The notes: a model not told the origin generated them from the letters alone. Positions 1 to 64,000 are shown, counted from the stretch's first letter. The stretch is DNA of 64,000 nt from a virus (IMGVR_UViG_3300023208_000003:32001-96000), one strand, 5' to 3'. A program made the numbers and translations.

Positions 1-978
1 AGATTAATTTTTGACACTGCGAATGTTCTTTTTAGAACTCACGCGGCGCATTCAAAATATCATTCTGATGGTGAAAATTTAGGTTTATGTCTTCATATTG
101 TGTTAAACACTTTTCTCAAATATTATCGTCAGTTTCAACCAGATCAAATCGCGTTGACTTTTGAAGGTTCAAATAACTGGAGAAAAAATTATACCAAATC
201 ACACGCATGTGTTTCAAAAAGAATCTATAAAGCCAATAGAGTAAAGGATCCATCAATGGAACCATATTTTGCTTTAATGAGATCATTTGAGCAGCTAGTG
301 CGTGAACATACAAGTCTTGTTTGTCTATCGGCGCCCGAAGTTGAAGGTGATGATCTTTTTGCTGGATATGTTCAACGATTTACTGAAGAAGGTGATGAAG
401 TTATTGGAATCTCTGGTGACAAAGATTTTGTTCAGCTCTTAAAATACCCAGGATTTAGATTGATTAATCCTGACGATGGTAAAGATAGAACATGTGAAGA
501 TCCACTTTACTTTATCTTTGAAAAATGCATTCGTGGAGATTCTGGGGATAATGTAATGTCAGCATTTCCACGAGTAAGAAAAACTCGTTTGAATAAAGCG
601 TACAATGATGAATATGAGCTCATTCAATTAATGCAGGAACAGTGGGAAAGTTCACATCCAGATACTGGTGAAACTTTAAAATTCACGGTGCAAGATTTAT
701 TTATCGAAAATATTTTACTAATGGATCTTGAAGCTCAACCTACAAATATTCGTGAAATTATTAGTAAAACTCTTGATCATGAGCTAACAAATCATGGAAA
801 ATTTTCATTATTTCATTTCCAGAAGTTTCTTGGAAAATATGATTTGCGTCAAATTTCTGATAATGTAATGCAATACGTTGATATGTTTAGCGTAACTGGA
901 TTACGCTCACCACATCACCAAACTGAACAACCAGTTAAAAATTCAATTACATCACCTGAATCGGCAATTATGTTTTGA
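1..978 (+). CDS. T4 RNase H / FEN-like 5'-3' exonuclease (5'-truncated by window edge)
   Basis: Frame is open from base 1 (RLIFDTANVLFR, the N-terminal LxDxxN motif). Acidic motifs EGDD, SGDKDF and GDSGDNV are typical of 5' nucleases. Confidence 0.85.
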   Translation, partial: RLIFDTANVLFRTHAAHSKYHSDGENLGLCLHIVLNTFLKYYRQFQPDQIALTFEGSNNWRKNYTKSHACVSKRIYKANRVKDPSMEPYFALMRSFEQLVREHTSLVCLSAPEVEGDDLFAGYVQRFTEEGDEVIGISGDKDFVQLLKYPGFRLINPDDGKDRTCEDPLYFIFEKCIRGDSGDNVMSAFPRVRKTRLNKAYNDEYELIQLMQEQWESSHPDTGETLKFTVQDLFIENILLMDLEAQPTNIREIISKTLDHELTNHGKFSLFHFQKFLGKYDLRQISDNVMQYVDMFSVTGLRSPHHQTEQPVKNSITSPESAIMF

Positions 979-1300
979 AGTTTGAAATTAATTGCTTTGG
1001 ATCTTCGCGCTTTAGAACTGACCAACCTTTACTCTTTCCTCTTGATACTGGGCTACTGTCTTTTTGCTGCGCCTTATGACGTAAAATTGAGTAGCCCAGA
1101 TTATAGAGTTCACAAAAACCTGTAATATCCTTTGTTATAAAAAATTTGCCTGTTGGGCTTTCTAATGTCCAAAGCAGCGCTCTGTGATGTCTGCCTCCCA
1201 TTAATCGTATTGAAAGTTTTATTCTCGTTGACATTGAACGAGTTTTACCGATTTTTGCTTGACTAATTTTTTGTTTGTGTTCAAATGTTAAATTGCGCAT
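968..1300 (-). CDS. NUMOD3-type DNA-binding protein (homing-endonuclease C-terminal modules only)
   Basis: EHKQKISQAKIGK and STRIKLS NUMOD3-like repeats, then a 'TLESPTGK..ITKDITGFCELYNL' HEG-type module. Strong GGAGGAG RBS. No nuclease motif. Confidence 0.65.
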   Translation of the reverse strand: MRNLTFEHKQKISQAKIGKTRSMSTRIKLSIRLMGGRHHRALLWTLESPTGKFFITKDITGFCELYNLGYSILRHKAQQKDSSPVSRGKSKGWSVLKREDPKQLISNFKT

Positions 1301-1315
1301 TTGCTCCTCCTTTAG

Positions 1316-1353
1316 TATTTATTGATAAAACACTTTAAAAAAGCAAATAAATA
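1316..1353. promoter_or_regulatory. Back-to-back late-type promoters (AATAAATA on each strand)
   Basis: AATAAATA on - (1316-1323) and on + (1346-1353), each upstream of a divergent gene. Resembles the T4 late TATAAATA. Confidence 0.5.
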
Positions 1354-1395
1354 CTTTTGAAATTAACACAACCTATTCCTTGGAGAATAATAAAA

Positions 1396-1902
1396 ATGTC
1401 ATCAAATCAAATAGAACAACGTTCACGTCAGAATTCTCGTCAAGCCGCAGTTAAAAATCAATTTGAAGGCAAAAAAACTAATCTTCCTCACATTGAATTA
1501 ATTGACATTGATGAAACTGGTCTTTTAAAAGAAGTTGCAGTTGTTAAGCGTGAGTCAGATGGAACTCTTTATTACATTGACATTGATGTTTTACATCCTG
1601 TCGATAAGGCACGAATCAAGAAGATTGTAACTTCTGTACACGCCGATAAATACCCCCTTTGGGAACTTATGAGTCAAGCCACTTTGAATAATGGTCTTAA
1701 TGCGCTTGATTATTTCCACTATAACATGGTTAAAGTAAAGCGTCCAAAGGGTGTACGCGCTGCTAACCAAGTTAACTCCATCGCTAATGTAAACGTCAAC
1801 ATGTCTGAAAACATGATCGGTTCTGAATTTACTAATCCAGCAGAAGCTGAACTTGATATGAACACACAGTTATTTAATAACGGTGTTCGTTCTGCGCTAT
1901 AA
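1396..1902 (+). CDS. Hypothetical protein
   Basis: ORF with GGAG RBS before ATG 1396, followed by a terminator. Confidence 0.75.
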   Translation: MSSNQIEQRSRQNSRQAAVKNQFEGKKTNLPHIELIDIDETGLLKEVAVVKRESDGTLYYIDIDVLHPVDKARIKKIVTSVHADKYPLWELMSQATLNNGLNALDYFHYNMVKVKRPKGVRAANQVNSIANVNVNMSENMIGSEFTNPAEAELDMNTQLFNNGVRSAL

Positions 1903-1955
1903 AACCATAAATTTTATAAGACCATAGGCTAATCTCCTGTTAACTTGGATGCCTT

Positions 1956-1987
1956 AAGAGGGAAGCTAATAACTTCCCTCTTTTTTT
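1956..1987 (+). terminator. Rho-independent terminator
   Basis: AAGAGGGAAG-7nt-CTTCCCTCTT stem followed by a T-run. Confidence 0.85.
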
Positions 1988-2176
1988 ATGTCATATAAAA
2001 ATCCATTAAAAATTCAAAAAATGAGAAAGCTTCGTTTTCGAAAATTGCTTTCTTTTAAGATCAAAGCGTCTCAAAAAATCCCAATAAAATTACGTGTACG
2101 AATTTCTAGAGCTAAATATATCAGACTTTTTTGGAAATTCTTCAACAGAAGATAGCCAAACTATTTTAACCTCTAC

Positions 2177-2184
2177 TATAAATA
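2177..2184 (+). promoter_or_regulatory. T4-type late promoter TATAAATA
   Basis: Exact TATAAATA 46 nt upstream of the tail fibre gene. A gp55-like sigma is encoded in the window. Confidence 0.75.
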
Positions 2185-2229
2185 AACTAGAAAATTCTTA
2201 AAAATCTCGTTAAGGGAGCAACAAGACAA

Positions 2230-3657
2230 ATGGCTTATATAATTAATAGAACGGCTAATGGAGTAGTTTTAAACATGACTACTTCTGAAATAAATGGACC
2301 AGGCCAAACAAATAGCAATTTTGACTTTTCGTTAATTGGTGAAAATAACACCAATTGGGGTGAAGCTTTAAACGAATCGATATTTCGGTTAGCTGAAAAT
2401 TTTGCGTGTCCTGAATTAACATCGGGAGTGCCAAAAAATTCATCTAATCTTGGTGTCGGTTTTGGTATCAATAACCCAGTTATTGGTCAAACTTGGTTTA
2501 ATACATCAACTGATACTCTATATGTTTACACTACAGCTAATACTTGGGCGCAAGTTGGTGCAGGATTGCAAGCAATTCCCGACCCACTAACTCTTGGCCA
2601 AGTTATTTTAACTACTGTAGTTGATGATGCATCAGCAGATAATGTTGCGGCAACGAAAAAATATGTTTTTGACCGTTCATCAGCGTCATATAATTCAGGA
2701 ACTGGTGTTCTAACAATTGGAACGCAATCGTTCAACCTACCGACTGCAACTGGTGGCGCACAAGGTCCTACAGGTGCAACTGGCCCACAAGGTCCTACAG
2801 GTGCAACTGGCCCACAAGGTCCTGCTGGTCCAACTGGCCCACAAGGTCCTGCTGGTCCAACAGGACCACAAGGTCCTGCATCATTTGGATTTGGTGTAAT
2901 TGATACTAACAAGTCATTGACAGCAACTGATCAATGGACATTAAAATACAAAGATTTTATTGGTCCTGCAGCTGGCACATCAGGTAATACTTATTCATGG
3001 ACTCCTCCAAATACTTTAATTAATGCAGGTGGTTTAGTATTCATTGAACTCGTTGGCGGTGGTGGCGGTGGTGGTGGCAACGGTCATAAAGCGGTAAGTG
3101 GATCTACTTGGTTCTCTGCCGGTGGTGGTGGTGGCTCTGGGTATTATGTTTCATATTGGGGTCGCTTAACATCGACAGCAGCAATTAGCATTACTGTTGG
3201 CGGAGGCGGATTGGGTGGAACAGGAAATTCAACAAATGGTGATGAGTATGGTCACTCAGGTTACAGTACAACTGTTTCAGGAAACGCATTGCCTTCTTTA
3301 ATCGCGGCAGGCGGAGGTGGTGGCCATGGTTGGCAAGATATGTCAAGAGCAGGATATGGTGCTGATCCTGGTAATAATGGTGTTTTTTCAACTACTGCTA
3401 ATAGAAACGGTGGAGCTGGTGGTAGTGGTAAAACTTTTTACGGAGTTTCAGCAAACTTAGCATCAGATGGTACTAATAACTCAGATGTATCGGTTCCAAT
3501 TGGAGGTTGGGGCGGGCCTAAGGGTGGTGGCAATGGTGGTGGCGGAGGTGGTGGCGCATCACGCCCATCTAGCGTAAATGACATCTGTCCTGGCGGCAAA
3601 GGTGCCACTGGCCATGTTCGAATTTGGGCATGGGTACCAAGTAACGTGACACTTTAA
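2230..3657 (+). CDS. Tail fibre-like protein with collagen-like and glycine-rich domains
   Basis: N-terminal virion attachment-like segment, (GPQ/GPT/GAT)n collagen tract and C-terminal GGGGG-rich domain. Late promoter upstream. Confidence 0.75.
2761..2880 (+). repeat. 27-bp tandem repeats encoding collagen-like Gly-X-Y
   Basis: caaggtcctacaggtgcaactggccca x2, then caaggtcctgctggtccaactggccca-like copies. Confidence 0.9.
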
Positions 3658-3668
3658 GGAGAAAACAC

Positions 3669-4079
3669 ATGACAACATTCGCTTTAATTAATTCAAACAA
3701 CATTATTGAGCATTTGCTTTTAGCTGAATCAAAAGAAGCAGCTGAAGAGTTTGGATTTACCGCTATTGAAATAAATGAGACAAATCCACCTAAACTCGGT
3801 TTCGTCTATGATATTGATTCTGATACATTTTCTAATCCAGATGCTGGTGTAGAAGATCCAAATAAAATTTTAGATCATGAAGTTAATTTCATGACATTAT
3901 TTTCGCCGGCTGATTTAGGAGCAATCTATACCAATGCAGGCTCAAATATTCAAACTGCAATTATGTTAGATAAACTCAGAACTACAAATATGATTTTTAT
4001 GAGTTCTGACACTGAGGTTTCTACGTGGCTTGACGCACTTGTAACTGCAGGTGTACTTAGCGAGAAGCCAGTGATATAA
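3669..4079 (+). CDS. Putative tail fibre assembly/accessory protein
   Basis: Directly follows the fibre gene with an AAGGAG RBS. Has a 'FALINSNNIIE...GFVYD..SDTFS' pattern like fibre chaperones. Confidence 0.55.
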   Translation: MTTFALINSNNIIEHLLLAESKEAAEEFGFTAIEINETNPPKLGFVYDIDSDTFSNPDAGVEDPNKILDHEVNFMTLFSPADLGAIYTNAGSNIQTAIMLDKLRTTNMIFMSSDTEVSTWLDALVTAGVLSEKPVI

Positions 4080-4099
4080 TTTAACAACGTAATAGCTTA

Positions 4100-4123
4100 T
4101 AAGGGCAGCACGTGCTGCCCTTA
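4100..4123 (+). terminator. Perfect 24-bp palindrome, probable terminator hairpin
   Basis: taagggcagcac|gtgctgccctta immediately after the stop at 4079. No strong T-tract. Confidence 0.6.
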
Positions 4124-4356
4124 GTAATCTATAGGAGGGTATAATTAGCGCGTAAAATCATTATCATTTAATTTTTGTTTTTAAAATCAAACACGCACCG
4201 GCTGAAACACGCCACACTTCAAATTGACATGCCTAATGTCAAATCTAAATACTTAGCGCTACTATAAAGGCTGAGACCAGAGTTACCAACAAAAAAGGAA
4301 GTCTGTTGGAAACCGCAATCTAAACACTTGCGTGTTACAATTATGAGGGAGAACTC

Positions 4357-5076
4357 ATGAGACTCACTAAAACACTAGTGACGGCTGCGTCTCTGTTATT
4401 TTTTACAGGTATGACCACCGTCGTGGAAGCGAAATCCCATAAGGCTAAACATCACGTTGTTGGGCATTCGTCACACAAAGGGGGAAAGCATGATCATGTA
4501 CGTCATGGCAGCTTTTCAGAAGAGCAACTCAACATTTTATCATTCGCACACAAGGTAGGTGTACGTGATAGACTGTGGAACCCTAAGATATTACAGGGTA
4601 TTTTGCTTCAAGAATCAAGTGCAACCAACCCGCCAATCGGTAAGCATAGCTACTATGGTGTAGGTCAAATAAAGGTTGGTACCGCAATGGAGGTTCTTGA
4701 TCAATATCCTAACTTGAAGACCGATTATGGGGTGAAAACGAGAAATCATCGTGAAATTGCTAGAAAGTTAGCAAATGATCCACACTTCAACATTGAAGTT
4801 GCATCAAAGCTTTTGAAAAATTATCACGCTGAAAAGTCTAACGATTCATTTGCCATAGCGGCATATAATCTTGGGTTAGGAGGAGCTAGACATCGACGTA
4901 ATCACGACAGTCTTGGTTATGTTAGAGGAGTAAAACACAAGATGACTTGGCTAGCTTCAATTGAACCTTGGCAGCAACCAGAAGTTGCAAAGCCTAAACC
5001 ACTTTTTGGCGTAGATGCACCATTTCCTACACATTCAGAGAAAAAGGGAAGGGTCTACGCAGTCTTGATGCCTTAA
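4357..5076 (+). CDS. SLT-family lytic transglycosylase with N-terminal signal peptide
   Basis: Hydrophobic leader ending VEA, His/Lys-rich linker, and SLT motifs LLQESS (catalytic Glu), GVGQI and AAYNLG. Confidence 0.8.
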   Translation: MRLTKTLVTAASLLFFTGMTTVVEAKSHKAKHHVVGHSSHKGGKHDHVRHGSFSEEQLNILSFAHKVGVRDRLWNPKILQGILLQESSATNPPIGKHSYYGVGQIKVGTAMEVLDQYPNLKTDYGVKTRNHREIARKLANDPHFNIEVASKLLKNYHAEKSNDSFAIAAYNLGLGGARHRRNHDSLGYVRGVKHKMTWLASIEPWQQPEVAKPKPLFGVDAPFPTHSEKKGRVYAVLMP

Positions 5077-5082
5077 ACATTT

Positions 5083-5113
5083 AGAGGGGAACTTTGGTTC
5101 CCCTCTCTTTTTT
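5083..5113 (+). terminator. Rho-independent terminator
   Basis: AGAGGGGAAC-TTTG-GTTCCCCTCT followed by a T-run. Confidence 0.85.
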
Positions 5114-5114
5114 G

Positions 5115-5143
5115 TGTACTAAATCATAAGTTATTGATATAAT
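5115..5143 (+). promoter_or_regulatory. sigma70-like promoter (TGTACT-N17-TATAAT)
   Basis: Consensus -10 and 17-nt spacer directly upstream of primase. The same architecture recurs at 22663 and 63100. Confidence 0.65.
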
Positions 5144-5150
5144 ATTACAT

Positions 5151-6113
5151 ATGATTGCATTAGGCCAACTTATAAAAGAACATGTTTTGCTTGGAAAAGA
5201 ATCCAATAAAGGTTTCTTTCCATTAAAATGCCCACTATGCAATGATTATAAAGAAAGAGCTGGATTTAAATTTTCTGAAACAAGCGTTGGATTTCACTGT
5301 TTTAATTGCAGTGTCAAATTAATTTATAATGAAGGTGATATTTCACTTTCACATAAATTTGAAAAACTTCTTAAAGAACTCGACGTTCCAAATTATGAGC
5401 AAGCAATTGGTCAGGGGTGGATTAAAAAACAATCTGAGCCCGAAATAATCACGCTTCAGTCGCTCACTGCTAAAAAGACTACGACTCCTGAAATTAAATT
5501 ACCACAGGGTAGTATCCTTTTAGGTAAAGTTGGTTTGGAAGACGCACAAAAACAAGCGATTGCGTACCTAGAAAGTCGTAAAATTAACCCAACTTCTTAC
5601 CCATTTTATGTAAATGGTTCAGATTGGCTAAAAAACAGAATAATTATACCGTGCTATAGAGCCCGCAAATTAATTTACTGGCAAGCTAGAACCGTTGTAA
5701 ATAACCAGCCACGTTATTTAAGTTGTTCTGCCGTTAAAGACGCTGTTATGTTCAACATGGATGAATTAAATCGCTGGTCAAGTCTTCCACTTTTTATTAC
5801 TGAGGGGATTTTTGATGCCTTACAAGTAAATGGTGTAGCACTTTTAGGTTCTACTTTAACAGAACCTAAGTTAGAATTACTTAGTAAAAGTAAACGACGT
5901 CTTATCTTTGTCATAGACCAAAATCAAAATGGAAAGCTTCTTGGTGAAGAAGCCTTAGCTAATAACTGGGAAATTACATTTCCTCCTGGAAACAAAACTG
6001 ATATTAATTCGGCTATACTTCAGTATGGTCGTCTCTTTACCACCTATACGTTGATGAAAAGCGCTGCTCGTGGTTTTGATGCGCAAGTTCAATTAAACGT
6101 AAGGTGCACTTAA
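5151..6113 (+). CDS. DNA primase (Zn finger + Toprim)
   Basis: CPLC...HCFNC zinc finger, RIIIP, YWQAR and FITEGIFDAL Toprim motif. Confidence 0.9.
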   Translation: MIALGQLIKEHVLLGKESNKGFFPLKCPLCNDYKERAGFKFSETSVGFHCFNCSVKLIYNEGDISLSHKFEKLLKELDVPNYEQAIGQGWIKKQSEPEIITLQSLTAKKTTTPEIKLPQGSILLGKVGLEDAQKQAIAYLESRKINPTSYPFYVNGSDWLKNRIIIPCYRARKLIYWQARTVVNNQPRYLSCSAVKDAVMFNMDELNRWSSLPLFITEGIFDALQVNGVALLGSTLTEPKLELLSKSKRRLIFVIDQNQNGKLLGEEALANNWEITFPPGNKTDINSAILQYGRLFTTYTLMKSAARGFDAQVQLNVRCT

Positions 6114-7447
6114 TGGATTTAGAAAAACAAAAACTTCTTCTTCAATGTCTTCTCTCTTCCCCTGATTTATTTGCCCGTTGCTCCGCAATTTTAAAGCCGG
6201 ACTATTTTGATGCCGCGCTTAAAAAATCAGTTAACTTTGCATTAGCTTTTTTTGAACAATATCACATTGTTCCAAAACTTGAAATAATGAAAGCAGAAAC
6301 TGGCTTTAATTCTGAACATATCAGTTTAGATAAGCAAGAGTTAAAATTTGTAGCTGATGAAATTGAACATTTCTGCAGAGAACAGGCAGCGCGCCTTACA
6401 ATTCTACAAGCACCTAAGCTAATGGAAAAAGGCGATATGATGGGTGTTCTTGAAATGATGAAGCAAGCTGTTACAATTAGCTTGCTTCGTGATTTAGGGC
6501 TTGATTATTTCAAAGATATTGAAAGCAGATTGCTTGGCGAACTTGAAAATCCACCTCTTATTTCAAGTGGGTGGAAAGATGTTGACGCAAAGCTTGGTTA
6601 TCTTGAACGTCAAACGCTGTTATTATTTTCTGCAAATTCCGGCGTAGGTAAATCAATCAGCATGGCCAACCTCGCTGTAAATTTACTGCAGCAAGGTTTA
6701 AATGGAATTTATTTTACACTTGAGATGTCTGAATCAAGAATCGCAAAGCGATTTGATTCAATGATTTCAGGCGTCAGTCAAGCCGAAATTCTGAAAAATA
6801 TAGGAGTTGTTGCCAACACGATTGAAGGTGCTAGCGTTAAGATGGGCAACCTTTACGTTAAACGTTTGCCTGAATCTACTACAAACGCAAATCACATCCG
6901 CGCCTACTTAAAGGAGTTTGAACAAACAAATGGATTCATACCTGATTTTATTGTTGTTGATTATCTTGATTTGATGGCGTCAACGCGAAATGTTTCTGCT
7001 GAAAATTTATTCATCAAGGATAAGTACGTAGCAGAGGAACTTCGCGCTATTGGTTTTGAATATGACTGCTTAGTTATTACTGCATCGCAGTTAGGACGAG
7101 GGGCGATTGAAGCTGAAAAAATTACTCAAGCTCACGTTCAAGGTGGTATTTCAAAAGTTCAAACAGCCGACGCAATGATAGCAATCGTTCAAACAGAAGC
7201 AATGAAAGCTGCAGGTGAATATATCTTTGAATATCTCAAAACGCGAAATTCTGATGGTGTAGGTAAGAAAACGGTTCTTCGTTGGAACCCATTAACTTTA
7301 CGAGTTACCGATCTTGATGTTCAACCTGAGTTTAAAATTGACACAAGTGTTAAAAATAAACCAAAGCTTTCAAGCTTAGGAACAAAATTCAATCCAATGG
7401 GTTCAGCTGACGCAGTGTTTGCTGCGTTTGATGCGTTTGATACCTAA
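6104..7447 (+). CDS. Replicative DnaB/gp41-like helicase
   Basis: Walker A ANSGVGKS, FTLEMS, Walker B VVDYLDL, TASQLGR and K.RN motifs. Confidence 0.92.
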   Translation: MHLMDLEKQKLLLQCLLSSPDLFARCSAILKPDYFDAALKKSVNFALAFFEQYHIVPKLEIMKAETGFNSEHISLDKQELKFVADEIEHFCREQAARLTILQAPKLMEKGDMMGVLEMMKQAVTISLLRDLGLDYFKDIESRLLGELENPPLISSGWKDVDAKLGYLERQTLLLFSANSGVGKSISMANLAVNLLQQGLNGIYFTLEMSESRIAKRFDSMISGVSQAEILKNIGVVANTIEGASVKMGNLYVKRLPESTTNANHIRAYLKEFEQTNGFIPDFIVVDYLDLMASTRNVSAENLFIKDKYVAEELRAIGFEYDCLVITASQLGRGAIEAEKITQAHVQGGISKVQTADAMIAIVQTEAMKAAGEYIFEYLKTRNSDGVGKKTVLRWNPLTLRVTDLDVQPEFKIDTSVKNKPKLSSLGTKFNPMGSADAVFAAFDAFDT

Positions 7448-7528
7448 AAAGTGCTTTCTGGAAAAGATAAATAATGTTAGCGGATACCCGCTCAAAACCA
7501 TAACAATTAAAAATGGAGATTTATACAA

Positions 7529-7795
7529 ATGGCAGAAGAACTAAAAACATTAACAATCGACGGCGTTGAATATCCTATCGCTGATTTTTCTGAAAAAGTA
7601 CAGAGACTAATTGGAATTCACCAGGCTTGGGAAGCTGATGCAGCTTCTAAGCGTCTTGAAGTTGCTAAGTCAGAAGCAGCACTTCGTGATCTTACTCGTG
7701 AAATTCTTTCTATTGTAAAGGAAGAAATTGAAGCTAAGAATGCACCTGCTGAAGTCGTTGCTGATAACACAGTTTCTACTGAATCAGTAAATTAA
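7529..7795 (+). CDS. Hypothetical coiled-coil protein
   Basis: GGAG RBS, highly expressed-type codon usage, terminator downstream. Confidence 0.75.
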   Translation: MAEELKTLTIDGVEYPIADFSEKVQRLIGIHQAWEADAASKRLEVAKSEAALRDLTREILSIVKEEIEAKNAPAEVVADNTVSTESVN

Positions 7796-7847
7796 TATGC
7801 TTTAAAAAGCATATTGTTTAGCTTTAGAAGCTTTTTAAAGCACATAT

Positions 7848-7878
7848 TAATGGGAAGGGTTTTACTCTTCCCATTTTT
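7848..7878 (+). terminator. Rho-independent terminator
   Basis: ATGGGAAGGGT-TTT-ACTCTTCCCAT followed by TTTT. Confidence 0.75.
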
Positions 7879-7879
7879 G

Positions 7880-7887
7880 TATAAATA
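7880..7887 (+). promoter_or_regulatory. Late promoter TATAAATA
   Basis: Exact match 36 nt upstream of ATG 7923. Confidence 0.75.
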
Positions 7888-7922
7888 GCAAATCAATAAT
7901 ATTATGTTTGAGTTAAATTGAA

Positions 7923-10196
7923 ATGCTACCTAATTCATTCTTTTTTCTTACTGAAGGAATTGCTCATTTAGAAGACTTACCAATAGATGATTTTTTAAAT
8001 ATTATGTCTCGTATTGGTGTGCTTGACGCGACAGAAAAAATGGATGGTGTAAATCTATGGTTCGGGTTTGATAAAGACGGTAGTTTCTTTACTTCTCGTG
8101 AAGGTAAAAATTCACACGCTGAACGTCGCTACTCAATAAATGATTATCCTGAAATTGGATCATCAAATGTTTTTAAGGTAGCTCATTCTGTTTTAAGTAA
8201 AAAACAAAAATTTTTGGCGCGGCTAATTAAACCTGGCCAAATCGTCGAAATAGAAGTAGCGCTTGGTAGTCAACCAAATTCAATTGCTTATAATGCTGGC
8301 AATCGTGTTATTTTAATAAGAGGCGTTGGAGATAATCCTGTTTCTGGTGAAACACTTGATAAAATAGCAGAAGTTTTAAACAAGCCGATTAACGTAAATG
8401 TTGACTTACTAAAAACTTCTGATGGTAAAACTTTAAGCTCAACGCCAACTGCCTTAAGCGTTAAAATAGAGCGCGTTAAAAAAATTGATAAATCAAAGCT
8501 TCAGATTAACGCAGCTAAAAAGCTCACAACGCAACTTCAAGATTTTCTTAAAAAACCAAGTGACATAGATTCTTCAAAGTCAAATCATGACATCGCAACT
8601 TTAAACCTTACGAGCATTGATAAAAGTGAACGTGACAAGTATAAAGATGCGCGAAAAAAACTTCAAAAACAGCTTCATGATAGCTTTATGTTACCAATAA
8701 AGCAAAAACTTCTTGGTAAAATTTCAAAAGAAGATGAAACAAATGTTGAAGGAGTTGTTCTTAGTGATCCTAAAACAGGCGAGCAAATTAAGCTTGTTGA
8801 TAAGGACGTGTTTACCGCTATCAATGAATTCACACATAAAATTCGGAAAGAAATTGCTGATGTTGTTGCAACCGATGACCCCTTAGCGTCAGAGGAACTT
8901 AAAGGTGGTATCTTTGGTGAAGCAAAGCTTCGTATTGCCAGACTTCTTGGTAACTCAGCTTTAGCTAGAGGCGGCGAAGCTCGCAAAATGCTTGAAAGAT
9001 ATAAAGGGGCTAACGCAACTGAGACAGCGCAAAATTTCGCAGACGCAATTGAAGGCTTAGAATTTGAAGATGCTAAAATAAAAATTAATGCAATTTTAGA
9101 TAGTACTCAAAAGCAAATTGATAAAAAACTCGAAACATTCAAAAAGAATTCAAGTAGCTACAAACTTAAGTTAAAAACTGGAAAGGAAATAAGTTATAGT
9201 CCTGAAACAATTGATAGAACTCTACTAGCGTTTGCTGAATTAAATAAAGACATCGGAAAGTTGCGCGCTCAAATGAAAAAAGCTGATTCATTTGCAAAAA
9301 TTATTACAGTGCTTTATAGCAACCAATTAAAGTCAATTCACACTGCAAAAACAATTAAAGAAAGCTTGTTAGTTGAATACGCGAATCCTTCCACAAAGGC
9401 GCTTGATACTCTTACACATAAACAAGTTTGCGCTGCTTACACTGCTTCATTGCTTGCGTCACAGCTAATTTTACGCTGTAAGGATCGTCGTGGTGCAAAT
9501 ATTATCAAGGATCAAAAACACGTTTCACTTGCAAAGCTTGAAACTAGTGCCAGCCCGCTAAATTTTTGGGGAACAATTCTTTTTAGCTCTGATAAAGCTA
9601 AAGTAAAAATGCTTCTTAGTTCTAAAACAGCTCGCGAGTTAGAAAAAACAGCTGGTAGGTTTGTAAATAGAAGAATAAACTTTATTCATAAATCACTAGG
9701 AACTGGTAACTTTAGTCAAGATTGGTCAGAGCAACAAAAAAGCGCGCATTTAGTAGCATTAAGATTAGATACTTGCTCAAAACTAATAAATACCATAACA
9801 GTTGGTATTGCGAACTGGGATGAAATTGATCTAAGTGATAAAGCAGAAGTTGTTTCACGATTAATTATTTACGTAATGCAAAGCTGCCCAAATTCACCGC
9901 TGCTTGAACCACTTAACAGAATTTCTCAAGGAATATTGACTACTGCAAAAACAGCGGATAATACTGATAAACAAGAACTTTCAAAAATGGTTGAAAATTT
10001 AATTAAATGGGTTATGGAAGACGGAGAAGAGGGTGGTGATGCTGCTCCAGCTCCTGCTCCAGGTATAACATCAAGCAGCGCAATTGCAACTATTCCTCAA
10101 CGATTATTTAGAGGCAAGCTCGTCAGTCGCATCAAACGCACGTTTACTCGTAAACCAAAATTTCCTCGACCAAATACACAGGCAAAAACAGAGTGA
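7923..10196 (+). CDS. Large late protein with N-terminal ligase-like nucleotidyltransferase motifs (DUF6267-like)
   Basis: TEKMDG (motif I KxDG), EGVVL (motif IV) and IKLVDK (motif V), followed by long helical regions. Confidence 0.6.
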   Translation: MLPNSFFFLTEGIAHLEDLPIDDFLNIMSRIGVLDATEKMDGVNLWFGFDKDGSFFTSREGKNSHAERRYSINDYPEIGSSNVFKVAHSVLSKKQKFLARLIKPGQIVEIEVALGSQPNSIAYNAGNRVILIRGVGDNPVSGETLDKIAEVLNKPINVNVDLLKTSDGKTLSSTPTALSVKIERVKKIDKSKLQINAAKKLTTQLQDFLKKPSDIDSSKSNHDIATLNLTSIDKSERDKYKDARKKLQKQLHDSFMLPIKQKLLGKISKEDETNVEGVVLSDPKTGEQIKLVDKDVFTAINEFTHKIRKEIADVVATDDPLASEELKGGIFGEAKLRIARLLGNSALARGGEARKMLERYKGANATETAQNFADAIEGLEFEDAKIKINAILDSTQKQIDKKLETFKKNSSSYKLKLKTGKEISYSPETIDRTLLAFAELNKDIGKLRAQMKKADSFAKIITVLYSNQLKSIHTAKTIKESLLVEYANPSTKALDTLTHKQVCAAYTASLLASQLILRCKDRRGANIIKDQKHVSLAKLETSASPLNFWGTILFSSDKAKVKMLLSSKTARELEKTAGRFVNRRINFIHKSLGTGNFSQDWSEQQKSAHLVALRLDTCSKLINTITVGIANWDEIDLSDKAEVVSRLIIYVMQSCPNSPLLEPLNRISQGILTTAKTADNTDKQELSKMVENLIKWVMEDGEEGGDAAPAPAPGITSSSAIATIPQRLFRGKLVSRIKRTFTRKPKFPRPNTQAKTE

Positions 10197-12010
10197 AAAA
10201 TTTACTTCAAGAAATTGACAACGCAATAGCTAATCCAGATCATCCTGCAAAAATTTCACCATTTGCACCTGTAGAAGATCCAAAGCTAGTTCAACAACAT
10301 TTGGATAATGCGGTAAGCGTTGATGACGGTGTTGATACGATAACATTTGGATTAGAAACTGATGATGGTGAAATAGTAAAAGTTTACGTAAATGCTTCTC
10401 AAGCTGATGAATTTGAAAAGAAGATGGGTGAGCTTTTAGGTCAAGAAGACGATATTGAAAAAGCCATTGACGCGATGGCTACTGAATTTGATATCGTTCA
10501 TGTTGAGTGGCCAGAAGATCGTCAGCATTCAGCTGATACAGAGGATGAGTTTAGTACCGATAATTCTGATATTGATGATTCTTTAGAAGATGAACCACAA
10601 TCTTTAGACATTAGCATTGATCCAGAAGAAGTAGAAGATGATAAAGAAAAAGATGATAAAGAAAAAGATGAAGAAGATCCTGACAATCTAAAATTAGATG
10701 GTGATGATGATAACATTGATGTTGGTGACTTTGGTGGTGATTCTGATAATCTTTCACTTGATGATGAAGACCTAGAAAAAGATTCAAAAGACAAGGAAGA
10801 TTCTGACGATCTTTCATTAGATGACGAAGAACCAAGTGAAGATGATGAAGATACTGACGAAGAACCTGCAAATGATGATGAAGAACCAGAAGATGATGAA
10901 TCAGAAGATACTGAAAAGAAACCAAAAAAGAAAAAATCAAAGAAAACTGACAAACCAGAGAAAAAGGAAAAAACTATGGACCACTTAGAAACAAAAAATC
11001 TTTCTATTGGTCAGCAATTTGCGCAGAGAATTCTCGGCGAAGCGAAGGACGTAAAGCCAAATTTCGATAAAGAACAAGAAGAAATAATGAGCTTAGCTAC
11101 GTCTAAGATGCAAGAAAAAATCTTAACGATTATTTTGCTTCTAAACTTTCCGCCTAAAATTCTTCGCTTAGAAAAGCCTGACCTAAAACGTAACGTTCGT
11201 GATATTGCTGTTGATTTAGTAGGCAATGCGCGCGCCAAAATGTGGATGAATCGCTTAATTAAGGAATTAGTTGGCGGTAACTCTAAAAAAGATGACAAAG
11301 AAGAAATTAAAGAGGCACGCAGCGCGTTTGATGACGCTTATGTTACTCGTACTCAGGAAATTCTTGAACAGCTTTTTGTTAAGCTTGGTGTTCCAGCTTC
11401 TTTCTTTAACCCCAAGAAGGCAATTGTAAAAACAGCTTTACGTGAAACATCAGTAATGGTTATTTCAAAGAACAGAGTTAAAACTATTCTTTTCTTACTT
11501 GCTGAATCCCTTGGCATTGATGTTAAAGTTGTAAATCAACCACCTAAAATTGATGATAAAAAAGACAACAAGAAAAAGAAGGACAAGGTAACAGAAGCTC
11601 GTGCTGACATTGACACGAAGGACCCTTATATACGCTTAGTCCTTAAAATTGTCGATGCTCTCGGTGTCCCTGCGGAACATCTAGAATGGCACCAGATGAA
11701 TTTGATAAACTCATTGAGGCAGAAAAAGAGAACCCTTAACTTTGGCTTAGTTCGCACAAAAGCAAATCAGTTACTTGATGCACTTGGAACTACAAATGAA
11801 GATCGCGAAGAAATCAACTCACTTTTCACGTTAGCTGAAAAGGAAAGTGACTACGTAGGAAAGCGCTTCATTATTAAGGAAAAAGCTAAAATCGTAATCA
11901 TTGGTCACGATAAATCTACTGATGTTCTTACTTACACGGTTGAAGGTCTTTCAAAGAAACACGAAATGACTGTTGACGCGCTTAAATTGATCGGTAAGGA
12001 GATTGCGTGA
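10193..12010 (+). CDS. Acidic low-complexity protein, putative head-internal/scaffold protein
   Basis: Central Asp/Glu-rich tract with DDLSLDDE-type repeats, then a Lys-rich stretch. Coupled to the late gene upstream. Confidence 0.55.
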   Translation: MKNLLQEIDNAIANPDHPAKISPFAPVEDPKLVQQHLDNAVSVDDGVDTITFGLETDDGEIVKVYVNASQADEFEKKMGELLGQEDDIEKAIDAMATEFDIVHVEWPEDRQHSADTEDEFSTDNSDIDDSLEDEPQSLDISIDPEEVEDDKEKDDKEKDEEDPDNLKLDGDDDNIDVGDFGGDSDNLSLDDEDLEKDSKDKEDSDDLSLDDEEPSEDDEDTDEEPANDDEEPEDDESEDTEKKPKKKKSKKTDKPEKKEKTMDHLETKNLSIGQQFAQRILGEAKDVKPNFDKEQEEIMSLATSKMQEKILTIILLLNFPPKILRLEKPDLKRNVRDIAVDLVGNARAKMWMNRLIKELVGGNSKKDDKEEIKEARSAFDDAYVTRTQEILEQLFVKLGVPASFFNPKKAIVKTALRETSVMVISKNRVKTILFLLAESLGIDVKVVNQPPKIDDKKDNKKKKDKVTEARADIDTKDPYIRLVLKIVDALGVPAEHLEWHQMNLINSLRQKKRTLNFGLVRTKANQLLDALGTTNEDREEINSLFTLAEKESDYVGKRFIIKEKAKIVIIGHDKSTDVLTYTVEGLSKKHEMTVDALKLIGKEIA

Positions 12011-12675
12011 AATTCACTTATGTTGAATTAAAAGCTGAAACAATTCCTGGTTTTGGAAGGGTGTATGAAACACCTGAAAACAACCTATATCCTTCCATCA
12101 CCACAATTTTGGGAAATACGATGGAAATTAAGAAGCGAGAGATATTAAAAAACTGGTCAGAATCAGTCGGTATTGAAAAAGCAGAAAAGATTACCCAAGA
12201 AGCTGCTGATAAAGGTACTAACGTCCATTTAATGATTGAGCGCAAACTACTCAAACAAGATATTAATTATGCTGAATTTCCTGATGTTGATGTAGCTGCT
12301 TTTAAAGCTTTACTTCCAAAGTTAAAGCATATAGATGAAGTGTGGGGATTAGAAGTTCCTCTTTATTCTGATTTACTGGAAGTTGCTGGGCGTACTGACT
12401 GCGTTGGAGTATACAAAGGGTTGCCTTGCATTATCGACTTCAAAACCAGTCGTCGATTGAAAAGTGAAGATGACATAAGTGATTATAAACTTCAGTTGGC
12501 TTTTTATTCAGTTGCCCACAATGAAAGATTTGGGACTGATATTACTGACGGCGTTATCTTAATGACGGCCGCACAAGGATTTCCAATGGAATTTAGAGTA
12601 GATCTAATTCCAGAAATTGAGCGCTTGGTTGCGCGAATTGACGAATACTATAACAAACTTGCGCAAGTCGCGTAA
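12007..12675 (+). CDS. PD-(D/E)XK exonuclease (RecB/Cas4-like fold)
   Basis: YPSITTIL, KGTNVH, AGRTDCVG, IIDFKT and YKLQLAFY motifs. Confidence 0.85.
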   Translation: MKFTYVELKAETIPGFGRVYETPENNLYPSITTILGNTMEIKKREILKNWSESVGIEKAEKITQEAADKGTNVHLMIERKLLKQDINYAEFPDVDVAAFKALLPKLKHIDEVWGLEVPLYSDLLEVAGRTDCVGVYKGLPCIIDFKTSRRLKSEDDISDYKLQLAFYSVAHNERFGTDITDGVILMTAAQGFPMEFRVDLIPEIERLVARIDEYYNKLAQVA

Positions 12676-12685
12676 TGGAGACACA

Positions 12686-13099
12686 ATGAACACAAATGAA
12701 ATGTTTGGCGATTATGCTACGCTTTCTTATCCTACACCTGAACCTGCAGCTTCTGAAACTGAAATTTCAACAGAACCTACTCCTGAAATCACCGTAGCAG
12801 ACACAGTTGAAGTTTCACCAAGTCTAGAAGGAGAGCTTTACGCTTACCCTCTTGAAGTCACATTGACAAATTCAGACGAGCAATGGGTTTATCTTGCACT
12901 TACTCTTAACGTTTCAGTTGCAAACAATTCAGTTAAGGTTATTAAGAAACTTAAAGTTTGTAAAGAAAGCTTACGTGGGGACTTCTTAGTACAGTTAAAT
13001 AAACCTGCTACTGTTGTTGAATCAATTAAATCAAAAGATGATCTTAACAAAAGAATGCGTGAACTCGCTGGTATTCCTAACAAAAAGAACTTTGTGTAA
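12686..13099 (+). CDS. Hypothetical protein
   Basis: ORF with GGAG RBS before ATG 12686. Confidence 0.65.
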   Translation: MNTNEMFGDYATLSYPTPEPAASETEISTEPTPEITVADTVEVSPSLEGELYAYPLEVTLTNSDEQWVYLALTLNVSVANNSVKVIKKLKVCKESLRGDFLVQLNKPATVVESIKSKDDLNKRMRELAGIPNKKNFV

Positions 13100-13101
13100 T
13101 T

Positions 13102-14613
13102 ATGTCAAAGCTAATTATTTTAACAACTGAACCAGAAAACTTTGTACCGATAGAATTAGAGAAGGCAGCAAAAGAAGCAGGATTAGAAGTTGAAATTCTT
13201 AATCCTGATGAATGCTACATTTCATTAAGTGAAGAACCTTATATCTCGTACAAGGGAACAAAGTTTCTTGCTGCGGATTTTTGCATTCCGCGACTATCGG
13301 AGGAAAATCTTGAATACAAAATTGCTATCGCAAATCACATTGAAAAAATGGGCGTCAAGATTCTCAATACCGGAAAATCTTTACGTGCGGCTTCAAATAA
13401 AGTCGAAACTCAAATATTACTTAATAATGACGGAATTAAAACTCCTAAAACTGCAATTCTTACATCTGATGAACAGCTTGAACACGCAATTGAAGCTATA
13501 GGCGCCGAGTTTCCAGTAATTGTTAAGACAATCTTTGGTACGCATGGTGTGGGTGTTATACGTGCCGATTCCGCGCCCTCGCTTCGTTCGATTGTTCAGC
13601 AGTTATTAAAAGCTAATGTTGAATTTATGATTCAAGAGTTTATTAAACATGAAGAAAGCGGGCGCATTATCACTCTTGGTGAGGATGTACTAATTGCAGC
13701 GATGCGTACAATTCCTGAAGGTGACTTTCGTTCGAACGCGCATCAAGGAGCAGAACTAAAACCACATGATCCATCAGAAAAAGAAATTGAAATTGCGCTT
13801 AAAAGCGCAAAAGTTCTTGGCATAAATTTTGCAGCAGTCGATTACATCTTAAGTAATGATGAAGTTATTGTTCTTGAAGTCAATGGTTCACCGGGCTTTG
13901 AAGCAATGCAAAAAATAGCTGATTTTCAAATTGCAGAAAAGATTATTACCTACATTAAAGGTGAAACTCCTGAAGAAGAGGAGGAAGAAGCTGAAGTCGT
14001 GGACGTTGATCACGAAAAAGCGGTTGAACACGACAAGGAAGAAAATAAAGATGATGAAGCTAAAAAAACTGTGACAGTTCCAGATTCTGATCCTGAAGCT
14101 CAAGTAGCAGAACCTAAGAAAGACGAAGACGAACATAAGGAAGTTGACGTAACTGGGCAAGATGATAAAGTTATTGGAACATTAACTTCAGTTATTGTTA
14201 AACACTTTAATGATGAGGCGCCAATTGAAGCTCGAGTTGATACTGGTGCGCACGTTAGTTCTATTTGTGGTCAAGATATAAAAATTTCTGGTAATACTGT
14301 TTCATTCCGCTTTAATGACACGATTTACAAATTTCACCTTTTACGAATGGCAAAAATTAAACAGGCTGACAGTGAAAAAGCTGAAGAACGCCCTGTTATT
14401 CGCGTCGATATCGTAATCAACGGTGAAACTTTACGCAACGTAGAATTCACTGTCAATGAACGTAAACATATGAAGTATACAATTCTTCTAGGTCGTCAAA
14501 CGCTTGCTGCTGCTGGAGTTCTAGTTAACCCCGCAGCAAATCTAATTGACAAGGATAATAATTACAAAGTTGATAAAAATGATGATTCAAAAACAAGCAA
14601 TGAAGAAGAATAA
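13102..14613 (+). CDS. RimK-family ATP-grasp ligase fused to C-terminal retropepsin-like (RimB-type) protease
   Basis: RimK motifs PVIVKTIFGTHGVGV, IQEFI, FRSNAHQG and VLEVNGSPG. Acidic linker, then an ARVDTGA aspartic-protease motif. Confidence 0.85.
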   Translation: MSKLIILTTEPENFVPIELEKAAKEAGLEVEILNPDECYISLSEEPYISYKGTKFLAADFCIPRLSEENLEYKIAIANHIEKMGVKILNTGKSLRAASNKVETQILLNNDGIKTPKTAILTSDEQLEHAIEAIGAEFPVIVKTIFGTHGVGVIRADSAPSLRSIVQQLLKANVEFMIQEFIKHEESGRIITLGEDVLIAAMRTIPEGDFRSNAHQGAELKPHDPSEKEIEIALKSAKVLGINFAAVDYILSNDEVIVLEVNGSPGFEAMQKIADFQIAEKIITYIKGETPEEEEEEAEVVDVDHEKAVEHDKEENKDDEAKKTVTVPDSDPEAQVAEPKKDEDEHKEVDVTGQDDKVIGTLTSVIVKHFNDEAPIEARVDTGAHVSSICGQDIKISGNTVSFRFNDTIYKFHLLRMAKIKQADSEKAEERPVIRVDIVINGETLRNVEFTVNERKHMKYTILLGRQTLAAAGVLVNPAANLIDKDNNYKVDKNDDSKTSNEEE

Positions 14614-14621
14614 AGTTTTTT

Positions 14622-14629
14622 CATAAATA
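14622..14629 (+). promoter_or_regulatory. Late-type promoter CATAAATA
   Basis: Upstream of the 2112-aa fibre gene. One mismatch to TATAAATA. Confidence 0.6.
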
Positions 14630-14675
14630 GAAACATTGAATAAAAAATGCTCATTTACTGAGGAACAAGTAAAAA

Positions 14676-17600
14676 ATGCAATCTAAATATGGAACACTTG
14701 TAGGCTTTTTATCAGAAACCGACCTACAAAAAATTAAGGCACTTCCTGAGTTATCTGAACTTCAAGGTCAATTTGCTTCTAAAGATTACATTGACAGCGC
14801 AGTTGCTATTGCAATTGAAGCTGCAAGCTACGGGCTTTTAACAAGCAAAGGCGGTTCATTTGATACTCAAGCGCTTGCAGCAATTACTGCGTCAGTAAGC
14901 AACTTAGATGCAAAAATTAATCAAGAAGTTTCTATTAGAGCGCAGGGAGATTTAAATGGACAAGCGTTAATTAATAGTGAAATTCAAGCTCGTATCACAG
15001 GTGATGGTTTTCAAACCACAAAACGAGAAGAATTAAGTTCACTTCTTTTAGGTGTTCCAGATCCAAATGGTATTTCTTCATTTAGTTCAGGTTACATTAA
15101 AGACGTTTCAGATACTCTTGCGTCATCAGTACAAGCCGAAGCTTCAAAGCGCTCCGATTTAGTTGCTACGCTATTTGGACCAAATATTGATCCAGATAAT
15201 CTAAATGGTGTTACCCCAGCAAACTTAACCAGTGGCTTTATTAAAAGTGTAATGGATGTTACTGCTACTCCAACGGGAGCTACAGCTACTGCTATTACAA
15301 ATCTTGGCACTCAAGTTAATGATGCAATTGCTAGCGTTCAACAGGCAATGGATTCTATAGATGGTATTAAAGCTCATTACGGAGTAACCATTGATAATAA
15401 TGGCTATGTTTCAGGATTTGATTTAATTTCAGAACCTGGAATTACTGGAACCCCAGTTAGTTCATTTATTGTTCGCGCAGATAAATTTGCCGTTATTGAC
15501 CCAGCAATTTCTAACTCAGTTGGCGCCTTAGATTTAGCAAATCAAATAAGTAATTATTCGCCATTTTTCATTGAAAACGGCAACACTTACATTAAGAGCG
15601 CGCTCATCAAAGCTGCCTCAATTGATTTCGCGCAAATTTCAGATAGCATTCAATCAAGTAATTATAACGCAACAACTCACGCCGGCTGGAAGTTAAGTAA
15701 AGCTGGAACTATCGAAGCTAATGGCATTACAATTTATGGTTCTAATGGGCAAGTCGTTTTAAGCGCTGGTGGTGCTTTAAATGAAAATGTTCAAATTGGT
15801 TCAACAGGTAAAACCATAGGTCAGCTCGCGAATGATCAAGCGCTTTCACTTAATGCAGTACTAACTAATGATACTGAGCTTGTTTCTGCTTCATCAACTG
15901 GTGTTGTAAATCCAGTCGATTTAACCAATACTGGTGGACAGTTCCAGGTATTTAATGGTATTGACCAAATTGATAGTCAATTTCTTACCTTTAGTGTAGT
16001 TGCAGCTCAAACTATTGGTATCACAGCAACAATAAATTCATCAGGCGTTTATAATGTAACTGCGTTTCCTGATGCTAATGATTCTGGAACAGCAGTGTTC
16101 CAAGCTGTTTATGCTGTTGGTGGTACAACAATAGCAACAGTTCAAAAAACTTATAATATTACGAAAGTAAAATCTGCTACAGGCGCAGCGCCAATTCTTA
16201 CGTTAAAGTGCAGCGCGCTAATGATGAAATTTGATACGTCAGGAACCGCAGCTCCAACAAATCAAAGTATTACACTCGACGCTGTCATTTTAAATGGCTC
16301 AGGAACTCCTACTTGGTCAGCTACTAAATATAATTCTGCAGGTGTTTCACTTGGAGCCTGTACATTAGCAGCTGGAGCAAATGGAAATCAACGAATTCTT
16401 TCTGTTGCTAATTTTGGAAGTGCCGCGTATGTTGAAGTTGTTACATTTCTTTCAGGGGTTGGTCAAGATCAACAGCGCATTGTTCGACTCGGTGATGGTG
16501 CAGCTGGTCAACCAGGAGCAAATGGTGCAAATGGCACCTCGCCATTATTTGGTTATTTAACAAATGAAAGTCAGCCACTTCCTGCACTAGCTGACGGTAC
16601 AATAACTGATTATAGCGGTGCTTCTGGAACATTTATCGTATTCAATGGAAGCACTCAACTTGCAGCAAGCGCAGTTACATTTTCCGTAGTTACACCACTT
16701 CCAACTGGTGTAACCGCAACGATTAATACAGCTGGGGTGTATAATATTACGTCTATTCCGGCAGCAACAGCGAGCGCTGTTAACGTAACATTTAGAGCAG
16801 TTTACGCTGGAATAACAATTAATAAAGTTTTCTCAGTAACTAAATCTAAAACAGGTACTGCTGGTGCCAATGGAGCAGATGCGAAGTTACTTTGGTTGAA
16901 TTCTTCAGCAATGCACTTCTCTTATAACGGTGCAAATCAACCAATTCCAAACACACAATCAATAACTGTAAGTGCGGTTCGTCAAAATCTTGGTAACGCA
17001 ACAACTGACCCAATAACCTGGTCAATTACAAAATATGATTCCGCTGGAAATGTTTTAACGCCAGCAATTACTCCTGTAACAGGCGACACACAGACTATTT
17101 CAGTTGCCAATTTTACACCTGCGTTTAGAGTAGTAATCACCGCTTCACGTACGATTTCACCAGGTAACGTAATTTCTGATACTTTAACGCTATTCAAAGT
17201 GGCTGATGGTGCTGCCGGGGCTGCGGGTGCAGCTGGCGCACCAGGTTTAAATGGTACAAATGGTGTTTCACCAATTATTGGGTACCTTACAAATGAAAAT
17301 CAAGGTCTAGTTGCTGATAACGCTGGAGTAGTAACTGACTTCAGTAAAGCAAATGGAACATTTAACGTTTACAACGGAATAACACCAGTAACATCTGGTG
17401 TTACTTATAGCGTTGTTGCAACAACGGGATTACCTACAGGTGCTGCAACAATTAGCAATACTGGTGCATATACCGTTTCAGCTATAAATGCGGCAAATGA
17501 TTCTGCTTCAGCTACGTTCCGCGCTGCTTATGGTGGAGTTAATATTGATAAAATTTTCTCATTAACAAAAAGTAAACAGGCACAAACTCTTGATATAAGT

Positions 17601-20600
17601 AGCAACGTTTCTGCTTTTTACTTTGATAGCGCAGGAGTCGCAACTCCTGCCAATCAAACTCTTATTTGCACTGCGGCGCTACAGAATGTTTCAGGAACAA
17701 TCACCTGGACAATTACAAAATATGATGCAACGGGTGCTTCAATTGGAACAATTACACCGACCATTTCAAATACGAAAGTAACTGGCGATACTGCAACTAT
17801 TACAATTGCTAATTTTGGTGTTGCAGCAAGTATTAAAGTTGTAGCGGCGGTTGGAACACTTGTTTCCGACTCGCAGACTTTTTACAGAGTTCGTGATGGG
17901 GCAGCTGGGGCGAGCGCAAAGGGATTATCATTAGCTGCAACAAGCTACATTTTCAATTACGCTAAAAATAATACAATTTCACCATCCACAATTACGCTTA
18001 ACGCTGTTCCAATGGGTGGTTTAACAGGTCAAGTTCAATGGGCCGTAACAAGCGGAACCGCGACGCTTCCTACTCCAAGCAGCAGCGGCATTGCAGGTCT
18101 TACGAATGATGTTCTTAACATTACGCCTGCTGCAATTGCAACAAAAAGTGTTACAATTAAAGCTTATATTGGCACTGGCACAGTCGATTATGATTATATT
18201 ACAATTGCTAAAGTTGAAGAAGGAAAAGATGGTCTTGCTGGCTACTTAACAAATGAATCAGTTACGCTTAAAGCTAATAGTTCTGGAGTTGTAACATTAA
18301 CTGGCGCAACAACTGATTTTAAAGTTTATGTGGGCGCAACTGACGTTACTTCAAGCTGCACATTTACAAAAACAGATTCAGCAGGTTTAACTTCTACTCT
18401 GACTACCAGTGGTATTTGCACGATAACAGGCGCACCATTAACTGGTGGTTATGTCGACATTACTGCAACATATAACGGTGTAACTCCTGCTGTAACACTT
18501 GTTAAAAGATTCTCAATTGCAGTTATTCAGCTTGGAGCTTTAGCATCGCGTGATTCAATTGATTTAACCCAAGACGTTACTGGCCAACCACTTGACCCGA
18601 ATAACTACGTTCGCACACCAACCTTTAAAACATCTGGACAAAATTCTGGAGTTCGCACTTGGGGTAATTCACAGGCGAATAGTTTAAGTGTAACTGCAGT
18701 TACCGGGCAAGCTTGGAACGCAGCACTCACGCTTAATTATTACGTTAATACATTTGAAACTACAAACATTTTTCCAGTGCGGGCTGGTGAGGTTCTATAC
18801 TGCTACGCTGACGTAACAACAAGTGGTGAAACATCTCACACCGCTTGGGTAGGTTTAAGATTTTATACATCAGATGGGGTAACTCAAGCTGCTACTGTAG
18901 GTGCGGGGACTCTTGCTCCAAATCTAGCGTGGACAAGAATTGGCGGTCCTATTGTTGCGCCCGCTAACGCGTGTTACGCGCAGCCAATGGTTACTGGCAC
19001 TGGCGCCGCTGGTGCTTTTGCGGGCGGTTCAATCAAGTTTACTAACATTTACGTTAATCGCGTTGATGTAGGTTCGCGTACCCCGGTTACTTATTGGATT
19101 GATGACGTTGATAAGAAAAAAGGCGTGGCCTACGTAGCAGGTACGCCTGACGTATCATATGGTTATGATGGTGATATTTTCATTGACGCGCGGCTTAACT
19201 TTCCAGCAAATGGACCTGGCTCCAAATTAATGTATCTCAAAGATAGTGGAGCGTGGGTAAATATTGGTGCAGGTAGAATCAACGCGTCAAATATTGCTAC
19301 CTTCTTTGAAGGAGCTTGCATTGGCACTGCGCAAATTGGCAACGCTGCGATTGGCAACGCGCAGATCGGAAATTATATCCAGTCAACAAATTTCAACGGC
19401 TCAGCTTCAACTTTTGGTACAGCAACACAGGGTTGGAGAATTCATAAAGACCTAGGCATTGAAATGGCTGGAATTCCATTAACTATCAAAGATAGTAATG
19501 GAGTTGCAATTTTCTCAGCGGGTGTTGCATCAAGTTCAATTCTTAACAGTGCTGTTACGCTTTCATCTCTTGGAGCTGGAGCGTTTGCATCATTAAATGA
19601 AATTACTGCAGCTAATATTAGTACCTATATTGCTGATGGTGCCATTGGAAACGCCTACATTGGAAATACAATTCAATCTGCTGGTTTTACCGGAACTGCT
19701 ACAACACCAGGCTGGAAAATTGATAAGGCTGGAAATATTACAATTACCGGGGGCGCATTTACAATTTATGATACAGCTGGTAAGGCAATTTTCTCTGCAG
19801 GCGGTTCATACACGCCAATTAATTACTTAGGAGCATTTACTGGTGCCGCAGCTCCTGCTATTGCAAGTTATCCAAAAAATTCAACTTGGTATTGTAGTGC
19901 AAATGGAGGTACTCTGCCTTTTGTTAATGGCAATACTTATATTAAATCAACTGATACCGCTACTCAGTGGTCACCATGGTTATTAGCTGGTGCAATTGGT
20001 CCAACTGGTCCACAAGGAGCTCAAGGTCCACAAGGAGCAACTGGCGCTCAAGGTCCACAGGGCGCAGCGGGAACCAATGGAACTAATGGTGTAAATGGTA
20101 ATCGTGGTCCAGGAACTTTTTATTATAACGCTGGCGCAAGCGCTACAGGTTGGAGTGAGCCTCCTACTTCAGTTTATCCAGATGGTACAAAAAGATTTAG
20201 AGATACTGTTACTATGTATGGTGGAACTGGAACTGGTGCCTGGTCTCAAACAAGATTCTGGGATGGTACTACAACAACTTCTGGTACCTCAATTATAAAT
20301 GGTTGGAACAAAATAGATGTTGCTATTGACGGTAACTTGCTTGTAACAGGAACCGTAAACGGAAATAAAATTGTAGCAGGTTCAATTACCTCATCGCAGT
20401 TAACAACAACGTCTGCCGTTATTACTGGAACTTTACAAGTTGGAACTGGCGGTGTTATTACCTCACCATTATCAGCTTCTTTTGCTGATCAAGATTGGGG
20501 AAATGGCGCACATTTAATGGGTGATTACCGCACGGGTGTTAATACTCCTACTTATTATTTTTATAATTTAGGAACTTTAAATGTTCCTGCCGTTGATGTC

Positions 20601-21014
20601 GCTCATACTAAAATTGTTATTTTTTCATTTTTGTTCAAACATTCTGATCCAAGTCCAGGATTTTTCGCTGTTAATATTTTAAGAGCTCCTCAAGGAACTG
20701 CATTACCTCCGGCAGCAGATTCAAATACTACTCCATCAGGCTGGACACAGATTTGGCATGCAAGAATTGACCCAAGCACTAGATTAGCTGGTGATGACAA
20801 CTACACTAATGCCTATGATTATGATAATCAAACACCTTATACAATAGTAGATAAAGATGGTGTTTCAGCTAATGTTTCATATACATATCTTGTTAGAGGT
20901 GCACTAACAAATGCATACTATTATAGTAAAGTTTGGAAAACTTGGACATTAAATACGAATTATTGGTTGCAATTTAAAAATATGAATTTAACTATTTTCA
21001 CAGGTAAACGTTAA
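14676..21014 (+). CDS. Very large tail fibre / host-specificity protein (J/DUF1983-like modules, Ig-like repeats, putative CBM)
   Basis: IDNNGYVSGF..FIVRADKFAV segment, four GYLTNE-type repeats, collagen hinges and Gly/Ala/Thr-rich beta composition. Confidence 0.8.
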   Translation: MQSKYGTLVGFLSETDLQKIKALPELSELQGQFASKDYIDSAVAIAIEAASYGLLTSKGGSFDTQALAAITASVSNLDAKINQEVSIRAQGDLNGQALINSEIQARITGDGFQTTKREELSSLLLGVPDPNGISSFSSGYIKDVSDTLASSVQAEASKRSDLVATLFGPNIDPDNLNGVTPANLTSGFIKSVMDVTATPTGATATAITNLGTQVNDAIASVQQAMDSIDGIKAHYGVTIDNNGYVSGFDLISEPGITGTPVSSFIVRADKFAVIDPAISNSVGALDLANQISNYSPFFIENGNTYIKSALIKAASIDFAQISDSIQSSNYNATTHAGWKLSKAGTIEANGITIYGSNGQVVLSAGGALNENVQIGSTGKTIGQLANDQALSLNAVLTNDTELVSASSTGVVNPVDLTNTGGQFQVFNGIDQIDSQFLTFSVVAAQTIGITATINSSGVYNVTAFPDANDSGTAVFQAVYAVGGTTIATVQKTYNITKVKSATGAAPILTLKCSALMMKFDTSGTAAPTNQSITLDAVILNGSGTPTWSATKYNSAGVSLGACTLAAGANGNQRILSVANFGSAAYVEVVTFLSGVGQDQQRIVRLGDGAAGQPGANGANGTSPLFGYLTNESQPLPALADGTITDYSGASGTFIVFNGSTQLAASAVTFSVVTPLPTGVTATINTAGVYNITSIPAATASAVNVTFRAVYAGITINKVFSVTKSKTGTAGANGADAKLLWLNSSAMHFSYNGANQPIPNTQSITVSAVRQNLGNATTDPITWSITKYDSAGNVLTPAITPVTGDTQTISVANFTPAFRVVITASRTISPGNVISDTLTLFKVADGAAGAAGAAGAPGLNGTNGVSPIIGYLTNENQGLVADNAGVVTDFSKANGTFNVYNGITPVTSGVTYSVVATTGLPTGAATISNTGAYTVSAINAANDSASATFRAAYGGVNIDKIFSLTKSKQAQTLDISSNVSAFYFDSAGVATPANQTLICTAALQNVSGTITWTITKYDATGASIGTITPTISNTKVTGDTATITIANFGVAASIKVVAAVGTLVSDSQTFYRVRDGAAGASAKGLSLAATSYIFNYAKNNTISPSTITLNAVPMGGLTGQVQWAVTSGTATLPTPSSSGIAGLTNDVLNITPAAIATKSVTIKAYIGTGTVDYDYITIAKVEEGKDGLAGYLTNESVTLKANSSGVVTLTGATTDFKVYVGATDVTSSCTFTKTDSAGLTSTLTTSGICTITGAPLTGGYVDITATYNGVTPAVTLVKRFSIAVIQLGALASRDSIDLTQDVTGQPLDPNNYVRTPTFKTSGQNSGVRTWGNSQANSLSVTAVTGQAWNAALTLNYYVNTFETTNIFPVRAGEVLYCYADVTTSGETSHTAWVGLRFYTSDGVTQAATVGAGTLAPNLAWTRIGGPIVAPANACYAQPMVTGTGAAGAFAGGSIKFTNIYVNRVDVGSRTPVTYWIDDVDKKKGVAYVAGTPDVSYGYDGDIFIDARLNFPANGPGSKLMYLKDSGAWVNIGAGRINASNIATFFEGACIGTAQIGNAAIGNAQIGNYIQSTNFNGSASTFGTATQGWRIHKDLGIEMAGIPLTIKDSNGVAIFSAGVASSSILNSAVTLSSLGAGAFASLNEITAANISTYIADGAIGNAYIGNTIQSAGFTGTATTPGWKIDKAGNITITGGAFTIYDTAGKAIFSAGGSYTPINYLGAFTGAAAPAIASYPKNSTWYCSANGGTLPFVNGNTYIKSTDTATQWSPWLLAGAIGPTGPQGAQGPQGATGAQGPQGAAGTNGTNGVNGNRGPGTFYYNAGASATGWSEPPTSVYPDGTKRFRDTVTMYGGTGTGAWSQTRFWDGTTTTSGTSIINGWNKIDVAIDGNLLVTGTVNGNKIVAGSITSSQLTTTSAVITGTLQVGTGGVITSPLSASFADQDWGNGAHLMGDYRTGVNTPTYYFYNLGTLNVPAVDVAHTKIVIFSFLFKHSDPSPGFFAVNILRAPQGTALPPAADSNTTPSGWTQIWHARIDPSTRLAGDDNYTNAYDYDNQTPYTIVDKDGVSANVSYTYLVRGALTNAYYYSKVWKTWTLNTNYWLQFKNMNLTIFTGKR

Positions 21015-21412
21015 TGCAAAGTTATATTACATATAATTTAACAACAGGCGCTATTTCATCGAAAATAAGTGGTCCTGATAGTCAATTTGCAGCTGAAACA
21101 TCAAATGAAGGTTTTATTGAGGATACTATTGGCATTGATATTGAAAAGTATTATGTTGATTTGAATACAGTGACTCTTTTAGAGCGACAAAAACTTAATC
21201 TTTCAATAAACAAAACATCAATTAATAGTGATGGTATAGATAAAATTATTATTTCAAATATTCCAGTTGGTTCTCAAGTAAGAATTTTAACAGATAATTT
21301 AACAATAAATGATAGTATTTTTGAATTTACTAGTGACATAAAAGGAAAATTTCGAATTTTAATTGATAAATTTCCATTTTTACAAGAAGAGGTTATTGTA
21401 AATGCAATATAA
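21014..21412 (+). CDS. Tail fibre accessory protein
   Basis: TAATG-coupled to the fibre gene. Confidence 0.55.
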   Translation: MQSYITYNLTTGAISSKISGPDSQFAAETSNEGFIEDTIGIDIEKYYVDLNTVTLLERQKLNLSINKTSINSDGIDKIIISNIPVGSQVRILTDNLTINDSIFEFTSDIKGKFRILIDKFPFLQEEVIVNAI

Positions 21413-21719
21413 AGCAACTAAACCACTAACAGAGTTGCAGGCTGAAATAAAAGCACAGATCAATAATCTGGCGTCAGAAACAATTTTAGCTCGTTACCCA
21501 CTGTGGAAACAAAATAATATGTTAGCTAGGGCAACTGAGTTACAGTCTTTAGGACAGATAAACACACCTGAGTGGGTAGATTTACAAGGCGCATGGAATT
21601 GGATTAAGGCGGTTCGTGACGCGTCTAATGCTGCTACAAATGTAATAGATGGCGCTGTTAGCACTCAAACTATTTACCTTGCCGAGGCAACGTTTAAAAA
21701 CACAATTGCTACTTTATAA
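21402..21719 (+). CDS. Tail fibre assembly-like protein
   Basis: Coupled ORF. Its 'YPLWKQNN...WIKAVRDASN' pattern resembles fibre chaperones. Confidence 0.55.
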   Translation: MQYKATKPLTELQAEIKAQINNLASETILARYPLWKQNNMLARATELQSLGQINTPEWVDLQGAWNWIKAVRDASNAATNVIDGAVSTQTIYLAEATFKNTIATL

Positions 21720-21722
21720 ATA
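21715..21722 (+). promoter_or_regulatory. Late promoter TATAAATA
   Basis: Exact match 32 nt upstream of ATG 21754. Confidence 0.7.
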
Positions 21723-21753
21723 ACAAGAAACATAACAATAATTAGAGGCCTAA

Positions 21754-22392
21754 ATGCATAGCCCGTTTCATATCGTTCAGGATTTTTTGTCTCCAAAACT
21801 CTGTGATGAAATATTAAGACAGATTGAACTAAAGCAACCAAATACCGATCGTGAAGGAAAAGCGATTCCATTTGAACGGCACCATGAGGGGCTAGAAAGA
21901 TTAATTTTTCCGCTTCTTAAACAAGAAGTTCCAAACATTGAGCAGCGTTATTTTGCAAAATATAAAGGAACTGAAACTTTAGTTTTTCAGCATTTTCCTG
22001 AACGCGCTAATACAATTGCAAAGCAACCAGGTTGTGAAAACGCGCAGTACACGCGCAAAAAATGGGTTAAAATAAAAGACGTTGATCTTACTGGATTTAT
22101 CTGGTTAAAGGATTTCAATGACTCTGTGCCGCTTGACCCACGAATTGAAGTCTATGGTGGCAAGCTAGAATTTCCAGCGTACAATTTTAGCTTACAACCG
22201 CAACGCGGAACTCTCGTTCTATTTCCTGCTGGTCCTCACTTTATAAATGCAATTTCGCCTGTGCTAGTAAGTGACCTTTATCAAATTAAAGTCAATATCT
22301 GTCTTTCACCAAATGACGGAAGTGGTATTTACCTTTATCAGCCAGCGAAATTTCCTGGCAAATGGCAAGATTGGCTAAAAGAGTTTGTTTAA
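21754..22392 (+). CDS. 2OG-Fe(II) oxygenase-fold protein (metal ligands appear degenerate)
   Basis: YGGKLEFP..QPQRGTLVLFPA..(N)AISPV pattern of P4H-like oxygenases. Confidence 0.7.
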   Translation: MHSPFHIVQDFLSPKLCDEILRQIELKQPNTDREGKAIPFERHHEGLERLIFPLLKQEVPNIEQRYFAKYKGTETLVFQHFPERANTIAKQPGCENAQYTRKKWVKIKDVDLTGFIWLKDFNDSVPLDPRIEVYGGKLEFPAYNFSLQPQRGTLVLFPAGPHFINAISPVLVSDLYQIKVNICLSPNDGSGIYLYQPAKFPGKWQDWLKEFV

Positions 22393-22661
22393 CCAACCTT
22401 AACGTCACCTGACCCTGCTACTACCAACCCGTCATCTGAGTTAGGAATTACAGCGTCACCTATTCTAACAACTGGTTTATTTTCTACTTTAACAGTGCTT
22501 GAAAAAGTCTGAAAAATAGTAGGGCTTTGTCCACCTTGCCCAGCTGTTAAATCAGTTTTTCTAATGATCGGCTTGTTATTAACTTTAACAGTGCTAGATC
22601 CATGCGCGCACTTGTCACCATTTGAGATTGGGTCATTTTGTCTTGCAACTGGTCTTGACAT
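22389..22661 (-). CDS. PAAR-like spike tip protein (gp5.4-like)
   Basis: PVAR, PIIR and PVVR repeats with SSTVKV(N/E)NKP motifs. AATAAATA upstream at 22691-22698. Confidence 0.85.
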   Translation of the reverse strand: MSRPVARQNDPISNGDKCAHGSSTVKVNNKPIIRKTDLTAGQGGQSPTIFQTFSSTVKVENKPVVRIGDAVIPNSDDGLVVAGSGDVKVG

Positions 22662-22662
22662 A

Positions 22663-22691
22663 TGTACATTCTTATTGAGTTGATATAGAAT
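22663..22691 (+). promoter_or_regulatory. sigma70-like promoter (TGTACA-N17-TAGAAT)
   Basis: Same architecture as 5115 and 63100. Sits 8 nt before ATG 22699. Confidence 0.55.
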
Positions 22692-22698
22692 ATTTATT

Positions 22699-23124
22699 AT
22701 GATACCACGATTACAGCTTCGTAAGCAAGAATTTTTGAACCCATCAACAGGTAGAATTTTACTTGTTGGCGATAAGCCAGGACCTGGTATTGTAAATGAA
22801 GCAGAAGACTACATTCCTGTACCATTTTATGGTTTAAGACACTCATCAGCTTGGCTAAATAAGCTCTTAGATGATCATAATATTCCAGAGGAACAACTTA
22901 CGTGGATAAACGCGTTTTATTTAGAGAATCAACCATCACAAAATGACGAGCTTTATAAAAGACAACCACGTGCTGTGATCGGACTTGGCGGAGTTGCGCA
23001 AAAATGGTTAAGAACGGCAGACTGTGAAGATTATTATTGCGTAGATCATCCACAATATTGGAAACGCTTTAAATCTAAAGAACTTTACCCTCTCATAACT
23101 TTACTGGAGTATTTAATATGTTGA
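22699..23124 (+). CDS. Small uracil-DNA glycosylase-superfamily protein
   Basis: ILLVGDKPG (motif A, cf. GEAPG), PF..S..WL, WINA, VIGLGGVA and DHP (motif B). Confidence 0.65.
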   Translation: MIPRLQLRKQEFLNPSTGRILLVGDKPGPGIVNEAEDYIPVPFYGLRHSSAWLNKLLDDHNIPEEQLTWINAFYLENQPSQNDELYKRQPRAVIGLGGVAQKWLRTADCEDYYCVDHPQYWKRFKSKELYPLITLLEYLIC

Positions 23125-23665
23125 AATACATACTTGTTTTTTCTTTCTATGTTCGTCTGCATTTGCTGACATAATGATACCAAATGTGGCCCCAAATGAC
23201 TTAACACCAGATCAAAAAGCACAAATTGCTTTACAAGCTGCTCAATTTGCAAATCAAAACAAAACAATCGTGAACACGACGCCTGAACAGGTCAAACAAT
23301 GGGCAGATGTTGCCGACGCTCTTGCCAATGGTATTGGAAAAACAGCGCATTCATTGAATGTAGAAGTGAATGAATTCATAAAAAGTCCAGTAGGTATAAT
23401 GACCGCAGTTATGTTGTTTTGGAACTACATGGGTAAGGACTTTCTTGGAATTATATTTGGTACAGGTTGGCTAGCTGTCTCTTTACCTATTTGGTTATTT
23501 TTCTTTTGGAAATCTATCAACAAAACAGAAACAGAAGAGCACGGAAGTGGAGAGAATAAACAAAGTGTAACTACTAAAACCCTAGAGTATGATGGCGGGA
23601 TAGTAAGTGGATATTTGATAACACTTGCAGTTATTATATTTATTGGACTTTTTACAATCTTTTAA
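23118..23665 (+). CDS. Membrane protein; signal-peptide N-terminus appears frameshifted (in-frame ORF 23174-23665)
   Basis: GGAG RBS before ATG 23118 (MLKYILVF). The continuation FFLCSSAFA-D lies in the -1 frame after a T6 run. Hydrophobic segments follow downstream. Confidence 0.55.
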
Positions 23666-25299
23666 GATAAATCAGTGGCGTGCGTTCGGTAATGCCGCAA
23701 AAAAGCAGGGGCGTTATCAGTTCCTTTACGCATGCCACCAAATCCTTGTCCATGAATCATATACATAAACTCACCTTTCGTAGCATTTTGATAAATGGCG
23801 GTGTTTGAATTATTTTGTACCGCTTTACCTCCAATTGTTCCATTTGCCTTATACGTTGTATAAGCCTGCTTTTCCTCCTTAAGCATTATAATCATCGCTT
23901 CGGTTGATTTTTCAGGGTCGCAACGATTCTCACAGGTAGGTTCAATTCCTGCCTTTGCATAATACTCACCAGAAGTTCCATTCAACATTTGGTACAAACC
24001 AGTTGCTGATGATTTTGGATTTTTTGCGTATGGGTTATTACCACCCTCGATTGAACATAATTTTAAAAGATACTTTTTATCTTCTTCATCGAGTTCAGGG
24101 TGCTTGTCAGCCGTAGCGCGAACTTTTGCTTGAACTTCGGCAGCGCTTGGATGATTTTGCTTATAATTAGCTGGTCTGCAGGATGGAGCAGTCGAACCAA
24201 TTATTTGCTTATCTCCTGGAGCCGACTTACCATCATTGTATGTTCTACCATCTGGGCTATTTTCAAACTTAGGGCAACCGGTTTTTGCCTTTACATCAGC
24301 GTCAGATAACTTCTTTGGTGGAGTATTATCTTTTTTAAGCTGCTGGCCTGGCGCGTTTGGATTATCAGAAGCTGGATTAGTTCCTGTCGATTCTATTTTT
24401 TTGTTATCATTGATGTATGGCCATGGGTCAGTCTTACCGCCATTTGGTAAGATTAACTCAAAATGAAGGTGATTGCCAGTTCCAACGCCGGCATGACCTT
24501 CCTTAGCAATTGCTGTTCCCGAAGTTACCTTTTGACCGACACTAACATAAACCTGAGACATATGCGCGTACAGCGTGTCAGCTAAGTGAGTACCGTCTGG
24601 TGCAGTGTGCCGAATAATTACCTTATTGCCATAACCTTGAGATGTTCCATTTGAAACTGCTGCTATAACTTCGCCATCAGCAGCTGCTACAATATCAACA
24701 ATGCGACCACCACGCATCGCTAAGTCAATTCCTTTATGAAAATCAGTACATTTAGGGCAAGGCTTAGCACGGGGACCATAATCACTGGTTTTTACAGAAC
24801 CTGGCAACGGGTTAATTAAAGTAAGTTCGTTACCATTACACTTTTTAGCAGCCATGTTATAAGTTCGCTCATCAATTTCTTTGTTGTTTGCGTCAATTGC
24901 TTTTACTGTAAAAGTCAACGTCTTCTTTTCAAATTCATCTTTAATTGTACCTGATAACTTTCCACTTGTCCCATCGAAAGTTAGCCCTAAATCACTTGGT
25001 TGCTTTTCGGCACCTTGATCATCCTTAATTTTTAACTCATATTTAGGCGGGCTTTGATATGCTGCAGAAAGTGATCCCTCAGTTAAAACAAAAGTTTCAT
25101 CCATTTTCATTTCGCAATTAGCAGAAACAGAATTGTTTTTAATTCGATCAGGCGTTGGCGGAGTCGCTTGCATTTCATCAGCATCATCATCTCTAGCTGA
25201 AGCGCACTCAATGCTCTCTCCTTTTTGAAGATAATTATGAAGAACTTTTGCAATTCCTGATGATTTTTTAGCAGAAACTGAAGCGCAAGGGCAACCCAT
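23662..25299 (-). CDS. Multidomain peptidoglycan hydrolase: Ig-like + M23 peptidase + SLT/lysozyme-like
   Basis: LTFDGTSGKLSGTI (Ig/He_PIG-like), FHKGIDL...YAH...HLHFE (M23) and IEGGNNPYAKNPKSSATGLYQML (SLT). Confidence 0.85.
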   Translation of the reverse strand: MGCPCASVSAKKSSGIAKVLHNYLQKGESIECASARDDDADEMQATPPTPDRIKNNSVSANCEMKMDETFVLTEGSLSAAYQSPPKYELKIKDDQGAEKQPSDLGLTFDGTSGKLSGTIKDEFEKKTLTFTVKAIDANNKEIDERTYNMAAKKCNGNELTLINPLPGSVKTSDYGPRAKPCPKCTDFHKGIDLAMRGGRIVDIVAAADGEVIAAVSNGTSQGYGNKVIIRHTAPDGTHLADTLYAHMSQVYVSVGQKVTSGTAIAKEGHAGVGTGNHLHFELILPNGGKTDPWPYINDNKKIESTGTNPASDNPNAPGQQLKKDNTPPKKLSDADVKAKTGCPKFENSPDGRTYNDGKSAPGDKQIIGSTAPSCRPANYKQNHPSAAEVQAKVRATADKHPELDEEDKKYLLKLCSIEGGNNPYAKNPKSSATGLYQMLNGTSGEYYAKAGIEPTCENRCDPEKSTEAMIIMLKEEKQAYTTYKANGTIGGKAVQNNSNTAIYQNATKGEFMYMIHGQGFGGMRKGTDNAPAFLRHYRTHATDLS

Positions 25300-25300
25300 C

Positions 25301-25570
25301 TTACTTCACCTCATAAAAATGTTTTATTGCCTTAAGCTTTTCCTCGATAATATTCATTCTTTCCTCTGAGCGAATAATAAACATTGCAACATCTCGCTGA
25401 GTTATCTTATCAACGTCAAGCTGAAAGTCTTGTGGTGGTATCTCAAGCAGCTCTTGTGGCGGTTGCTTAAAAACATACTCGGTTTTAACTACTACGTTAG
25501 GTTTTGAAGGTGTTGCACAACCGCTTAAAAAAACTAACGAAAATGTTATGATAATTAGAATTTTATTCAT
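25301..25570 (-). CDS. o-spanin (Rz1-like lipoprotein)
   Basis: Lipobox LSGC after a hydrophobic leader, with a Pro-rich mature part (PPQELLEIPP). Confidence 0.8.
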   Translation of the reverse strand: MNKILIIITFSLVFLSGCATPSKPNVVVKTEYVFKQPPQELLEIPPQDFQLDVDKITQRDVAMFIIRSEERMNIIEEKLKAIKHFYEVK

Positions 25571-25576
25571 TTTTGC

Positions 25577-26218
25577 TTACAATTTTGCGTACTTTGAGAA
25601 ACCTTTTTCAATTAACTCAGCTTTTGTCTCTAAAAGATCAGATTTATTATGCACCGACTGCTTTATAATTGTAAGCACTTTTGTTAAATCTGAATTATCA
25701 TCATCGAAAAAAATACCAGGCTTTGTTTCATCAAATTTAATAAACATAATTTGAAGCGGATTTACAATTGCTTTACAACCATAAAAAACAATAGAAGCGC
25801 CTATTTTTTTCGGCAATCCTTTTAATGATGTTAAATTTACGCATCCCTCAAGAGACAGAAATCCAGTATAAGTAGGAGCGTGCTCAAGGCTTTTTAAAGC
25901 TACACAATTAACAATATACATATCACCAATTACAGTAATCGGCCCACCTTCAAGTGTTTCAAGCTTACTACAATCAGAAAGATCAAAATAGCTTTTAATA
26001 TACGAAGGAGAGCCTTTTAATGATGTAATCTTTGAATGATTAAAATCAGCATACCCCTTTAATTTGCAACCAGGAACATATTGATAAAACTTATATCTTT
26101 CAACTAAGCCATCAAGCGAATCCCAATATTGCGGTATTTCTAAATCGGCGTAGCAAATAGGAATGTTATCCGTATTAGCGACTGGTTCTTTAAAACGTTT
26201 AACTTCACTAAGCTTCAT
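25577..26218 (-). CDS. AKL-tag paralogue family member 1 (LRR-like SLxGxP repeats)
   Basis: SLKGSP, TLEGGP, SLEHAP and SLKGLP repeats. C-terminus DLLETKAELIEKGFSKYAKL. Confidence 0.8.
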   Translation of the reverse strand: MKLSEVKRFKEPVANTDNIPICYADLEIPQYWDSLDGLVERYKFYQYVPGCKLKGYADFNHSKITSLKGSPSYIKSYFDLSDCSKLETLEGGPITVIGDMYIVNCVALKSLEHAPTYTGFLSLEGCVNLTSLKGLPKKIGASIVFYGCKAIVNPLQIMFIKFDETKPGIFFDDDNSDLTKVLTIIKQSVHNKSDLLETKAELIEKGFSKYAKL

Positions 26219-26661
26219 TTTTTTTTACTGCTTCTAATGGTCTGAATGTCACGAAGCGTTTCGCGCAGAACCGGTGCAACCGGGCCATCGGCAAGCTTCG
26301 AGAGCTTCTTAGCTATATTGTCATATTGCTCATGGTTTTGGCGTATCACCTCGTTTAACCGGGTGACAGCTTGATATGCTTTAAGTTGTTCTTCCAGCAC
26401 CCGGTTCAAAGTTTCCTGGGTTGTACGGTTGGCATCAACTACAGTGTTTAGCTCTTGGGTAATTTGCCCAAGCTGCTGTTCGGCTTCTTTGTTCTTTTTG
26501 TTGAGGTACATCACGGTTCCTGCGGCGCCAATTAGTGCGATAGCAAGAACCCAGATTGTCCAACCTCGCTTTACAATGTTGGACGTACCTATCCAGGCAA
26601 CGCTAATTCCGTCCTTCGCTTTCTCTAACCAGGTAAGTGCTTGTTCGTTTGTATCACTCAT
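26215..26661 (-). CDS. i-spanin (Rz-like)
   Basis: Single TM (IWVLAIALIGAAGTVMYL), periplasmic coiled coil and C-terminal DGPVAPVLRETL. Confidence 0.75.
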   Translation of the reverse strand: MSDTNEQALTWLEKAKDGISVAWIGTSNIVKRGWTIWVLAIALIGAAGTVMYLNKKNKEAEQQLGQITQELNTVVDANRTTQETLNRVLEEQLKAYQAVTRLNEVIRQNHEQYDNIAKKLSKLADGPVAPVLRETLRDIQTIRSSKKK

Positions 26662-26662
26662 T

Positions 26663-27325
26663 TTAGTACTTCGCTATTTCTTTAAAACCATTTTCAATCA
26701 ACAACACTTTTAATCCCAGCGGATCATTTTCCTGAACATATTTTGAAACCTCTCTTTCAAAGCTTCTGCTCATTTCCCACTGTTTCATATCTGTCATAAT
26801 TTCAACAGTTTTTAGTCCTGGAATGCTGCAAAGATTTAGCCAACCCAATGTTTCAAAAGTGATTGATGCTTTTTCAGCGTGTTCAATTGTCTTTACTGCT
26901 TCAACCAAGTTAAAATTTCTATCATACTTATTGCTTGGAAAGCGAACACACTTTGATCGAATTTTTATACCTGATAGAGCGCCTTCATTAAAAGTTGTCC
27001 AGTAAAAATCAAATTTTGCTGGCTGCATTTGTTCATCATTTTTTAACAATAATTTTAAAGGTTCAATAAATTCAACGTCAACATCCATTGATTTTATTAA
27101 CGCAACTCTAAAAATTGAACTGCGAAATTTTGGATCCTTTTCTAAACCTAAGCCGCCGCCTTCAGTTAATTTTACTTTTTTTTCCGTAAAAGCTGGAATT
27201 GAATTTTTTACTTTATTATTGAACCAGCGGTGACCATGCATATTCGCATCATCAATCCAAACACTAATAAGAATTGGGTATTGAAAAAATTTAAGGCGTG
27301 CTTCTGATAATTCAATTAACTTCAT
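26663..27325 (-). CDS. AKL-tag family member 2 (divergent tag)
   Basis: Starts MKLIELSE. Ends DPLGLKVLLIENGFKEIAKY. Confidence 0.75.
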   Translation of the reverse strand: MKLIELSEARLKFFQYPILISVWIDDANMHGHRWFNNKVKNSIPAFTEKKVKLTEGGGLGLEKDPKFRSSIFRVALIKSMDVDVEFIEPLKLLLKNDEQMQPAKFDFYWTTFNEGALSGIKIRSKCVRFPSNKYDRNFNLVEAVKTIEHAEKASITFETLGWLNLCSIPGLKTVEIMTDMKQWEMSRSFEREVSKYVQENDPLGLKVLLIENGFKEIAKY

Positions 27326-28191
27326 AACTTTGCGTAAGCTCCTAAGCCGTTCTCAATTAACTCTGTCTTGCACTCAAGAATATCACCTACTTCTCCATCT
27401 GCAGATCGTATATAGTTGTTTATAATTTTTACAGCAGCTTCCATATTTTTAATTTTTGGCCCGGAACTATCAAAAAATGAAGATGTTTTATCAAGATAAA
27501 TTTCCCAAAGACGCACGCACAATAATGCAGATAGTAAATTAACAGGATTTTTCGCAGCGAAGCTAAAAGACTGGAGATGATCAAACTTTTTAAGGTTTTT
27601 TATATTAATGTTATCTGCAAAAAGTTTTAAAGATACTAAGCTCTCAGGTAAACCTTTTACATCAAGACTTGAATTTGCGTAAGCGCCTACAATTCTCATC
27701 CCTTTAACAAAAGAATCTGCTATGTCAAACGCTGGATAATTTGCATTACCAAGACGAATGTCAAATCCATCACTAATCGTAGCAGGAAATTCTTCCCAAG
27801 ATTTAAAGTTGCATCTTGAAAGAAATAGTCTAGTCATTTCATCAGGAAATCCAACAAAATTTTCAAAGCTCACTTTTAAAAATGATAATCTGCCGGCGTG
27901 CGTAATCTTAACGCGAAATTTTTCAACGCCACCATCATTTATAAAAAAGTCATCTGCGGAAACTTCATTTTGGTCAAGATTAACTTCTGATTGAGACACA
28001 TTTTTTATTATAAGTTCACCTTGAGAAATTATAGTATGAAGTGAACGCGGATTTATTTTATAAAAGCTGCTGCTCAAAAGCAAAGTTTCTTCAAAAAATT
28101 TTTCAACAGCGTCATAGGTGTCAAGCATCCAAGGACGATACGGAGTAATCTTTTTTCCAATATGTGGATTTTGTACCTCAAATAATTTCAT
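27322..28191 (-). CDS. AKL-tag family member 3
   Basis: Starts MKLFEV. Ends DILECKTELIENGLGAYAKL. Confidence 0.8.
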   Translation of the reverse strand: MKLFEVQNPHIGKKITPYRPWMLDTYDAVEKFFEETLLLSSSFYKINPRSLHTIISQGELIIKNVSQSEVNLDQNEVSADDFFINDGGVEKFRVKITHAGRLSFLKVSFENFVGFPDEMTRLFLSRCNFKSWEEFPATISDGFDIRLGNANYPAFDIADSFVKGMRIVGAYANSSLDVKGLPESLVSLKLFADNINIKNLKKFDHLQSFSFAAKNPVNLLSALLCVRLWEIYLDKTSSFFDSSGPKIKNMEAAVKIINNYIRSADGEVGDILECKTELIENGLGAYAKL

Positions 28192-29009
28192 AACTTTGCA
28201 AACTCCTCAAGCTTTGCTTCAATTAATTCTGCTTTACAGTCGAGCACGTCTTTTTCTTTGTGAAGGTGTTTAACGATAATACTGCAAGCTTCGCCAGCTC
28301 TTACCATTGGTTCTTCCTTATCAATACCAGGGCCAGGACCTACAGCTATAAGTTCAGGGCAAAGCAAGAATGAAAGTAGACCAGTCGATTCTTTAAAGTA
28401 AAAAGTAAATTGACGAACGTGCGGGTAAAACTTTCCAACCTTCTTAAAGTTAATTGAGTTTCCGCCTGCAAACATCGAGCGTACATCCTGTGGGCCACCT
28501 TCAAGCGTTGGGATATCACTTTGATCGGTTACACCATAAACAAAATTCTTGCAACTTACGTGTGAGATATCAAAAGGTTTATATCCTTTCAAGTAAAAAT
28601 TTAAATCCTCATGAATAATCTGTGGAAACTCGTCAAAACTTTCAATTTCAGCTTCGTCAAGCGATAAAGTATTAACTGTATCAGGAAAACCTGCAAAATT
28701 TTTAAGTCGGACTCCTGCTGGTATTTGAAGCGTGTTAATATGCGACCACTTTGCTGGCAAAATATGGTAGCCATTTTTTTCAATGAAAAAAGAATCTATA
28801 GTTGGACCAAAAGACCCTTTAGGTTTGACAAAAATTGAATCATGACAGCTTACCTCTAAATTGCGAGGGTTGATTTTTGCCTTGTCATTGTCAAACAGTT
28901 TTAGCCCTTGAAGATACTCTTGTACCTCACGGTATGTTTTTAACATCCACGGGCAGTACGGTGTAACTTCGCGGTCTAAATAAGGTTGTAAAACTTCAAA
29001 TACTTTCAT
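28188..29009 (-). CDS. AKL-tag family member 4 (closest to member 3)
   Basis: Starts MKVFEV and shares 'TPY.PWML.TY', 'KINPR.L' and 'NF.GFPD' with member 3. Ends DVLDCKAELIEAKLEEFAKL. Confidence 0.8.
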   Translation of the reverse strand: MKVFEVLQPYLDREVTPYCPWMLKTYREVQEYLQGLKLFDNDKAKINPRNLEVSCHDSIFVKPKGSFGPTIDSFFIEKNGYHILPAKWSHINTLQIPAGVRLKNFAGFPDTVNTLSLDEAEIESFDEFPQIIHEDLNFYLKGYKPFDISHVSCKNFVYGVTDQSDIPTLEGGPQDVRSMFAGGNSINFKKVGKFYPHVRQFTFYFKESTGLLSFLLCPELIAVGPGPGIDKEEPMVRAGEACSIIVKHLHKEKDVLDCKAELIEAKLEEFAKL

Positions 29010-29665
29010 AATTTTGCATTTTGTGAATATCCTTGTTCAATTAACTCAGCTTTAACGTCTAAAAGATCATGATTTGACCTAAGCGCGCCTTGAATTATTT
29101 TTGCCCAAGGAGTTTGATTTCCTGTAATAGTTATAAATTTAATGTAAGGAATTAACATTAGCCCTAAACCACCAACATTAATAAACTGCGGATTGTTTAA
29201 AATTATTTGATTTGCAAATGTAAATTTTTTATTAACACCTATTAAACTATTTAAAAAATTATGCGAACAATAAAGCTTTATTGAATAGTACTCATATGTT
29301 TCAGAATTAGGAAGTTCGCGAAAGCAAAGTTGCATATCATTGTCAATTCCAAGCTTATCACCAGTCACTTTAATTCCAACGTCATTTAAAATTTCATTTA
29401 CTTTATCAAGTTCATCCATTGTTATATTTGGTTTACAATTAAACAAGACTCTTATATAATGATTGCGTTTACCTGATAAAGTACCATTATCAAACATATC
29501 AGAATCAACATATTCAATACCTGGCAGAAATGTAGTGTCGTTAAGCGCGTCAATAACATTTTGTAAAGCAGAATAATCATCAAAGTTATTAGAAAATGAC
29601 ATTTTAGACTTAAGTGTAAGCCAATTTGGCGCCATCTCTATTAAAAATTGCTTAAAGCTTTGCAT
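29006..29665 (-). CDS. AKL-tag family member 5
   Basis: Starts MQSFKQFLIE. Ends DLLDVKAELIEQGYSQNAKL. Confidence 0.8.
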   Translation of the reverse strand: MQSFKQFLIEMAPNWLTLKSKMSFSNNFDDYSALQNVIDALNDTTFLPGIEYVDSDMFDNGTLSGKRNHYIRVLFNCKPNITMDELDKVNEILNDVGIKVTGDKLGIDNDMQLCFRELPNSETYEYYSIKLYCSHNFLNSLIGVNKKFTFANQIILNNPQFINVGGLGLMLIPYIKFITITGNQTPWAKIIQGALRSNHDLLDVKAELIEQGYSQNAKL

Positions 29666-30434
29666 ATTGACTAAATCCCTTTTCTATTAATTCTGCCTTA
29701 CAGTCAAGCATGTCACGTTCACCTTTTAAATGATTACTGATAATTTCAAACCATAATTCATTTTTTGTTATTGCGAAATTTGAATGAATAGAAAACTCTC
29801 CTTTTATTAATAAAATTCCAAGAACATTACTTTGAATATACGGAATAGTTCCAGCAGTAAAAACTATTTCACTAAATCCGTCTGCTAAAACACGAATATT
29901 TGAATACTGACTTTTCTTTTCATTAATAATAGTAGGGATCATTTTGTGAATATTCGTAAGTGATGTCGGTGAGCTTGCCTCAATAAAAACATCATCAACA
30001 TTATCAACTACGATACCTTTAAACGGAAGATTAATCCATACAAAACTATTAACTTCCATTTTTATGTCTGAACCAAATTCCGCACGAAGCTGTTGAATAA
30101 ACCCATTCCGTAACTTTAAGCAATCAACGCTTTGAACCAATGGAAATGACATTTCAAGTTCATATACCGGGCCATCAGCTCCAAGTGACGTTAAAATATC
30201 ATCGTCTTCATAATTATGTGTTCGCTTTAATGAAAAAGCGCGCTTAAAGTTATTTTTAACAGTGTTAAACTCTTCGACCGTAGCTGGAAATCTTCGCTCA
30301 AGATCAGATTTGCTTATTTCGTGATCTTCTCCATTAAAAAGTTCATCATCAGATTCAATAAAAATCTTAGGAACTATTTTAAAAGCTGTTACTGGTTGCA
30401 ACCCCTCTTTTAAGAAATGTTTAAAGTTTTGCAT
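29652..30434 (-). CDS. AKL-tag family member 6
   Basis: Likely start MQNFKHFLKE (30434). Ends DMLDCKAELIEKGFSQYAKL. Confidence 0.8.
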   Translation of the reverse strand: MQNFKHFLKEGLQPVTAFKIVPKIFIESDDELFNGEDHEISKSDLERRFPATVEEFNTVKNNFKRAFSLKRTHNYEDDDILTSLGADGPVYELEMSFPLVQSVDCLKLRNGFIQQLRAEFGSDIKMEVNSFVWINLPFKGIVVDNVDDVFIEASSPTSLTNIHKMIPTIINEKKSQYSNIRVLADGFSEIVFTAGTIPYIQSNVLGILLIKGEFSIHSNFAITKNELWFEIISNHLKGERDMLDCKAELIEKGFSQYAKL

Positions 30435-31098
30435 GCTGTCCAAATCCATTTTTAATTAATTCTGTTTTACATTCAAGCAGGTCACGATCTTCACTTTTTA
30501 AGTAACCGTTCAAAGTACTTAACCAAACCGGTATATCATCAGTATCACAACGTAAAAATTCAAGATCATCAATTAATAAAAAACCAAGACCGCCCTCTTT
30601 AAATTCATTAATATCAAAAAGACTTAAAGTCTTAAATGAAAAAGTATCCTTTGTAATTTTAATTTTTTTATGAATACCGCAAAGACTTTCAAATTTAGTG
30701 TTACCATTTAAAAACAACTTAAAACCATCTGGTGACCAGACATTGTTTGGCATTTTAAAAAGATCAGCAAATATATTAACTGAAAATATTGAATATCCTA
30801 ATTCGCTAATTTGTTTTTCAATCCATTTAAATGTAGATTGCGAAATAAGTTCAGTGCACGGTTTAATCGCTTCAAAATCAAATTCAAGTTCACTACCACG
30901 ATCTAGATAAAAATCAATCGGTCGCAAATAAGGTTTAAATGAACTTTCATTCTTAAAGCTATAAACTAAACCACCAATATTATCTTTGAAATGATTAAGT
31001 TCTTCGCTAGATCTAGTAAAATTTACATCTAATACGATTTTAAAAAGTGCGTCATAATCAGGTTCAGCTTCTATTAAAAATTGCTTAAAGTTTTTCAT
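30421..31098 (-). CDS. AKL-tag family member 7
   Basis: Likely start MKNFKQFLIE (31098, ATGA overlap with the upstream gene). Ends DLLECKTELIKNGFGQHAKL. Confidence 0.8.
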   Translation of the reverse strand: MKNFKQFLIEAEPDYDALFKIVLDVNFTRSSEELNHFKDNIGGLVYSFKNESSFKPYLRPIDFYLDRGSELEFDFEAIKPCTELISQSTFKWIEKQISELGYSIFSVNIFADLFKMPNNVWSPDGFKLFLNGNTKFESLCGIHKKIKITKDTFSFKTLSLFDINEFKEGGLGFLLIDDLEFLRCDTDDIPVWLSTLNGYLKSEDRDLLECKTELIKNGFGQHAKL

Positions 31099-31637
31099 GG
31101 GGTCAACCAACACCTGTATTCTACGTGCATTGCATTTACAAAGATTCGCTCAAGCTCTGCTGGGCTAATACAAGTATCAGTGATTGGAAATCCGCCTTTC
31201 TTCCACATTTTTGCCGCCATTTCAGAACAAAATTCACCTTCTTCATTCACTGCTGGAAGCCAACAATATTGTTTTATGCCAGACCAAATAGCTTTCAAGT
31301 AACTGTATGGAGCTTTATTAATTTTAGAAAGTAAATCATCTGAAAATAATTTGAAATCAACATATGATGGCATCGCAAGAACATGAAGATCTTGTTTTGA
31401 ATATTCAGAAAGTGAAATAATTCTACGATGACTATCCATGGCTTCAACTAAAAACAAACGTTTTTCTTTTGTTAACTCATTTGTTAACCAAATTGCTATT
31501 CCAACATGATAAATTGGCGAGCCAGTAAAAAATGAAATCGTGCTGGCAAAAAGGGAGAATCTTTTAGGTCGAAGTATTGTTACAATATCACCACTTTCAA
31601 TTAACTCTCTACCTTGCGCGTACTGTAAAACTTTCAT
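31095..31637 (-). CDS. Permuted papain-like (NlpC/P60, YiiX/YaeF-type) amidase/hydrolase
   Basis: SGDIV, YHVGI (His) preceding FCSEM (Cys), i.e. the permuted catalytic order. Confidence 0.8.
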   Translation of the reverse strand: MKVLQYAQGRELIESGDIVTILRPKRFSLFASTISFFTGSPIYHVGIAIWLTNELTKEKRLFLVEAMDSHRRIISLSEYSKQDLHVLAMPSYVDFKLFSDDLLSKINKAPYSYLKAIWSGIKQYCWLPAVNEEGEFCSEMAAKMWKKGGFPITDTCISPAELERIFVNAMHVEYRCWLTP

Positions 31638-31873
31638 TAGACTATCCTTACTGAGCCAGTGCGAGCTACTGAATGATTTATTGTCAATGAATTGGCCGAT
31701 GTATACTCTATTGCTTCAGGAAACATAACAACTTTCTGCCCATTATAATCAATTCTTACGTCTAAAATTGGATACTGCTGATTTAAATTATGATTGATTA
31801 CCCAAATTGCTGAACTCGTATCTTGTGTAAAATTATAAGAAGGAACTCCAGGTGTCATTAAACTTTCAGACAT
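31637..31873 (-). CDS. Small virion protein, WxIxHNL beta-module
   Basis: FTQDTSSAIWVINHNLNQQYP module shared with neighbouring genes. Confidence 0.65.
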   Translation of the reverse strand: MSESLMTPGVPSYNFTQDTSSAIWVINHNLNQQYPILDVRIDYNGQKVVMFPEAIEYTSANSLTINHSVARTGSVRIV

Positions 31874-31886
31874 AATTTTCTCCTGT

Positions 31887-32126
31887 TTAAGATGCTATTC
31901 TAGCTACACCAGAATATGGCGCAGAAAAAGTAATAATAACAGTTCCAACAGTATTACAATCAACACCTAATGGCACCATTTTAACCCTGCCATACCCTTC
32001 AATATCAACCATTACATCGACGGCAACAGGGTTTGGAAAATTATGTAAAATAGCCCAAGTATCACTAGGTGAAGCTTGTTCAAAATTTACTGTTTGAAGA
32101 ACTGTGTGTTGTGCAAAGCTTGCCAT
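31887..32126 (-). CDS. Small virion protein, WxIxHN beta-module
   Basis: FEQASPSDTWAILHNF module. Confidence 0.65.
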   Translation of the reverse strand: MASFAQHTVLQTVNFEQASPSDTWAILHNFPNPVAVDVMVDIEGYGRVKMVPLGVDCNTVGTVIITFSAPYSGVARIAS

Positions 32127-32139
32127 ACATATTCTCCAA

Positions 32140-32754
32140 TTAAATTAATTTTGCCACGCCTACTTGTGGGTCAGTAAAACCAATAGTAAGCTGATTGACT
32201 GAATTATGTGTGATAACTTGAGGTTGAACTTCGACATTGCCAACGAAAACACGCACAATAGGATCATATCCAAGACCGTGATTTATTACCCAGCTAGATG
32301 CGGCAACTGTTTGATTCCAGGTAAAAGCAATTGTTGGTCTAACATTGCCAGAGATAGCTCCAGCCATTAACACAGCTTTACCGGCCATCTGCATTCCTAA
32401 CTTGACTTGAACTTGAGTATTATTAATTACATTAATTTCATCAGGAATAACCGCTTTATTTTCAGTATCCCAAATTTGAACAACTAAATCAGTACTATTC
32501 AACGGATGAATGATCGTCCATGTGGTGGTGCCAGTTTGCTGAATATGAACGTACATATCAATCTCATTTGTAAGAGGAATCCAAATTGGAAGTCCTCCAA
32601 CAATTGCCGCGCAAATATATACGATTTTATTTAAGAAAATTAAACGACCAACAACAGGTTCAGCTGGAAATTGTGTTTCAGTTTCCATTACGGCCTGTTG
32701 AATGAAATTATTTTGTAGGTCTATATTGCCGAAGTATTTCATTGAAAGCTCCAA
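32140..32754 (-). CDS. Virion structural protein with two WxIxH modules
   Basis: WTIIHPLN and WVINHGLG modules. N-terminus resembles that of the 831-aa fibre. GATAAATA upstream at 32771-32778. Confidence 0.7.
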   Translation of the reverse strand: MELSMKYFGNIDLQNNFIQQAVMETETQFPAEPVVGRLIFLNKIVYICAAIVGGLPIWIPLTNEIDMYVHIQQTGTTTWTIIHPLNSTDLVVQIWDTENKAVIPDEINVINNTQVQVKLGMQMAGKAVLMAGAISGNVRPTIAFTWNQTVAASSWVINHGLGYDPIVRVFVGNVEVQPQVITHNSVNQLTIGFTDPQVGVAKLI

Positions 32755-32791
32755 TTGAATTGATTTTACATATTTATCGCAAAGACAAAGA

Positions 32792-32815
32792 AAAGGGGCG
32801 CTTAAGCGCCCCTTT
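32792..32815 (-). terminator. Terminator hairpin
   Basis: Perfect palindrome AAAGGGGCGCTT|AAGCGCCCCTTT with T-runs on both strands, after the 831-aa gene. Confidence 0.8.
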
Positions 32816-32842
32816 CTTACATCGATTTAATTAACTAGTGTC

Positions 32843-35338
32843 TTATGCAAGACCCATTACAACTGCCTTAATAGCAACTGCTACGTTGAAGGTAATTGTC
32901 AAAGTAGAGCTGTTATTAAATACGATGCTCTGAGGAATGATAACTTCGTCTGAACTATCGCAAATGGTTACGTTGCAGAACTTCTGACCAAGGTTATGGG
33001 TAACAGTGTGAGAAGTTGCGGCACCGCCGGTGTACAAGTAGTACATTGCGGTGACACGGTTGTTGATCTGAGTATCAAGTGTCTTAAGAGCAGTATCAAG
33101 AGCAGAAACTGCAGCCTTGAACGTTGTTGATGCGTCAACATAATTGGTACCAGACCATGCGTTCAATGAACCGTCAGTGTTAAGACCAACAGAAGATTCA
33201 ACAGCGTTAACTTCAGCAAGTAAGCTAGATGCGCTGCTTTCAATTGAATCAAGACGAGTATCAACAGCTTCGATTGCAGCCTGAACAGTAGCAGGTGCGC
33301 CTGGAAGACTTGCAGTTGTGTTAACAAAGGTAATTGCAGATGCCTTGTGGGTGTGGTTACCAGGAGCCGCTTCGGTTGCACCGTCGCCCAAGGAAACACC
33401 GACAGCGTCAGCAGTAACAACGATAGTACCTACACCAGTCCAATCATTTGGATCGTCAAGACCTGTTGCACCAGTACCAGCAGCAGAAACAACTGCTAGA
33501 GCAGTACCGTTACCACCAATCAAACCAGCACCTGCAACGGAAGCGGTAAGCTCTGCTTCAGTGATAGTGTTTGTGGTTACCTTCAAGCCGTTTGCAGACT
33601 GAACGAGACGACCATTACCGCCGAGATCAAGCAAGAGGTGAACTTTTGCATTGGTAGCGGTAGAACGGGAAGTTGCGTTTTCAGTAAGAATAAGCGCAGA
33701 AGAAGTAGGATCGTAAAGATCAATACCAACTTCATCACCAGGAAGTTCTACGATACCTGCACCAAGGTTGACATTGAGCGTGTTGCCAGTCTTAGAAAGA
33801 CCAATACCAGCTGTTACACCAGAAGCACCGTTGAACTGAACAAAAGAAACTGCGTCAGTACCAACAGTAGTAACTGCGTTAATCTGTGTCCAAGCGGTGT
33901 GGGCGTATACAGTGCCGTTTTCAACAAGAACTGCAGAGCCTTCAAATTCGGCAGCGGCGTCAAAATCTGTTGTACGAACCCAGGTGCCGGCCTTTGCTAA
34001 ATAGATACCGTTTTCTGCAGCTGCAGTCTGAGCAGTAACAAGAACGCGCTCATCAGCAGAAAGCATGTGACCATCAAGAGTCAAAAGACCGCCAGTGGTA
34101 AGATCAACGTTTGCTGCTGCAAGAGCGGCAACTGGTTGCTTCCAAGAAAGACCAGTGATAGCTGCTTCCAACTGATTCTTGTTAATTGCGTCAGTACCTG
34201 CAACACCAGGAGCAAGGTTAGTAAGCTTGTAGCTGTTGAAGCTGATATCATGAGCAACGTTAGAAGAACCTGCATTATCCGCGCGGATGAACATTGATTC
34301 GTCAAGAACTGCAATGTTGCCAAGACCAAGAGAGGTACGAGCAGCAGCGCCGCGCTTAAGAGTCCAACGAGAACCTTCTGCACCACCAGTACCAACCATA
34401 ACGTCATTCTGACCGCCGTGGGTAACAGCAACTGTATTGATTGTAAGGGTTTCAGAAGAATCTGCAGCAGGTGCAAAACCAGCGATTGTATCAAGGTCTG
34501 CATCCCAAGCTTGAACATTTGAACCAAGGGCAACACCGAGTTCAGTACGGAAAGCGGCGGCGTCAATAATAGTGAAGGTGCCATCACCAGCAGAAACACC
34601 AATGATATAACGGTTAGATGCGGTTGGAGTAAGAGCTGCAAGAGAAGTAAGCTGAGCATCAAGTGGTTGCTTGTTATCTAACTGATCTTGAATTGCGGAT
34701 GTTACGCCATCAACATAGTTAAGTTCAACGGTCGTAAGAGTTGCGCCGGTAAGAATATTAAGCTCAGCAGCTGTAGAAGTAACAGCGTGAAGCTTAACTA
34801 AATCTGCAGTTACAACACCTGAAGTATGAAGCTGATTAACTTCAGAAGCGGTAGATGTAACATTAGAAACATCAGCAAGTACTAAAGTGTGATTATCCCA
34901 CTTTGAAGTAGTACCGTTGAACATTGCAACTTGACCAGTTGTGGCTGCGAGAACGTTAACGTCGTCAAGTTCAGCAAAAGTATTGTGTGCAGTCATTGCG
35001 GTCTGCAACAAGTTAATTGCGTTAGTTACTGAGGTAGCACCTGCAGCGTAACCAGAGAAAGCTGCGCTGTTGAAAGTACCATCAGCGTTAACTGCTGTAC
35101 CAAGAGAAGACTCAAGGTAATCAACTTCTTGCTGGAGAGCGGTAGCGTTACCACCAGTAGCAAAAGCCATCCAGGAGGTGCCGTTATTGTAGTAGTAGAT
35201 GTTATCTACTGTATTAAAATAGATACGGCCCTTTTCAGAAGATGAAACTGTAGGCGCTGTAGTTAAGCGCTCAATCACAAAATTCTGAACTTCACCCTGG
35301 CCGCCATTGTTAAGGGTAATATTACCATTTATTCTCAT
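32843..35338 (-). CDS. Abundant fibre-like virion protein (head/tail fibre)
   Basis: Ala/Thr-rich, with ERVLVTAQ...NGIY...WVR and AGIGLSKTGNTLNV fibre motifs, coiled coils and a strongly biased, highly expressed-type codon usage. Confidence 0.75.
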   Translation of the reverse strand: MRINGNITLNNGGQGEVQNFVIERLTTAPTVSSSEKGRIYFNTVDNIYYYNNGTSWMAFATGGNATALQQEVDYLESSLGTAVNADGTFNSAAFSGYAAGATSVTNAINLLQTAMTAHNTFAELDDVNVLAATTGQVAMFNGTTSKWDNHTLVLADVSNVTSTASEVNQLHTSGVVTADLVKLHAVTSTAAELNILTGATLTTVELNYVDGVTSAIQDQLDNKQPLDAQLTSLAALTPTASNRYIIGVSAGDGTFTIIDAAAFRTELGVALGSNVQAWDADLDTIAGFAPAADSSETLTINTVAVTHGGQNDVMVGTGGAEGSRWTLKRGAAARTSLGLGNIAVLDESMFIRADNAGSSNVAHDISFNSYKLTNLAPGVAGTDAINKNQLEAAITGLSWKQPVAALAAANVDLTTGGLLTLDGHMLSADERVLVTAQTAAAENGIYLAKAGTWVRTTDFDAAAEFEGSAVLVENGTVYAHTAWTQINAVTTVGTDAVSFVQFNGASGVTAGIGLSKTGNTLNVNLGAGIVELPGDEVGIDLYDPTSSALILTENATSRSTATNAKVHLLLDLGGNGRLVQSANGLKVTTNTITEAELTASVAGAGLIGGNGTALAVVSAAGTGATGLDDPNDWTGVGTIVVTADAVGVSLGDGATEAAPGNHTHKASAITFVNTTASLPGAPATVQAAIEAVDTRLDSIESSASSLLAEVNAVESSVGLNTDGSLNAWSGTNYVDASTTFKAAVSALDTALKTLDTQINNRVTAMYYLYTGGAATSHTVTHNLGQKFCNVTICDSSDEVIIPQSIVFNNSSTLTITFNVAVAIKAVVMGLA

Positions 35339-35374
35339 TGTTTAACTCCTTTAGGATAGATAGAAAATCTCTTT

Positions 35375-35605
35375 TTAGTATTGTCTACGAACACTTGTTG
35401 TTAGCGCTTTGATCGCGTTGTTAAACGCAACTGGTTCTACTAACAACTGCCCCAGATCATATAACTGAACAGTATCATCGCCAACATCTTCAAAAAAGAA
35501 GGTTCCTTTATTTCCAGTTTTTTCAATATGGTGCAACTTAAAGCCTTTAACTTTCAAGGCTGCAGCTAATACAATATCCTGTGTATTAATTAGTTTTTCA
35601 GTCAT
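35375..35605 (-). CDS. Small DUF5659-like protein
   Basis: TQDIVLAAAL..KGFKL...KGTFFF...LLVEP..F pattern. CATAAATA upstream at 35639-35646. Confidence 0.55.
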   Translation of the reverse strand: MTEKLINTQDIVLAAALKVKGFKLHHIEKTGNKGTFFFEDVGDDTVQLYDLGQLLVEPVAFNNAIKALTTSVRRQY

Positions 35606-35659
35606 ATTATTTCCTATATCGTATGTTCGTTATGCCACTATTTATGAAAATTCAATTTT

Positions 35660-36658
35660 TTAGAAGCAAATTAACATCGCATATCCACTTTGTGGAGCGC
35701 CGAATGTTATCTGTACAGTGTCTAAATCAATAACTTGAACTTTATCTGGCAGAATTGAAGTAAAACCACCATCATAAATTGACCATTGAATACGCATTGT
35801 GTGTTTGTTGTGTGTTACTACCCAAATAGTGGCAGCAACGTTTTGAACATGCTCATATCCCTGTGGGCCTGAGGCAGTTACGTGAATATTTTGTACGGTT
35901 GTCGCTAAGTTGCTAAGAGCTTGTTGAACATTAGTTGCGCCTGGTATTGAACTAATAGGTGTAATCGAAATTTCAGTAGCAGCGTGTTTAGCATTACCAT
36001 CATAAGTAAGGTGATTCTGAACTGAGTTGTTTAGTGTGGTAATGTTAACGTTGTTAATTGTTCCATTAACAGACATATTACCTGAAATTGACGCAGTTCC
36101 AGTAATAAGCGTTGCTTGGAGAAACGCGTTACCATCTTTGTCAATTCTAAATACTGGGGCACCGCCAAACGTTTTACGTACAGTAATTAAATCAACAGCT
36201 GGAACAACTCCGGCGTCAGGTTCAATTTTTAGCGGGGTTACGTTAGCATTTGATGGAGTAATTTGCCAGTGATCTGAATCTTGAATGTTTGTATTGACAA
36301 TAGTTGAATTGCCAAGAACATTTAAATCACCAGTAATAGTAACAGCGCCAGTGCTTGAATCAACCTTAAAGAAAATTGTGGAATTGTTATCATCATAGAT
36401 AACAAAATCCTTACCAGTATCGAGCTTAATTGAAGCATTGCCTTGATTATCATGAGATGCATCGTAAATTGTTTGTAAGTCTAGAGCATTGCCGTGATGA
36501 CCACTTGTTGATGAGCCATCATCAAATAAAAGTCCTCTACCGCCAACGGTAAACGTTGAATTACTTGTACCACCCGCATTAATCGTTTCACCATCACGAA
36601 GACGATCAAAAATACCATCTTCGCTAAGATAAATAACCCGTCTGATGCTTGTTGTCAT
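35660..36658 (-). CDS. Virion structural/fibre protein
   Basis: Beta-rich, with C-terminal WVVTHNKH module. Lies in the structural operon. Confidence 0.65.
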   Translation of the reverse strand: MTTSIRRVIYLSEDGIFDRLRDGETINAGGTSNSTFTVGGRGLLFDDGSSTSGHHGNALDLQTIYDASHDNQGNASIKLDTGKDFVIYDDNNSTIFFKVDSSTGAVTITGDLNVLGNSTIVNTNIQDSDHWQITPSNANVTPLKIEPDAGVVPAVDLITVRKTFGGAPVFRIDKDGNAFLQATLITGTASISGNMSVNGTINNVNITTLNNSVQNHLTYDGNAKHAATEISITPISSIPGATNVQQALSNLATTVQNIHVTASGPQGYEHVQNVAATIWVVTHNKHTMRIQWSIYDGGFTSILPDKVQVIDLDTVQITFGAPQSGYAMLICF

Positions 36659-36667
36659 TATGGCACC

Positions 36668-37630
36668 TTAAATTGATAAACGCACTGCTGGCATTAAGTT
36701 CATAAAAACTGCATCTTTATCATAGACAAATCCAACTTGTTGCGATATACCAACTGCTGGTGGAGATAAAGTAATCTCTCCATTTGCTGAACAAAATAAT
36801 GGTTTACCAGCTGATGTCGATGCAAAATTCCATTGATCATTTCTAACGATGCCGTTTGCAACTACGTGCCCGACCTCTGTGGCGTATAAATCTTCCTGTA
36901 CGATACCATGAATTTGACGATTCGGTTGCGCTGATGAAGCTAACGCAATCTTACCAAAATTAACATATGAAACCAAGTGAAATTTTGGGATAGGTTCAAC
37001 TGCTTCTCCGAAAAGTTGAGCAGCTTCAAACTTAACATTTTCACTCGAAGTGTGAGAAATTTTTAAATCTGACTCAGTAGTAACAAACGTTCCATCATTA
37101 TTACGAAGCGGTTTATTGTTAGTACCGAATATGATGTTACCAGAATTTACTTCCTGATGCTTGTTGATCTGTGATCCAACAGGAAACGGAATAATGATGG
37201 CGTTGCTATCATAAGTTGCAGCAAAAAGACGAATTTTTGGAATCCACTTTGAGCCATTCCAAACTTTCATCGTCATTTCAGATAAATCAAACCAGTGCTG
37301 ATCCTTTGCAGGATTTACTGGCTGATTTGGAGTAATCATTGGCGGCAGCGTTGTAAAGCTGCGAGTCAAACTACCATCAAGAAAGCTAATATCCCAATAC
37401 AGATATTGCGTTATACCGTGAGGCGCAAACGGCCCCCAAGCGTGCGTTATAGTCTTCGTTTCTTCAATTAAATAGTTAGCGCCTTGATGCGCAATTGAAA
37501 TAATTGTTGGATCAGGTGATATAATTAAATCAATAAATTCACCACCAAGAGACGACTTACGTAAGAATGTTGGTGTTCCAGTGTAATCCGTTTGACAACG
37601 TACAATTCCGTGTCTAAAGCTTAGTCTCAC
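36668..37630 (-). CDS. Virion structural protein
   Basis: Contains QHWFD..MKVWNGSKW fibre-like motif. Lies in the structural operon. Confidence 0.6.
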   Translation of the reverse strand: MRLSFRHGIVRCQTDYTGTPTFLRKSSLGGEFIDLIISPDPTIISIAHQGANYLIEETKTITHAWGPFAPHGITQYLYWDISFLDGSLTRSFTTLPPMITPNQPVNPAKDQHWFDLSEMTMKVWNGSKWIPKIRLFAATYDSNAIIIPFPVGSQINKHQEVNSGNIIFGTNNKPLRNNDGTFVTTESDLKISHTSSENVKFEAAQLFGEAVEPIPKFHLVSYVNFGKIALASSAQPNRQIHGIVQEDLYATEVGHVVANGIVRNDQWNFASTSAGKPLFCSANGEITLSPPAVGISQQVGFVYDKDAVFMNLMPAVRLSI

Positions 37631-37648
37631 AGTTTAAATCCTCTATCC

Positions 37649-38305
37649 TTAAGAAACTGAAATAGTCAAACTGTAAGTAATTAACAGCTCACGATTAGCA
37701 GTTTTTTCAATTGGATTAAAAATCAAATGTGTTAAAAGCAGTCCGCCGGCATTTGCAGCACCGTTAGAAGCAGTATCTGCCAAGAGTGCTAGTTCATCGA
37801 AAGCAAAACTATATCCAAAATCAGTGCCGGGTCCATACGGAGGGTCTATTGACGGCGGATTTGCTAAAGCTTGATCTGGTCCCGTATCAGTTGATAGCTG
37901 TGTTGCAGGTTCATTGACAGCAAGTGTAAGCGTTGCAACCACAATTGATGTTAAATCGCCTGGAACAGAGCTTGCCGCAGAAATACAAGAATTACCTGAA
38001 CCAACAGACACTGAAGAATCATCAATAACTTCTTCATACGTTTGGTTGTAAAGCGTTGCATTTACGCCAGTCGTATTTGGTTGCAAGTAGTTAATTTTTA
38101 ACGCAGAGTCAATATAAGTTCCACCATTACCAAGCGCAAGCTTAAAAATTGTTCCATAAGGTTCATTTGCTAAACCACGGGCAATAGTGCGCGCCATGTT
38201 CTGCGGATGAACAGCGTTGCATGTCCAAGGAAGAAGGATTTCTCCAGTCTTCTTATCTTCTATCTTAACGCGTCCTTTTACAAAGGATGAAAATCTTTCG
38301 TACAT
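37649..38305 (-). CDS. Putative baseplate/tail fibre attachment protein
   Basis: KGRVKIED...NAVH..ALGNGG...FDELAL...LLTH..FNPIEKT..R...YSL resembles tail-fibre-collar/baseplate proteins. CATAAATA at 38344-38351. Confidence 0.55.
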   Translation of the reverse strand: MYERFSSFVKGRVKIEDKKTGEILLPWTCNAVHPQNMARTIARGLANEPYGTIFKLALGNGGTYIDSALKINYLQPNTTGVNATLYNQTYEEVIDDSSVSVGSGNSCISAASSVPGDLTSIVVATLTLAVNEPATQLSTDTGPDQALANPPSIDPPYGPGTDFGYSFAFDELALLADTASNGAANAGGLLLTHLIFNPIEKTANRELLITYSLTISVS

Positions 38306-38357
38306 ATTAGATGTCCCTAAAAAGTTTAGTATTGCATTTGTGTTATTTATGAAAAAA

Positions 38358-41300
38358 TTAAGTTATCGTTACTGTAATAGCTCTTGGTGCTGGTAGTTCA
38401 ATTAAAAATGCTTTATCCGTCAAAATAATTACCGTATAATCAGCAATGTCACCTAGCCAAATTGGATAATCAGTTAAAATTGCGTTCGTGTATGCGTCTT
38501 TTACTACAATTGTCGGTGTATTTGGTATATTATGATCCACTTTTACACGCATTATTTCTTTAGTTGGATTTTGATCAGGTGTATGATAACTCGGTAAATT
38601 TAAACAACTAAAAGTTTCATGTGCTTCTAAGTGAACCTCGACTTCAAAAGTGCCATTTAACAGCTTCATGTAAAATACGGCGCTGTCTACGATTCTACTT
38701 GTAGAAGATTCCTCTACTCCACCAATGTGAGCTGGAGTATTTAAAGGGTCATCAGAGATTGAAGTTAAATTCGCAAGTCCGTAATACGCCTGATCATCAT
38801 AACCACCAACAAAAAGAGAATTTGGGTCATCACCTGCGTGTGGTGGAACGGTTGTTGGATGTGGTGCTGCGTCATATGGCGCAACATCATACCCAACCGG
38901 CAGAATAAACGTAAATGGAACTCCAGGTACTACTTCATCATAAACCTTAACACGAATATCATCTTTCCACATTGGCATTATGCCACTGTCGATCTTAAAA
39001 TCATACTTTTCTGTTATTGCAACACTAGCGGTATCATAAAATCTATTTACTTCTGAAAAGCTAATAAAATCAGTAAATTTTATTCTTGGATGTTCAGTGA
39101 AAGTATCGCGTTGATCAACTTGGAATGAAAAATTTGTTCCAACGGGAACATAATTATCAACAAATGAAGTATCTAAATCAATGAATTGAATATCGTTGTT
39201 TGTAGTAGGGTCTGTTAGATAATGAATTGTGCCAAGACTTTCAAATGTTTTTCCGTCCTTCGTTTTATTTGAAAGATAAACATTCTGCTGGCGACTTTCA
39301 GTCGGAAAATATTTATTTCCGACCATATGAATAGGAACCCAGCTACTTTCAGATTCATTCGTAATTGCGTATTGATCACCATCACGCAATCCCTTAATCG
39401 TTACGTATTTTGTACTTGCTGTTTCTGTAACAAAAAAGTTTGTGTAAGTATGTCCATTGATAAAAACACCTGCTTCAACTACTGTTTTTGGAATAACAAC
39501 ATTTATAGTTGATGCGTGCGCAACGCCAGCTGGCAAATTGTACTCAACAAAACCGACTATTGAATAACGATCTCCAGGATTCAACGGTTCAGAAGTAAAT
39601 TGAAAATTAGTAAAAGTAAAATTACTATTAAATTCACCATTTACAAAAAATTGAATTTCTTTATACATACCTGGTATTCGCATGGTGATTGGACCACCTT
39701 TTGAAATACCATGCGCAAATGTTTTAGGAGTTGTTCCTAATTCTTCATGATTTTTAGCTGAATTTTGAATCCAAAATCTAAACGTGTCGCTTTCCGCACC
39801 ATCAATAATGATAGCTGAGTTTAAAGCTGGGCGTTCTTTAAATATTATTAAATCATGACCATACCAAAGATCAAAATCGTGTGCCTTTACGTTAAAGTCA
39901 AAACTATAATAAAGTGGAAAATCACCAGTTATTTTAAAGAAAACTTTTCCGGCGCCTCGATAATCTGTTCCAATCTTTAAAAGATCAGTGTAATCAAACC
40001 CTGGCACTGCTCCAGTTCCCGTTCCAGCAACTGAACGGTTTACGGAAAATACTTGATCAGCTTCATTAATCAGTTGAAGCGAATATTTTTCAGTTACTGA
40101 ATCAAGACGCGGTTTATGTGTAAACTCAATTGCGCGAGCACCATCTAGAATAACTGATGACGGCGTTTTTACTTCTGCTGTTGTAGTTTTATTATTTTCA
40201 ACGTGTTCAATTTGATAAAATGGTTCAGGAATAGTAAAGCCAATTTTACCGTTATAATAGCGTTTTCCAACAATTGCGGGGTCTTGCCAGCCAGAAACTG
40301 TTCCATAAACAAGATATGATGGTTTATCAGCAAATACCTCAAATTTAAAAACATCACCAGCTATAATGTCAAGACTTGCTGCATAAATTGTGAAACTTAG
40401 TAAATCAGAAAAATAAGTTTCTCCAACAGTAGCCAAACCTTGATCACCACTTACAGAACCAATTACCGTAAAAGTAGTACCATTAATTGCAGTAAGGGTC
40501 CATACCTGTGCAGGGCAGTTCCAGAATGTAGAAGCGTATAGTGAAATATAAGGGTTATTGATGGAGTGGACTTCAATAGGTGGTAACTCATTGGCGTCTA
40601 AACTATAATTTGTTATGTTAAATGAAATTTTATCGCCTTCCACAAAATGAGTTGGCGAAGTTCCTACAGTTGTTCCCCAAGATGAAAATGCAGAATACGG
40701 CGGAGTGTGGGCCGTTGGAATATCCTCATGTAGAATTGGAACAATTGTAAATCTTACTTTTCCATTATCGTATGGAATATCAACTGTTGCATCAGCAAAT
40801 GTTTCTATTAAAACAGTTTTTGAATTATCAGTGTATTGTTTAACTGAAAATGTTGTTGCTGTTTTCGCGTCAAGTTCCCAGAAGCTTGTTTCAACTAAGT
40901 CAGTAATTGTCCAAACTTGAAGCTCTGTTGGGTTATAAATTGCAGGTGTTTGAAAACCAAAATGTTCAGCATAACCGCTGTTAAATGTTGCATTACTAAC
41001 TTCAAGCTTTCTACCATTTTTAATGTAAGGAGTTGGATTATTCAGCGTAAATGAAAATTTTGACCCAATTGGAAATGCTGTAGGACCTGGCTGAATTGTA
41101 AAGCTAATAACTCCATTATCATAAGGTACCCCTAGAGTTGCTTGCGCAAAAGTTCTAGTTACCTGACCAAACGCTAAGTCTGCTTTTTCAATAACGTCAA
41201 ATTTTGTTGTTAAAAGTGGATCACGTGAAATTTCCCAATATCTTGTTGGAGCTCCTTGATCAACAATAGTTAAATTTAGCGAACTAAGATCATAATTTTG

Positions 41301-43478
41301 AAATGGCGTATTATATGGGTACGCGTCATAAAATTCAAAATCTTTAAAATTTGGAGTTGAAGGTTGAGCCGTTTTTAACCAATTAATAAAAGTCCAGATA
41401 TCATTTAACTGCGATTCAGTAAAAATAACAGCGTTGCTTAAATCAAAAAATGGTGCTTCTGCCGGCGCATCTGTTAAAAATAACTGGAATACTGGTCTAC
41501 CAATAGTTGTTAATTCATTGGAGATATCAACATATCCTAATGAAAAAAGATAACTCATGAACGCGGTAAAAACATCACTGTCAGTAAATGGCGATGGATC
41601 ATAACCATCAGATAAAGCTAACTTTTCAATTGTAGGCTTTGGATTTTCAATAAAAATTTCAAACCAATCAGTAACTCGAAAATCATAGGTTCCACTGTTT
41701 ATCGTAAAACCGATTTCAGAATTTGAATATGGGGTATCAATAAACGCATTTGCCATTGTACCTGAAATTTCACCAACGACCGTAAATTCAGTTGGTGAAA
41801 TTGCAGTTAATAACCAGCGTTGCGTTTTTACTGCAGCATGATTGATAATAACTGGATCCAAATAACCTAAATTTCTAGAAAGAAATAGTGGTCTAGAATA
41901 TGCTAAAGGGTCCGTCTTAATTAATGACCAAGTTTCAACAGGAGCTGTTGGATTTACATAAACTTTACAAACAGGTTCAAGAACAATTTTATCGCCAATT
42001 GTTAATTCATCCTGCTCAATTAATGGGTGACTTACTCTAAATGAAATTTTTGGTGACGTAAATTTTTTACCAGCAATCGCAACACCTTGATACCCACTTA
42101 CTTCACCAATTACATTAAACGCAACAAAGTCAACTACTGGCGCAGGCTCAGTAATAGTAACAATTTTACCGGTATATCCAGGAGAATCAATAATGTTAGT
42201 AAAATTGACAATAATATTATCATCAGTAACTGAAATCTTAGCTGGTATAATCATCTGTTGGCCTTCTGGACCATCGACATAAACTGAGATTACTGGAGTT
42301 GAACTGCCTGATTCATTAGGAAAAATCCAATCAAAAAGAGGAACTTGCTGATTATAAGTATGGCCAATTCCATTTGTACTTGACGCTAAAATAACCTTTC
42401 CAGCTTGTGGTGAGCTAAATTTTATTTGAGCGTGATACTTGTCAATGATAATTGTTTCAAGCGGAAGAATTGGAACATATTTTCCATCTTCTAAAACATA
42501 GCTTTGAATTATTACATCGGTTGTTCCTATATCATGCGGAATGCTCCAAGTAACCGAAGGAGTTGTTTGTTCAAATGTAAATATTTGAAGCTGAGTGTCT
42601 AGCGCGTTCAACGCACGAAGCACACCTTCTCGTGGTGAATTAAATTCAGCAATAACGTGATTTGAAGTTGTAATTACATTGTTTGGAAGCGCCGCAATTA
42701 GAGTTCCTGGATTTTCAGGATCATCAATATAAGTTTGAAAAACAACGTCAGTAATTTCAGCTGGTTTATTAATTACCCACTCAGTTAATGGATATGGTGG
42801 TGAAAGTATTGTTGCTGTTGGCGGTTGATAATTAGAGGAAATAATGTTAAAAATTTCCAACGTCCAATTTTCATAAACGTCACCAGGTGTTTCAATATGC
42901 GTTATTTTAAATAAATCAGAAATATAATTCTGAAAATAAACATTCGCATTTTCTTTTACCTCAAAGCCAGTTGAAATATAACTCGACGCAGTTGGACTGG
43001 TTTTCCAACGATTTTGTTCACGATCAAGCTGTGTCCACGTACGGTTGAGCGGATCAACTTTAAATGAATTAACGCCGTGAGATATAAAAAAATCAACGGA
43101 TTGTGATTGAGCAAATGAATTAACTTTAACAGTCGTTATTTCTTCGACAGCGCGCTGGCGCATTACTCCTTGTAAACCAGGAATATCTAATGTTTCACTT
43201 GCAACACCTTTAAAAATATGTTCACAAACACCTGTTGTAAATCGAGGAGTTAAAAATGGCGGAATTTGAAGTCTGGTTTGCCAGCCATCGGACGGAACAT
43301 TTATACGCCACTTACCATTAAGATGAACCCACGTATGATTCTGATCTTTAATATTAACGTCAACGTTATCAAAAAATTTATATTCATCTACTATTTCAGT
43401 TATTTTACAATGATATGGTTTAACGTCATTGATAAAATCAACAAGCGACTGAATATAACGCGCATTTTTAGTAGTCAT
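38358..43478 (-). CDS. Giant baseplate/tail structural protein (1706 aa) with repeated beta-modules
   Basis: Repeated W.L.A.S.T.F.V.G..SG...F.I..G...F..GD.F modules. Coupled to the 2842-aa gene. Confidence 0.7.
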   Translation of the reverse strand: MTTKNARYIQSLVDFINDVKPYHCKITEIVDEYKFFDNVDVNIKDQNHTWVHLNGKWRINVPSDGWQTRLQIPPFLTPRFTTGVCEHIFKGVASETLDIPGLQGVMRQRAVEEITTVKVNSFAQSQSVDFFISHGVNSFKVDPLNRTWTQLDREQNRWKTSPTASSYISTGFEVKENANVYFQNYISDLFKITHIETPGDVYENWTLEIFNIISSNYQPPTATILSPPYPLTEWVINKPAEITDVVFQTYIDDPENPGTLIAALPNNVITTSNHVIAEFNSPREGVLRALNALDTQLQIFTFEQTTPSVTWSIPHDIGTTDVIIQSYVLEDGKYVPILPLETIIIDKYHAQIKFSSPQAGKVILASSTNGIGHTYNQQVPLFDWIFPNESGSSTPVISVYVDGPEGQQMIIPAKISVTDDNIIVNFTNIIDSPGYTGKIVTITEPAPVVDFVAFNVIGEVSGYQGVAIAGKKFTSPKISFRVSHPLIEQDELTIGDKIVLEPVCKVYVNPTAPVETWSLIKTDPLAYSRPLFLSRNLGYLDPVIINHAAVKTQRWLLTAISPTEFTVVGEISGTMANAFIDTPYSNSEIGFTINSGTYDFRVTDWFEIFIENPKPTIEKLALSDGYDPSPFTDSDVFTAFMSYLFSLGYVDISNELTTIGRPVFQLFLTDAPAEAPFFDLSNAVIFTESQLNDIWTFINWLKTAQPSTPNFKDFEFYDAYPYNTPFQNYDLSSLNLTIVDQGAPTRYWEISRDPLLTTKFDVIEKADLAFGQVTRTFAQATLGVPYDNGVISFTIQPGPTAFPIGSKFSFTLNNPTPYIKNGRKLEVSNATFNSGYAEHFGFQTPAIYNPTELQVWTITDLVETSFWELDAKTATTFSVKQYTDNSKTVLIETFADATVDIPYDNGKVRFTIVPILHEDIPTAHTPPYSAFSSWGTTVGTSPTHFVEGDKISFNITNYSLDANELPPIEVHSINNPYISLYASTFWNCPAQVWTLTAINGTTFTVIGSVSGDQGLATVGETYFSDLLSFTIYAASLDIIAGDVFKFEVFADKPSYLVYGTVSGWQDPAIVGKRYYNGKIGFTIPEPFYQIEHVENNKTTTAEVKTPSSVILDGARAIEFTHKPRLDSVTEKYSLQLINEADQVFSVNRSVAGTGTGAVPGFDYTDLLKIGTDYRGAGKVFFKITGDFPLYYSFDFNVKAHDFDLWYGHDLIIFKERPALNSAIIIDGAESDTFRFWIQNSAKNHEELGTTPKTFAHGISKGGPITMRIPGMYKEIQFFVNGEFNSNFTFTNFQFTSEPLNPGDRYSIVGFVEYNLPAGVAHASTINVVIPKTVVEAGVFINGHTYTNFFVTETASTKYVTIKGLRDGDQYAITNESESSWVPIHMVGNKYFPTESRQQNVYLSNKTKDGKTFESLGTIHYLTDPTTNNDIQFIDLDTSFVDNYVPVGTNFSFQVDQRDTFTEHPRIKFTDFISFSEVNRFYDTASVAITEKYDFKIDSGIMPMWKDDIRVKVYDEVVPGVPFTFILPVGYDVAPYDAAPHPTTVPPHAGDDPNSLFVGGYDDQAYYGLANLTSISDDPLNTPAHIGGVEESSTSRIVDSAVFYMKLLNGTFEVEVHLEAHETFSCLNLPSYHTPDQNPTKEIMRVKVDHNIPNTPTIVVKDAYTNAILTDYPIWLGDIADYTVIILTDKAFLIELPAPRAITVTIT

Positions 43479-46400
43479 TGAATGGAATTACCTGCGGTGG
43501 CGAAATTGTTCTAACTGAGTGAACTGCTAATCTTGATGTTTTAAATAAATCAGTAAATTCAAAGTTATTAGCTAACGCGTCATTTAAAACTTCAAAGAAT
43601 AATGTGTTTATTTGACGTGGAGAAGCTAATCTCCAAATAGTATCAAGTGTCCTTCTTGTTGCAAAGGGAGTTGCAAACCAAAGATCCGCCTCAATAAAAT
43701 TCAAAGCTTCGATGTAATCTGGAATATTTATTCCTCCAATATTTTTTACTAATTTAGTGTTCAGGATAGCATCTCTCAAAGTCGCTAACACTAAATGTGT
43801 ATCAACCATTATTTGATCTTTTCCAAAACCATAACGTGTACGTGTATTGTGACGAGCATCATAATCAATTCTATTTTGAGATGGAAGTTGATCGCCTCGA
43901 GAATTTTGACCACATGCTGTGTCAGATAATTTATCCCAAAGTTGTTTTGGTATTTTATGTTTTTGATCTGGTCTAATCTGTGTCCATTCCGTGTGAGTAT
44001 TCTTAAGATCAAGCTCTTTAGGATCATCTCGTAAAGTAAAATCTTCAGTAAATCTTAATTTATATGAATCATCACTTGTAACAAATAAGTTCAAACCATG
44101 AACGCTTATCGCGTCGTAGCGCGCTGGTTTAGTCAAAGTGGCAGGTAACAAATTATGAAATGTTAGGTATGTACTTGGACCATTTCTTAGTTGAATTTCA
44201 GCTTGCTGGGCTGACATTAAATTATTTGTAGCAGCAAATGTTTTATTTCGTACCCAGAAAAAATAATTATTACCAATAATCGTTCCTTCAGAATCACGTT
44301 GAGGCACAATAACATATTGATAATCATTTTTAAATTGAGTTTGTATCGTTAAATCATCTTTGCTTTCTGGGTCAAATGTCAACTCAATAGCATTTGGTTC
44401 ATACTTTCGATACAAAACAACTACCTGTTGACCAGCTGGTATTTTATTTGTTAAATAAACAATATTTCCATTAACAGTAAAAATACTATTAAGCTGCAAA
44501 ATTCCATTTATGTAAACAGAAATTCGCTTCGAGTTCAATGTCTCGTCAAACGTGAATGTCAACTTATCATTATTTCCAGTTTTCTTTTGTAATAAATCAG
44601 TGAGAATAGCCCAAGAGGTCCATGATGACTTTATTCTGTTTACAATTTCACCGCTATTAAGAACCAAAGGAGTCTTATTTTCAGCAACGGCTTCTGCTAC
44701 AAGATCAGCAGTTGTTGCAACTTGAATCCAATCACCATAAAATGGTTGCCACGTATTGATAGGCGCATTCAAATCAGCCGAAAGTTGTTTTTGTGTAGGA
44801 ATTACCTGTGCTATCCACTGTGTTTGCGAAATTAAAGGATCATTTACAAGTTCTAATGAAGCAAATGGAAGATGAGTTGTTATTGAAATTTGCTCACGAA
44901 CTTTTACATTATGTCCAAGAGCAATTGCTTGCGCTATTTCAAGCGAATCAATATTATTAACTGCAGGAGTTAAAATTACTGCAATTCCAAGATTTGTAAA
45001 ATCATACTTGATAGGAGCTCCTATTTGTCCAAAGAAATCTTCAATATCAAGACGCTGAGACAAAGTATTTGAAATAGCAATAACTCCAACTGTTCCATCA
45101 AAAATATCAAGCTTAAATGAAATTTCGCCAATAGCATTTCCAATCGAAGACACTTTGGCAGACGGTACAAAGGCAATAGAACTAAATTCAGCAGGTAAAT
45201 CGACTAATCCTGGAAGCAACAATTCAAAACTTGAACCAATATCATAATTTAAAATTCCAGTTATCGTAGCTTCACCGACCGGTTTATCTTCATCCCATCC
45301 CCAAATTTTGACATTTGCATTTAATCCATGATCGCTAAATCTTCCATCATCAAGAGTTACATGTAAATCACTGATAAACAAGCGTGTAGAAGCACCAAGA
45401 AATTGAGTTACATTGCCTTCTGGAGGTGGGTTTGGAGTTCTTGACCAAGCAACTGGACGTTTCCACCAAATTCTATTACGAGAATAAGTTTCTTGACGAG
45501 CAACAGTTCCAGATTTTTTAAGACCACTTTCTATTTCTAATTTTCCTTCTTGTTCTTTTGCTTGCTTGTTATAAGTAAGAGGAGGAACATCTGATTGTAC
45601 CCACTCATAGACCTTTATGTCAGAATAATCCGCTAATGATCCCCAACGTGATAAACGCTCCTCAATGGTTGAAAAGATTGAAGTATCGTAATATGGAACG
45701 TAATCAAGCGTTTCAGTATCCCACCAGACTCTACCAACTTCACGTTCCCCCCAGGTAGAAACGGTAGAATAATTAGGATTATCAGTAATAAGCGTAGAGC
45801 AATTGTAACGCGCTAAGTCAGTAGGCGAAATAATATTCACTGATTCAAGTGGTAACGGATTATGAGAATCAAATGCTGGATGCCAAACACTAATATCTTC
45901 TATAAGCGTTTGGCTCTTATAATTAAATAATTTAATTGGTGAAAATTTTGGTTTAGCTGGAATAAAACCAACTAATTCAACAGTTCCAGCTGTTAAAACG
46001 CGAATAGTATCAGAATTCACCTTTTCAACATCAACTCTAAATGAAAATAATTGTCCATTCGTGAATGGATTTAAGCCAGCTTCAATTAAGAATCCAATTT
46101 TACCATTATCATAATAAGTTCCAACAGTTCCATAATCTGCTTGAGTTAAAGTATCTCCAATTACGCTAAACTGAGTAGCTGATAACATCGTGATTTGCCA
46201 ATTTTCGGCTGTTGCGTAGGGTCCATGAACTTTTATATCAGTAAGATTTCCATAACCTGTAACTTCCAGAGATGTTTTAACATTAGTTTCAAATACAAAA
46301 AAATCCTCGGCTACAAAAGCGATTTCACCGTTTATTAAGTCAAATTTAAATAAACCATTATCATACCTACCAAATCCAATATTTGTATCAATCACACCAG

Positions 46401-49400
46401 AAATTTCGCCTTCGAGTGTAAATGAATGTGGAGAGTTGGCACGCAATTTCCAAGTTTGAAATGGAATGCTATCTGAAATTGTTACGTTTGTTAATCTTCC
46501 GCTACCAAAACCAACCAACATTGGCTGCACAATTGTAGAAGTAAAAGCATCGCTTTTAAATGAAATAGGTAAAATAACATCAAGCTCTGTTCTAATTGTT
46601 TCAAATTCAAAAATATCAATTGAATCAAAATCCTGTGTTCCACTTTTAATTGATACAGTAAAATACCCGGGTAAAATAAGTGGTTCATCAACTTGTCCAG
46701 TTCCTATTAAGGTCGTTCCTTCATAAACATTGTAATGGTTAAAATCAATCGCTGTATCAAACTTGACTGAAAATATTGCTGCTTTCGTTATTTCATAAAA
46801 GTCATAAACATCAAAAATACCATTTCCAATTGTTGATCTGCTTATCAATTTCCACGTTGGTAGCACATTAAACATTGCCGTTCCAGCAAGTTCAGCTTCA
46901 AATGAAACATTAGCATTTAAATCGTCAATTAAAAACCAACGACTATCATCTAATGAGTCAATTCGCGTAAATGATGGATCAAACAATAATTTGTTTTGCT
47001 CATCTTCTGAAAAGAATTGAAAGCGACTCGTTTGAAGAGAGCAATCACTTTCAAAAAGTTTCATTTCTGGATATGCTTTTTGGCGCGCATCGCCGTATTC
47101 AGCTACTTTGTAAACCCAAAATTCATCAAGTTCGGCAGTATCAAACTTACTATTATTCGTAAATGCATTTATTGCAAAATTTGAGCCTTTAGCGCCTATT
47201 AAACCACGCCAAAATTGAAACTGTGTTGATTTACTTATGTCTAATTGGTCAAAATATTCTTTTTCATGATATCCAAATAATGACATTGCGTGCTGCGTAG
47301 TGTCATTATTTTGATAAACAAAATCAGAATCAAAATACTTAGCTACATTATCAACGCTTGCTTCAAGATTACGCTTTACTGAGTGACCTTGAAGATAAAA
47401 GCCGCCCATAGTTGGGCGTCGAGTTGATTTAACTTGACGTAATGTTTTAATTAAAAGCTTACTAATAATTAAACCTAAAAATGGATCATAAATTAAATTT
47501 ACCTTTTCAGCTGGAAGAGCGTAATTTTCAAACAGTACAATATGTTCATATTCATCGATGTGAATATGAGCTGAAAAAATTGGAATTTTTGATGAAACCA
47601 TTGTAATATCATCTTCACGAATCACTGTTAAAGCAGTCTTATCAAGCGCCTGACCTAACATGTCAAATACTAATTGACCACCACTAACGTCAGCAAATTT
47701 TGTAGAGTCAAAAGTTGAAACTAACCCCGTTTGTGTTTCAAACCAAAATGCTTTTGGAAATGGATTTAACACGTGACCTTGCCCAACATTTATCCCAGAG
47801 TATACAAAATCAATTAGCTTTTCTATTTCAAGTTGCCAATTTAAATTTCTACCTGTTAGATCGTCAATTTGAGAAACATCAGATTGATCAAAGCGCCAGC
47901 CGTCTTCCTCCAAGCGTTTAACATAGCCAAACATAATGTTTACTAAATTCTGAATACCCGTAACCACAAAAGGTGTAGACTGAGTTATTCTTGTTTCACC
48001 GTCAAGGTAGTGATTCCAATAAATGTCAGTATGACGTTTACTTAATGCGTGAAATGTTTGAAAATTTCCTGTAGCATTAAGATCAATGTACTCGATCACA
48101 GGATAATTCGGATTAAAAGTTTCAATTCGAAATTTCCAATCACTTCCATCAGTTGCAGGAATATACAGACCCTGTTCATTTAAAGCATAAGTGCCAATTT
48201 GAACAACCTGAATGCGAAATGCGTGTAACCATGATTCACGAACTATAGGATTCTGTTTAAATATTACAGAGCGAGCATTTGTTGTTACTTCATAAACGTC
48301 AGAACGAATTTCTAAATTATCCGTTTCAATCATTCCATCGCAACGATAACCAAGCTTTACGTCCCAATTTCTAAATGCAATTGACGCATAATTATTTCCA
48401 TTAACATCAAGAGAGTTATATCGTAAGAGATTCGTAAATGACTGGTTTAAACCATTAAAACGATACGCTGTAAATGGTATAAACTTAAACTCAAATCCAT
48501 CAAAAACAATTTGATCATTTAAAACAAACGGAATTCCAAGATCATCAACTTGTAGTTGACCATATGTGCCAATTGTTAAATCTTGACCTTCCACAACATA
48601 AAATTCACTATTTTCAATGCTTAATTTAAGTACAGTTACATTATTACCAACTTCACAAACTTTTAATGTAAACGGTAATGCAATATCAGTTATAACATTA
48701 TCTGAAATGTTTCTAAGTGGAGAAACGTAAGATTCTCCATGAAGCTTAAAATCGATATGTGATAATTTTTTTCCAAGATAACGATCAAATTCCCAACCAT
48801 TTACATCAAAAACAGTATTACCCCAAGTTTTTGCAAGGAACTCAAGAGGCGATAATTTAAAACCAATTCTTGTGATAGCGTGTTGAAATTCAATTGACTT
48901 TACCCAAAGTAATTCAGTTGGACCATAATCACCAATCACGTATGAATTTGCAATACCAGTTGGTATTGCATTCAATAAAGCGTCGCCGGAGTTCCATGCC
49001 GGAGGTGCAACATACGGCGGTAAAAGCTCATCAGTATGCACGTTTGTGCATACTTTAACAGTTGGATTTTGGGTTTTGATATAAACCCACATAGAGTCTT
49101 TCCACATTCTTACTTGCTCATAAATCATAGGATCAAGCATCGTAGTTGGATTAGACGTTAATTTCCAAACTGACCCATTCCAAGGTAACTCAGGACCATC
49201 GACAGTAACGTTGAACCCTGTTACTACTTGAGAAATGGTGTTAGCATCGTCCGCGCGCACGAGTGTTGCGGACGTTCCATTTATGGCGTGTACACGATAA
49301 ATGCCATTTTGATGTAAATCACTTTGCCCAACAAATAAGAGACGTTGATTTACTGACAAGGAATAACCATTTACCGTAGAATCAAAGCCATCAGTTATGT

Positions 49401-51996
49401 TGAATAATCCAGCTATGTTGTTTCTAAAAACTAAAGAAACAGGAACACGTGACATTGACGCGTCATAAAAATTTTCAGTGTTTGCCCAAGTAGAATCCCA
49501 GTTCGAAGGTTTAACAGCAAAGTTTAATAGCTTCCAAGGTTCCAAATTTGGGCGGACCGTTCCATAAAGTGACAAATAAATTTGATGCCAGCGAGCAATA
49601 CCTAAAGTTGATTCCGAATAGTTCCAAGAAAATGCATCTGTTGCTACATAATCAATGCCATATGGGTCATAGTTATATTTTGCAGCAAACTTTGCAAGTT
49701 CTTCCTCAAGCGCCGGCTTATTTAAATGTGCTGGTGTAAATGCGTCCCAGCTAGGAGTTGTTAAAATTACATTTTTTGAATTGAATAATTTTTGTTCCGC
49801 GGCAAGAATTAATGAGTTTTGAAGAGCAGCTATATTAATTTCTACCCACGCGTTGCTCAATGTTGTAACATTCCAATTATTTCCGTCCCACTGGAACAAT
49901 TGATTAGTAGAACGTTTATACCAAAAATCACCAATTTCAATTTCTGAAATTAGTGGAGCATTTGATAAATCACTAATTACCGCGAAACACATTAATTTAC
50001 CAGTTAAGCTGTTAAACCACAGTTGATTTTTATAGGGTTGTACTGGAGGTTGAGCTCCACTTGAACCAGAAACAATGTTACCGTCAGAACGTACAACTGG
50101 AAGATTAACTAGTTGATGTTCAAGCGTTATATTTCTTTCTTGTATTGGTGAAACATGACTGTCATGGTGACGAATTACATAAATTCCAAGTTCAAAATCA
50201 AACTCTATTCCTGGCTGAGTAAATGGAGAGATACCCAATACTGGAAGTGTGGCAGGCCAATTTGAAATAGGAGATGTAGTATCACGATAAACGCCAATAA
50301 CATCAGCTCTGTTTGATCTATTTTCTTCATATGAAGCAAGTAAACGAGCTACTAAATCAGCGTTCGGATCAATAACTGTAAATTCAGATATTTTTGTCGT
50401 TGAAAGAAATTCAATTGAATTTAATGCAACATAATCAACCAAAGAATTTATCGCACCTTCATATTGTGCTTCGATAAATGAAATTATTGATGTTGGTGAA
50501 AAATCACGCTGATGCGCAAGCGCAACTAAAATGTTAAAGGCCCCATTATAATCTTTAATTTTACCACCTAAGCCAAGATCATGTGAAATTTGACGATAAT
50601 TATTTCTGCCAAAAGGCGAACCATCAATTGCTATTTGATCCTTTATGACTGTCATAAAATGGTTGACTAAATCACCATGTAGTACGTCACGTCGATTTTC
50701 ATGATAAGGATTTAAATTTAACTGGTTTGGTGTCATCCACGCACCAATATTTTCAAAATCCTGAGATGGGTGTAGTGGAAAATTTATAACGTTTCCATTT
50801 CCATCAGCAGTTACGTATCTAAACCCCTCAATGTTGAAAACACTAGTGGTGATTGTGTCACCGTTCATAAATGGGATTGTCCCAGGTGTCACCAGGAACA
50901 CGCCAGCCTCAGTGATTAATGGTACATTGACTTGTCCATTGTGTGCAATCCCGGACTTTGAGCCAATCGCAGTAAAATTGGTTGCATCATCAAAGAATAG
51001 GCGCCACATTTCTGCGGAAGCTTGCGGATTAAGAGTTATTGAAAGAGTTCCATTGCCAATTCCTTGAATATCCGGATCACTGCATTGAACTGAAATTGGT
51101 CCCGGTGACCAGATACTTCTAATAGATGCTCCCTTTTTAAAAAACAATGTTCTTCCATTTTCATCAATTAAGCCTTGTGAAAAAATGAAATTGCCTGATT
51201 TATTTGTTTTAACACGTCTAAAAAGGTATTGATCTACTGAATAAGTTTGATCTTCAGTGTAATAAAAAATTGAAGAAACTTTATTCGTAGGAGTTCCATC
51301 GTAATAGTAAATGTTAAACAGTGGAATTTGATTTACGATTGAGCGAACTTGTCCTGAAAGCATTTCAATGTCAGCATCGAACTCAATGATAGGACGAAGA
51401 GCTTGAACAACTAATTTTTTATCAATAGCGTGAGACGCTACCCAATCATCAAGATCATCTTTATGCACCCAGTAATTTGAAGTAGACCAATCGCTTGACC
51501 CATTTGATTCAATAACATAAAACTCGGGTACACAGGCTGGATTCCAATCTAAGGTAGGACGGGTTGTCTCTGGAATTGCTGGAAGAACCCAATAATACTG
51601 AGCAAAATTATCAAATTTGTCAAGATTAATTGGCGGAATGAAATTAAATGATTGTTGTTTACTCCACTCGCGAGCGTTATCAATATCTATACCGGCGCTA
51701 CGCCATTTATTAATAATGTCCGAAAAACCGTAGGAGAATTCTTGCGAACCTACTTTCCAATATGTCATTGGTGACAGTTCGTTGACGACTCTTTCAATTG
51801 TTGACTGAGGAACCCAAGGACGAACTTCTGATGAATCTTCTACCTTATGGCCAATTAGCCCGTAAAGAGGAAGTACTTCTTCTTTGGTTAAAAAGCGATT
51901 AAAAAGATTTCGCGTAAGCGATAAATTTACCTTGTTTCTAAGATACTGCGGAAGATATCTTGTTAGATCGTGGTAAGGTGTTAAGTAGTCAGTCAT
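43468..51996 (-). CDS. Giant baseplate wedge-like structural protein (2842 aa)
   Basis: Uninterrupted 8.5-kb ORF in the baseplate cluster. Shares repeat modules with the 1706-aa protein. GATAAATA at 52034-52041. Confidence 0.7.
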   Translation of the reverse strand: MTDYLTPYHDLTRYLPQYLRNKVNLSLTRNLFNRFLTKEEVLPLYGLIGHKVEDSSEVRPWVPQSTIERVVNELSPMTYWKVGSQEFSYGFSDIINKWRSAGIDIDNAREWSKQQSFNFIPPINLDKFDNFAQYYWVLPAIPETTRPTLDWNPACVPEFYVIESNGSSDWSTSNYWVHKDDLDDWVASHAIDKKLVVQALRPIIEFDADIEMLSGQVRSIVNQIPLFNIYYYDGTPTNKVSSIFYYTEDQTYSVDQYLFRRVKTNKSGNFIFSQGLIDENGRTLFFKKGASIRSIWSPGPISVQCSDPDIQGIGNGTLSITLNPQASAEMWRLFFDDATNFTAIGSKSGIAHNGQVNVPLITEAGVFLVTPGTIPFMNGDTITTSVFNIEGFRYVTADGNGNVINFPLHPSQDFENIGAWMTPNQLNLNPYHENRRDVLHGDLVNHFMTVIKDQIAIDGSPFGRNNYRQISHDLGLGGKIKDYNGAFNILVALAHQRDFSPTSIISFIEAQYEGAINSLVDYVALNSIEFLSTTKISEFTVIDPNADLVARLLASYEENRSNRADVIGVYRDTTSPISNWPATLPVLGISPFTQPGIEFDFELGIYVIRHHDSHVSPIQERNITLEHQLVNLPVVRSDGNIVSGSSGAQPPVQPYKNQLWFNSLTGKLMCFAVISDLSNAPLISEIEIGDFWYKRSTNQLFQWDGNNWNVTTLSNAWVEINIAALQNSLILAAEQKLFNSKNVILTTPSWDAFTPAHLNKPALEEELAKFAAKYNYDPYGIDYVATDAFSWNYSESTLGIARWHQIYLSLYGTVRPNLEPWKLLNFAVKPSNWDSTWANTENFYDASMSRVPVSLVFRNNIAGLFNITDGFDSTVNGYSLSVNQRLLFVGQSDLHQNGIYRVHAINGTSATLVRADDANTISQVVTGFNVTVDGPELPWNGSVWKLTSNPTTMLDPMIYEQVRMWKDSMWVYIKTQNPTVKVCTNVHTDELLPPYVAPPAWNSGDALLNAIPTGIANSYVIGDYGPTELLWVKSIEFQHAITRIGFKLSPLEFLAKTWGNTVFDVNGWEFDRYLGKKLSHIDFKLHGESYVSPLRNISDNVITDIALPFTLKVCEVGNNVTVLKLSIENSEFYVVEGQDLTIGTYGQLQVDDLGIPFVLNDQIVFDGFEFKFIPFTAYRFNGLNQSFTNLLRYNSLDVNGNNYASIAFRNWDVKLGYRCDGMIETDNLEIRSDVYEVTTNARSVIFKQNPIVRESWLHAFRIQVVQIGTYALNEQGLYIPATDGSDWKFRIETFNPNYPVIEYIDLNATGNFQTFHALSKRHTDIYWNHYLDGETRITQSTPFVVTGIQNLVNIMFGYVKRLEEDGWRFDQSDVSQIDDLTGRNLNWQLEIEKLIDFVYSGINVGQGHVLNPFPKAFWFETQTGLVSTFDSTKFADVSGGQLVFDMLGQALDKTALTVIREDDITMVSSKIPIFSAHIHIDEYEHIVLFENYALPAEKVNLIYDPFLGLIISKLLIKTLRQVKSTRRPTMGGFYLQGHSVKRNLEASVDNVAKYFDSDFVYQNNDTTQHAMSLFGYHEKEYFDQLDISKSTQFQFWRGLIGAKGSNFAINAFTNNSKFDTAELDEFWVYKVAEYGDARQKAYPEMKLFESDCSLQTSRFQFFSEDEQNKLLFDPSFTRIDSLDDSRWFLIDDLNANVSFEAELAGTAMFNVLPTWKLISRSTIGNGIFDVYDFYEITKAAIFSVKFDTAIDFNHYNVYEGTTLIGTGQVDEPLILPGYFTVSIKSGTQDFDSIDIFEFETIRTELDVILPISFKSDAFTSTIVQPMLVGFGSGRLTNVTISDSIPFQTWKLRANSPHSFTLEGEISGVIDTNIGFGRYDNGLFKFDLINGEIAFVAEDFFVFETNVKTSLEVTGYGNLTDIKVHGPYATAENWQITMLSATQFSVIGDTLTQADYGTVGTYYDNGKIGFLIEAGLNPFTNGQLFSFRVDVEKVNSDTIRVLTAGTVELVGFIPAKPKFSPIKLFNYKSQTLIEDISVWHPAFDSHNPLPLESVNIISPTDLARYNCSTLITDNPNYSTVSTWGEREVGRVWWDTETLDYVPYYDTSIFSTIEERLSRWGSLADYSDIKVYEWVQSDVPPLTYNKQAKEQEGKLEIESGLKKSGTVARQETYSRNRIWWKRPVAWSRTPNPPPEGNVTQFLGASTRLFISDLHVTLDDGRFSDHGLNANVKIWGWDEDKPVGEATITGILNYDIGSSFELLLPGLVDLPAEFSSIAFVPSAKVSSIGNAIGEISFKLDIFDGTVGVIAISNTLSQRLDIEDFFGQIGAPIKYDFTNLGIAVILTPAVNNIDSLEIAQAIALGHNVKVREQISITTHLPFASLELVNDPLISQTQWIAQVIPTQKQLSADLNAPINTWQPFYGDWIQVATTADLVAEAVAENKTPLVLNSGEIVNRIKSSWTSWAILTDLLQKKTGNNDKLTFTFDETLNSKRISVYINGILQLNSIFTVNGNIVYLTNKIPAGQQVVVLYRKYEPNAIELTFDPESKDDLTIQTQFKNDYQYVIVPQRDSEGTIIGNNYFFWVRNKTFAATNNLMSAQQAEIQLRNGPSTYLTFHNLLPATLTKPARYDAISVHGLNLFVTSDDSYKLRFTEDFTLRDDPKELDLKNTHTEWTQIRPDQKHKIPKQLWDKLSDTACGQNSRGDQLPSQNRIDYDARHNTRTRYGFGKDQIMVDTHLVLATLRDAILNTKLVKNIGGINIPDYIEALNFIEADLWFATPFATRRTLDTIWRLASPRQINTLFFEVLNDALANNFEFTDLFKTSRLAVHSVRTISPPQVIPFNDY

Positions 51997-52072
51997 ATTG
52001 AAAGCTCAAAGGTCGCAAATGTTAGCTATGATATATTTATCACAAAAAACATTTGCTCCAAAATGAGCTTTC

Positions 52073-52486
52073 TTATAGTTTCGCGTACTCGCTTAGTCCT
52101 GTCTCAATAAGGTCAGCTTTGCAATCAAGCAAATCACCTGATCCGTCTTGTCGATAATGTTGATTTATAATTTCAATTGCCTTTTTTAATTTTTCTGGTT
52201 TATTACAAATAATGTTTTTTATATTTTTTATTAGCAAAAACTTTAAAATTCGTTTTAGAGATGTACAATCAGTGCAACTAAAATCACCGTCAACTGAAGA
52301 TGGCGCGCCTTGTAGAGATGTCAGTGACGTACAATCAGAGCAACTAAAATCACCAGTTAAATGACAACCTGGTGTATAACCAGGATATTTTTTTGGTAAT
52401 TTGGATAAATCTGTCCATTTGGCAGGTACTTTAATATTACCTTTATAAGTTGGGATTACATTTTCAAATAATTGATTTATTTTCAT
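52073..52486 (-). CDS. AKL-tag family member 8 (short, LRR-like repeat)
   Basis: GDFSCSDCTSLTSLQGAP / GDFSCTDCTSL repeat. Ends DLLDCKADLIETGLSEYAKL. Confidence 0.8.
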   Translation of the reverse strand: MKINQLFENVIPTYKGNIKVPAKWTDLSKLPKKYPGYTPGCHLTGDFSCSDCTSLTSLQGAPSSVDGDFSCTDCTSLKRILKFLLIKNIKNIICNKPEKLKKAIEIINQHYRQDGSGDLLDCKADLIETGLSEYAKL

Positions 52487-55400
52487 TATGTTAGTCTTCC
52501 TTGTCTTAATACATCCCGCGTCAAATCTGCTACAATCTCAATATCAGTAATCTTAGCGGCAGATTGCAAAATCTCATCCATACCACACTGTACAGTAAAA
52601 AGTGAGCCAAATGAATTAGTTGAGAATACAGGCACAAGTACAACTGAAGAAATTTCAGTTGGAAGACGCTGGTGAATTAACGCGATAAGTTCAGTAGCAT
52701 AGAAACTATTACCAAAATCCCAATTAGAAATATCAAAATAAGTGTTAATTACATTTAGAACTTCTTGTTTAATAACTTCGGTTGAAAGTTTTGCTGTTGG
52801 AGCAATAACAACTTTAAAGCGCGCGCGTAGCTGCGGTTCTGCAAGTTCACCAAATAACAATCTAATTTTTCCTGAGTGAAGGACAATCGTATCTGAAAGC
52901 ATCTTATTTTCAAGCAGATAGCCATATGACTGACGAAGCTCAAGAGGCGTTGGTGGAACTGGAGGTACAGTTGACAAGCCACGAATATATGAAATTACGT
53001 TGTTGTAGTAACCGCTAGTTAAGATAAATGCGTCGTGTATGTTTGATGCTGATGGGTCAATCATATTTGTATGAGGAGCATAATGCTGCCACATAAAATC
53101 TAAGTTTTTACGCGTCATAAAGCGTAAATAATTACCAGTTGTATCAACCATTGAACCTGGATTAAAAGTAACTGATGGCCAACCAATAGGAATAGAATCA
53201 TAATAAATTGATGAAGGTGTAATTGGCACAGTTGTGTACACAAACATATTCGCTGAAAAATTTTCAAACTGCAAAAGCTTATCAGGAATAGTGTCTCCAG
53301 ATACTGAAAGCTTTAACGCATCTGATGGCATAATTTCAAGTGCGTGAATGTTAATAACGCCATCACCATCAACAACTGGACCAACAACATCATAATTTTC
53401 ATTATGACCAAGTGGTAATCCATTAGGCTTTAAGTTTGAGCGAAGAACACGAACAGTATCGTACACGCGATCTTTTGTCTCATTATCAAGAATTTGATCG
53501 GCTTGATTAAACCAAAACTTTGTATTTTGAGATGATGCCACAAGTTTCAGTGAGCGGTAATGAATTGTAAATCCAATTAAGTCATTTGTAACTGGCGCTA
53601 ATATTCGCTCGATCCAAAAAATCCACGAAGATATTGGATCAGTAGGATCAAATCCTAAAGAATCTGGATTTGCTGGCAGCGAAGTACCATTTATAAGTTC
53701 CCAGTAACCATTAAGATTAAAAGTTGAAATATAATCTGGAAGCAATGGGCCTGCGTAGCCAGCTGGTGGACGTAAAATAAAAGCGTCACCTTGTTTAAGA
53801 TCAACATTCGTTACTAGAAAATCAATTGGTGAACTAGTGTCAACTAATGAATACTGTTTATCAACAACGCCATTAGAAAGATTGCCGCGAATAGAACTTG
53901 TAACATAAAGAGTTTTTTCATCTGCTGCAACTTCAATAGTGAAAACTTCTAACTCAGCAATAGCGCTTGTTATTGAACCAGTTAATGTTCCTGAACCTCG
54001 CATTGCTGTTTTACGATTAAAGCGTAAACCAAAGCGTTGCTGAATAGCAACGGTCTGTAAGCGAGACCCACTATCACCATTTACGTAAGGTGTTACACCA
54101 TCAATTGTTCTTGGTAAGGTATCCTGCCAAATTTTGCCATCATCACTTGAACCTGACGTACCAGCTCCGCTTGGAATTAGCGCGTAAGTAACACCATTTA
54201 TGGTTGTCAAACCTAAAGGCTCACCGTACCAATGACGATCAAGCGCACCCTGTATCATTGTTTTTTCTAGAAGAGGGATTCTATTATCTTCAATAAAAAG
54301 ACGACGTGGTGATGAGATAACGCCTATTAAATCAGGATCTGTTGCTGAAATATGAAGCAACATATTCATAATAGAAGTTGAAGAAAGCAGCGGCTCAATT
54401 ACATTATCAATTAATGAGCGCGCTGAAACACTTGTATTTTGAACTTCAGTAGTTAAATTGTAACGAAGCTGAAGATCATCACCAAACAGTTTAATATTTT
54501 CATATGTTCCTGACGCGTCATTCCAATCAATCCATTTTGGCTGGCCAGCAAATGTGCGATTGATTGTAAATAATCGAAGAATTGACTGATCTTTTAACAT
54601 AAACGTATTATGATCAGCAGCGTTGACCATTCTGTTCTGAGCGTAATATGTAGAAGGCGCTGATTGACGAACATGATCAATTGTTTCAGACGCAGCAGAG
54701 TTTTGAATAGCTGATGTAAGTGAAAATGTTAAAGAGCAAGTTTCATTTAAACCTAAATTCGAAGTGTATGAAAATGAAATAGGTTGATTTTGAATTCTAT
54801 TTGCTTGAATTACAATCGGCTTGTTAATTGATTGACGAGTCCAAATTTGGAACGTTCCAATAGGCATATCACTATAGTCACCATCCCCAAACAACAACTT
54901 TACACGATCATTTTCTAATGTTTCAACTTCAAACTTTTTACGATTTGTAGTATTATTAAAAAACAAATTTTGTTCAGCTAACGTACTTACTTGTTCCCAG
55001 CGTTCAAGAACATTTCCATTTGTGTCAACACGTGAAAGCCAAACGTCTGTTTCATTAACATTTTGAAGAGCAAGCTCAAGTGTTCTGTTTGGAATCTGAG
55101 AACTAATAGTGTAATCAGTTCTAACGAGGCCGCCCTGTTTTACGAAAAGTAAAATTCCAGTGTAATCAGAGCCATCTCCTAAACCATCACTAGAGTAAAT
55201 AAATGAAAGAGATTGCGATGGATCAGGTGTTCTTTCAAATGGTCCATTTTCATCAATGTCAACAGGAACAATTTCCATTGGAAATTGTTCAGTTCCAGTA
55301 TCAGCAATAAATGGAAAAACACCATTTACAAATGTTGATGAAATATTTGCAAAGTTATACAATTGAAGACTAACATCGCCAACTTGCACTGACTTTTGAG

Positions 55401-55899
55401 GTTGCCCAAATTTTCCAGTTAAAACGTGATTTAGCACTAAGAAAAATTGTTCCTTCCAATTTGAATTATTAGGATCATTCCACTTAATCACTGTGTTTGC
55501 GAGATTAATACCTTGCGAGTCAATAATTCTTTCTGAAGTAACAATTGATGTTATTTTTACAAGGCCACGGCCTGGAATGTTTCGTGTCACCTTGTATGAA
55601 ATTAACTTAGCAAGACGAAGAATTGATTGTTTGCGCTGAGCAGTCGTAATAAAGTTTTCATGTGACAGCATATCAACACGATACGCGAGAACTTCTGCTA
55701 CATAAGCAAACATTTCAAGGAAAGCAATAAACTCAGATGACTCAATAAAGTCATTGAAACTTTCTGAATAGTACAACTTAACGTAATCAAGCAGAGCTGC
55801 TTTAACTGTATCAAAATCGTAGGAAACAAATGAGATATTGTTAAACGCCTCGTACACACGTTCCCAAGATTCTGCACTGTAAATATTTCGAATTGCCAT
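52486..55899 (-). CDS. Baseplate wedge subunit (T4 gp6-like)
   Basis: DFDTVKAALLDY...SEFIAFLE..AY..., A..RKQSILRLAKLISYK, and ETID.VRQSAP..Y.AQNRMV...D motifs. Confidence 0.85.
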   Translation of the reverse strand: MAIRNIYSAESWERVYEAFNNISFVSYDFDTVKAALLDYVKLYYSESFNDFIESSEFIAFLEMFAYVAEVLAYRVDMLSHENFITTAQRKQSILRLAKLISYKVTRNIPGRGLVKITSIVTSERIIDSQGINLANTVIKWNDPNNSNWKEQFFLVLNHVLTGKFGQPQKSVQVGDVSLQLYNFANISSTFVNGVFPFIADTGTEQFPMEIVPVDIDENGPFERTPDPSQSLSFIYSSDGLGDGSDYTGILLFVKQGGLVRTDYTISSQIPNRTLELALQNVNETDVWLSRVDTNGNVLERWEQVSTLAEQNLFFNNTTNRKKFEVETLENDRVKLLFGDGDYSDMPIGTFQIWTRQSINKPIVIQANRIQNQPISFSYTSNLGLNETCSLTFSLTSAIQNSAASETIDHVRQSAPSTYYAQNRMVNAADHNTFMLKDQSILRLFTINRTFAGQPKWIDWNDASGTYENIKLFGDDLQLRYNLTTEVQNTSVSARSLIDNVIEPLLSSTSIMNMLLHISATDPDLIGVISSPRRLFIEDNRIPLLEKTMIQGALDRHWYGEPLGLTTINGVTYALIPSGAGTSGSSDDGKIWQDTLPRTIDGVTPYVNGDSGSRLQTVAIQQRFGLRFNRKTAMRGSGTLTGSITSAIAELEVFTIEVAADEKTLYVTSSIRGNLSNGVVDKQYSLVDTSSPIDFLVTNVDLKQGDAFILRPPAGYAGPLLPDYISTFNLNGYWELINGTSLPANPDSLGFDPTDPISSWIFWIERILAPVTNDLIGFTIHYRSLKLVASSQNTKFWFNQADQILDNETKDRVYDTVRVLRSNLKPNGLPLGHNENYDVVGPVVDGDGVINIHALEIMPSDALKLSVSGDTIPDKLLQFENFSANMFVYTTVPITPSSIYYDSIPIGWPSVTFNPGSMVDTTGNYLRFMTRKNLDFMWQHYAPHTNMIDPSASNIHDAFILTSGYYNNVISYIRGLSTVPPVPPTPLELRQSYGYLLENKMLSDTIVLHSGKIRLLFGELAEPQLRARFKVVIAPTAKLSTEVIKQEVLNVINTYFDISNWDFGNSFYATELIALIHQRLPTEISSVVLVPVFSTNSFGSLFTVQCGMDEILQSAAKITDIEIVADLTRDVLRQGRLT

Positions 55900-55904
55900 T
55901 TATT

Positions 55905-56282
55905 TTAACCGTTTGTCGAAATTTCGATTCGTAACGTATCCGTTACCTTAAATTCAATGTAATAAAGATCTGCTAATGCAAGAATCGCGTTATTATCAGG
56001 AAGTGAAACAACTGATATTGCAACAAGTTTAACTCGTGGATCATAATTAATAACTTCACGTAAATCAGCTTCTATAGCAGCTCTAGTGCGCTCATCATTT
56101 GGTTCAAACACCATAAGCGGTATTCTAGTACCAAAATTAGGCATCATGAGACGCTCACCTTTTATTGTGTAAATGTGATTTAACAAATCACGCTTTACAG
56201 TCTCGATATTTGAGGTGCTAAAACGAAAGCCAGTATCTAACCAGGCTTGCGTTGAAAATCCTCTGTAAGTTGCAGTTGTCAT
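55905..56282 (-). CDS. gp25: Baseplate wedge subunit gp25-like
   Basis: VKRDLLNHI.TIKGERLMMPNFGT...YDPRV GPW/gp25 motif. Confidence 0.9.
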   Translation of the reverse strand: MTTATYRGFSTQAWLDTGFRFSTSNIETVKRDLLNHIYTIKGERLMMPNFGTRIPLMVFEPNDERTRAAIEADLREVINYDPRVKLVAISVVSLPDNNAILALADLYYIEFKVTDTLRIEISTNG

Positions 56283-56309
56283 TTACGTCTCGTTTTTTAT
56301 TTGCTTCAA

Positions 56310-56317
56310 TATTTATC
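56310..56317 (-). promoter_or_regulatory. Late-type promoter GATAAATA
   Basis: Upstream of the gp25-like gene. The same octamer occurs at 32771 and 52034. Confidence 0.55.
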
Positions 56318-56324
56318 CAAAAAA

Positions 56325-57521
56325 CTATTCACGCCAATTTTGATTTCTTTTCAATTCTGACGTTGGACGTTGCCACGGTTCATGCTCTGGAACCAATGGA
56401 GGAGGTACTGCTTTATCAGGACATTCGGGTGAATCAGCAGCTGGACCATTTAGATCTATTGAGGAACCAGTAACAAAGACTCCACCTTCTCCAGTTAGAT
56501 GCATTTCAGCGCCAGAAGCTAAAAATCCACCATTACCTGTTAAATTCATTTTAGAACATGCTGTTGCCAAAACTGAACCACCGGAGCTCAAATTAAAGTT
56601 TCCACCTGATGTTACTCGCGTAACTCCGCCAGATATTAAATCAATAGTGCCACCAGCTTCAAGGTGGATGTTCTGTCCAGCGGTCATGTTAATATCTTTT
56701 CCTGCGTGCACAGAAATAGAAGCACCACCAAAAATGTGAATGTGCCCATCTTCATCAAGTTCAATCCAGGTGTTACCGAGGGCAGATGAAATGTAAATAC
56801 GCTCATTTGTATCGTCTAAAATGACTTGAGCGCCTGCAGTAGTTTTTAGTCGGATTCTACAGTGAGCGTTATCATCAGTCATTATTAACGAGTGGTGACC
56901 TGGAGTAACAAAGCAATACGTTTGCGGATCTTTTATTTTTTGAGGGTCAGCAGCGGAAGGTGTATAACCATCGGTTCCATCTTTAAGAGTTTGTGCTTGC
57001 GATGCTTGTAGCTCAAAACCACCTCGCGAAATACATTGAGGACTTTCTACTTGATTCTGAAATTGAGCTCGAAGATTTGTATAGGCCGGTTGAAGAGGTT
57101 CATAGATATCTGTCCATGGGCCCGGTTGCTTTTGATCATTTACATTACGACCAGCAGGAAGCGAGCGATTGCGATGCAAGTCAAAAAATGAGGCAAAATA
57201 AAAGCGGCGGGCGGGGTTGCCGTTGAGTAAAAATACAAGAACTTGAGCGCCAATTTTTGGAATTGCCCAAAAGCCATAAGATGCCCAGCCTTTATTTGGT
57301 GCTGCATCTCGTCCAGCTGGAAAATCATTTGTTACTCCAGCTAACGGTGAGGCATACTCTGCCCATGGCAAAGTATCAATACTGTAAGTTTCACCATCTA
57401 AAGCTGGACACCAAATCTTACAACGACCCATTTGTGACGGGTCGTCAGTTGCCATTACAAATCCTTCAATTATAAAAGGAAATTGAAATTTTGCATTATC
57501 TAAAATATGTTTTTTAGCCAT
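56325..57521 (-). CDS. Baseplate central spike (gp5/VgrG-like OB fold + beta-helix)
   Basis: DDPSQMGRCKI..LPWA..GFWAIPKIGAQVLVF OB-fold and C-terminal beta-helix repeats. No lysozyme domain seen. Confidence 0.85.
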   Translation of the reverse strand: MAKKHILDNAKFQFPFIIEGFVMATDDPSQMGRCKIWCPALDGETYSIDTLPWAEYASPLAGVTNDFPAGRDAAPNKGWASYGFWAIPKIGAQVLVFLLNGNPARRFYFASFFDLHRNRSLPAGRNVNDQKQPGPWTDIYEPLQPAYTNLRAQFQNQVESPQCISRGGFELQASQAQTLKDGTDGYTPSAADPQKIKDPQTYCFVTPGHHSLIMTDDNAHCRIRLKTTAGAQVILDDTNERIYISSALGNTWIELDEDGHIHIFGGASISVHAGKDINMTAGQNIHLEAGGTIDLISGGVTRVTSGGNFNLSSGGSVLATACSKMNLTGNGGFLASGAEMHLTGEGGVFVTGSSIDLNGPAADSPECPDKAVPPPLVPEHEPWQRPTSELKRNQNWRE

Positions 57522-59605
57522 TATTTTTGAGGAACTTTTTTATCGTCTGGACGAGCTTCTAAGTATTGACCGTAAAGGTCAAATGATTTTAAAAAAAGAT
57601 CTTGTGTAAAATGCCCATCAGAGGTAAAATGATTTTCTACTTCAGTTACCCAGTACCAGCCATTGTAAAAAAATTGTTCTGAAAAAAGCTTTTGATCAGC
57701 AATTGAATAAAGATAATCAGCAGGTTGAAAAATGTTAATCTTTACAAAAAGAGGCTCTGAAATTGCTGAGCTGCCGCCTTTGTGCTTTCCTTTATCACTT
57801 GCTTCATCAACAGTTGAAATAGCTTTTTTCGCCATTTCATCGACCCACTTACGATGCTGAGTTTTTGAAGCTTGAACTGAGGTTTGAACAGTAGAGTCAC
57901 TGAAATTCGTAATTTTTGTATAGTCTGCCAAATTTTCACGCACTTTAGTGTGCGCTGGAACAGCAGGAAGAACTGTCATACCTAGTAACTCTGGATTTCC
58001 TCTAATCTTAACCTTAGCGTTTACCATTGAGATAGCGTGAATCATACACAGCGCGGCGTGAAACTCTTGAGAATTTCTAAATCGCTGTTCAGAACCAGGT
58101 AATCCTTTATTAACTGCGGTAGAATTATTTTGCTGTTCTTCTTTTGAACGAGAAACTGGAATCATTGGCTGTCGTTTACGCGCGTAAGCTAACGTATTTT
58201 TTGGCGCAACCTTTTGTTTATCTTCTTGCTCTATTTGACCATTTTTAAATACTGTGGTTGCAGCAAGCTCTCCAATTTTGCTATTATCTTGAAGAGCAAA
58301 CATATAATCGTTCAACTTAATATCCATGTGAATGATGTCACTGTTTTTTCCAGAAAAAATATAATCATACACGTAATAATTTGAAGGGGTTTCATTTGCC
58401 TTCGGCATATTATTTTGTGTGTCTTCTTTCTTTTTACGCGCTTCTTGAAATCGTTGAACATCTGGTAAATTGTATTCTACTACATCACAGTGTACTAAAA
58501 TCGTATCATCATCAGATGTTACACTTGATACTGTTTTAAAAATCTTTGCTGTTCCTTTTGTTTTATTTTCAAGCGACGCCATAGCGTTTACTTCAGGGGT
58601 CGCTCTTAGCAAAGAATAAATTGCATCAAAAATATTCATGTTAACAGCTGAATTAAAATATTGACCATTAAGCTGTTCAACTTTTCCAGGTTCACCGGAT
58701 TCTCCTGTAGTGGCTGGAGTACCAGCATAAAGATTTTTAAAGTTTATTTCAGGCGAATTTTCAGGTGTTGTGTCAATCTTAAATGATTCCCAACTTTTTG
58801 GAATTGTTATCATGTATTGAACCAAGCGACCGTTTTGAAGATCCTTTGACTTCTTTACGTCATCTGAGTTATAAGCCTTTAAATCAGCATTAAAATTATT
58901 AAAATAATCTAACGAAATACGATTAAGATTATTTTCAAGCGATTGGATTGCTGCTCCAAGCGTGCTGTCTTTTGAAAAAATTGTTTTATCAGTATTAAAC
59001 TTTGCAAATGTTTCTACAGCGTCAAGTGACCCAATTGAGATTGGTAAAAATTCAATCTCATGATCTGAACCACGTTCAGTAACAGTCATGTCTCCTTTAA
59101 CAAAGATCATTGGAATATCAGTTACTTCAATTAACTCAGTTGTATTTTGGTCAGTATGACCTATAAACATAGTATGAAGCAAAAACATCATTCCTGTAAC
59201 ATCAGTTTTAAGTTTTTCATCAACTAAATATTGAAGATAATTTAAAAAGCCAACGCCTGAAACATCAGTTACTTCCATTTTAAGCTTACTACTATAAACG
59301 TGAGTATCACTTGGGCCAGACCCCGCCCCAAATAAAACGTTGTATGAAACACCTTTAATTGAAAAGTCAGAAGTTCGTCTAGTATCTATAATAAGATAAA
59401 CGTCACCACCTTCTTTAGAAGGCGATATATTTGATCCAATTCTTGCATTTTCAAGTTTTTCTAAAAAACTTTTTTCTGGTTTGCCTTTTTCTTTTTCTCC
59501 TTGTCCTAAAAACTTACGAAGAGATTCTGATGAATTACTTACCAACAAAATATGGTGAAAAGCGTATGAACGATACTTATCAAGAGGATTTAAAGGTAAA
59601 CCCAT
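57521..59605 (-). CDS. Baseplate hub protein (gp27-like)
   Basis: Immediately upstream of the spike. C-terminal KIRGNP...Y.VTEVENHF..GHFTQ.L hub-type motif. Confidence 0.6.
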   Translation of the reverse strand: MGLPLNPLDKYRSYAFHHILLVSNSSESLRKFLGQGEKEKGKPEKSFLEKLENARIGSNISPSKEGGDVYLIIDTRRTSDFSIKGVSYNVLFGAGSGPSDTHVYSSKLKMEVTDVSGVGFLNYLQYLVDEKLKTDVTGMMFLLHTMFIGHTDQNTTELIEVTDIPMIFVKGDMTVTERGSDHEIEFLPISIGSLDAVETFAKFNTDKTIFSKDSTLGAAIQSLENNLNRISLDYFNNFNADLKAYNSDDVKKSKDLQNGRLVQYMITIPKSWESFKIDTTPENSPEINFKNLYAGTPATTGESGEPGKVEQLNGQYFNSAVNMNIFDAIYSLLRATPEVNAMASLENKTKGTAKIFKTVSSVTSDDDTILVHCDVVEYNLPDVQRFQEARKKKEDTQNNMPKANETPSNYYVYDYIFSGKNSDIIHMDIKLNDYMFALQDNSKIGELAATTVFKNGQIEQEDKQKVAPKNTLAYARKRQPMIPVSRSKEEQQNNSTAVNKGLPGSEQRFRNSQEFHAALCMIHAISMVNAKVKIRGNPELLGMTVLPAVPAHTKVRENLADYTKITNFSDSTVQTSVQASKTQHRKWVDEMAKKAISTVDEASDKGKHKGGSSAISEPLFVKINIFQPADYLYSIADQKLFSEQFFYNGWYWVTEVENHFTSDGHFTQDLFLKSFDLYGQYLEARPDDKKVPQK

Positions 59606-59980
59606 TTACACCACCACTGGCTCAAGAATTGTACCTTTTTCACGGGTTGAATTAAGCCCACCAATTTTTTCAGAAGTAAACATCATAACGCGATCAATTG
59701 CTGGAATTCGTAAAACTCTTCCAGGAGTAATTTCGTTAATAGGATCAAGAATAGCATTATACTGTGCTAGGAACCACCAAAGTCGAGGATTGTTATAAAA
59801 AGCGTTCGCTATTAAATCAAGTCGGCCTTCATAAAAATTTTCAACAGTATATTCTAAATCTGAAACGTCAAGATCAAGTTCTTTCGGTTGCCAAACTTCA
59901 AGACCAATTGAGCCAAATTCAGTCACTCCACCTTGAACATAACGAGAAATTTTTGATTTTATTGAATTAGTTTCTGTCAT
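59606..59980 (-). CDS. Baseplate wedge gp53/LysM-like protein
   Basis: EGRLDLIANAFYNNPRLWWFLAQYN...G.VLRIP motif. Confidence 0.8.
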   Translation of the reverse strand: MTETNSIKSKISRYVQGGVTEFGSIGLEVWQPKELDLDVSDLEYTVENFYEGRLDLIANAFYNNPRLWWFLAQYNAILDPINEITPGRVLRIPAIDRVMMFTSEKIGGLNSTREKGTILEPVVV

Positions 59981-61404
59981 GATGTTCTTCTTGAACCTGT
60001 ACGATTAATTTGAAATTGAGGGTCACTCCCAGTAGAGCGAGACCCATTACGAATGATGTCAAAAACTGGTGCATTTGGAGTATCAAGCGAGCGGCCGCCG
60101 TCACGTTGAATCGTAAATACTGGATTACTACTTTGTGAACTTATAGCTCCAGCCGCATTATCCTTAACAGCGCCTTCGGCAACCGAGGGAGAGGGTGGCC
60201 CCATTATTTCAGAAACTGGGCTTGCCACTTGTGGTGTGGTTCCAGCATCTACTGATGGAACCACAGCATCTGAGCCAGTTGCTCCAGATTGTCCTTGTAT
60301 AGCACCTTCTTGATCTGTTATAGGAGCATTTGAAAATGCTTTTGAAAGATTACCAATACGATAATCAGCTAGACTAAAATTTGAATACTCACGAGGTGAA
60401 TATGCTTCCAGTAAATCTAAACTGATGTTAATTAAGACAGGAAATGGATCGCCGGAAGTCGTAGGTATGTAATCATATTCCTGTGGCCACTCCCAGCTGT
60501 AGCTAGTTAGAACTACTGGCAATGGACCAATGTTTCTATCACCGTACGCTTCTAAGATCAAAATATCCGGTGGGGCGCCTAGTTTTGATTTTAACTGCGT
60601 GTCCTTTCCAGTGCCATAACCGTAGTACGGCATAACCCAGGAACGAATTACTTGAATTATTTCTTGATTCTTAGTTGCCTCGCCAGTTGTTCGTGAAATA
60701 AGCTTCGCCTGCATTGACCAGTCGCGAGCGCGAGTTGTACGCCATTTTTGAATTTGTCCTGGATGATGAATAATATCAACACCAGCATAATCGGCCGAAC
60801 GCTTTTCGGTTATCGTTGGAGTAACGTTAAACATTACAACTTGATTGCTAATAGTGGAAGTCAATTTAACAAAAAAATCAGAACCATATTTTGACTTTTG
60901 CGTGTCGGCAGCTGATGGCATACACATTAAGTTTGATTCCATAGCGCCAATTTGACCAGGAACACCACCCATTACGGCGCCCGAAATGTCCTTAACACTG
61001 CTTATTCCGCTGTTTAAGAGGCCTGCTGCTGCTTTGCCTGCCATCTGTGATACTTGAGCAGTCATATTTGGCATCAATTGAGTTCCAATTAATGAGGAGA
61101 ACTGTCCAAGATTTCTACCAAGCGAACCAGTAAGGGCGCCAGTAGCATTTGAAATCAACGTTCCAGCACTTGCAGTGGAATAATTGACTAAGTTGTTAGC
61201 TATTGAAGTCGCTCCAGTTGCAAGTCCTGAAATACTTGGCAATGAAAATCCAGGAGTGTCAGTTGCTGGATTTACTTGCCCAGCAGCATTCGTATTTGCG
61301 CCAGGCAAGCCGCTTGCCGGTGTAGCTTGTCCTACTGTTCGCGTTGTTTCTCCATCCTTTATATCATATTGAGTTGGTGTGCGAATTATAACAAAATCAT
61401 TCAC
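59977..61404 (-). CDS. Tail tube initiator/baseplate protein (gp48/gp54-like) with low-complexity flanks
   Basis: FNVTPTITE.RSA.Y...PPDIL.L..YG..PVVLTSYSWEWP..P.LINISL.L.E tube-fold pattern. Confidence 0.65.
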   Translation of the reverse strand: MNDFVIIRTPTQYDIKDGETTRTVGQATPASGLPGANTNAAGQVNPATDTPGFSLPSISGLATGATSIANNLVNYSTASAGTLISNATGALTGSLGRNLGQFSSLIGTQLMPNMTAQVSQMAGKAAAGLLNSGISSVKDISGAVMGGVPGQIGAMESNLMCMPSAADTQKSKYGSDFFVKLTSTISNQVVMFNVTPTITEKRSADYAGVDIIHHPGQIQKWRTTRARDWSMQAKLISRTTGEATKNQEIIQVIRSWVMPYYGYGTGKDTQLKSKLGAPPDILILEAYGDRNIGPLPVVLTSYSWEWPQEYDYIPTTSGDPFPVLINISLDLLEAYSPREYSNFSLADYRIGNLSKAFSNAPITDQEGAIQGQSGATGSDAVVPSVDAGTTPQVASPVSEIMGPPSPSVAEGAVKDNAAGAISSQSSNPVFTIQRDGGRSLDTPNAPVFDIIRNGSRSTGSDPQFQINRTGSRRTS

Positions 61405-62173
61405 TTACGTTCTCCATTAATTTCCAGAGACGATTAGCAAGAGGCGCATTTTTTGAAAGTCCAGTCAATAAAGCAAAAACTTCTTTTTCACTTTTGTGGA
61501 CGGCGCGGCGAACAAGAGTTCCACTAACTTTAGTTATATCATCCGTTGATAATCTAAAATGCTTATCTTCTTTAAGTTTTTCTGAAAGTTCATCAATGTA
61601 AGTATCAAGTACTTCATCAGGAGCATCAATAAATAAGCTATTACGTGGTGGTAATTCAATTTTAAAATGCTTAATTTTTTCACCATTAGGTTTTGTAAAT
61701 TTTGAATCTAGCAATTCCTTATAACTATCGACTCTATCAGAACCTGCAGCGACTGCAATAGGTTCATAACCTGTTGGGGTCATTCCTTCCTCATACGATG
61801 TTCCAGGTGGAAGATAGCGGCGAACTTTTACAAAAGCGTCAAACGCGCTTTTTACAACAATAAAAGAATCTTTTGGAATAACGCCGGTATGACCTGAATT
61901 TTGCATAATGTATACTCGTTCTTTTCCAGGAATTGGATTACGATCAGTATCGTGAGAGCTTTTTTCACCTTCAACAACTGCCACAAAAAGTCGGGTTATG
62001 TTTAAGTCATTGTGTTCTTTAATAAACTTTACCATTTTGCCAATTAACGTATAGTGCGCGATTGTTGGTGGCTGCATACGTCCTATCATTATTACACAAT
62101 TTTGTGAAAGTTCTGGATATTTAGTTTTGTTTTCTATTAAAACTAATTCAGCTTCATTATAATCAAAAAGCAT
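61397..62173 (-). CDS. HIGH-superfamily nucleotidyl(cytidylyl/adenylyl)transferase
   Basis: GRMQPPTIAH, AGSDRV..Y and SGTLVR motifs. AGGAG RBS lies inside the upstream HEG. Confidence 0.8.
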   Translation of the reverse strand: MLFDYNEAELVLIENKTKYPELSQNCVIMIGRMQPPTIAHYTLIGKMVKFIKEHNDLNITRLFVAVVEGEKSSHDTDRNPIPGKERVYIMQNSGHTGVIPKDSFIVVKSAFDAFVKVRRYLPPGTSYEEGMTPTGYEPIAVAAGSDRVDSYKELLDSKFTKPNGEKIKHFKIELPPRNSLFIDAPDEVLDTYIDELSEKLKEDKHFRLSTDDITKVSGTLVRRAVHKSEKEVFALLTGLSKNAPLANRLWKLMENVSE

Positions 62174-63044
62174 TTTCTATTCTCCTAATTAAAAAACCAT
62201 TTAATGGAAAATCATTTCCTCTTTTTAATTGGATAGGAATTTCATTTTTTATAAATTTAGAAATATTTCTAAAAGGAATGTTTGATTCAATGAAAAATTT
62301 TTTAAGATTTTTTATAATTTGCTTATTACCGTTTAAATCGACAATTTCAAAAAATCTTGAATTATTCTCTAATCCCTTGCGTGATTCTTTCCACAACATA
62401 CGAGTTTCCAAATTGTGTTTTTTTCCATAAAATCCATTTTTTTTACCAAGCACTGCATTTGACATATTCTTAGAATATTTTTCAGTTTTCATATAATCTC
62501 TATTTTTTGGTCCTTTACCAAAACTTTTTTTAAGTCTTTCTTCACGTTTTTTATCTGAAAGCAGATTCCATTGATTTTTAGATGCTATACCAACATTACG
62601 TTTCCATTTTTCTTTTTGTTCATATGTCATACTTTCAACAGTATTTCCGCCAGCAGCGTATTTTTTAAGATTATAATATTTTTTTCCCAATTCTTCATTT
62701 TTAATTTTAGAAAGCCATTTTTGTTCTATTGTCAAGGTTTGTTTTTTACAATTTTCAAAATTAAATTCTAATACATTAAATCTAAATGTTTCAGGTCTTT
62801 TTAAAATAGCTCGTTTACAATTAATAGAAGAAGTTAAATATCCATCAGAAAGCTTTCCATGATGTGAGCCGATGCAAAATTTATTTCTGATTGTATCAAA
62901 CCAAATATAAACGTATCCAAAATATGGAACATTCGGCGGCTGAAAGCGCCCGACAGCAACTGCAGCATATTGTTTAAGCTCAGGAAATTTTTTATCTTCT
63001 AAAAGAGTAAGAGCGAGATATTCGTCGTAATCGTTATAAAGCAT
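62163..63044 (-). mobile_element. Free-standing GIY-YIG (Seg-like) homing endonuclease fused to a 37-aa nucleotidyltransferase N-terminus
   Basis: GYVYIW...KFCIGSH, FRFNVLE, EQKW, YYNL and NUMOD3-like GKKNGFYGKKH. Very AT-rich. First 37 aa end in GRFQPP. Confidence 0.85.
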
Positions 63045-63078
63045 TAGGTAGGCCTGTTAAATAATTAATTGCTTTTCA

Positions 63079-63086
63079 TATTTATA
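63079..63086 (-). promoter_or_regulatory. Late promoter TATAAATA
   Basis: Exact match on -, 35 nt upstream of ATG 63044. Confidence 0.75.
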
Positions 63087-63099
63087 CCCAACAGAACTA

Positions 63100-63128
63100 T
63101 GTACAAAATCAAAAATTTTGTGTATAAT
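63100..63128 (+). promoter_or_regulatory. sigma70-like promoter (TGTACA-N17-TATAAT, extended TG)
   Basis: Upstream of the gp55-like gene. Consensus -10. Confidence 0.7.
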
Positions 63129-63166
63129 GTAGTTATGGGTAAGGAATAAACTCGAAAAACTACAAT

Positions 63167-63652
63167 ATGGAGAAACGTTTAATGTCTGAAACTACTATTG
63201 AAAAACCTAAAAAATTAAAAAGAGAAAGATCAACCACCACCAAAGGTCATTATGTAACAAACGCAAAGCTACTTCCAGCAATTGAAAAATCAAGAGCTGA
63301 AGGGCGAATTACCCATGAGCTAGCGGTAATGCTTAAGCAAATAGCTGAGCGCTATTCACTAAAAAGCTGGTTCATTGGTTATTCATATCGTGAAGATATG
63401 ATTGCGTACGCGCTGTTAAATTTATGCGCTAATGCGTTAAAATTTGACCCATCAAAAGGCTCAAATCCTTTTGCTTATTATACAACCTGCGTTCACAATT
63501 CTTTTCAACAATTTAAAATTGACGAAAAGAAACATCGTGATATAAGAGATAAGCTTATGATTGATGCTGGAGCTAACCCAAGTTATGGGTATTCTGAGCG
63601 CGAACATGAGCATTTTAAAAATGAACATCAAGACTTTTTTGAAAATTATTAA
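63167..63652 (+). CDS. gp55: T4 gp55-like late sigma factor
   Basis: HYVTNAKL, IAERYS..F.GYSYREDMI and FDPSKGSNPFAYYT...NSF...EKK motifs. Confidence 0.9.
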   Translation: MEKRLMSETTIEKPKKLKRERSTTTKGHYVTNAKLLPAIEKSRAEGRITHELAVMLKQIAERYSLKSWFIGYSYREDMIAYALLNLCANALKFDPSKGSNPFAYYTTCVHNSFQQFKIDEKKHRDIRDKLMIDAGANPSYGYSEREHEHFKNEHQDFFENY

Positions 63653-64000
63653 TGAGCTTAGAAATTCAAGAACTTTCAATGGGAGACTACCCCATTAAAA
63701 GAATTTTGATGTTTACTGACATCCACTTTGGAGCCAGAAACAACGGAATTCAACATAATCAAGATTGTCTAAATTATCTCGACTGGTTTACATACTTAGT
63801 CAAGAAAGAAAAAGCAGATGCAGTCGCCTTTATGGGCGACTGGCATGAGAATAGAAATTCAATAAATGTGCTCACACACAAATATTCAATACAGGGTTTA
63901 CGAAAACTCGAGGAACTTAATATTCCTATTTTCTTCATCATAGGAAATCATGACCTTTATCACCGACATACGCGTGATGTTCACTCACTTGAAATTTTTA
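63652..64000 (+). CDS. gp47: gp47/SbcD/Mre11-like recombination nuclease (3'-truncated; not in ORF track)
   Basis: TAATG-coupled to gp55. Reads MSLEIQ...FTDIHFG...FMGDWHE...IIGNHD (metallophosphoesterase motifs). Confidence 0.9.
   Translation, partial: MSLEIQELSMGDYPIKRILMFTDIHFGARNNGIQHNQDCLNYLDWFTYLVKKEKADAVAFMGDWHENRNSINVLTHKYSIQGLRKLEELNIPIFFIIGNHDLYHRHTRDVHSLEIF

What the first reader, a model, noticed from the sequence alone, without database searches (positions are those of the whole stretch)
25577..31098. Array of tagged paralogues: T4 capsid-targeting-like N-termini, hypervariable cores and an invariant C-terminal 'ELIExGxxxYAKL' tag (candidate packaged/injected effector arsenal)
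Seen in the sequence: seven genes here, plus an eighth at 52073, end in a shared ~22-aa motif D(L/I/V/M)L(D/E)xKxELIExGxxx(Y/F/H/N)AKL*. They begin with short M-K/Q-x-F/L...E leaders (MKNFKQFLIE, MQSFKQFLIE, MQNFKHFLKE, MKLFEV, MKVFEV, MKLIELSE, MKLSEV, MKINQLFE). The 100-250 aa cores in between are highly divergent, and some carry LRR-like SLxGxP repeats. The tag codons differ synonymously, so selection acts on the peptide. Established knowledge: T4 internal proteins IPII/IPIII start MKTYQEFIAE, a capsid-targeting sequence cleaved after Glu by the prohead protease, and the injected IPI inhibits the GmrSD defence nuclease. Inference: this is a diversified set of head-packaged proteins delivered with the DNA. 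The cores would be variable binding surfaces (anti-defence decoys or inhibitors), and the C-terminal tag would be a second addressing signal for docking, ejection or a common partner.
Basis: partly seen in the sequence, partly recalled or inferred. Interest (0 to 1): 0.88.

Follow-up and report, generated by a model that had tools for sequence, protein, structure and literature searches.

The report
Leader-tagged LRR protein family, jumbo phage
An uncultured giant relative of phage T4 carries at least 34 diverged copies of an unnamed leucine-rich-repeat protein (eight in this window); most start with a T4-style "load into the head, then clip" peptide, so they are probably carried in the virus particle, but the "C-terminal tag" is the end-cap of the fold, not a free address label.

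Summary
Seven co-oriented genes (25577-31098, minus strand) and an eighth (52073-52486) share a gap-free C-terminal motif and short N-terminal leaders. They belong to a 34-member family in this 197-kb, about 55%-complete T4-type jumbo phage record. The family has 1517 representative clusters in metagenomes and no Pfam or PHROG model.

New here:
- The conserved C-terminal unit is about 70 aa. AlphaFold2 puts the "tag" in the last two helices of a three-helix cap on an LRR solenoid.
- Cores are divergent paralogues with two architectures, not unrelated sequence.
- Tag and leader are partly dual-coded. TAT GCN AAR CTT TAA (YAKL*) read +1 gives ATG CNA ARC TTT AA (MQ/P-S/N-F-K). Other junctions are ATGA.
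- The phage has a T4 gp21-type protease, and its capsid protein has YLTE aligned to T4's cleavage site.
- ATAAATA late-promoter elements head the operons that hold family genes.
- The two truly leaderless members sit directly behind early-type promoters.
- In cultured Ralstonia phage RsoM2USA, member ORF89 (leader MKTFKQFLSE) is reported among the ten main virion protein bands.

Best reading (about 0.5): head-loaded, protease-clipped LRR binders. Injection and anti-defence roles are untested. Other windows of this scan reported the same family earlier.

The parts
25577..26218 (-). Family member 1, 213 aa. Leader MKLSE, LRR solenoid, C-terminal cap ending …AELIEKGFSKYAKL. It lies between the i-spanin and o-spanin genes.
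   Evidence: AF2 mean pLDDT 90.6 with residues 1-10 at pLDDT 42. All top structural matches are LRR proteins, Z 10-11.7.
26663..27325 (-). Family member 2, 220 aa. Leader MKLIELSE, degenerate tag …LLIENGFKEIAKY.
   Evidence: HMM E 4e-7
27322..28191 (-). Family member 3, 289 aa. Leader MKLFE. ATGA overlap with the downstream member.
   Evidence: Full-length paralogue of member 4 (31% identity, E 1e-36).
28188..29009 (-). Family member 4, 273 aa. Leader MKVFE.
29006..29665 (-). Family member 5, 219 aa. Leader MQSFKQFLIE. Its first 14 nt (29652-29665) lie inside the YAKL* codons of member 6.
29652..30434 (-). Family member 6, 260 aa from the ATG at 30434. Leader MQNFKHFLKE, ferredoxin-like N-terminal domain, short LRR and cap. 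Its first 14 nt (30421-30434) lie inside the HAKL* codons of member 7.
   Evidence: AF2 mean pLDDT 75.7 with the C-terminal module above 90. N-terminal domain has generic ferredoxin-like matches, Z 6-8.6.
30421..31098 (-). Family member 7, 225 aa from the ATG at 31098. Leader MKNFKQFLIE. First member of the array; no family gene lies upstream, so its leader is not dual-coded.
52073..52486 (-). Family member 8, 137 aa, the minimal form. Leader MKINQLFE, two LRR units and cap. Last gene of the baseplate-wedge operon.
   Evidence: A late-type ATAAATA lies at genome 88310 (window about 56310, minus strand) upstream of that operon.
32771..32777 (-). ATAAATA late-promoter-type element. It heads the operon that runs through 32754…31095 into the seven-gene array.
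   Evidence: Of 89 sites in the genome, 51 lie within 60 nt upstream of a same-strand start; same-composition control words give 3-15% (up to about 25% for the two overlapping shift variants AATAAAT and TAAATAA).
32791..32816 (-). Intrinsic terminator hairpin (11 pairs followed by a T run). It closes the tail-fibre gene upstream of the promoter element.
26215..26661 (-). Rz-like i-spanin. Not a family member; it is interleaved in the array.
   Evidence: phrog_214, E 3e-6
25301..25570 (-). Lipoprotein, Rz1/o-spanin-like (LSGC lipobox). Not a family member; it lies downstream of member 1.
   Evidence: phrog_456, E 1.6e-6

Best explanation
These genes are members of a large, unnamed paralogous family of small proteins specific to jumbo T4-type phages.

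Each protein has three parts:
- A 5-11-residue N-terminal leader of two classes: M-x-x-F-K-x-F/Y-L-x-E, or M-K-L/I/V-x-E/Q-L-F/L-E. Both end in (L/I/F)-x-E.
- A variable body: either LRR turns or a ferredoxin-like domain.
- A constant module of about 70 aa made of the last LRR turns plus a three-helix cap. The 'tag' is the end of this cap.

Most likely mechanism:
1. The genes are transcribed late, inside structural operons, and are translationally coupled through ATGA or 14-nt overlaps.
2. The leader acts like the T4 capsid-targeting sequence or gp24 propeptide and takes the protein into the scaffolding core of the prohead.
3. The gp21-type (S77) prohead protease removes the leader after the Glu.
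4. The mature LRR proteins stay in the head and probably leave with the DNA, acting as a diversified set of binders for host targets.

Shown here: family anatomy, predicted fold, leader motif and its positional enrichment, presence of the protease, promoter elements, dual coding.
Taken from the literature: one member of a cultured relative is found in virions.
Inferred: core binding, cleavage, ejection, targets.
For: - T4 leaders taken from AF158101 resemble both classes: ipII/ipIII MKTYQEFIAE, ipI MKTFKEF…, gp24 MAKINELLRE. Compare MKTFKRFLTE, MKNFKQFLIE, MKINQLFE, MKLNQLIRE.
- [LIVF]xE falls in the first 12 residues of 75% of 122 external representatives, against 11-23% in later windows. Within the genome it is 26/34 family versus 40/191 other ORFs, Fisher p = 6.6e-10.
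- The leader is disordered or detached in both AF2 models (pLDDT 42 and 53), while the rest of member 1 is at pLDDT above 90.
- An S77 protease and a gp23 homologue are in the record. The phage's own gp23 KKYLTE|T aligns to T4 GSFLTE|A.
- Every large record holding the family also has S77: this record, the 164-kb contig G001, RsoM2USA (344 kb), and a 330-kb contig with 25 members.
- ATAAATA elements head the operons that contain family genes, including the window array.
- The two truly leaderless members directly follow early-type TTGTAC…TATAAT promoters.
- RsoM2USA ORF89 is a family member with leader MKTFKQFLSE (HMM E 5e-10; computed mass 28.56 kDa against the paper's 28.57). It is listed among the 10 main virion bands by LC-MS/MS (PMC8504454).
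- Between orthologues, leader (80-90% identity) and tag (86-100%) are kept while cores drift (50-63%).
- T4 literature: internal proteins are diverse and share only the targeting sequence (PMC3012670). [quoted passage not shown]
Against: - There are no virion or N-terminal data for this phage.
- The RsoM2USA virions were purified on a sucrose cushion only. The band assignments are worded 'most likely', and the list also includes a putative transposase, so contamination is possible.
- Family proteins are mildly acidic (median pI 5.7, equal to the proteome median), unlike T4 internal proteins at pI 9.0-9.65.
- The first 4-5 leader residues of class 1 (M-Q/P-S/N-F-K) are fixed by overlap with the upstream YAKL* codons. 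A non-family gene uses the same overlap start (MPSFKARYIPK), so part of the resemblance to T4 ipI may be a by-product.
- A loose [LIVF]xE motif also occurs at 21% of other N-termini.
- Members downstream of the early-type promoters do carry leaders (genome 103035, 103694), so timing is not cleanly late.
- The targeting-sequence model does not explain why a constant C-terminal module is needed.
- There is no sequence homology to T4 IPI, IPII or IPIII (best E 0.5).
Confidence: 0.5

Rival explanations
1. These are cytoplasmic host-takeover adaptors that are not packaged. The variable LRR or N-terminal domain binds different host proteins. The constant C-terminal module docks all of them to one common partner, in the manner of poxvirus ankyrin/PRANC or F-box-LRR adaptor families. 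The N-terminal leader is only a family-specific start shaped by gene overlap and translational coupling.
For: The architecture is variable body plus constant small helical C-terminal module. Dual coding fixes part of the leader. Early-type promoters precede two members and would also transcribe the leader-bearing members downstream of them. pI is ordinary and acidic. Structural matches include LRR adaptors such as FBXL17 and SDS22.
Against: The free part of the leader (x-F/Y-L-x-E, or L-F-E) is conserved across representatives that come from clusters built at 50% identity, and also in first-of-cluster genes with no overlap. The leader is not part of the fold. Most clusters sit in late structural operons behind ATAAATA. 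ORF89 of RsoM2USA is reported in virions.
Confidence: 0.22
2. These are external virion accessory or adhesin proteins. The LRR units are displayed on the baseplate or fibres as exchangeable host-surface binders, and the constant C-terminal module is the docking piece.
For: The window copies lie in tail-fibre, baseplate and lysis operons. In another phage a member also sits next to the baseplate-wedge gene (L015). Internalin-like LRR structural matches. Virion detection in RsoM2USA fits this reading as well.
Against: Other clusters flank head, sheath and terminase genes. There are no trimerisation or fibre-like domains. The leaders end in the protease motif and are disordered. Between 34 and about 60 different external adaptors per particle has no precedent.
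Confidence: 0.12
3. This is a selfishly amplifying tandem repeat family with little function. Its termini are conserved only because the dual-coded junction is needed for expression of the next copy.
For: The 14-nt and ATGA junctions are stereotyped within and between phages: 11 + 11 of 36 motif matches in this genome (3 of these lie outside the family), and 23 + 7 of 34 in other contigs, where some loci overlap on the same contigs. Two members look frameshifted.
Against: Singletons and last-in-array genes keep the peptide with different codons (TAC…CTA TAA), so selection acts on the protein. The whole 70-aa module and the LRR framework are conserved, not just the junction. There are 1517 representative clusters across environments.
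Confidence: 0.04

Closest known systems
Phage T4 / T-even internal proteins IPI, IPII, IPIII and Alt, and the gp24 propeptide: head proteins carrying a capsid-targeting sequence that gp21 cleaves
   Same: An N-terminal peptide of 6-19 residues ending in (L/I)-x-E. The protein bodies are diverse and share only the leader. The phage has a gp21-type S77 protease and a gp23 with a homologous cleavage site. The genes lie beside lysis genes, as T4 ipII/ipIII lie beside e.
   Different: No sequence homology in the bodies. The proteins are acidic rather than basic. There are 34 or more paralogues per genome, against 3-4 in T4. The fold is LRR or ferredoxin-like with a constant C-terminal module. Packaging and cleavage have not been demonstrated.
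Paralogous ejection-protein families of phiKZ-like giant phages (for example SPN3US gp53/gp54 and phiKZ gp93 with shared N-terminal propeptides)
   Same: Paralogues with near-identical N-terminal propeptides that are cut after Glu by a gp21-related prohead protease, packed in the head and ejected (PMC5694885).
   Different: The motif there is A/S-x-E and the protease family is S80. Those proteins are not LRR, form much smaller families, and have no constant C-terminal module.
Bacterial LRR effectors and adhesins (IpaH/SspH1 LRR domains, YopM, XopL, internalins)
   Same: The predicted fold is a short-repeat LRR solenoid with a helical cap: Z 9-11.7, 141-156 aligned residues, rmsd 2.9-4.8 Å. The family is used as a diversified set of binders.
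   Different: No NEL or other catalytic domain, no secretion signal, 8-18% identity, and Pfam LRR models do not score. This is fold resemblance only.
Poxvirus ankyrin-repeat/PRANC (F-box-like) multigene families
   Same: A viral multigene family built as variable repeat domain plus a small constant C-terminal helical module. This is an analogy from my own knowledge and was not tested.
   Different: Different repeats and different C-terminal domain, a eukaryotic ubiquitin context, and no N-terminal leader.

Membership tests
T4-type head proteins bearing a capsid-targeting sequence (functional class) | N-terminal targeting peptide or propeptide of about 6-19 aa ending in (L/I)-x-E | tested here: met
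   26 of 34 members match by regex. One more has the form MQNKSLKQFLCE, and two more have the leader in an upstream frameshifted piece. Three have Asp or no Glu, and two have no leader. Among external representatives, 75% match. T4 reference leaders were read from AF158101.
T4-type head proteins bearing a capsid-targeting sequence (functional class) | The phage encodes a gp21-type (Peptidase S77) prohead protease, a scaffold core, and a gp23 with a cleaved propeptide | tested here: met
   PF03420 at 86 bits. PF07068 at 322 bits. The phage's own YLTE aligns to the T4 FLTE|A site. A scaffold-like ORF lies between the protease and the capsid gene.
T4-type head proteins bearing a capsid-targeting sequence (functional class) | The protein is present in mature capsids and its leader has been removed | not testable with these tools
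   The only support is indirect. RsoM2USA ORF89, a family member, is listed among the virion bands (PMC8504454). Its N-terminal state is unknown.
T4-type head proteins bearing a capsid-targeting sequence (functional class) | Small, basic, DNA-associated protein (true of IPI-III, not of Alt) | tested here: not met
   Median pI is 5.7, range 4.9-9.1. T4 IPI*, IPII* and IPIII* are at 9.0-9.65.
T4 IPI / IPII / IPIII (homology) | Sequence similarity of the mature protein | tested here: not met
   BLASTP of the T4 internal proteins against all ORFs of the record gives a best E of 0.5.
Leucine-rich repeat superfamily | Solenoid of 20-30-aa repeats with a parallel beta-sheet | tested here: met
   The AF2 model has mean pLDDT 90.6. 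The 50 best VIA matches are almost all LRR proteins (a few receptor L-domains), Z 8.6-11.7. A repeat of about 22 aa, LTSLxGxPxxVxGxFxCxxC, is visible in the sequence.
Leucine-rich repeat superfamily | Match to curated LRR sequence models | tested here: not met
   No Pfam family scores at E <= 0.1 for any of the seven members scanned, and no PHROG matches. In the Atlas, LRR_4 or LRR_1 appears in only 14-40% of members of some neighbouring clusters.
IpaH/SspH (NEL) or YopM type III effectors | LRR domain combined with a NEL ligase domain or a type III secretion context | tested here: not met
   The proteins end at the LRR cap, there is no further domain, and the context is a phage.

The most novel reading that the evidence does not exclude
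Jumbo T4-type phages carry, inside the capsid, a rapidly diversifying arsenal of dozens of LRR (and ferredoxin-like) binder proteins. These are loaded by a T4-like targeting leader, clipped by the prohead protease and ejected with the DNA. They would be a phage counterpart of bacterial injected LRR effectors, aimed at host defence or takeover targets. The family expands by tandem duplication of a unit whose stop region (YAKL*) doubles as the next copy's start (MQSFK). The invariant L-I-E in the cap may be a second protease site or a shared docking surface.
Probability: 0.3. Interest if true: 0.8.

Novelty: new variant of a known kind. Interest (0 to 1): 0.66.

Why it matters
If the leaders work as in T4, this is the largest known set of capsid-delivered proteins in any phage, about 12% of the recovered genome. 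It would also be the first built on an LRR binding scaffold. It would show that head-loaded cargo with only the leader conserved scales from 3-4 proteins in T4 to dozens in jumbo phages. It would give a sequence signature (leader plus 70-aa cap) for mining candidate injected anti-defence proteins from metagenomes. A cultured handle exists in RsoM2USA ORF88-90, so the idea can be tested directly. The dual-coded YAKL*/MQSFK junction is a neat example of overlapping coding that constrains both ends of a protein family.

Tried and rejected
- Pfam and PHROGs scans of the members gave no family.
- megablast and tblastn against 50,697 cultured phage records found no near relative of the region or of member 6. 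Only RsoM2USA appeared, with a consensus-like member as query.
- Foldseek against the PDB gave only weak LRR rows, E >= 0.045. VIA-wide was needed to get clear matches.
- The search for related loci with alignment A1 failed for lack of a conserved stretch. With the CKAELIE pattern it found nothing confirmed.
- The exact T4 late promoter TATAAATA is not enriched in the window (4 found against 6 expected), although all four copies sit upstream of starts. The 7-mer ATAAATA is the informative element.
- The generic sigma-70 consensus scan of the array region was at background (41 found against 37.7 expected).
- Considered and rejected: the tag as a eukaryote-style PTS1 (AKL-COOH) or an ssrA-like degron. 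There is no supporting context, and the tag is folded into the cap.
- Considered and rejected: an archaeal host, suggested by the 'Candidatus Nitrosotenuis' label on close relatives. Spanins, an M23/transglycosylase protein and T4-type structural genes point to a Gram-negative bacterial host, so the label looks like mis-binning.
- Literature searches found no description of this family.
- I could not compute burial of tag residues, because model coordinates are not exposed to scripts.


Full report
**What is there.** The window is bases 32001-96000 of a 197,099-bp IMG/VR virus record that CheckV rates about 55% complete. On the minus strand between 25577 and 31113 lie seven co-oriented ORFs, and there is an eighth at 52073-52486. 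All end in D-[LIVM]-L-[DE]-x-K-x-E-L-I-E-x-G-x-x-x-[YFHN]-A-K-L*, with no length variation in the last ~20 residues. The copy at 26663-27325 is degenerate (…IAKY). The ORF at 26215-26661 inside the array is an Rz-like i-spanin. The ORF at 25301-25570 is an o-spanin-like lipoprotein, and 23662-25299 is an M23 peptidase with a transglycosylase-like C-terminal part.

**It is one large family, not a local curiosity.** An HMM of the last 75 residues finds 34 members in the record at E 1e-7 to 1e-28; the next ORF scores 0.02. The members form clusters at genome positions 57.5-63.1 kb (the window array), 84 kb, 99-105 kb, 106.7-108.6 kb, 123.6-125.6 kb, 134.9-143.7 kb and 147.8 kb. That is about 12% of the recovered DNA.

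The conserved unit is about 70 aa: …I.S.VLGLLLI…W..II..HL.G..D.LECK.ELIE.G…YAKL*. Many pairs also align over most of their length at 25-40% identity. The cores are therefore diverged paralogues, not unrelated inserts.

A profile search of 1.84 billion representative proteins gives 1517 clusters at E <= 1e-3 and 170 at E <= 1e-10. In the listed matches the module almost always sits at the extreme C-terminus. None carries a name or a Pfam domain, and Pfam and PHROGs give nothing for the members themselves.

Other virus contigs hold 3-16 copies each. A 330-kb contig filed under a Pseudobdellovibrionaceae MAG holds 25. The cultured Ralstonia phage RsoM2USA holds 4.

**Fold.**
- AlphaFold2 on member 1 (213 aa, 41-sequence alignment) gives mean pLDDT 90.6. 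Residues 1-10 are disordered (pLDDT 42). Short beta-strands recur through the body, and three helices (177-190, 195-204, 208-211) end the chain.
- An exhaustive structural comparison returns almost only LRR proteins at the top: designed LRR 4r58 at Z 11.7, XopL LRR at Z 11.7, internalin A at Z 11.4, then Roco, YopM and IpaH/SspH1 LRR domains at Z 9-11. Foldseek alone was weak.
- The 22-aa 'tag' corresponds to the last two helices of this cap.
- Member 6 (260 aa, pLDDT 75.7) has a generic ferredoxin-like N-terminal domain (Z 6-8.6) followed by the same C-terminal module at pLDDT above 90. Its leader is a low-confidence helix.
- The family is therefore built as leader, then variable body (LRR turns or another small domain), then a constant mini-LRR with cap.
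However, its conservation (86-100% between orthologues whose cores are 50-63% identical) exceeds what a cap alone would need.

**Dual coding of tag and leader (new).** Codon choice in the tag follows the type of junction with the next gene.
- When the next gene is a class-1 member, the tag reads TAT GCN AAR CTT TAA (or ATT, TTT, TAG variants). The +1 frame of the same bases reads ATG CNA ARC TTT AA, giving M-(Q/P/L/R)-(S/N/R)-F-(K/R). This is a 14-nt overlap, seen in the window at 29652-29665 and 30421-30434.
- When the next gene is a class-2 member, the tag ends …CTA TGA or TTA TGA. This is an ATGA overlap that gives M-K, seen at 27322-27325, 28188-28191 and 29006-29009.
- Where no family gene follows, Tyr is TAC and Leu is CTA, TTG or CTC.
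- Counts from the tag-motif scan: 11, 11 and 11 junctions of the three kinds in this genome, out of 36 motif matches (3 of them outside the family). In other contigs there are 23 fourteen-nt and 7 ATGA overlaps out of 34, though some of those loci overlap on the same contigs, so a few junctions are counted twice.
- A non-family gene (genome 138184) uses the same 14-nt start (MPSFKARYIPK). The M-x-S-F-K part is therefore a by-product of the overlap, and the following x-F/Y-L-x-E is the freely selected part.
- First-of-cluster genes with no overlap still read MKNFKQFLIE, MKTFKRFLTE and MRFKQFLTE. The peptide is therefore also selected in its own right.

**Is the leader a T4-type head-loading signal?**
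- I read the T4 sequences from AF158101. ipII and ipIII start MKTYQEFIAE. ipI starts MKTFKEF…TITE. gp24 starts MAKINELLRE. The gp23 cleavage site is GSFLTE|AEIGG.
- The family's class-1 leaders (M-x-x-F-K-x-F/Y-L-x-E) and class-2 leaders (MKINQLFE, MKLNQLIRE, MKLKELFE) resemble these closely.
- [LIVF]-x-E lies in the first 12 residues of 75% of 122 external representatives, against 11-23% in the next seven 12-residue windows.
- Within the genome the figures are 26/34 family against 40/191 other ORFs (p = 6.6e-10). Paralogy inflates this significance.
- The phage encodes an S77 (gp21-type) protease and a gp23 homologue. Its gp23 has KKYLTE|T aligned to the T4 cleavage site.
- All four large records that hold the family also hold S77.
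- From the literature: T4 internal proteins are diverse and share only the targeting sequence (PMC3012670). All T4 internal head proteins bind the core through it, gp21 cuts after Glu, and Alt loses just six residues at ITE-6 (PMC5694885). That parallels the 5-residue leaders MKLFE, MKLSE and MKLIE in the window.

**Timing.**
- The 7-mer ATAAATA, the core of the T4 late promoter, occurs 89 times in the record. Fifty-two copies lie in the 5% of the record that is non-coding. Fifty-one lie within 60 nt upstream of a same-strand start. Same-composition control words give 3-15%, and up to about 25% for the two overlapping shift variants.
- The element precedes portal-region, scaffold, sheath, tube and baseplate genes.
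- It also precedes the operons that contain family genes. One copy lies at window 32771-32777, directly after a strong terminator at 32816-32791. It heads the gap-free gene string 32754…31095, then the seven members, then the spanins and the M23 gene.
- The singleton at 52073 is the last gene of the baseplate-wedge operon.
- A stereotyped early-type promoter (TTGTACTTTTT…N…TATAAT, about 10 copies, mostly in the 154-196 kb region) directly precedes the two members that truly lack a leader (genome 102379 and 104395).
- Two other 'leaderless' members have a leader-bearing fragment in another frame, which indicates a frameshift.

**Experimental anchor in a cultured relative.** RsoM2USA (MG752970) ORF88, 89 and 90 are family members. 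Their leaders are MKLHEISE, MKTFKQFLSE and MSFKTFLES, and the HMM E-values are 7e-18 to 5e-10. The paper on this phage lists ORF89 (28.57 kDa; I compute 28.56 kDa) among the ten most abundant bands of purified virions identified by LC-MS/MS (PMC8504454). There are caveats. Purification used a sucrose cushion only, the assignments are worded 'most likely', a putative transposase is in the same list, and nothing is said about N-terminal processing.

**Points against, or unexplained.**
- The proteins are mildly acidic (median pI 5.7), unlike T4 internal proteins at 9.0-9.65.
- There is no homology to the T4 internal proteins.
- Part of the leader is dual-coded.
- Leader-bearing members downstream of the early promoters would also be made early.
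- The targeting-sequence model gives no reason for a constant C-terminal module.
- The invariant L-I-E in the cap matches the protease motif, but it lies in a packed helix. I treat this as a curiosity.

**Verdict.** The head-loading reading of the leader is the best available explanation (about 0.5) and can now be tested in a cultured phage. The 'second address tag' reading of the C-terminus is not supported: the tag is the end of the LRR cap and is partly constrained by overlapping coding. Injection and anti-defence roles remain inference.

I found no paper that describes the family. Other windows of this scan had already reported the same family and reached a similar reading. I tested the protease, leader and copy-number claims independently. 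I add the dual-coded junction, the promoter analysis, the pI contrast, the structural status of the tag and the RsoM2USA virion record.

Noticed in passing
window 25301-26661 (-): The spanin pair is split. The Rz-like i-spanin (26215-26661) and the o-spanin-like lipoprotein (25301-25570) are separated by family member 1 (25577-26218). The 545-aa M23 peptidase with a transglycosylase-like part follows at 23662-25299.
   Followed up: partly
whole record; for example window 2178, 7881, 21716 (+) and 32771, 52034, 56310, 63079 (-): ATAAATA behaves as the late promoter of this phage. Fifty-one of 89 copies lie within 60 nt upstream of a same-strand start, against 3-15% for most same-composition control words.
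   Followed up: yes
genome 14027, 102327, 104360, 154469, 171725, 175255, 178561, 182318, 195764 (+), outside the window: A stereotyped early-type promoter class, TTGTACTTTTT…(16-18 nt)…TATAAT. Two copies directly precede the only truly leaderless family members.
   Followed up: partly
genome 99658-100359 and 100895-101567 (outside the window): Two family members appear frameshifted. A short leader-bearing ORF (MKVKQLLQE…, MKIQQLLE…) lies in another frame just upstream of the body. This is either an assembly error or a pseudogene.
   Followed up: partly
P0153, P0012, P0158; L032: Close relatives of this phage are deposited as contigs of MAGs labelled 'Candidatus Nitrosotenuis sp.' (107 and 220 kb) and 'Pseudobdellovibrionaceae' (330 kb; 25 family members plus an S77 protease). 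These are almost certainly mis-binned jumbo-phage contigs.
   Followed up: partly
window 31637-31873, 31887-32126, 32140-32754, 35660-36658 and the C-terminus of 32843-35338 (-): A small domain (phrog_21918, about 65 aa) recurs in five neighbouring tail-fibre-region genes. This is a second, smaller paralogous set just upstream of the array.
   Followed up: no
window 31095-31637 (-): A 180-aa ORF lies directly upstream of the array and overlaps it. It has only a weak match to the permuted papain-like amidase family C92 (E 0.049), so its function is unclear.
   Followed up: no
window 14676-21014 (+), 38358-43478 (-), 43468-51996 (-): Three giant ORFs (2112, 1706 and 2842 aa) lie in the structural region. 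They were not characterised here.
   Followed up: no
genome 130224-132848 (outside the window) and RsoM2USA ORF86: RsoM2USA ORF86 is a 96-kDa Walker-A protein also listed among the virion bands. Its homologue in this record is 43% identical over 840 aa and lies just upstream of the largest family cluster.
   Followed up: partly
window 13102-14613 (+): An ATP-grasp protein similar to RimK (phrog_2599, 'ribosomal protein S6 glutaminyl transferase', E 5e-23) sits in the structural region.
   Followed up: no
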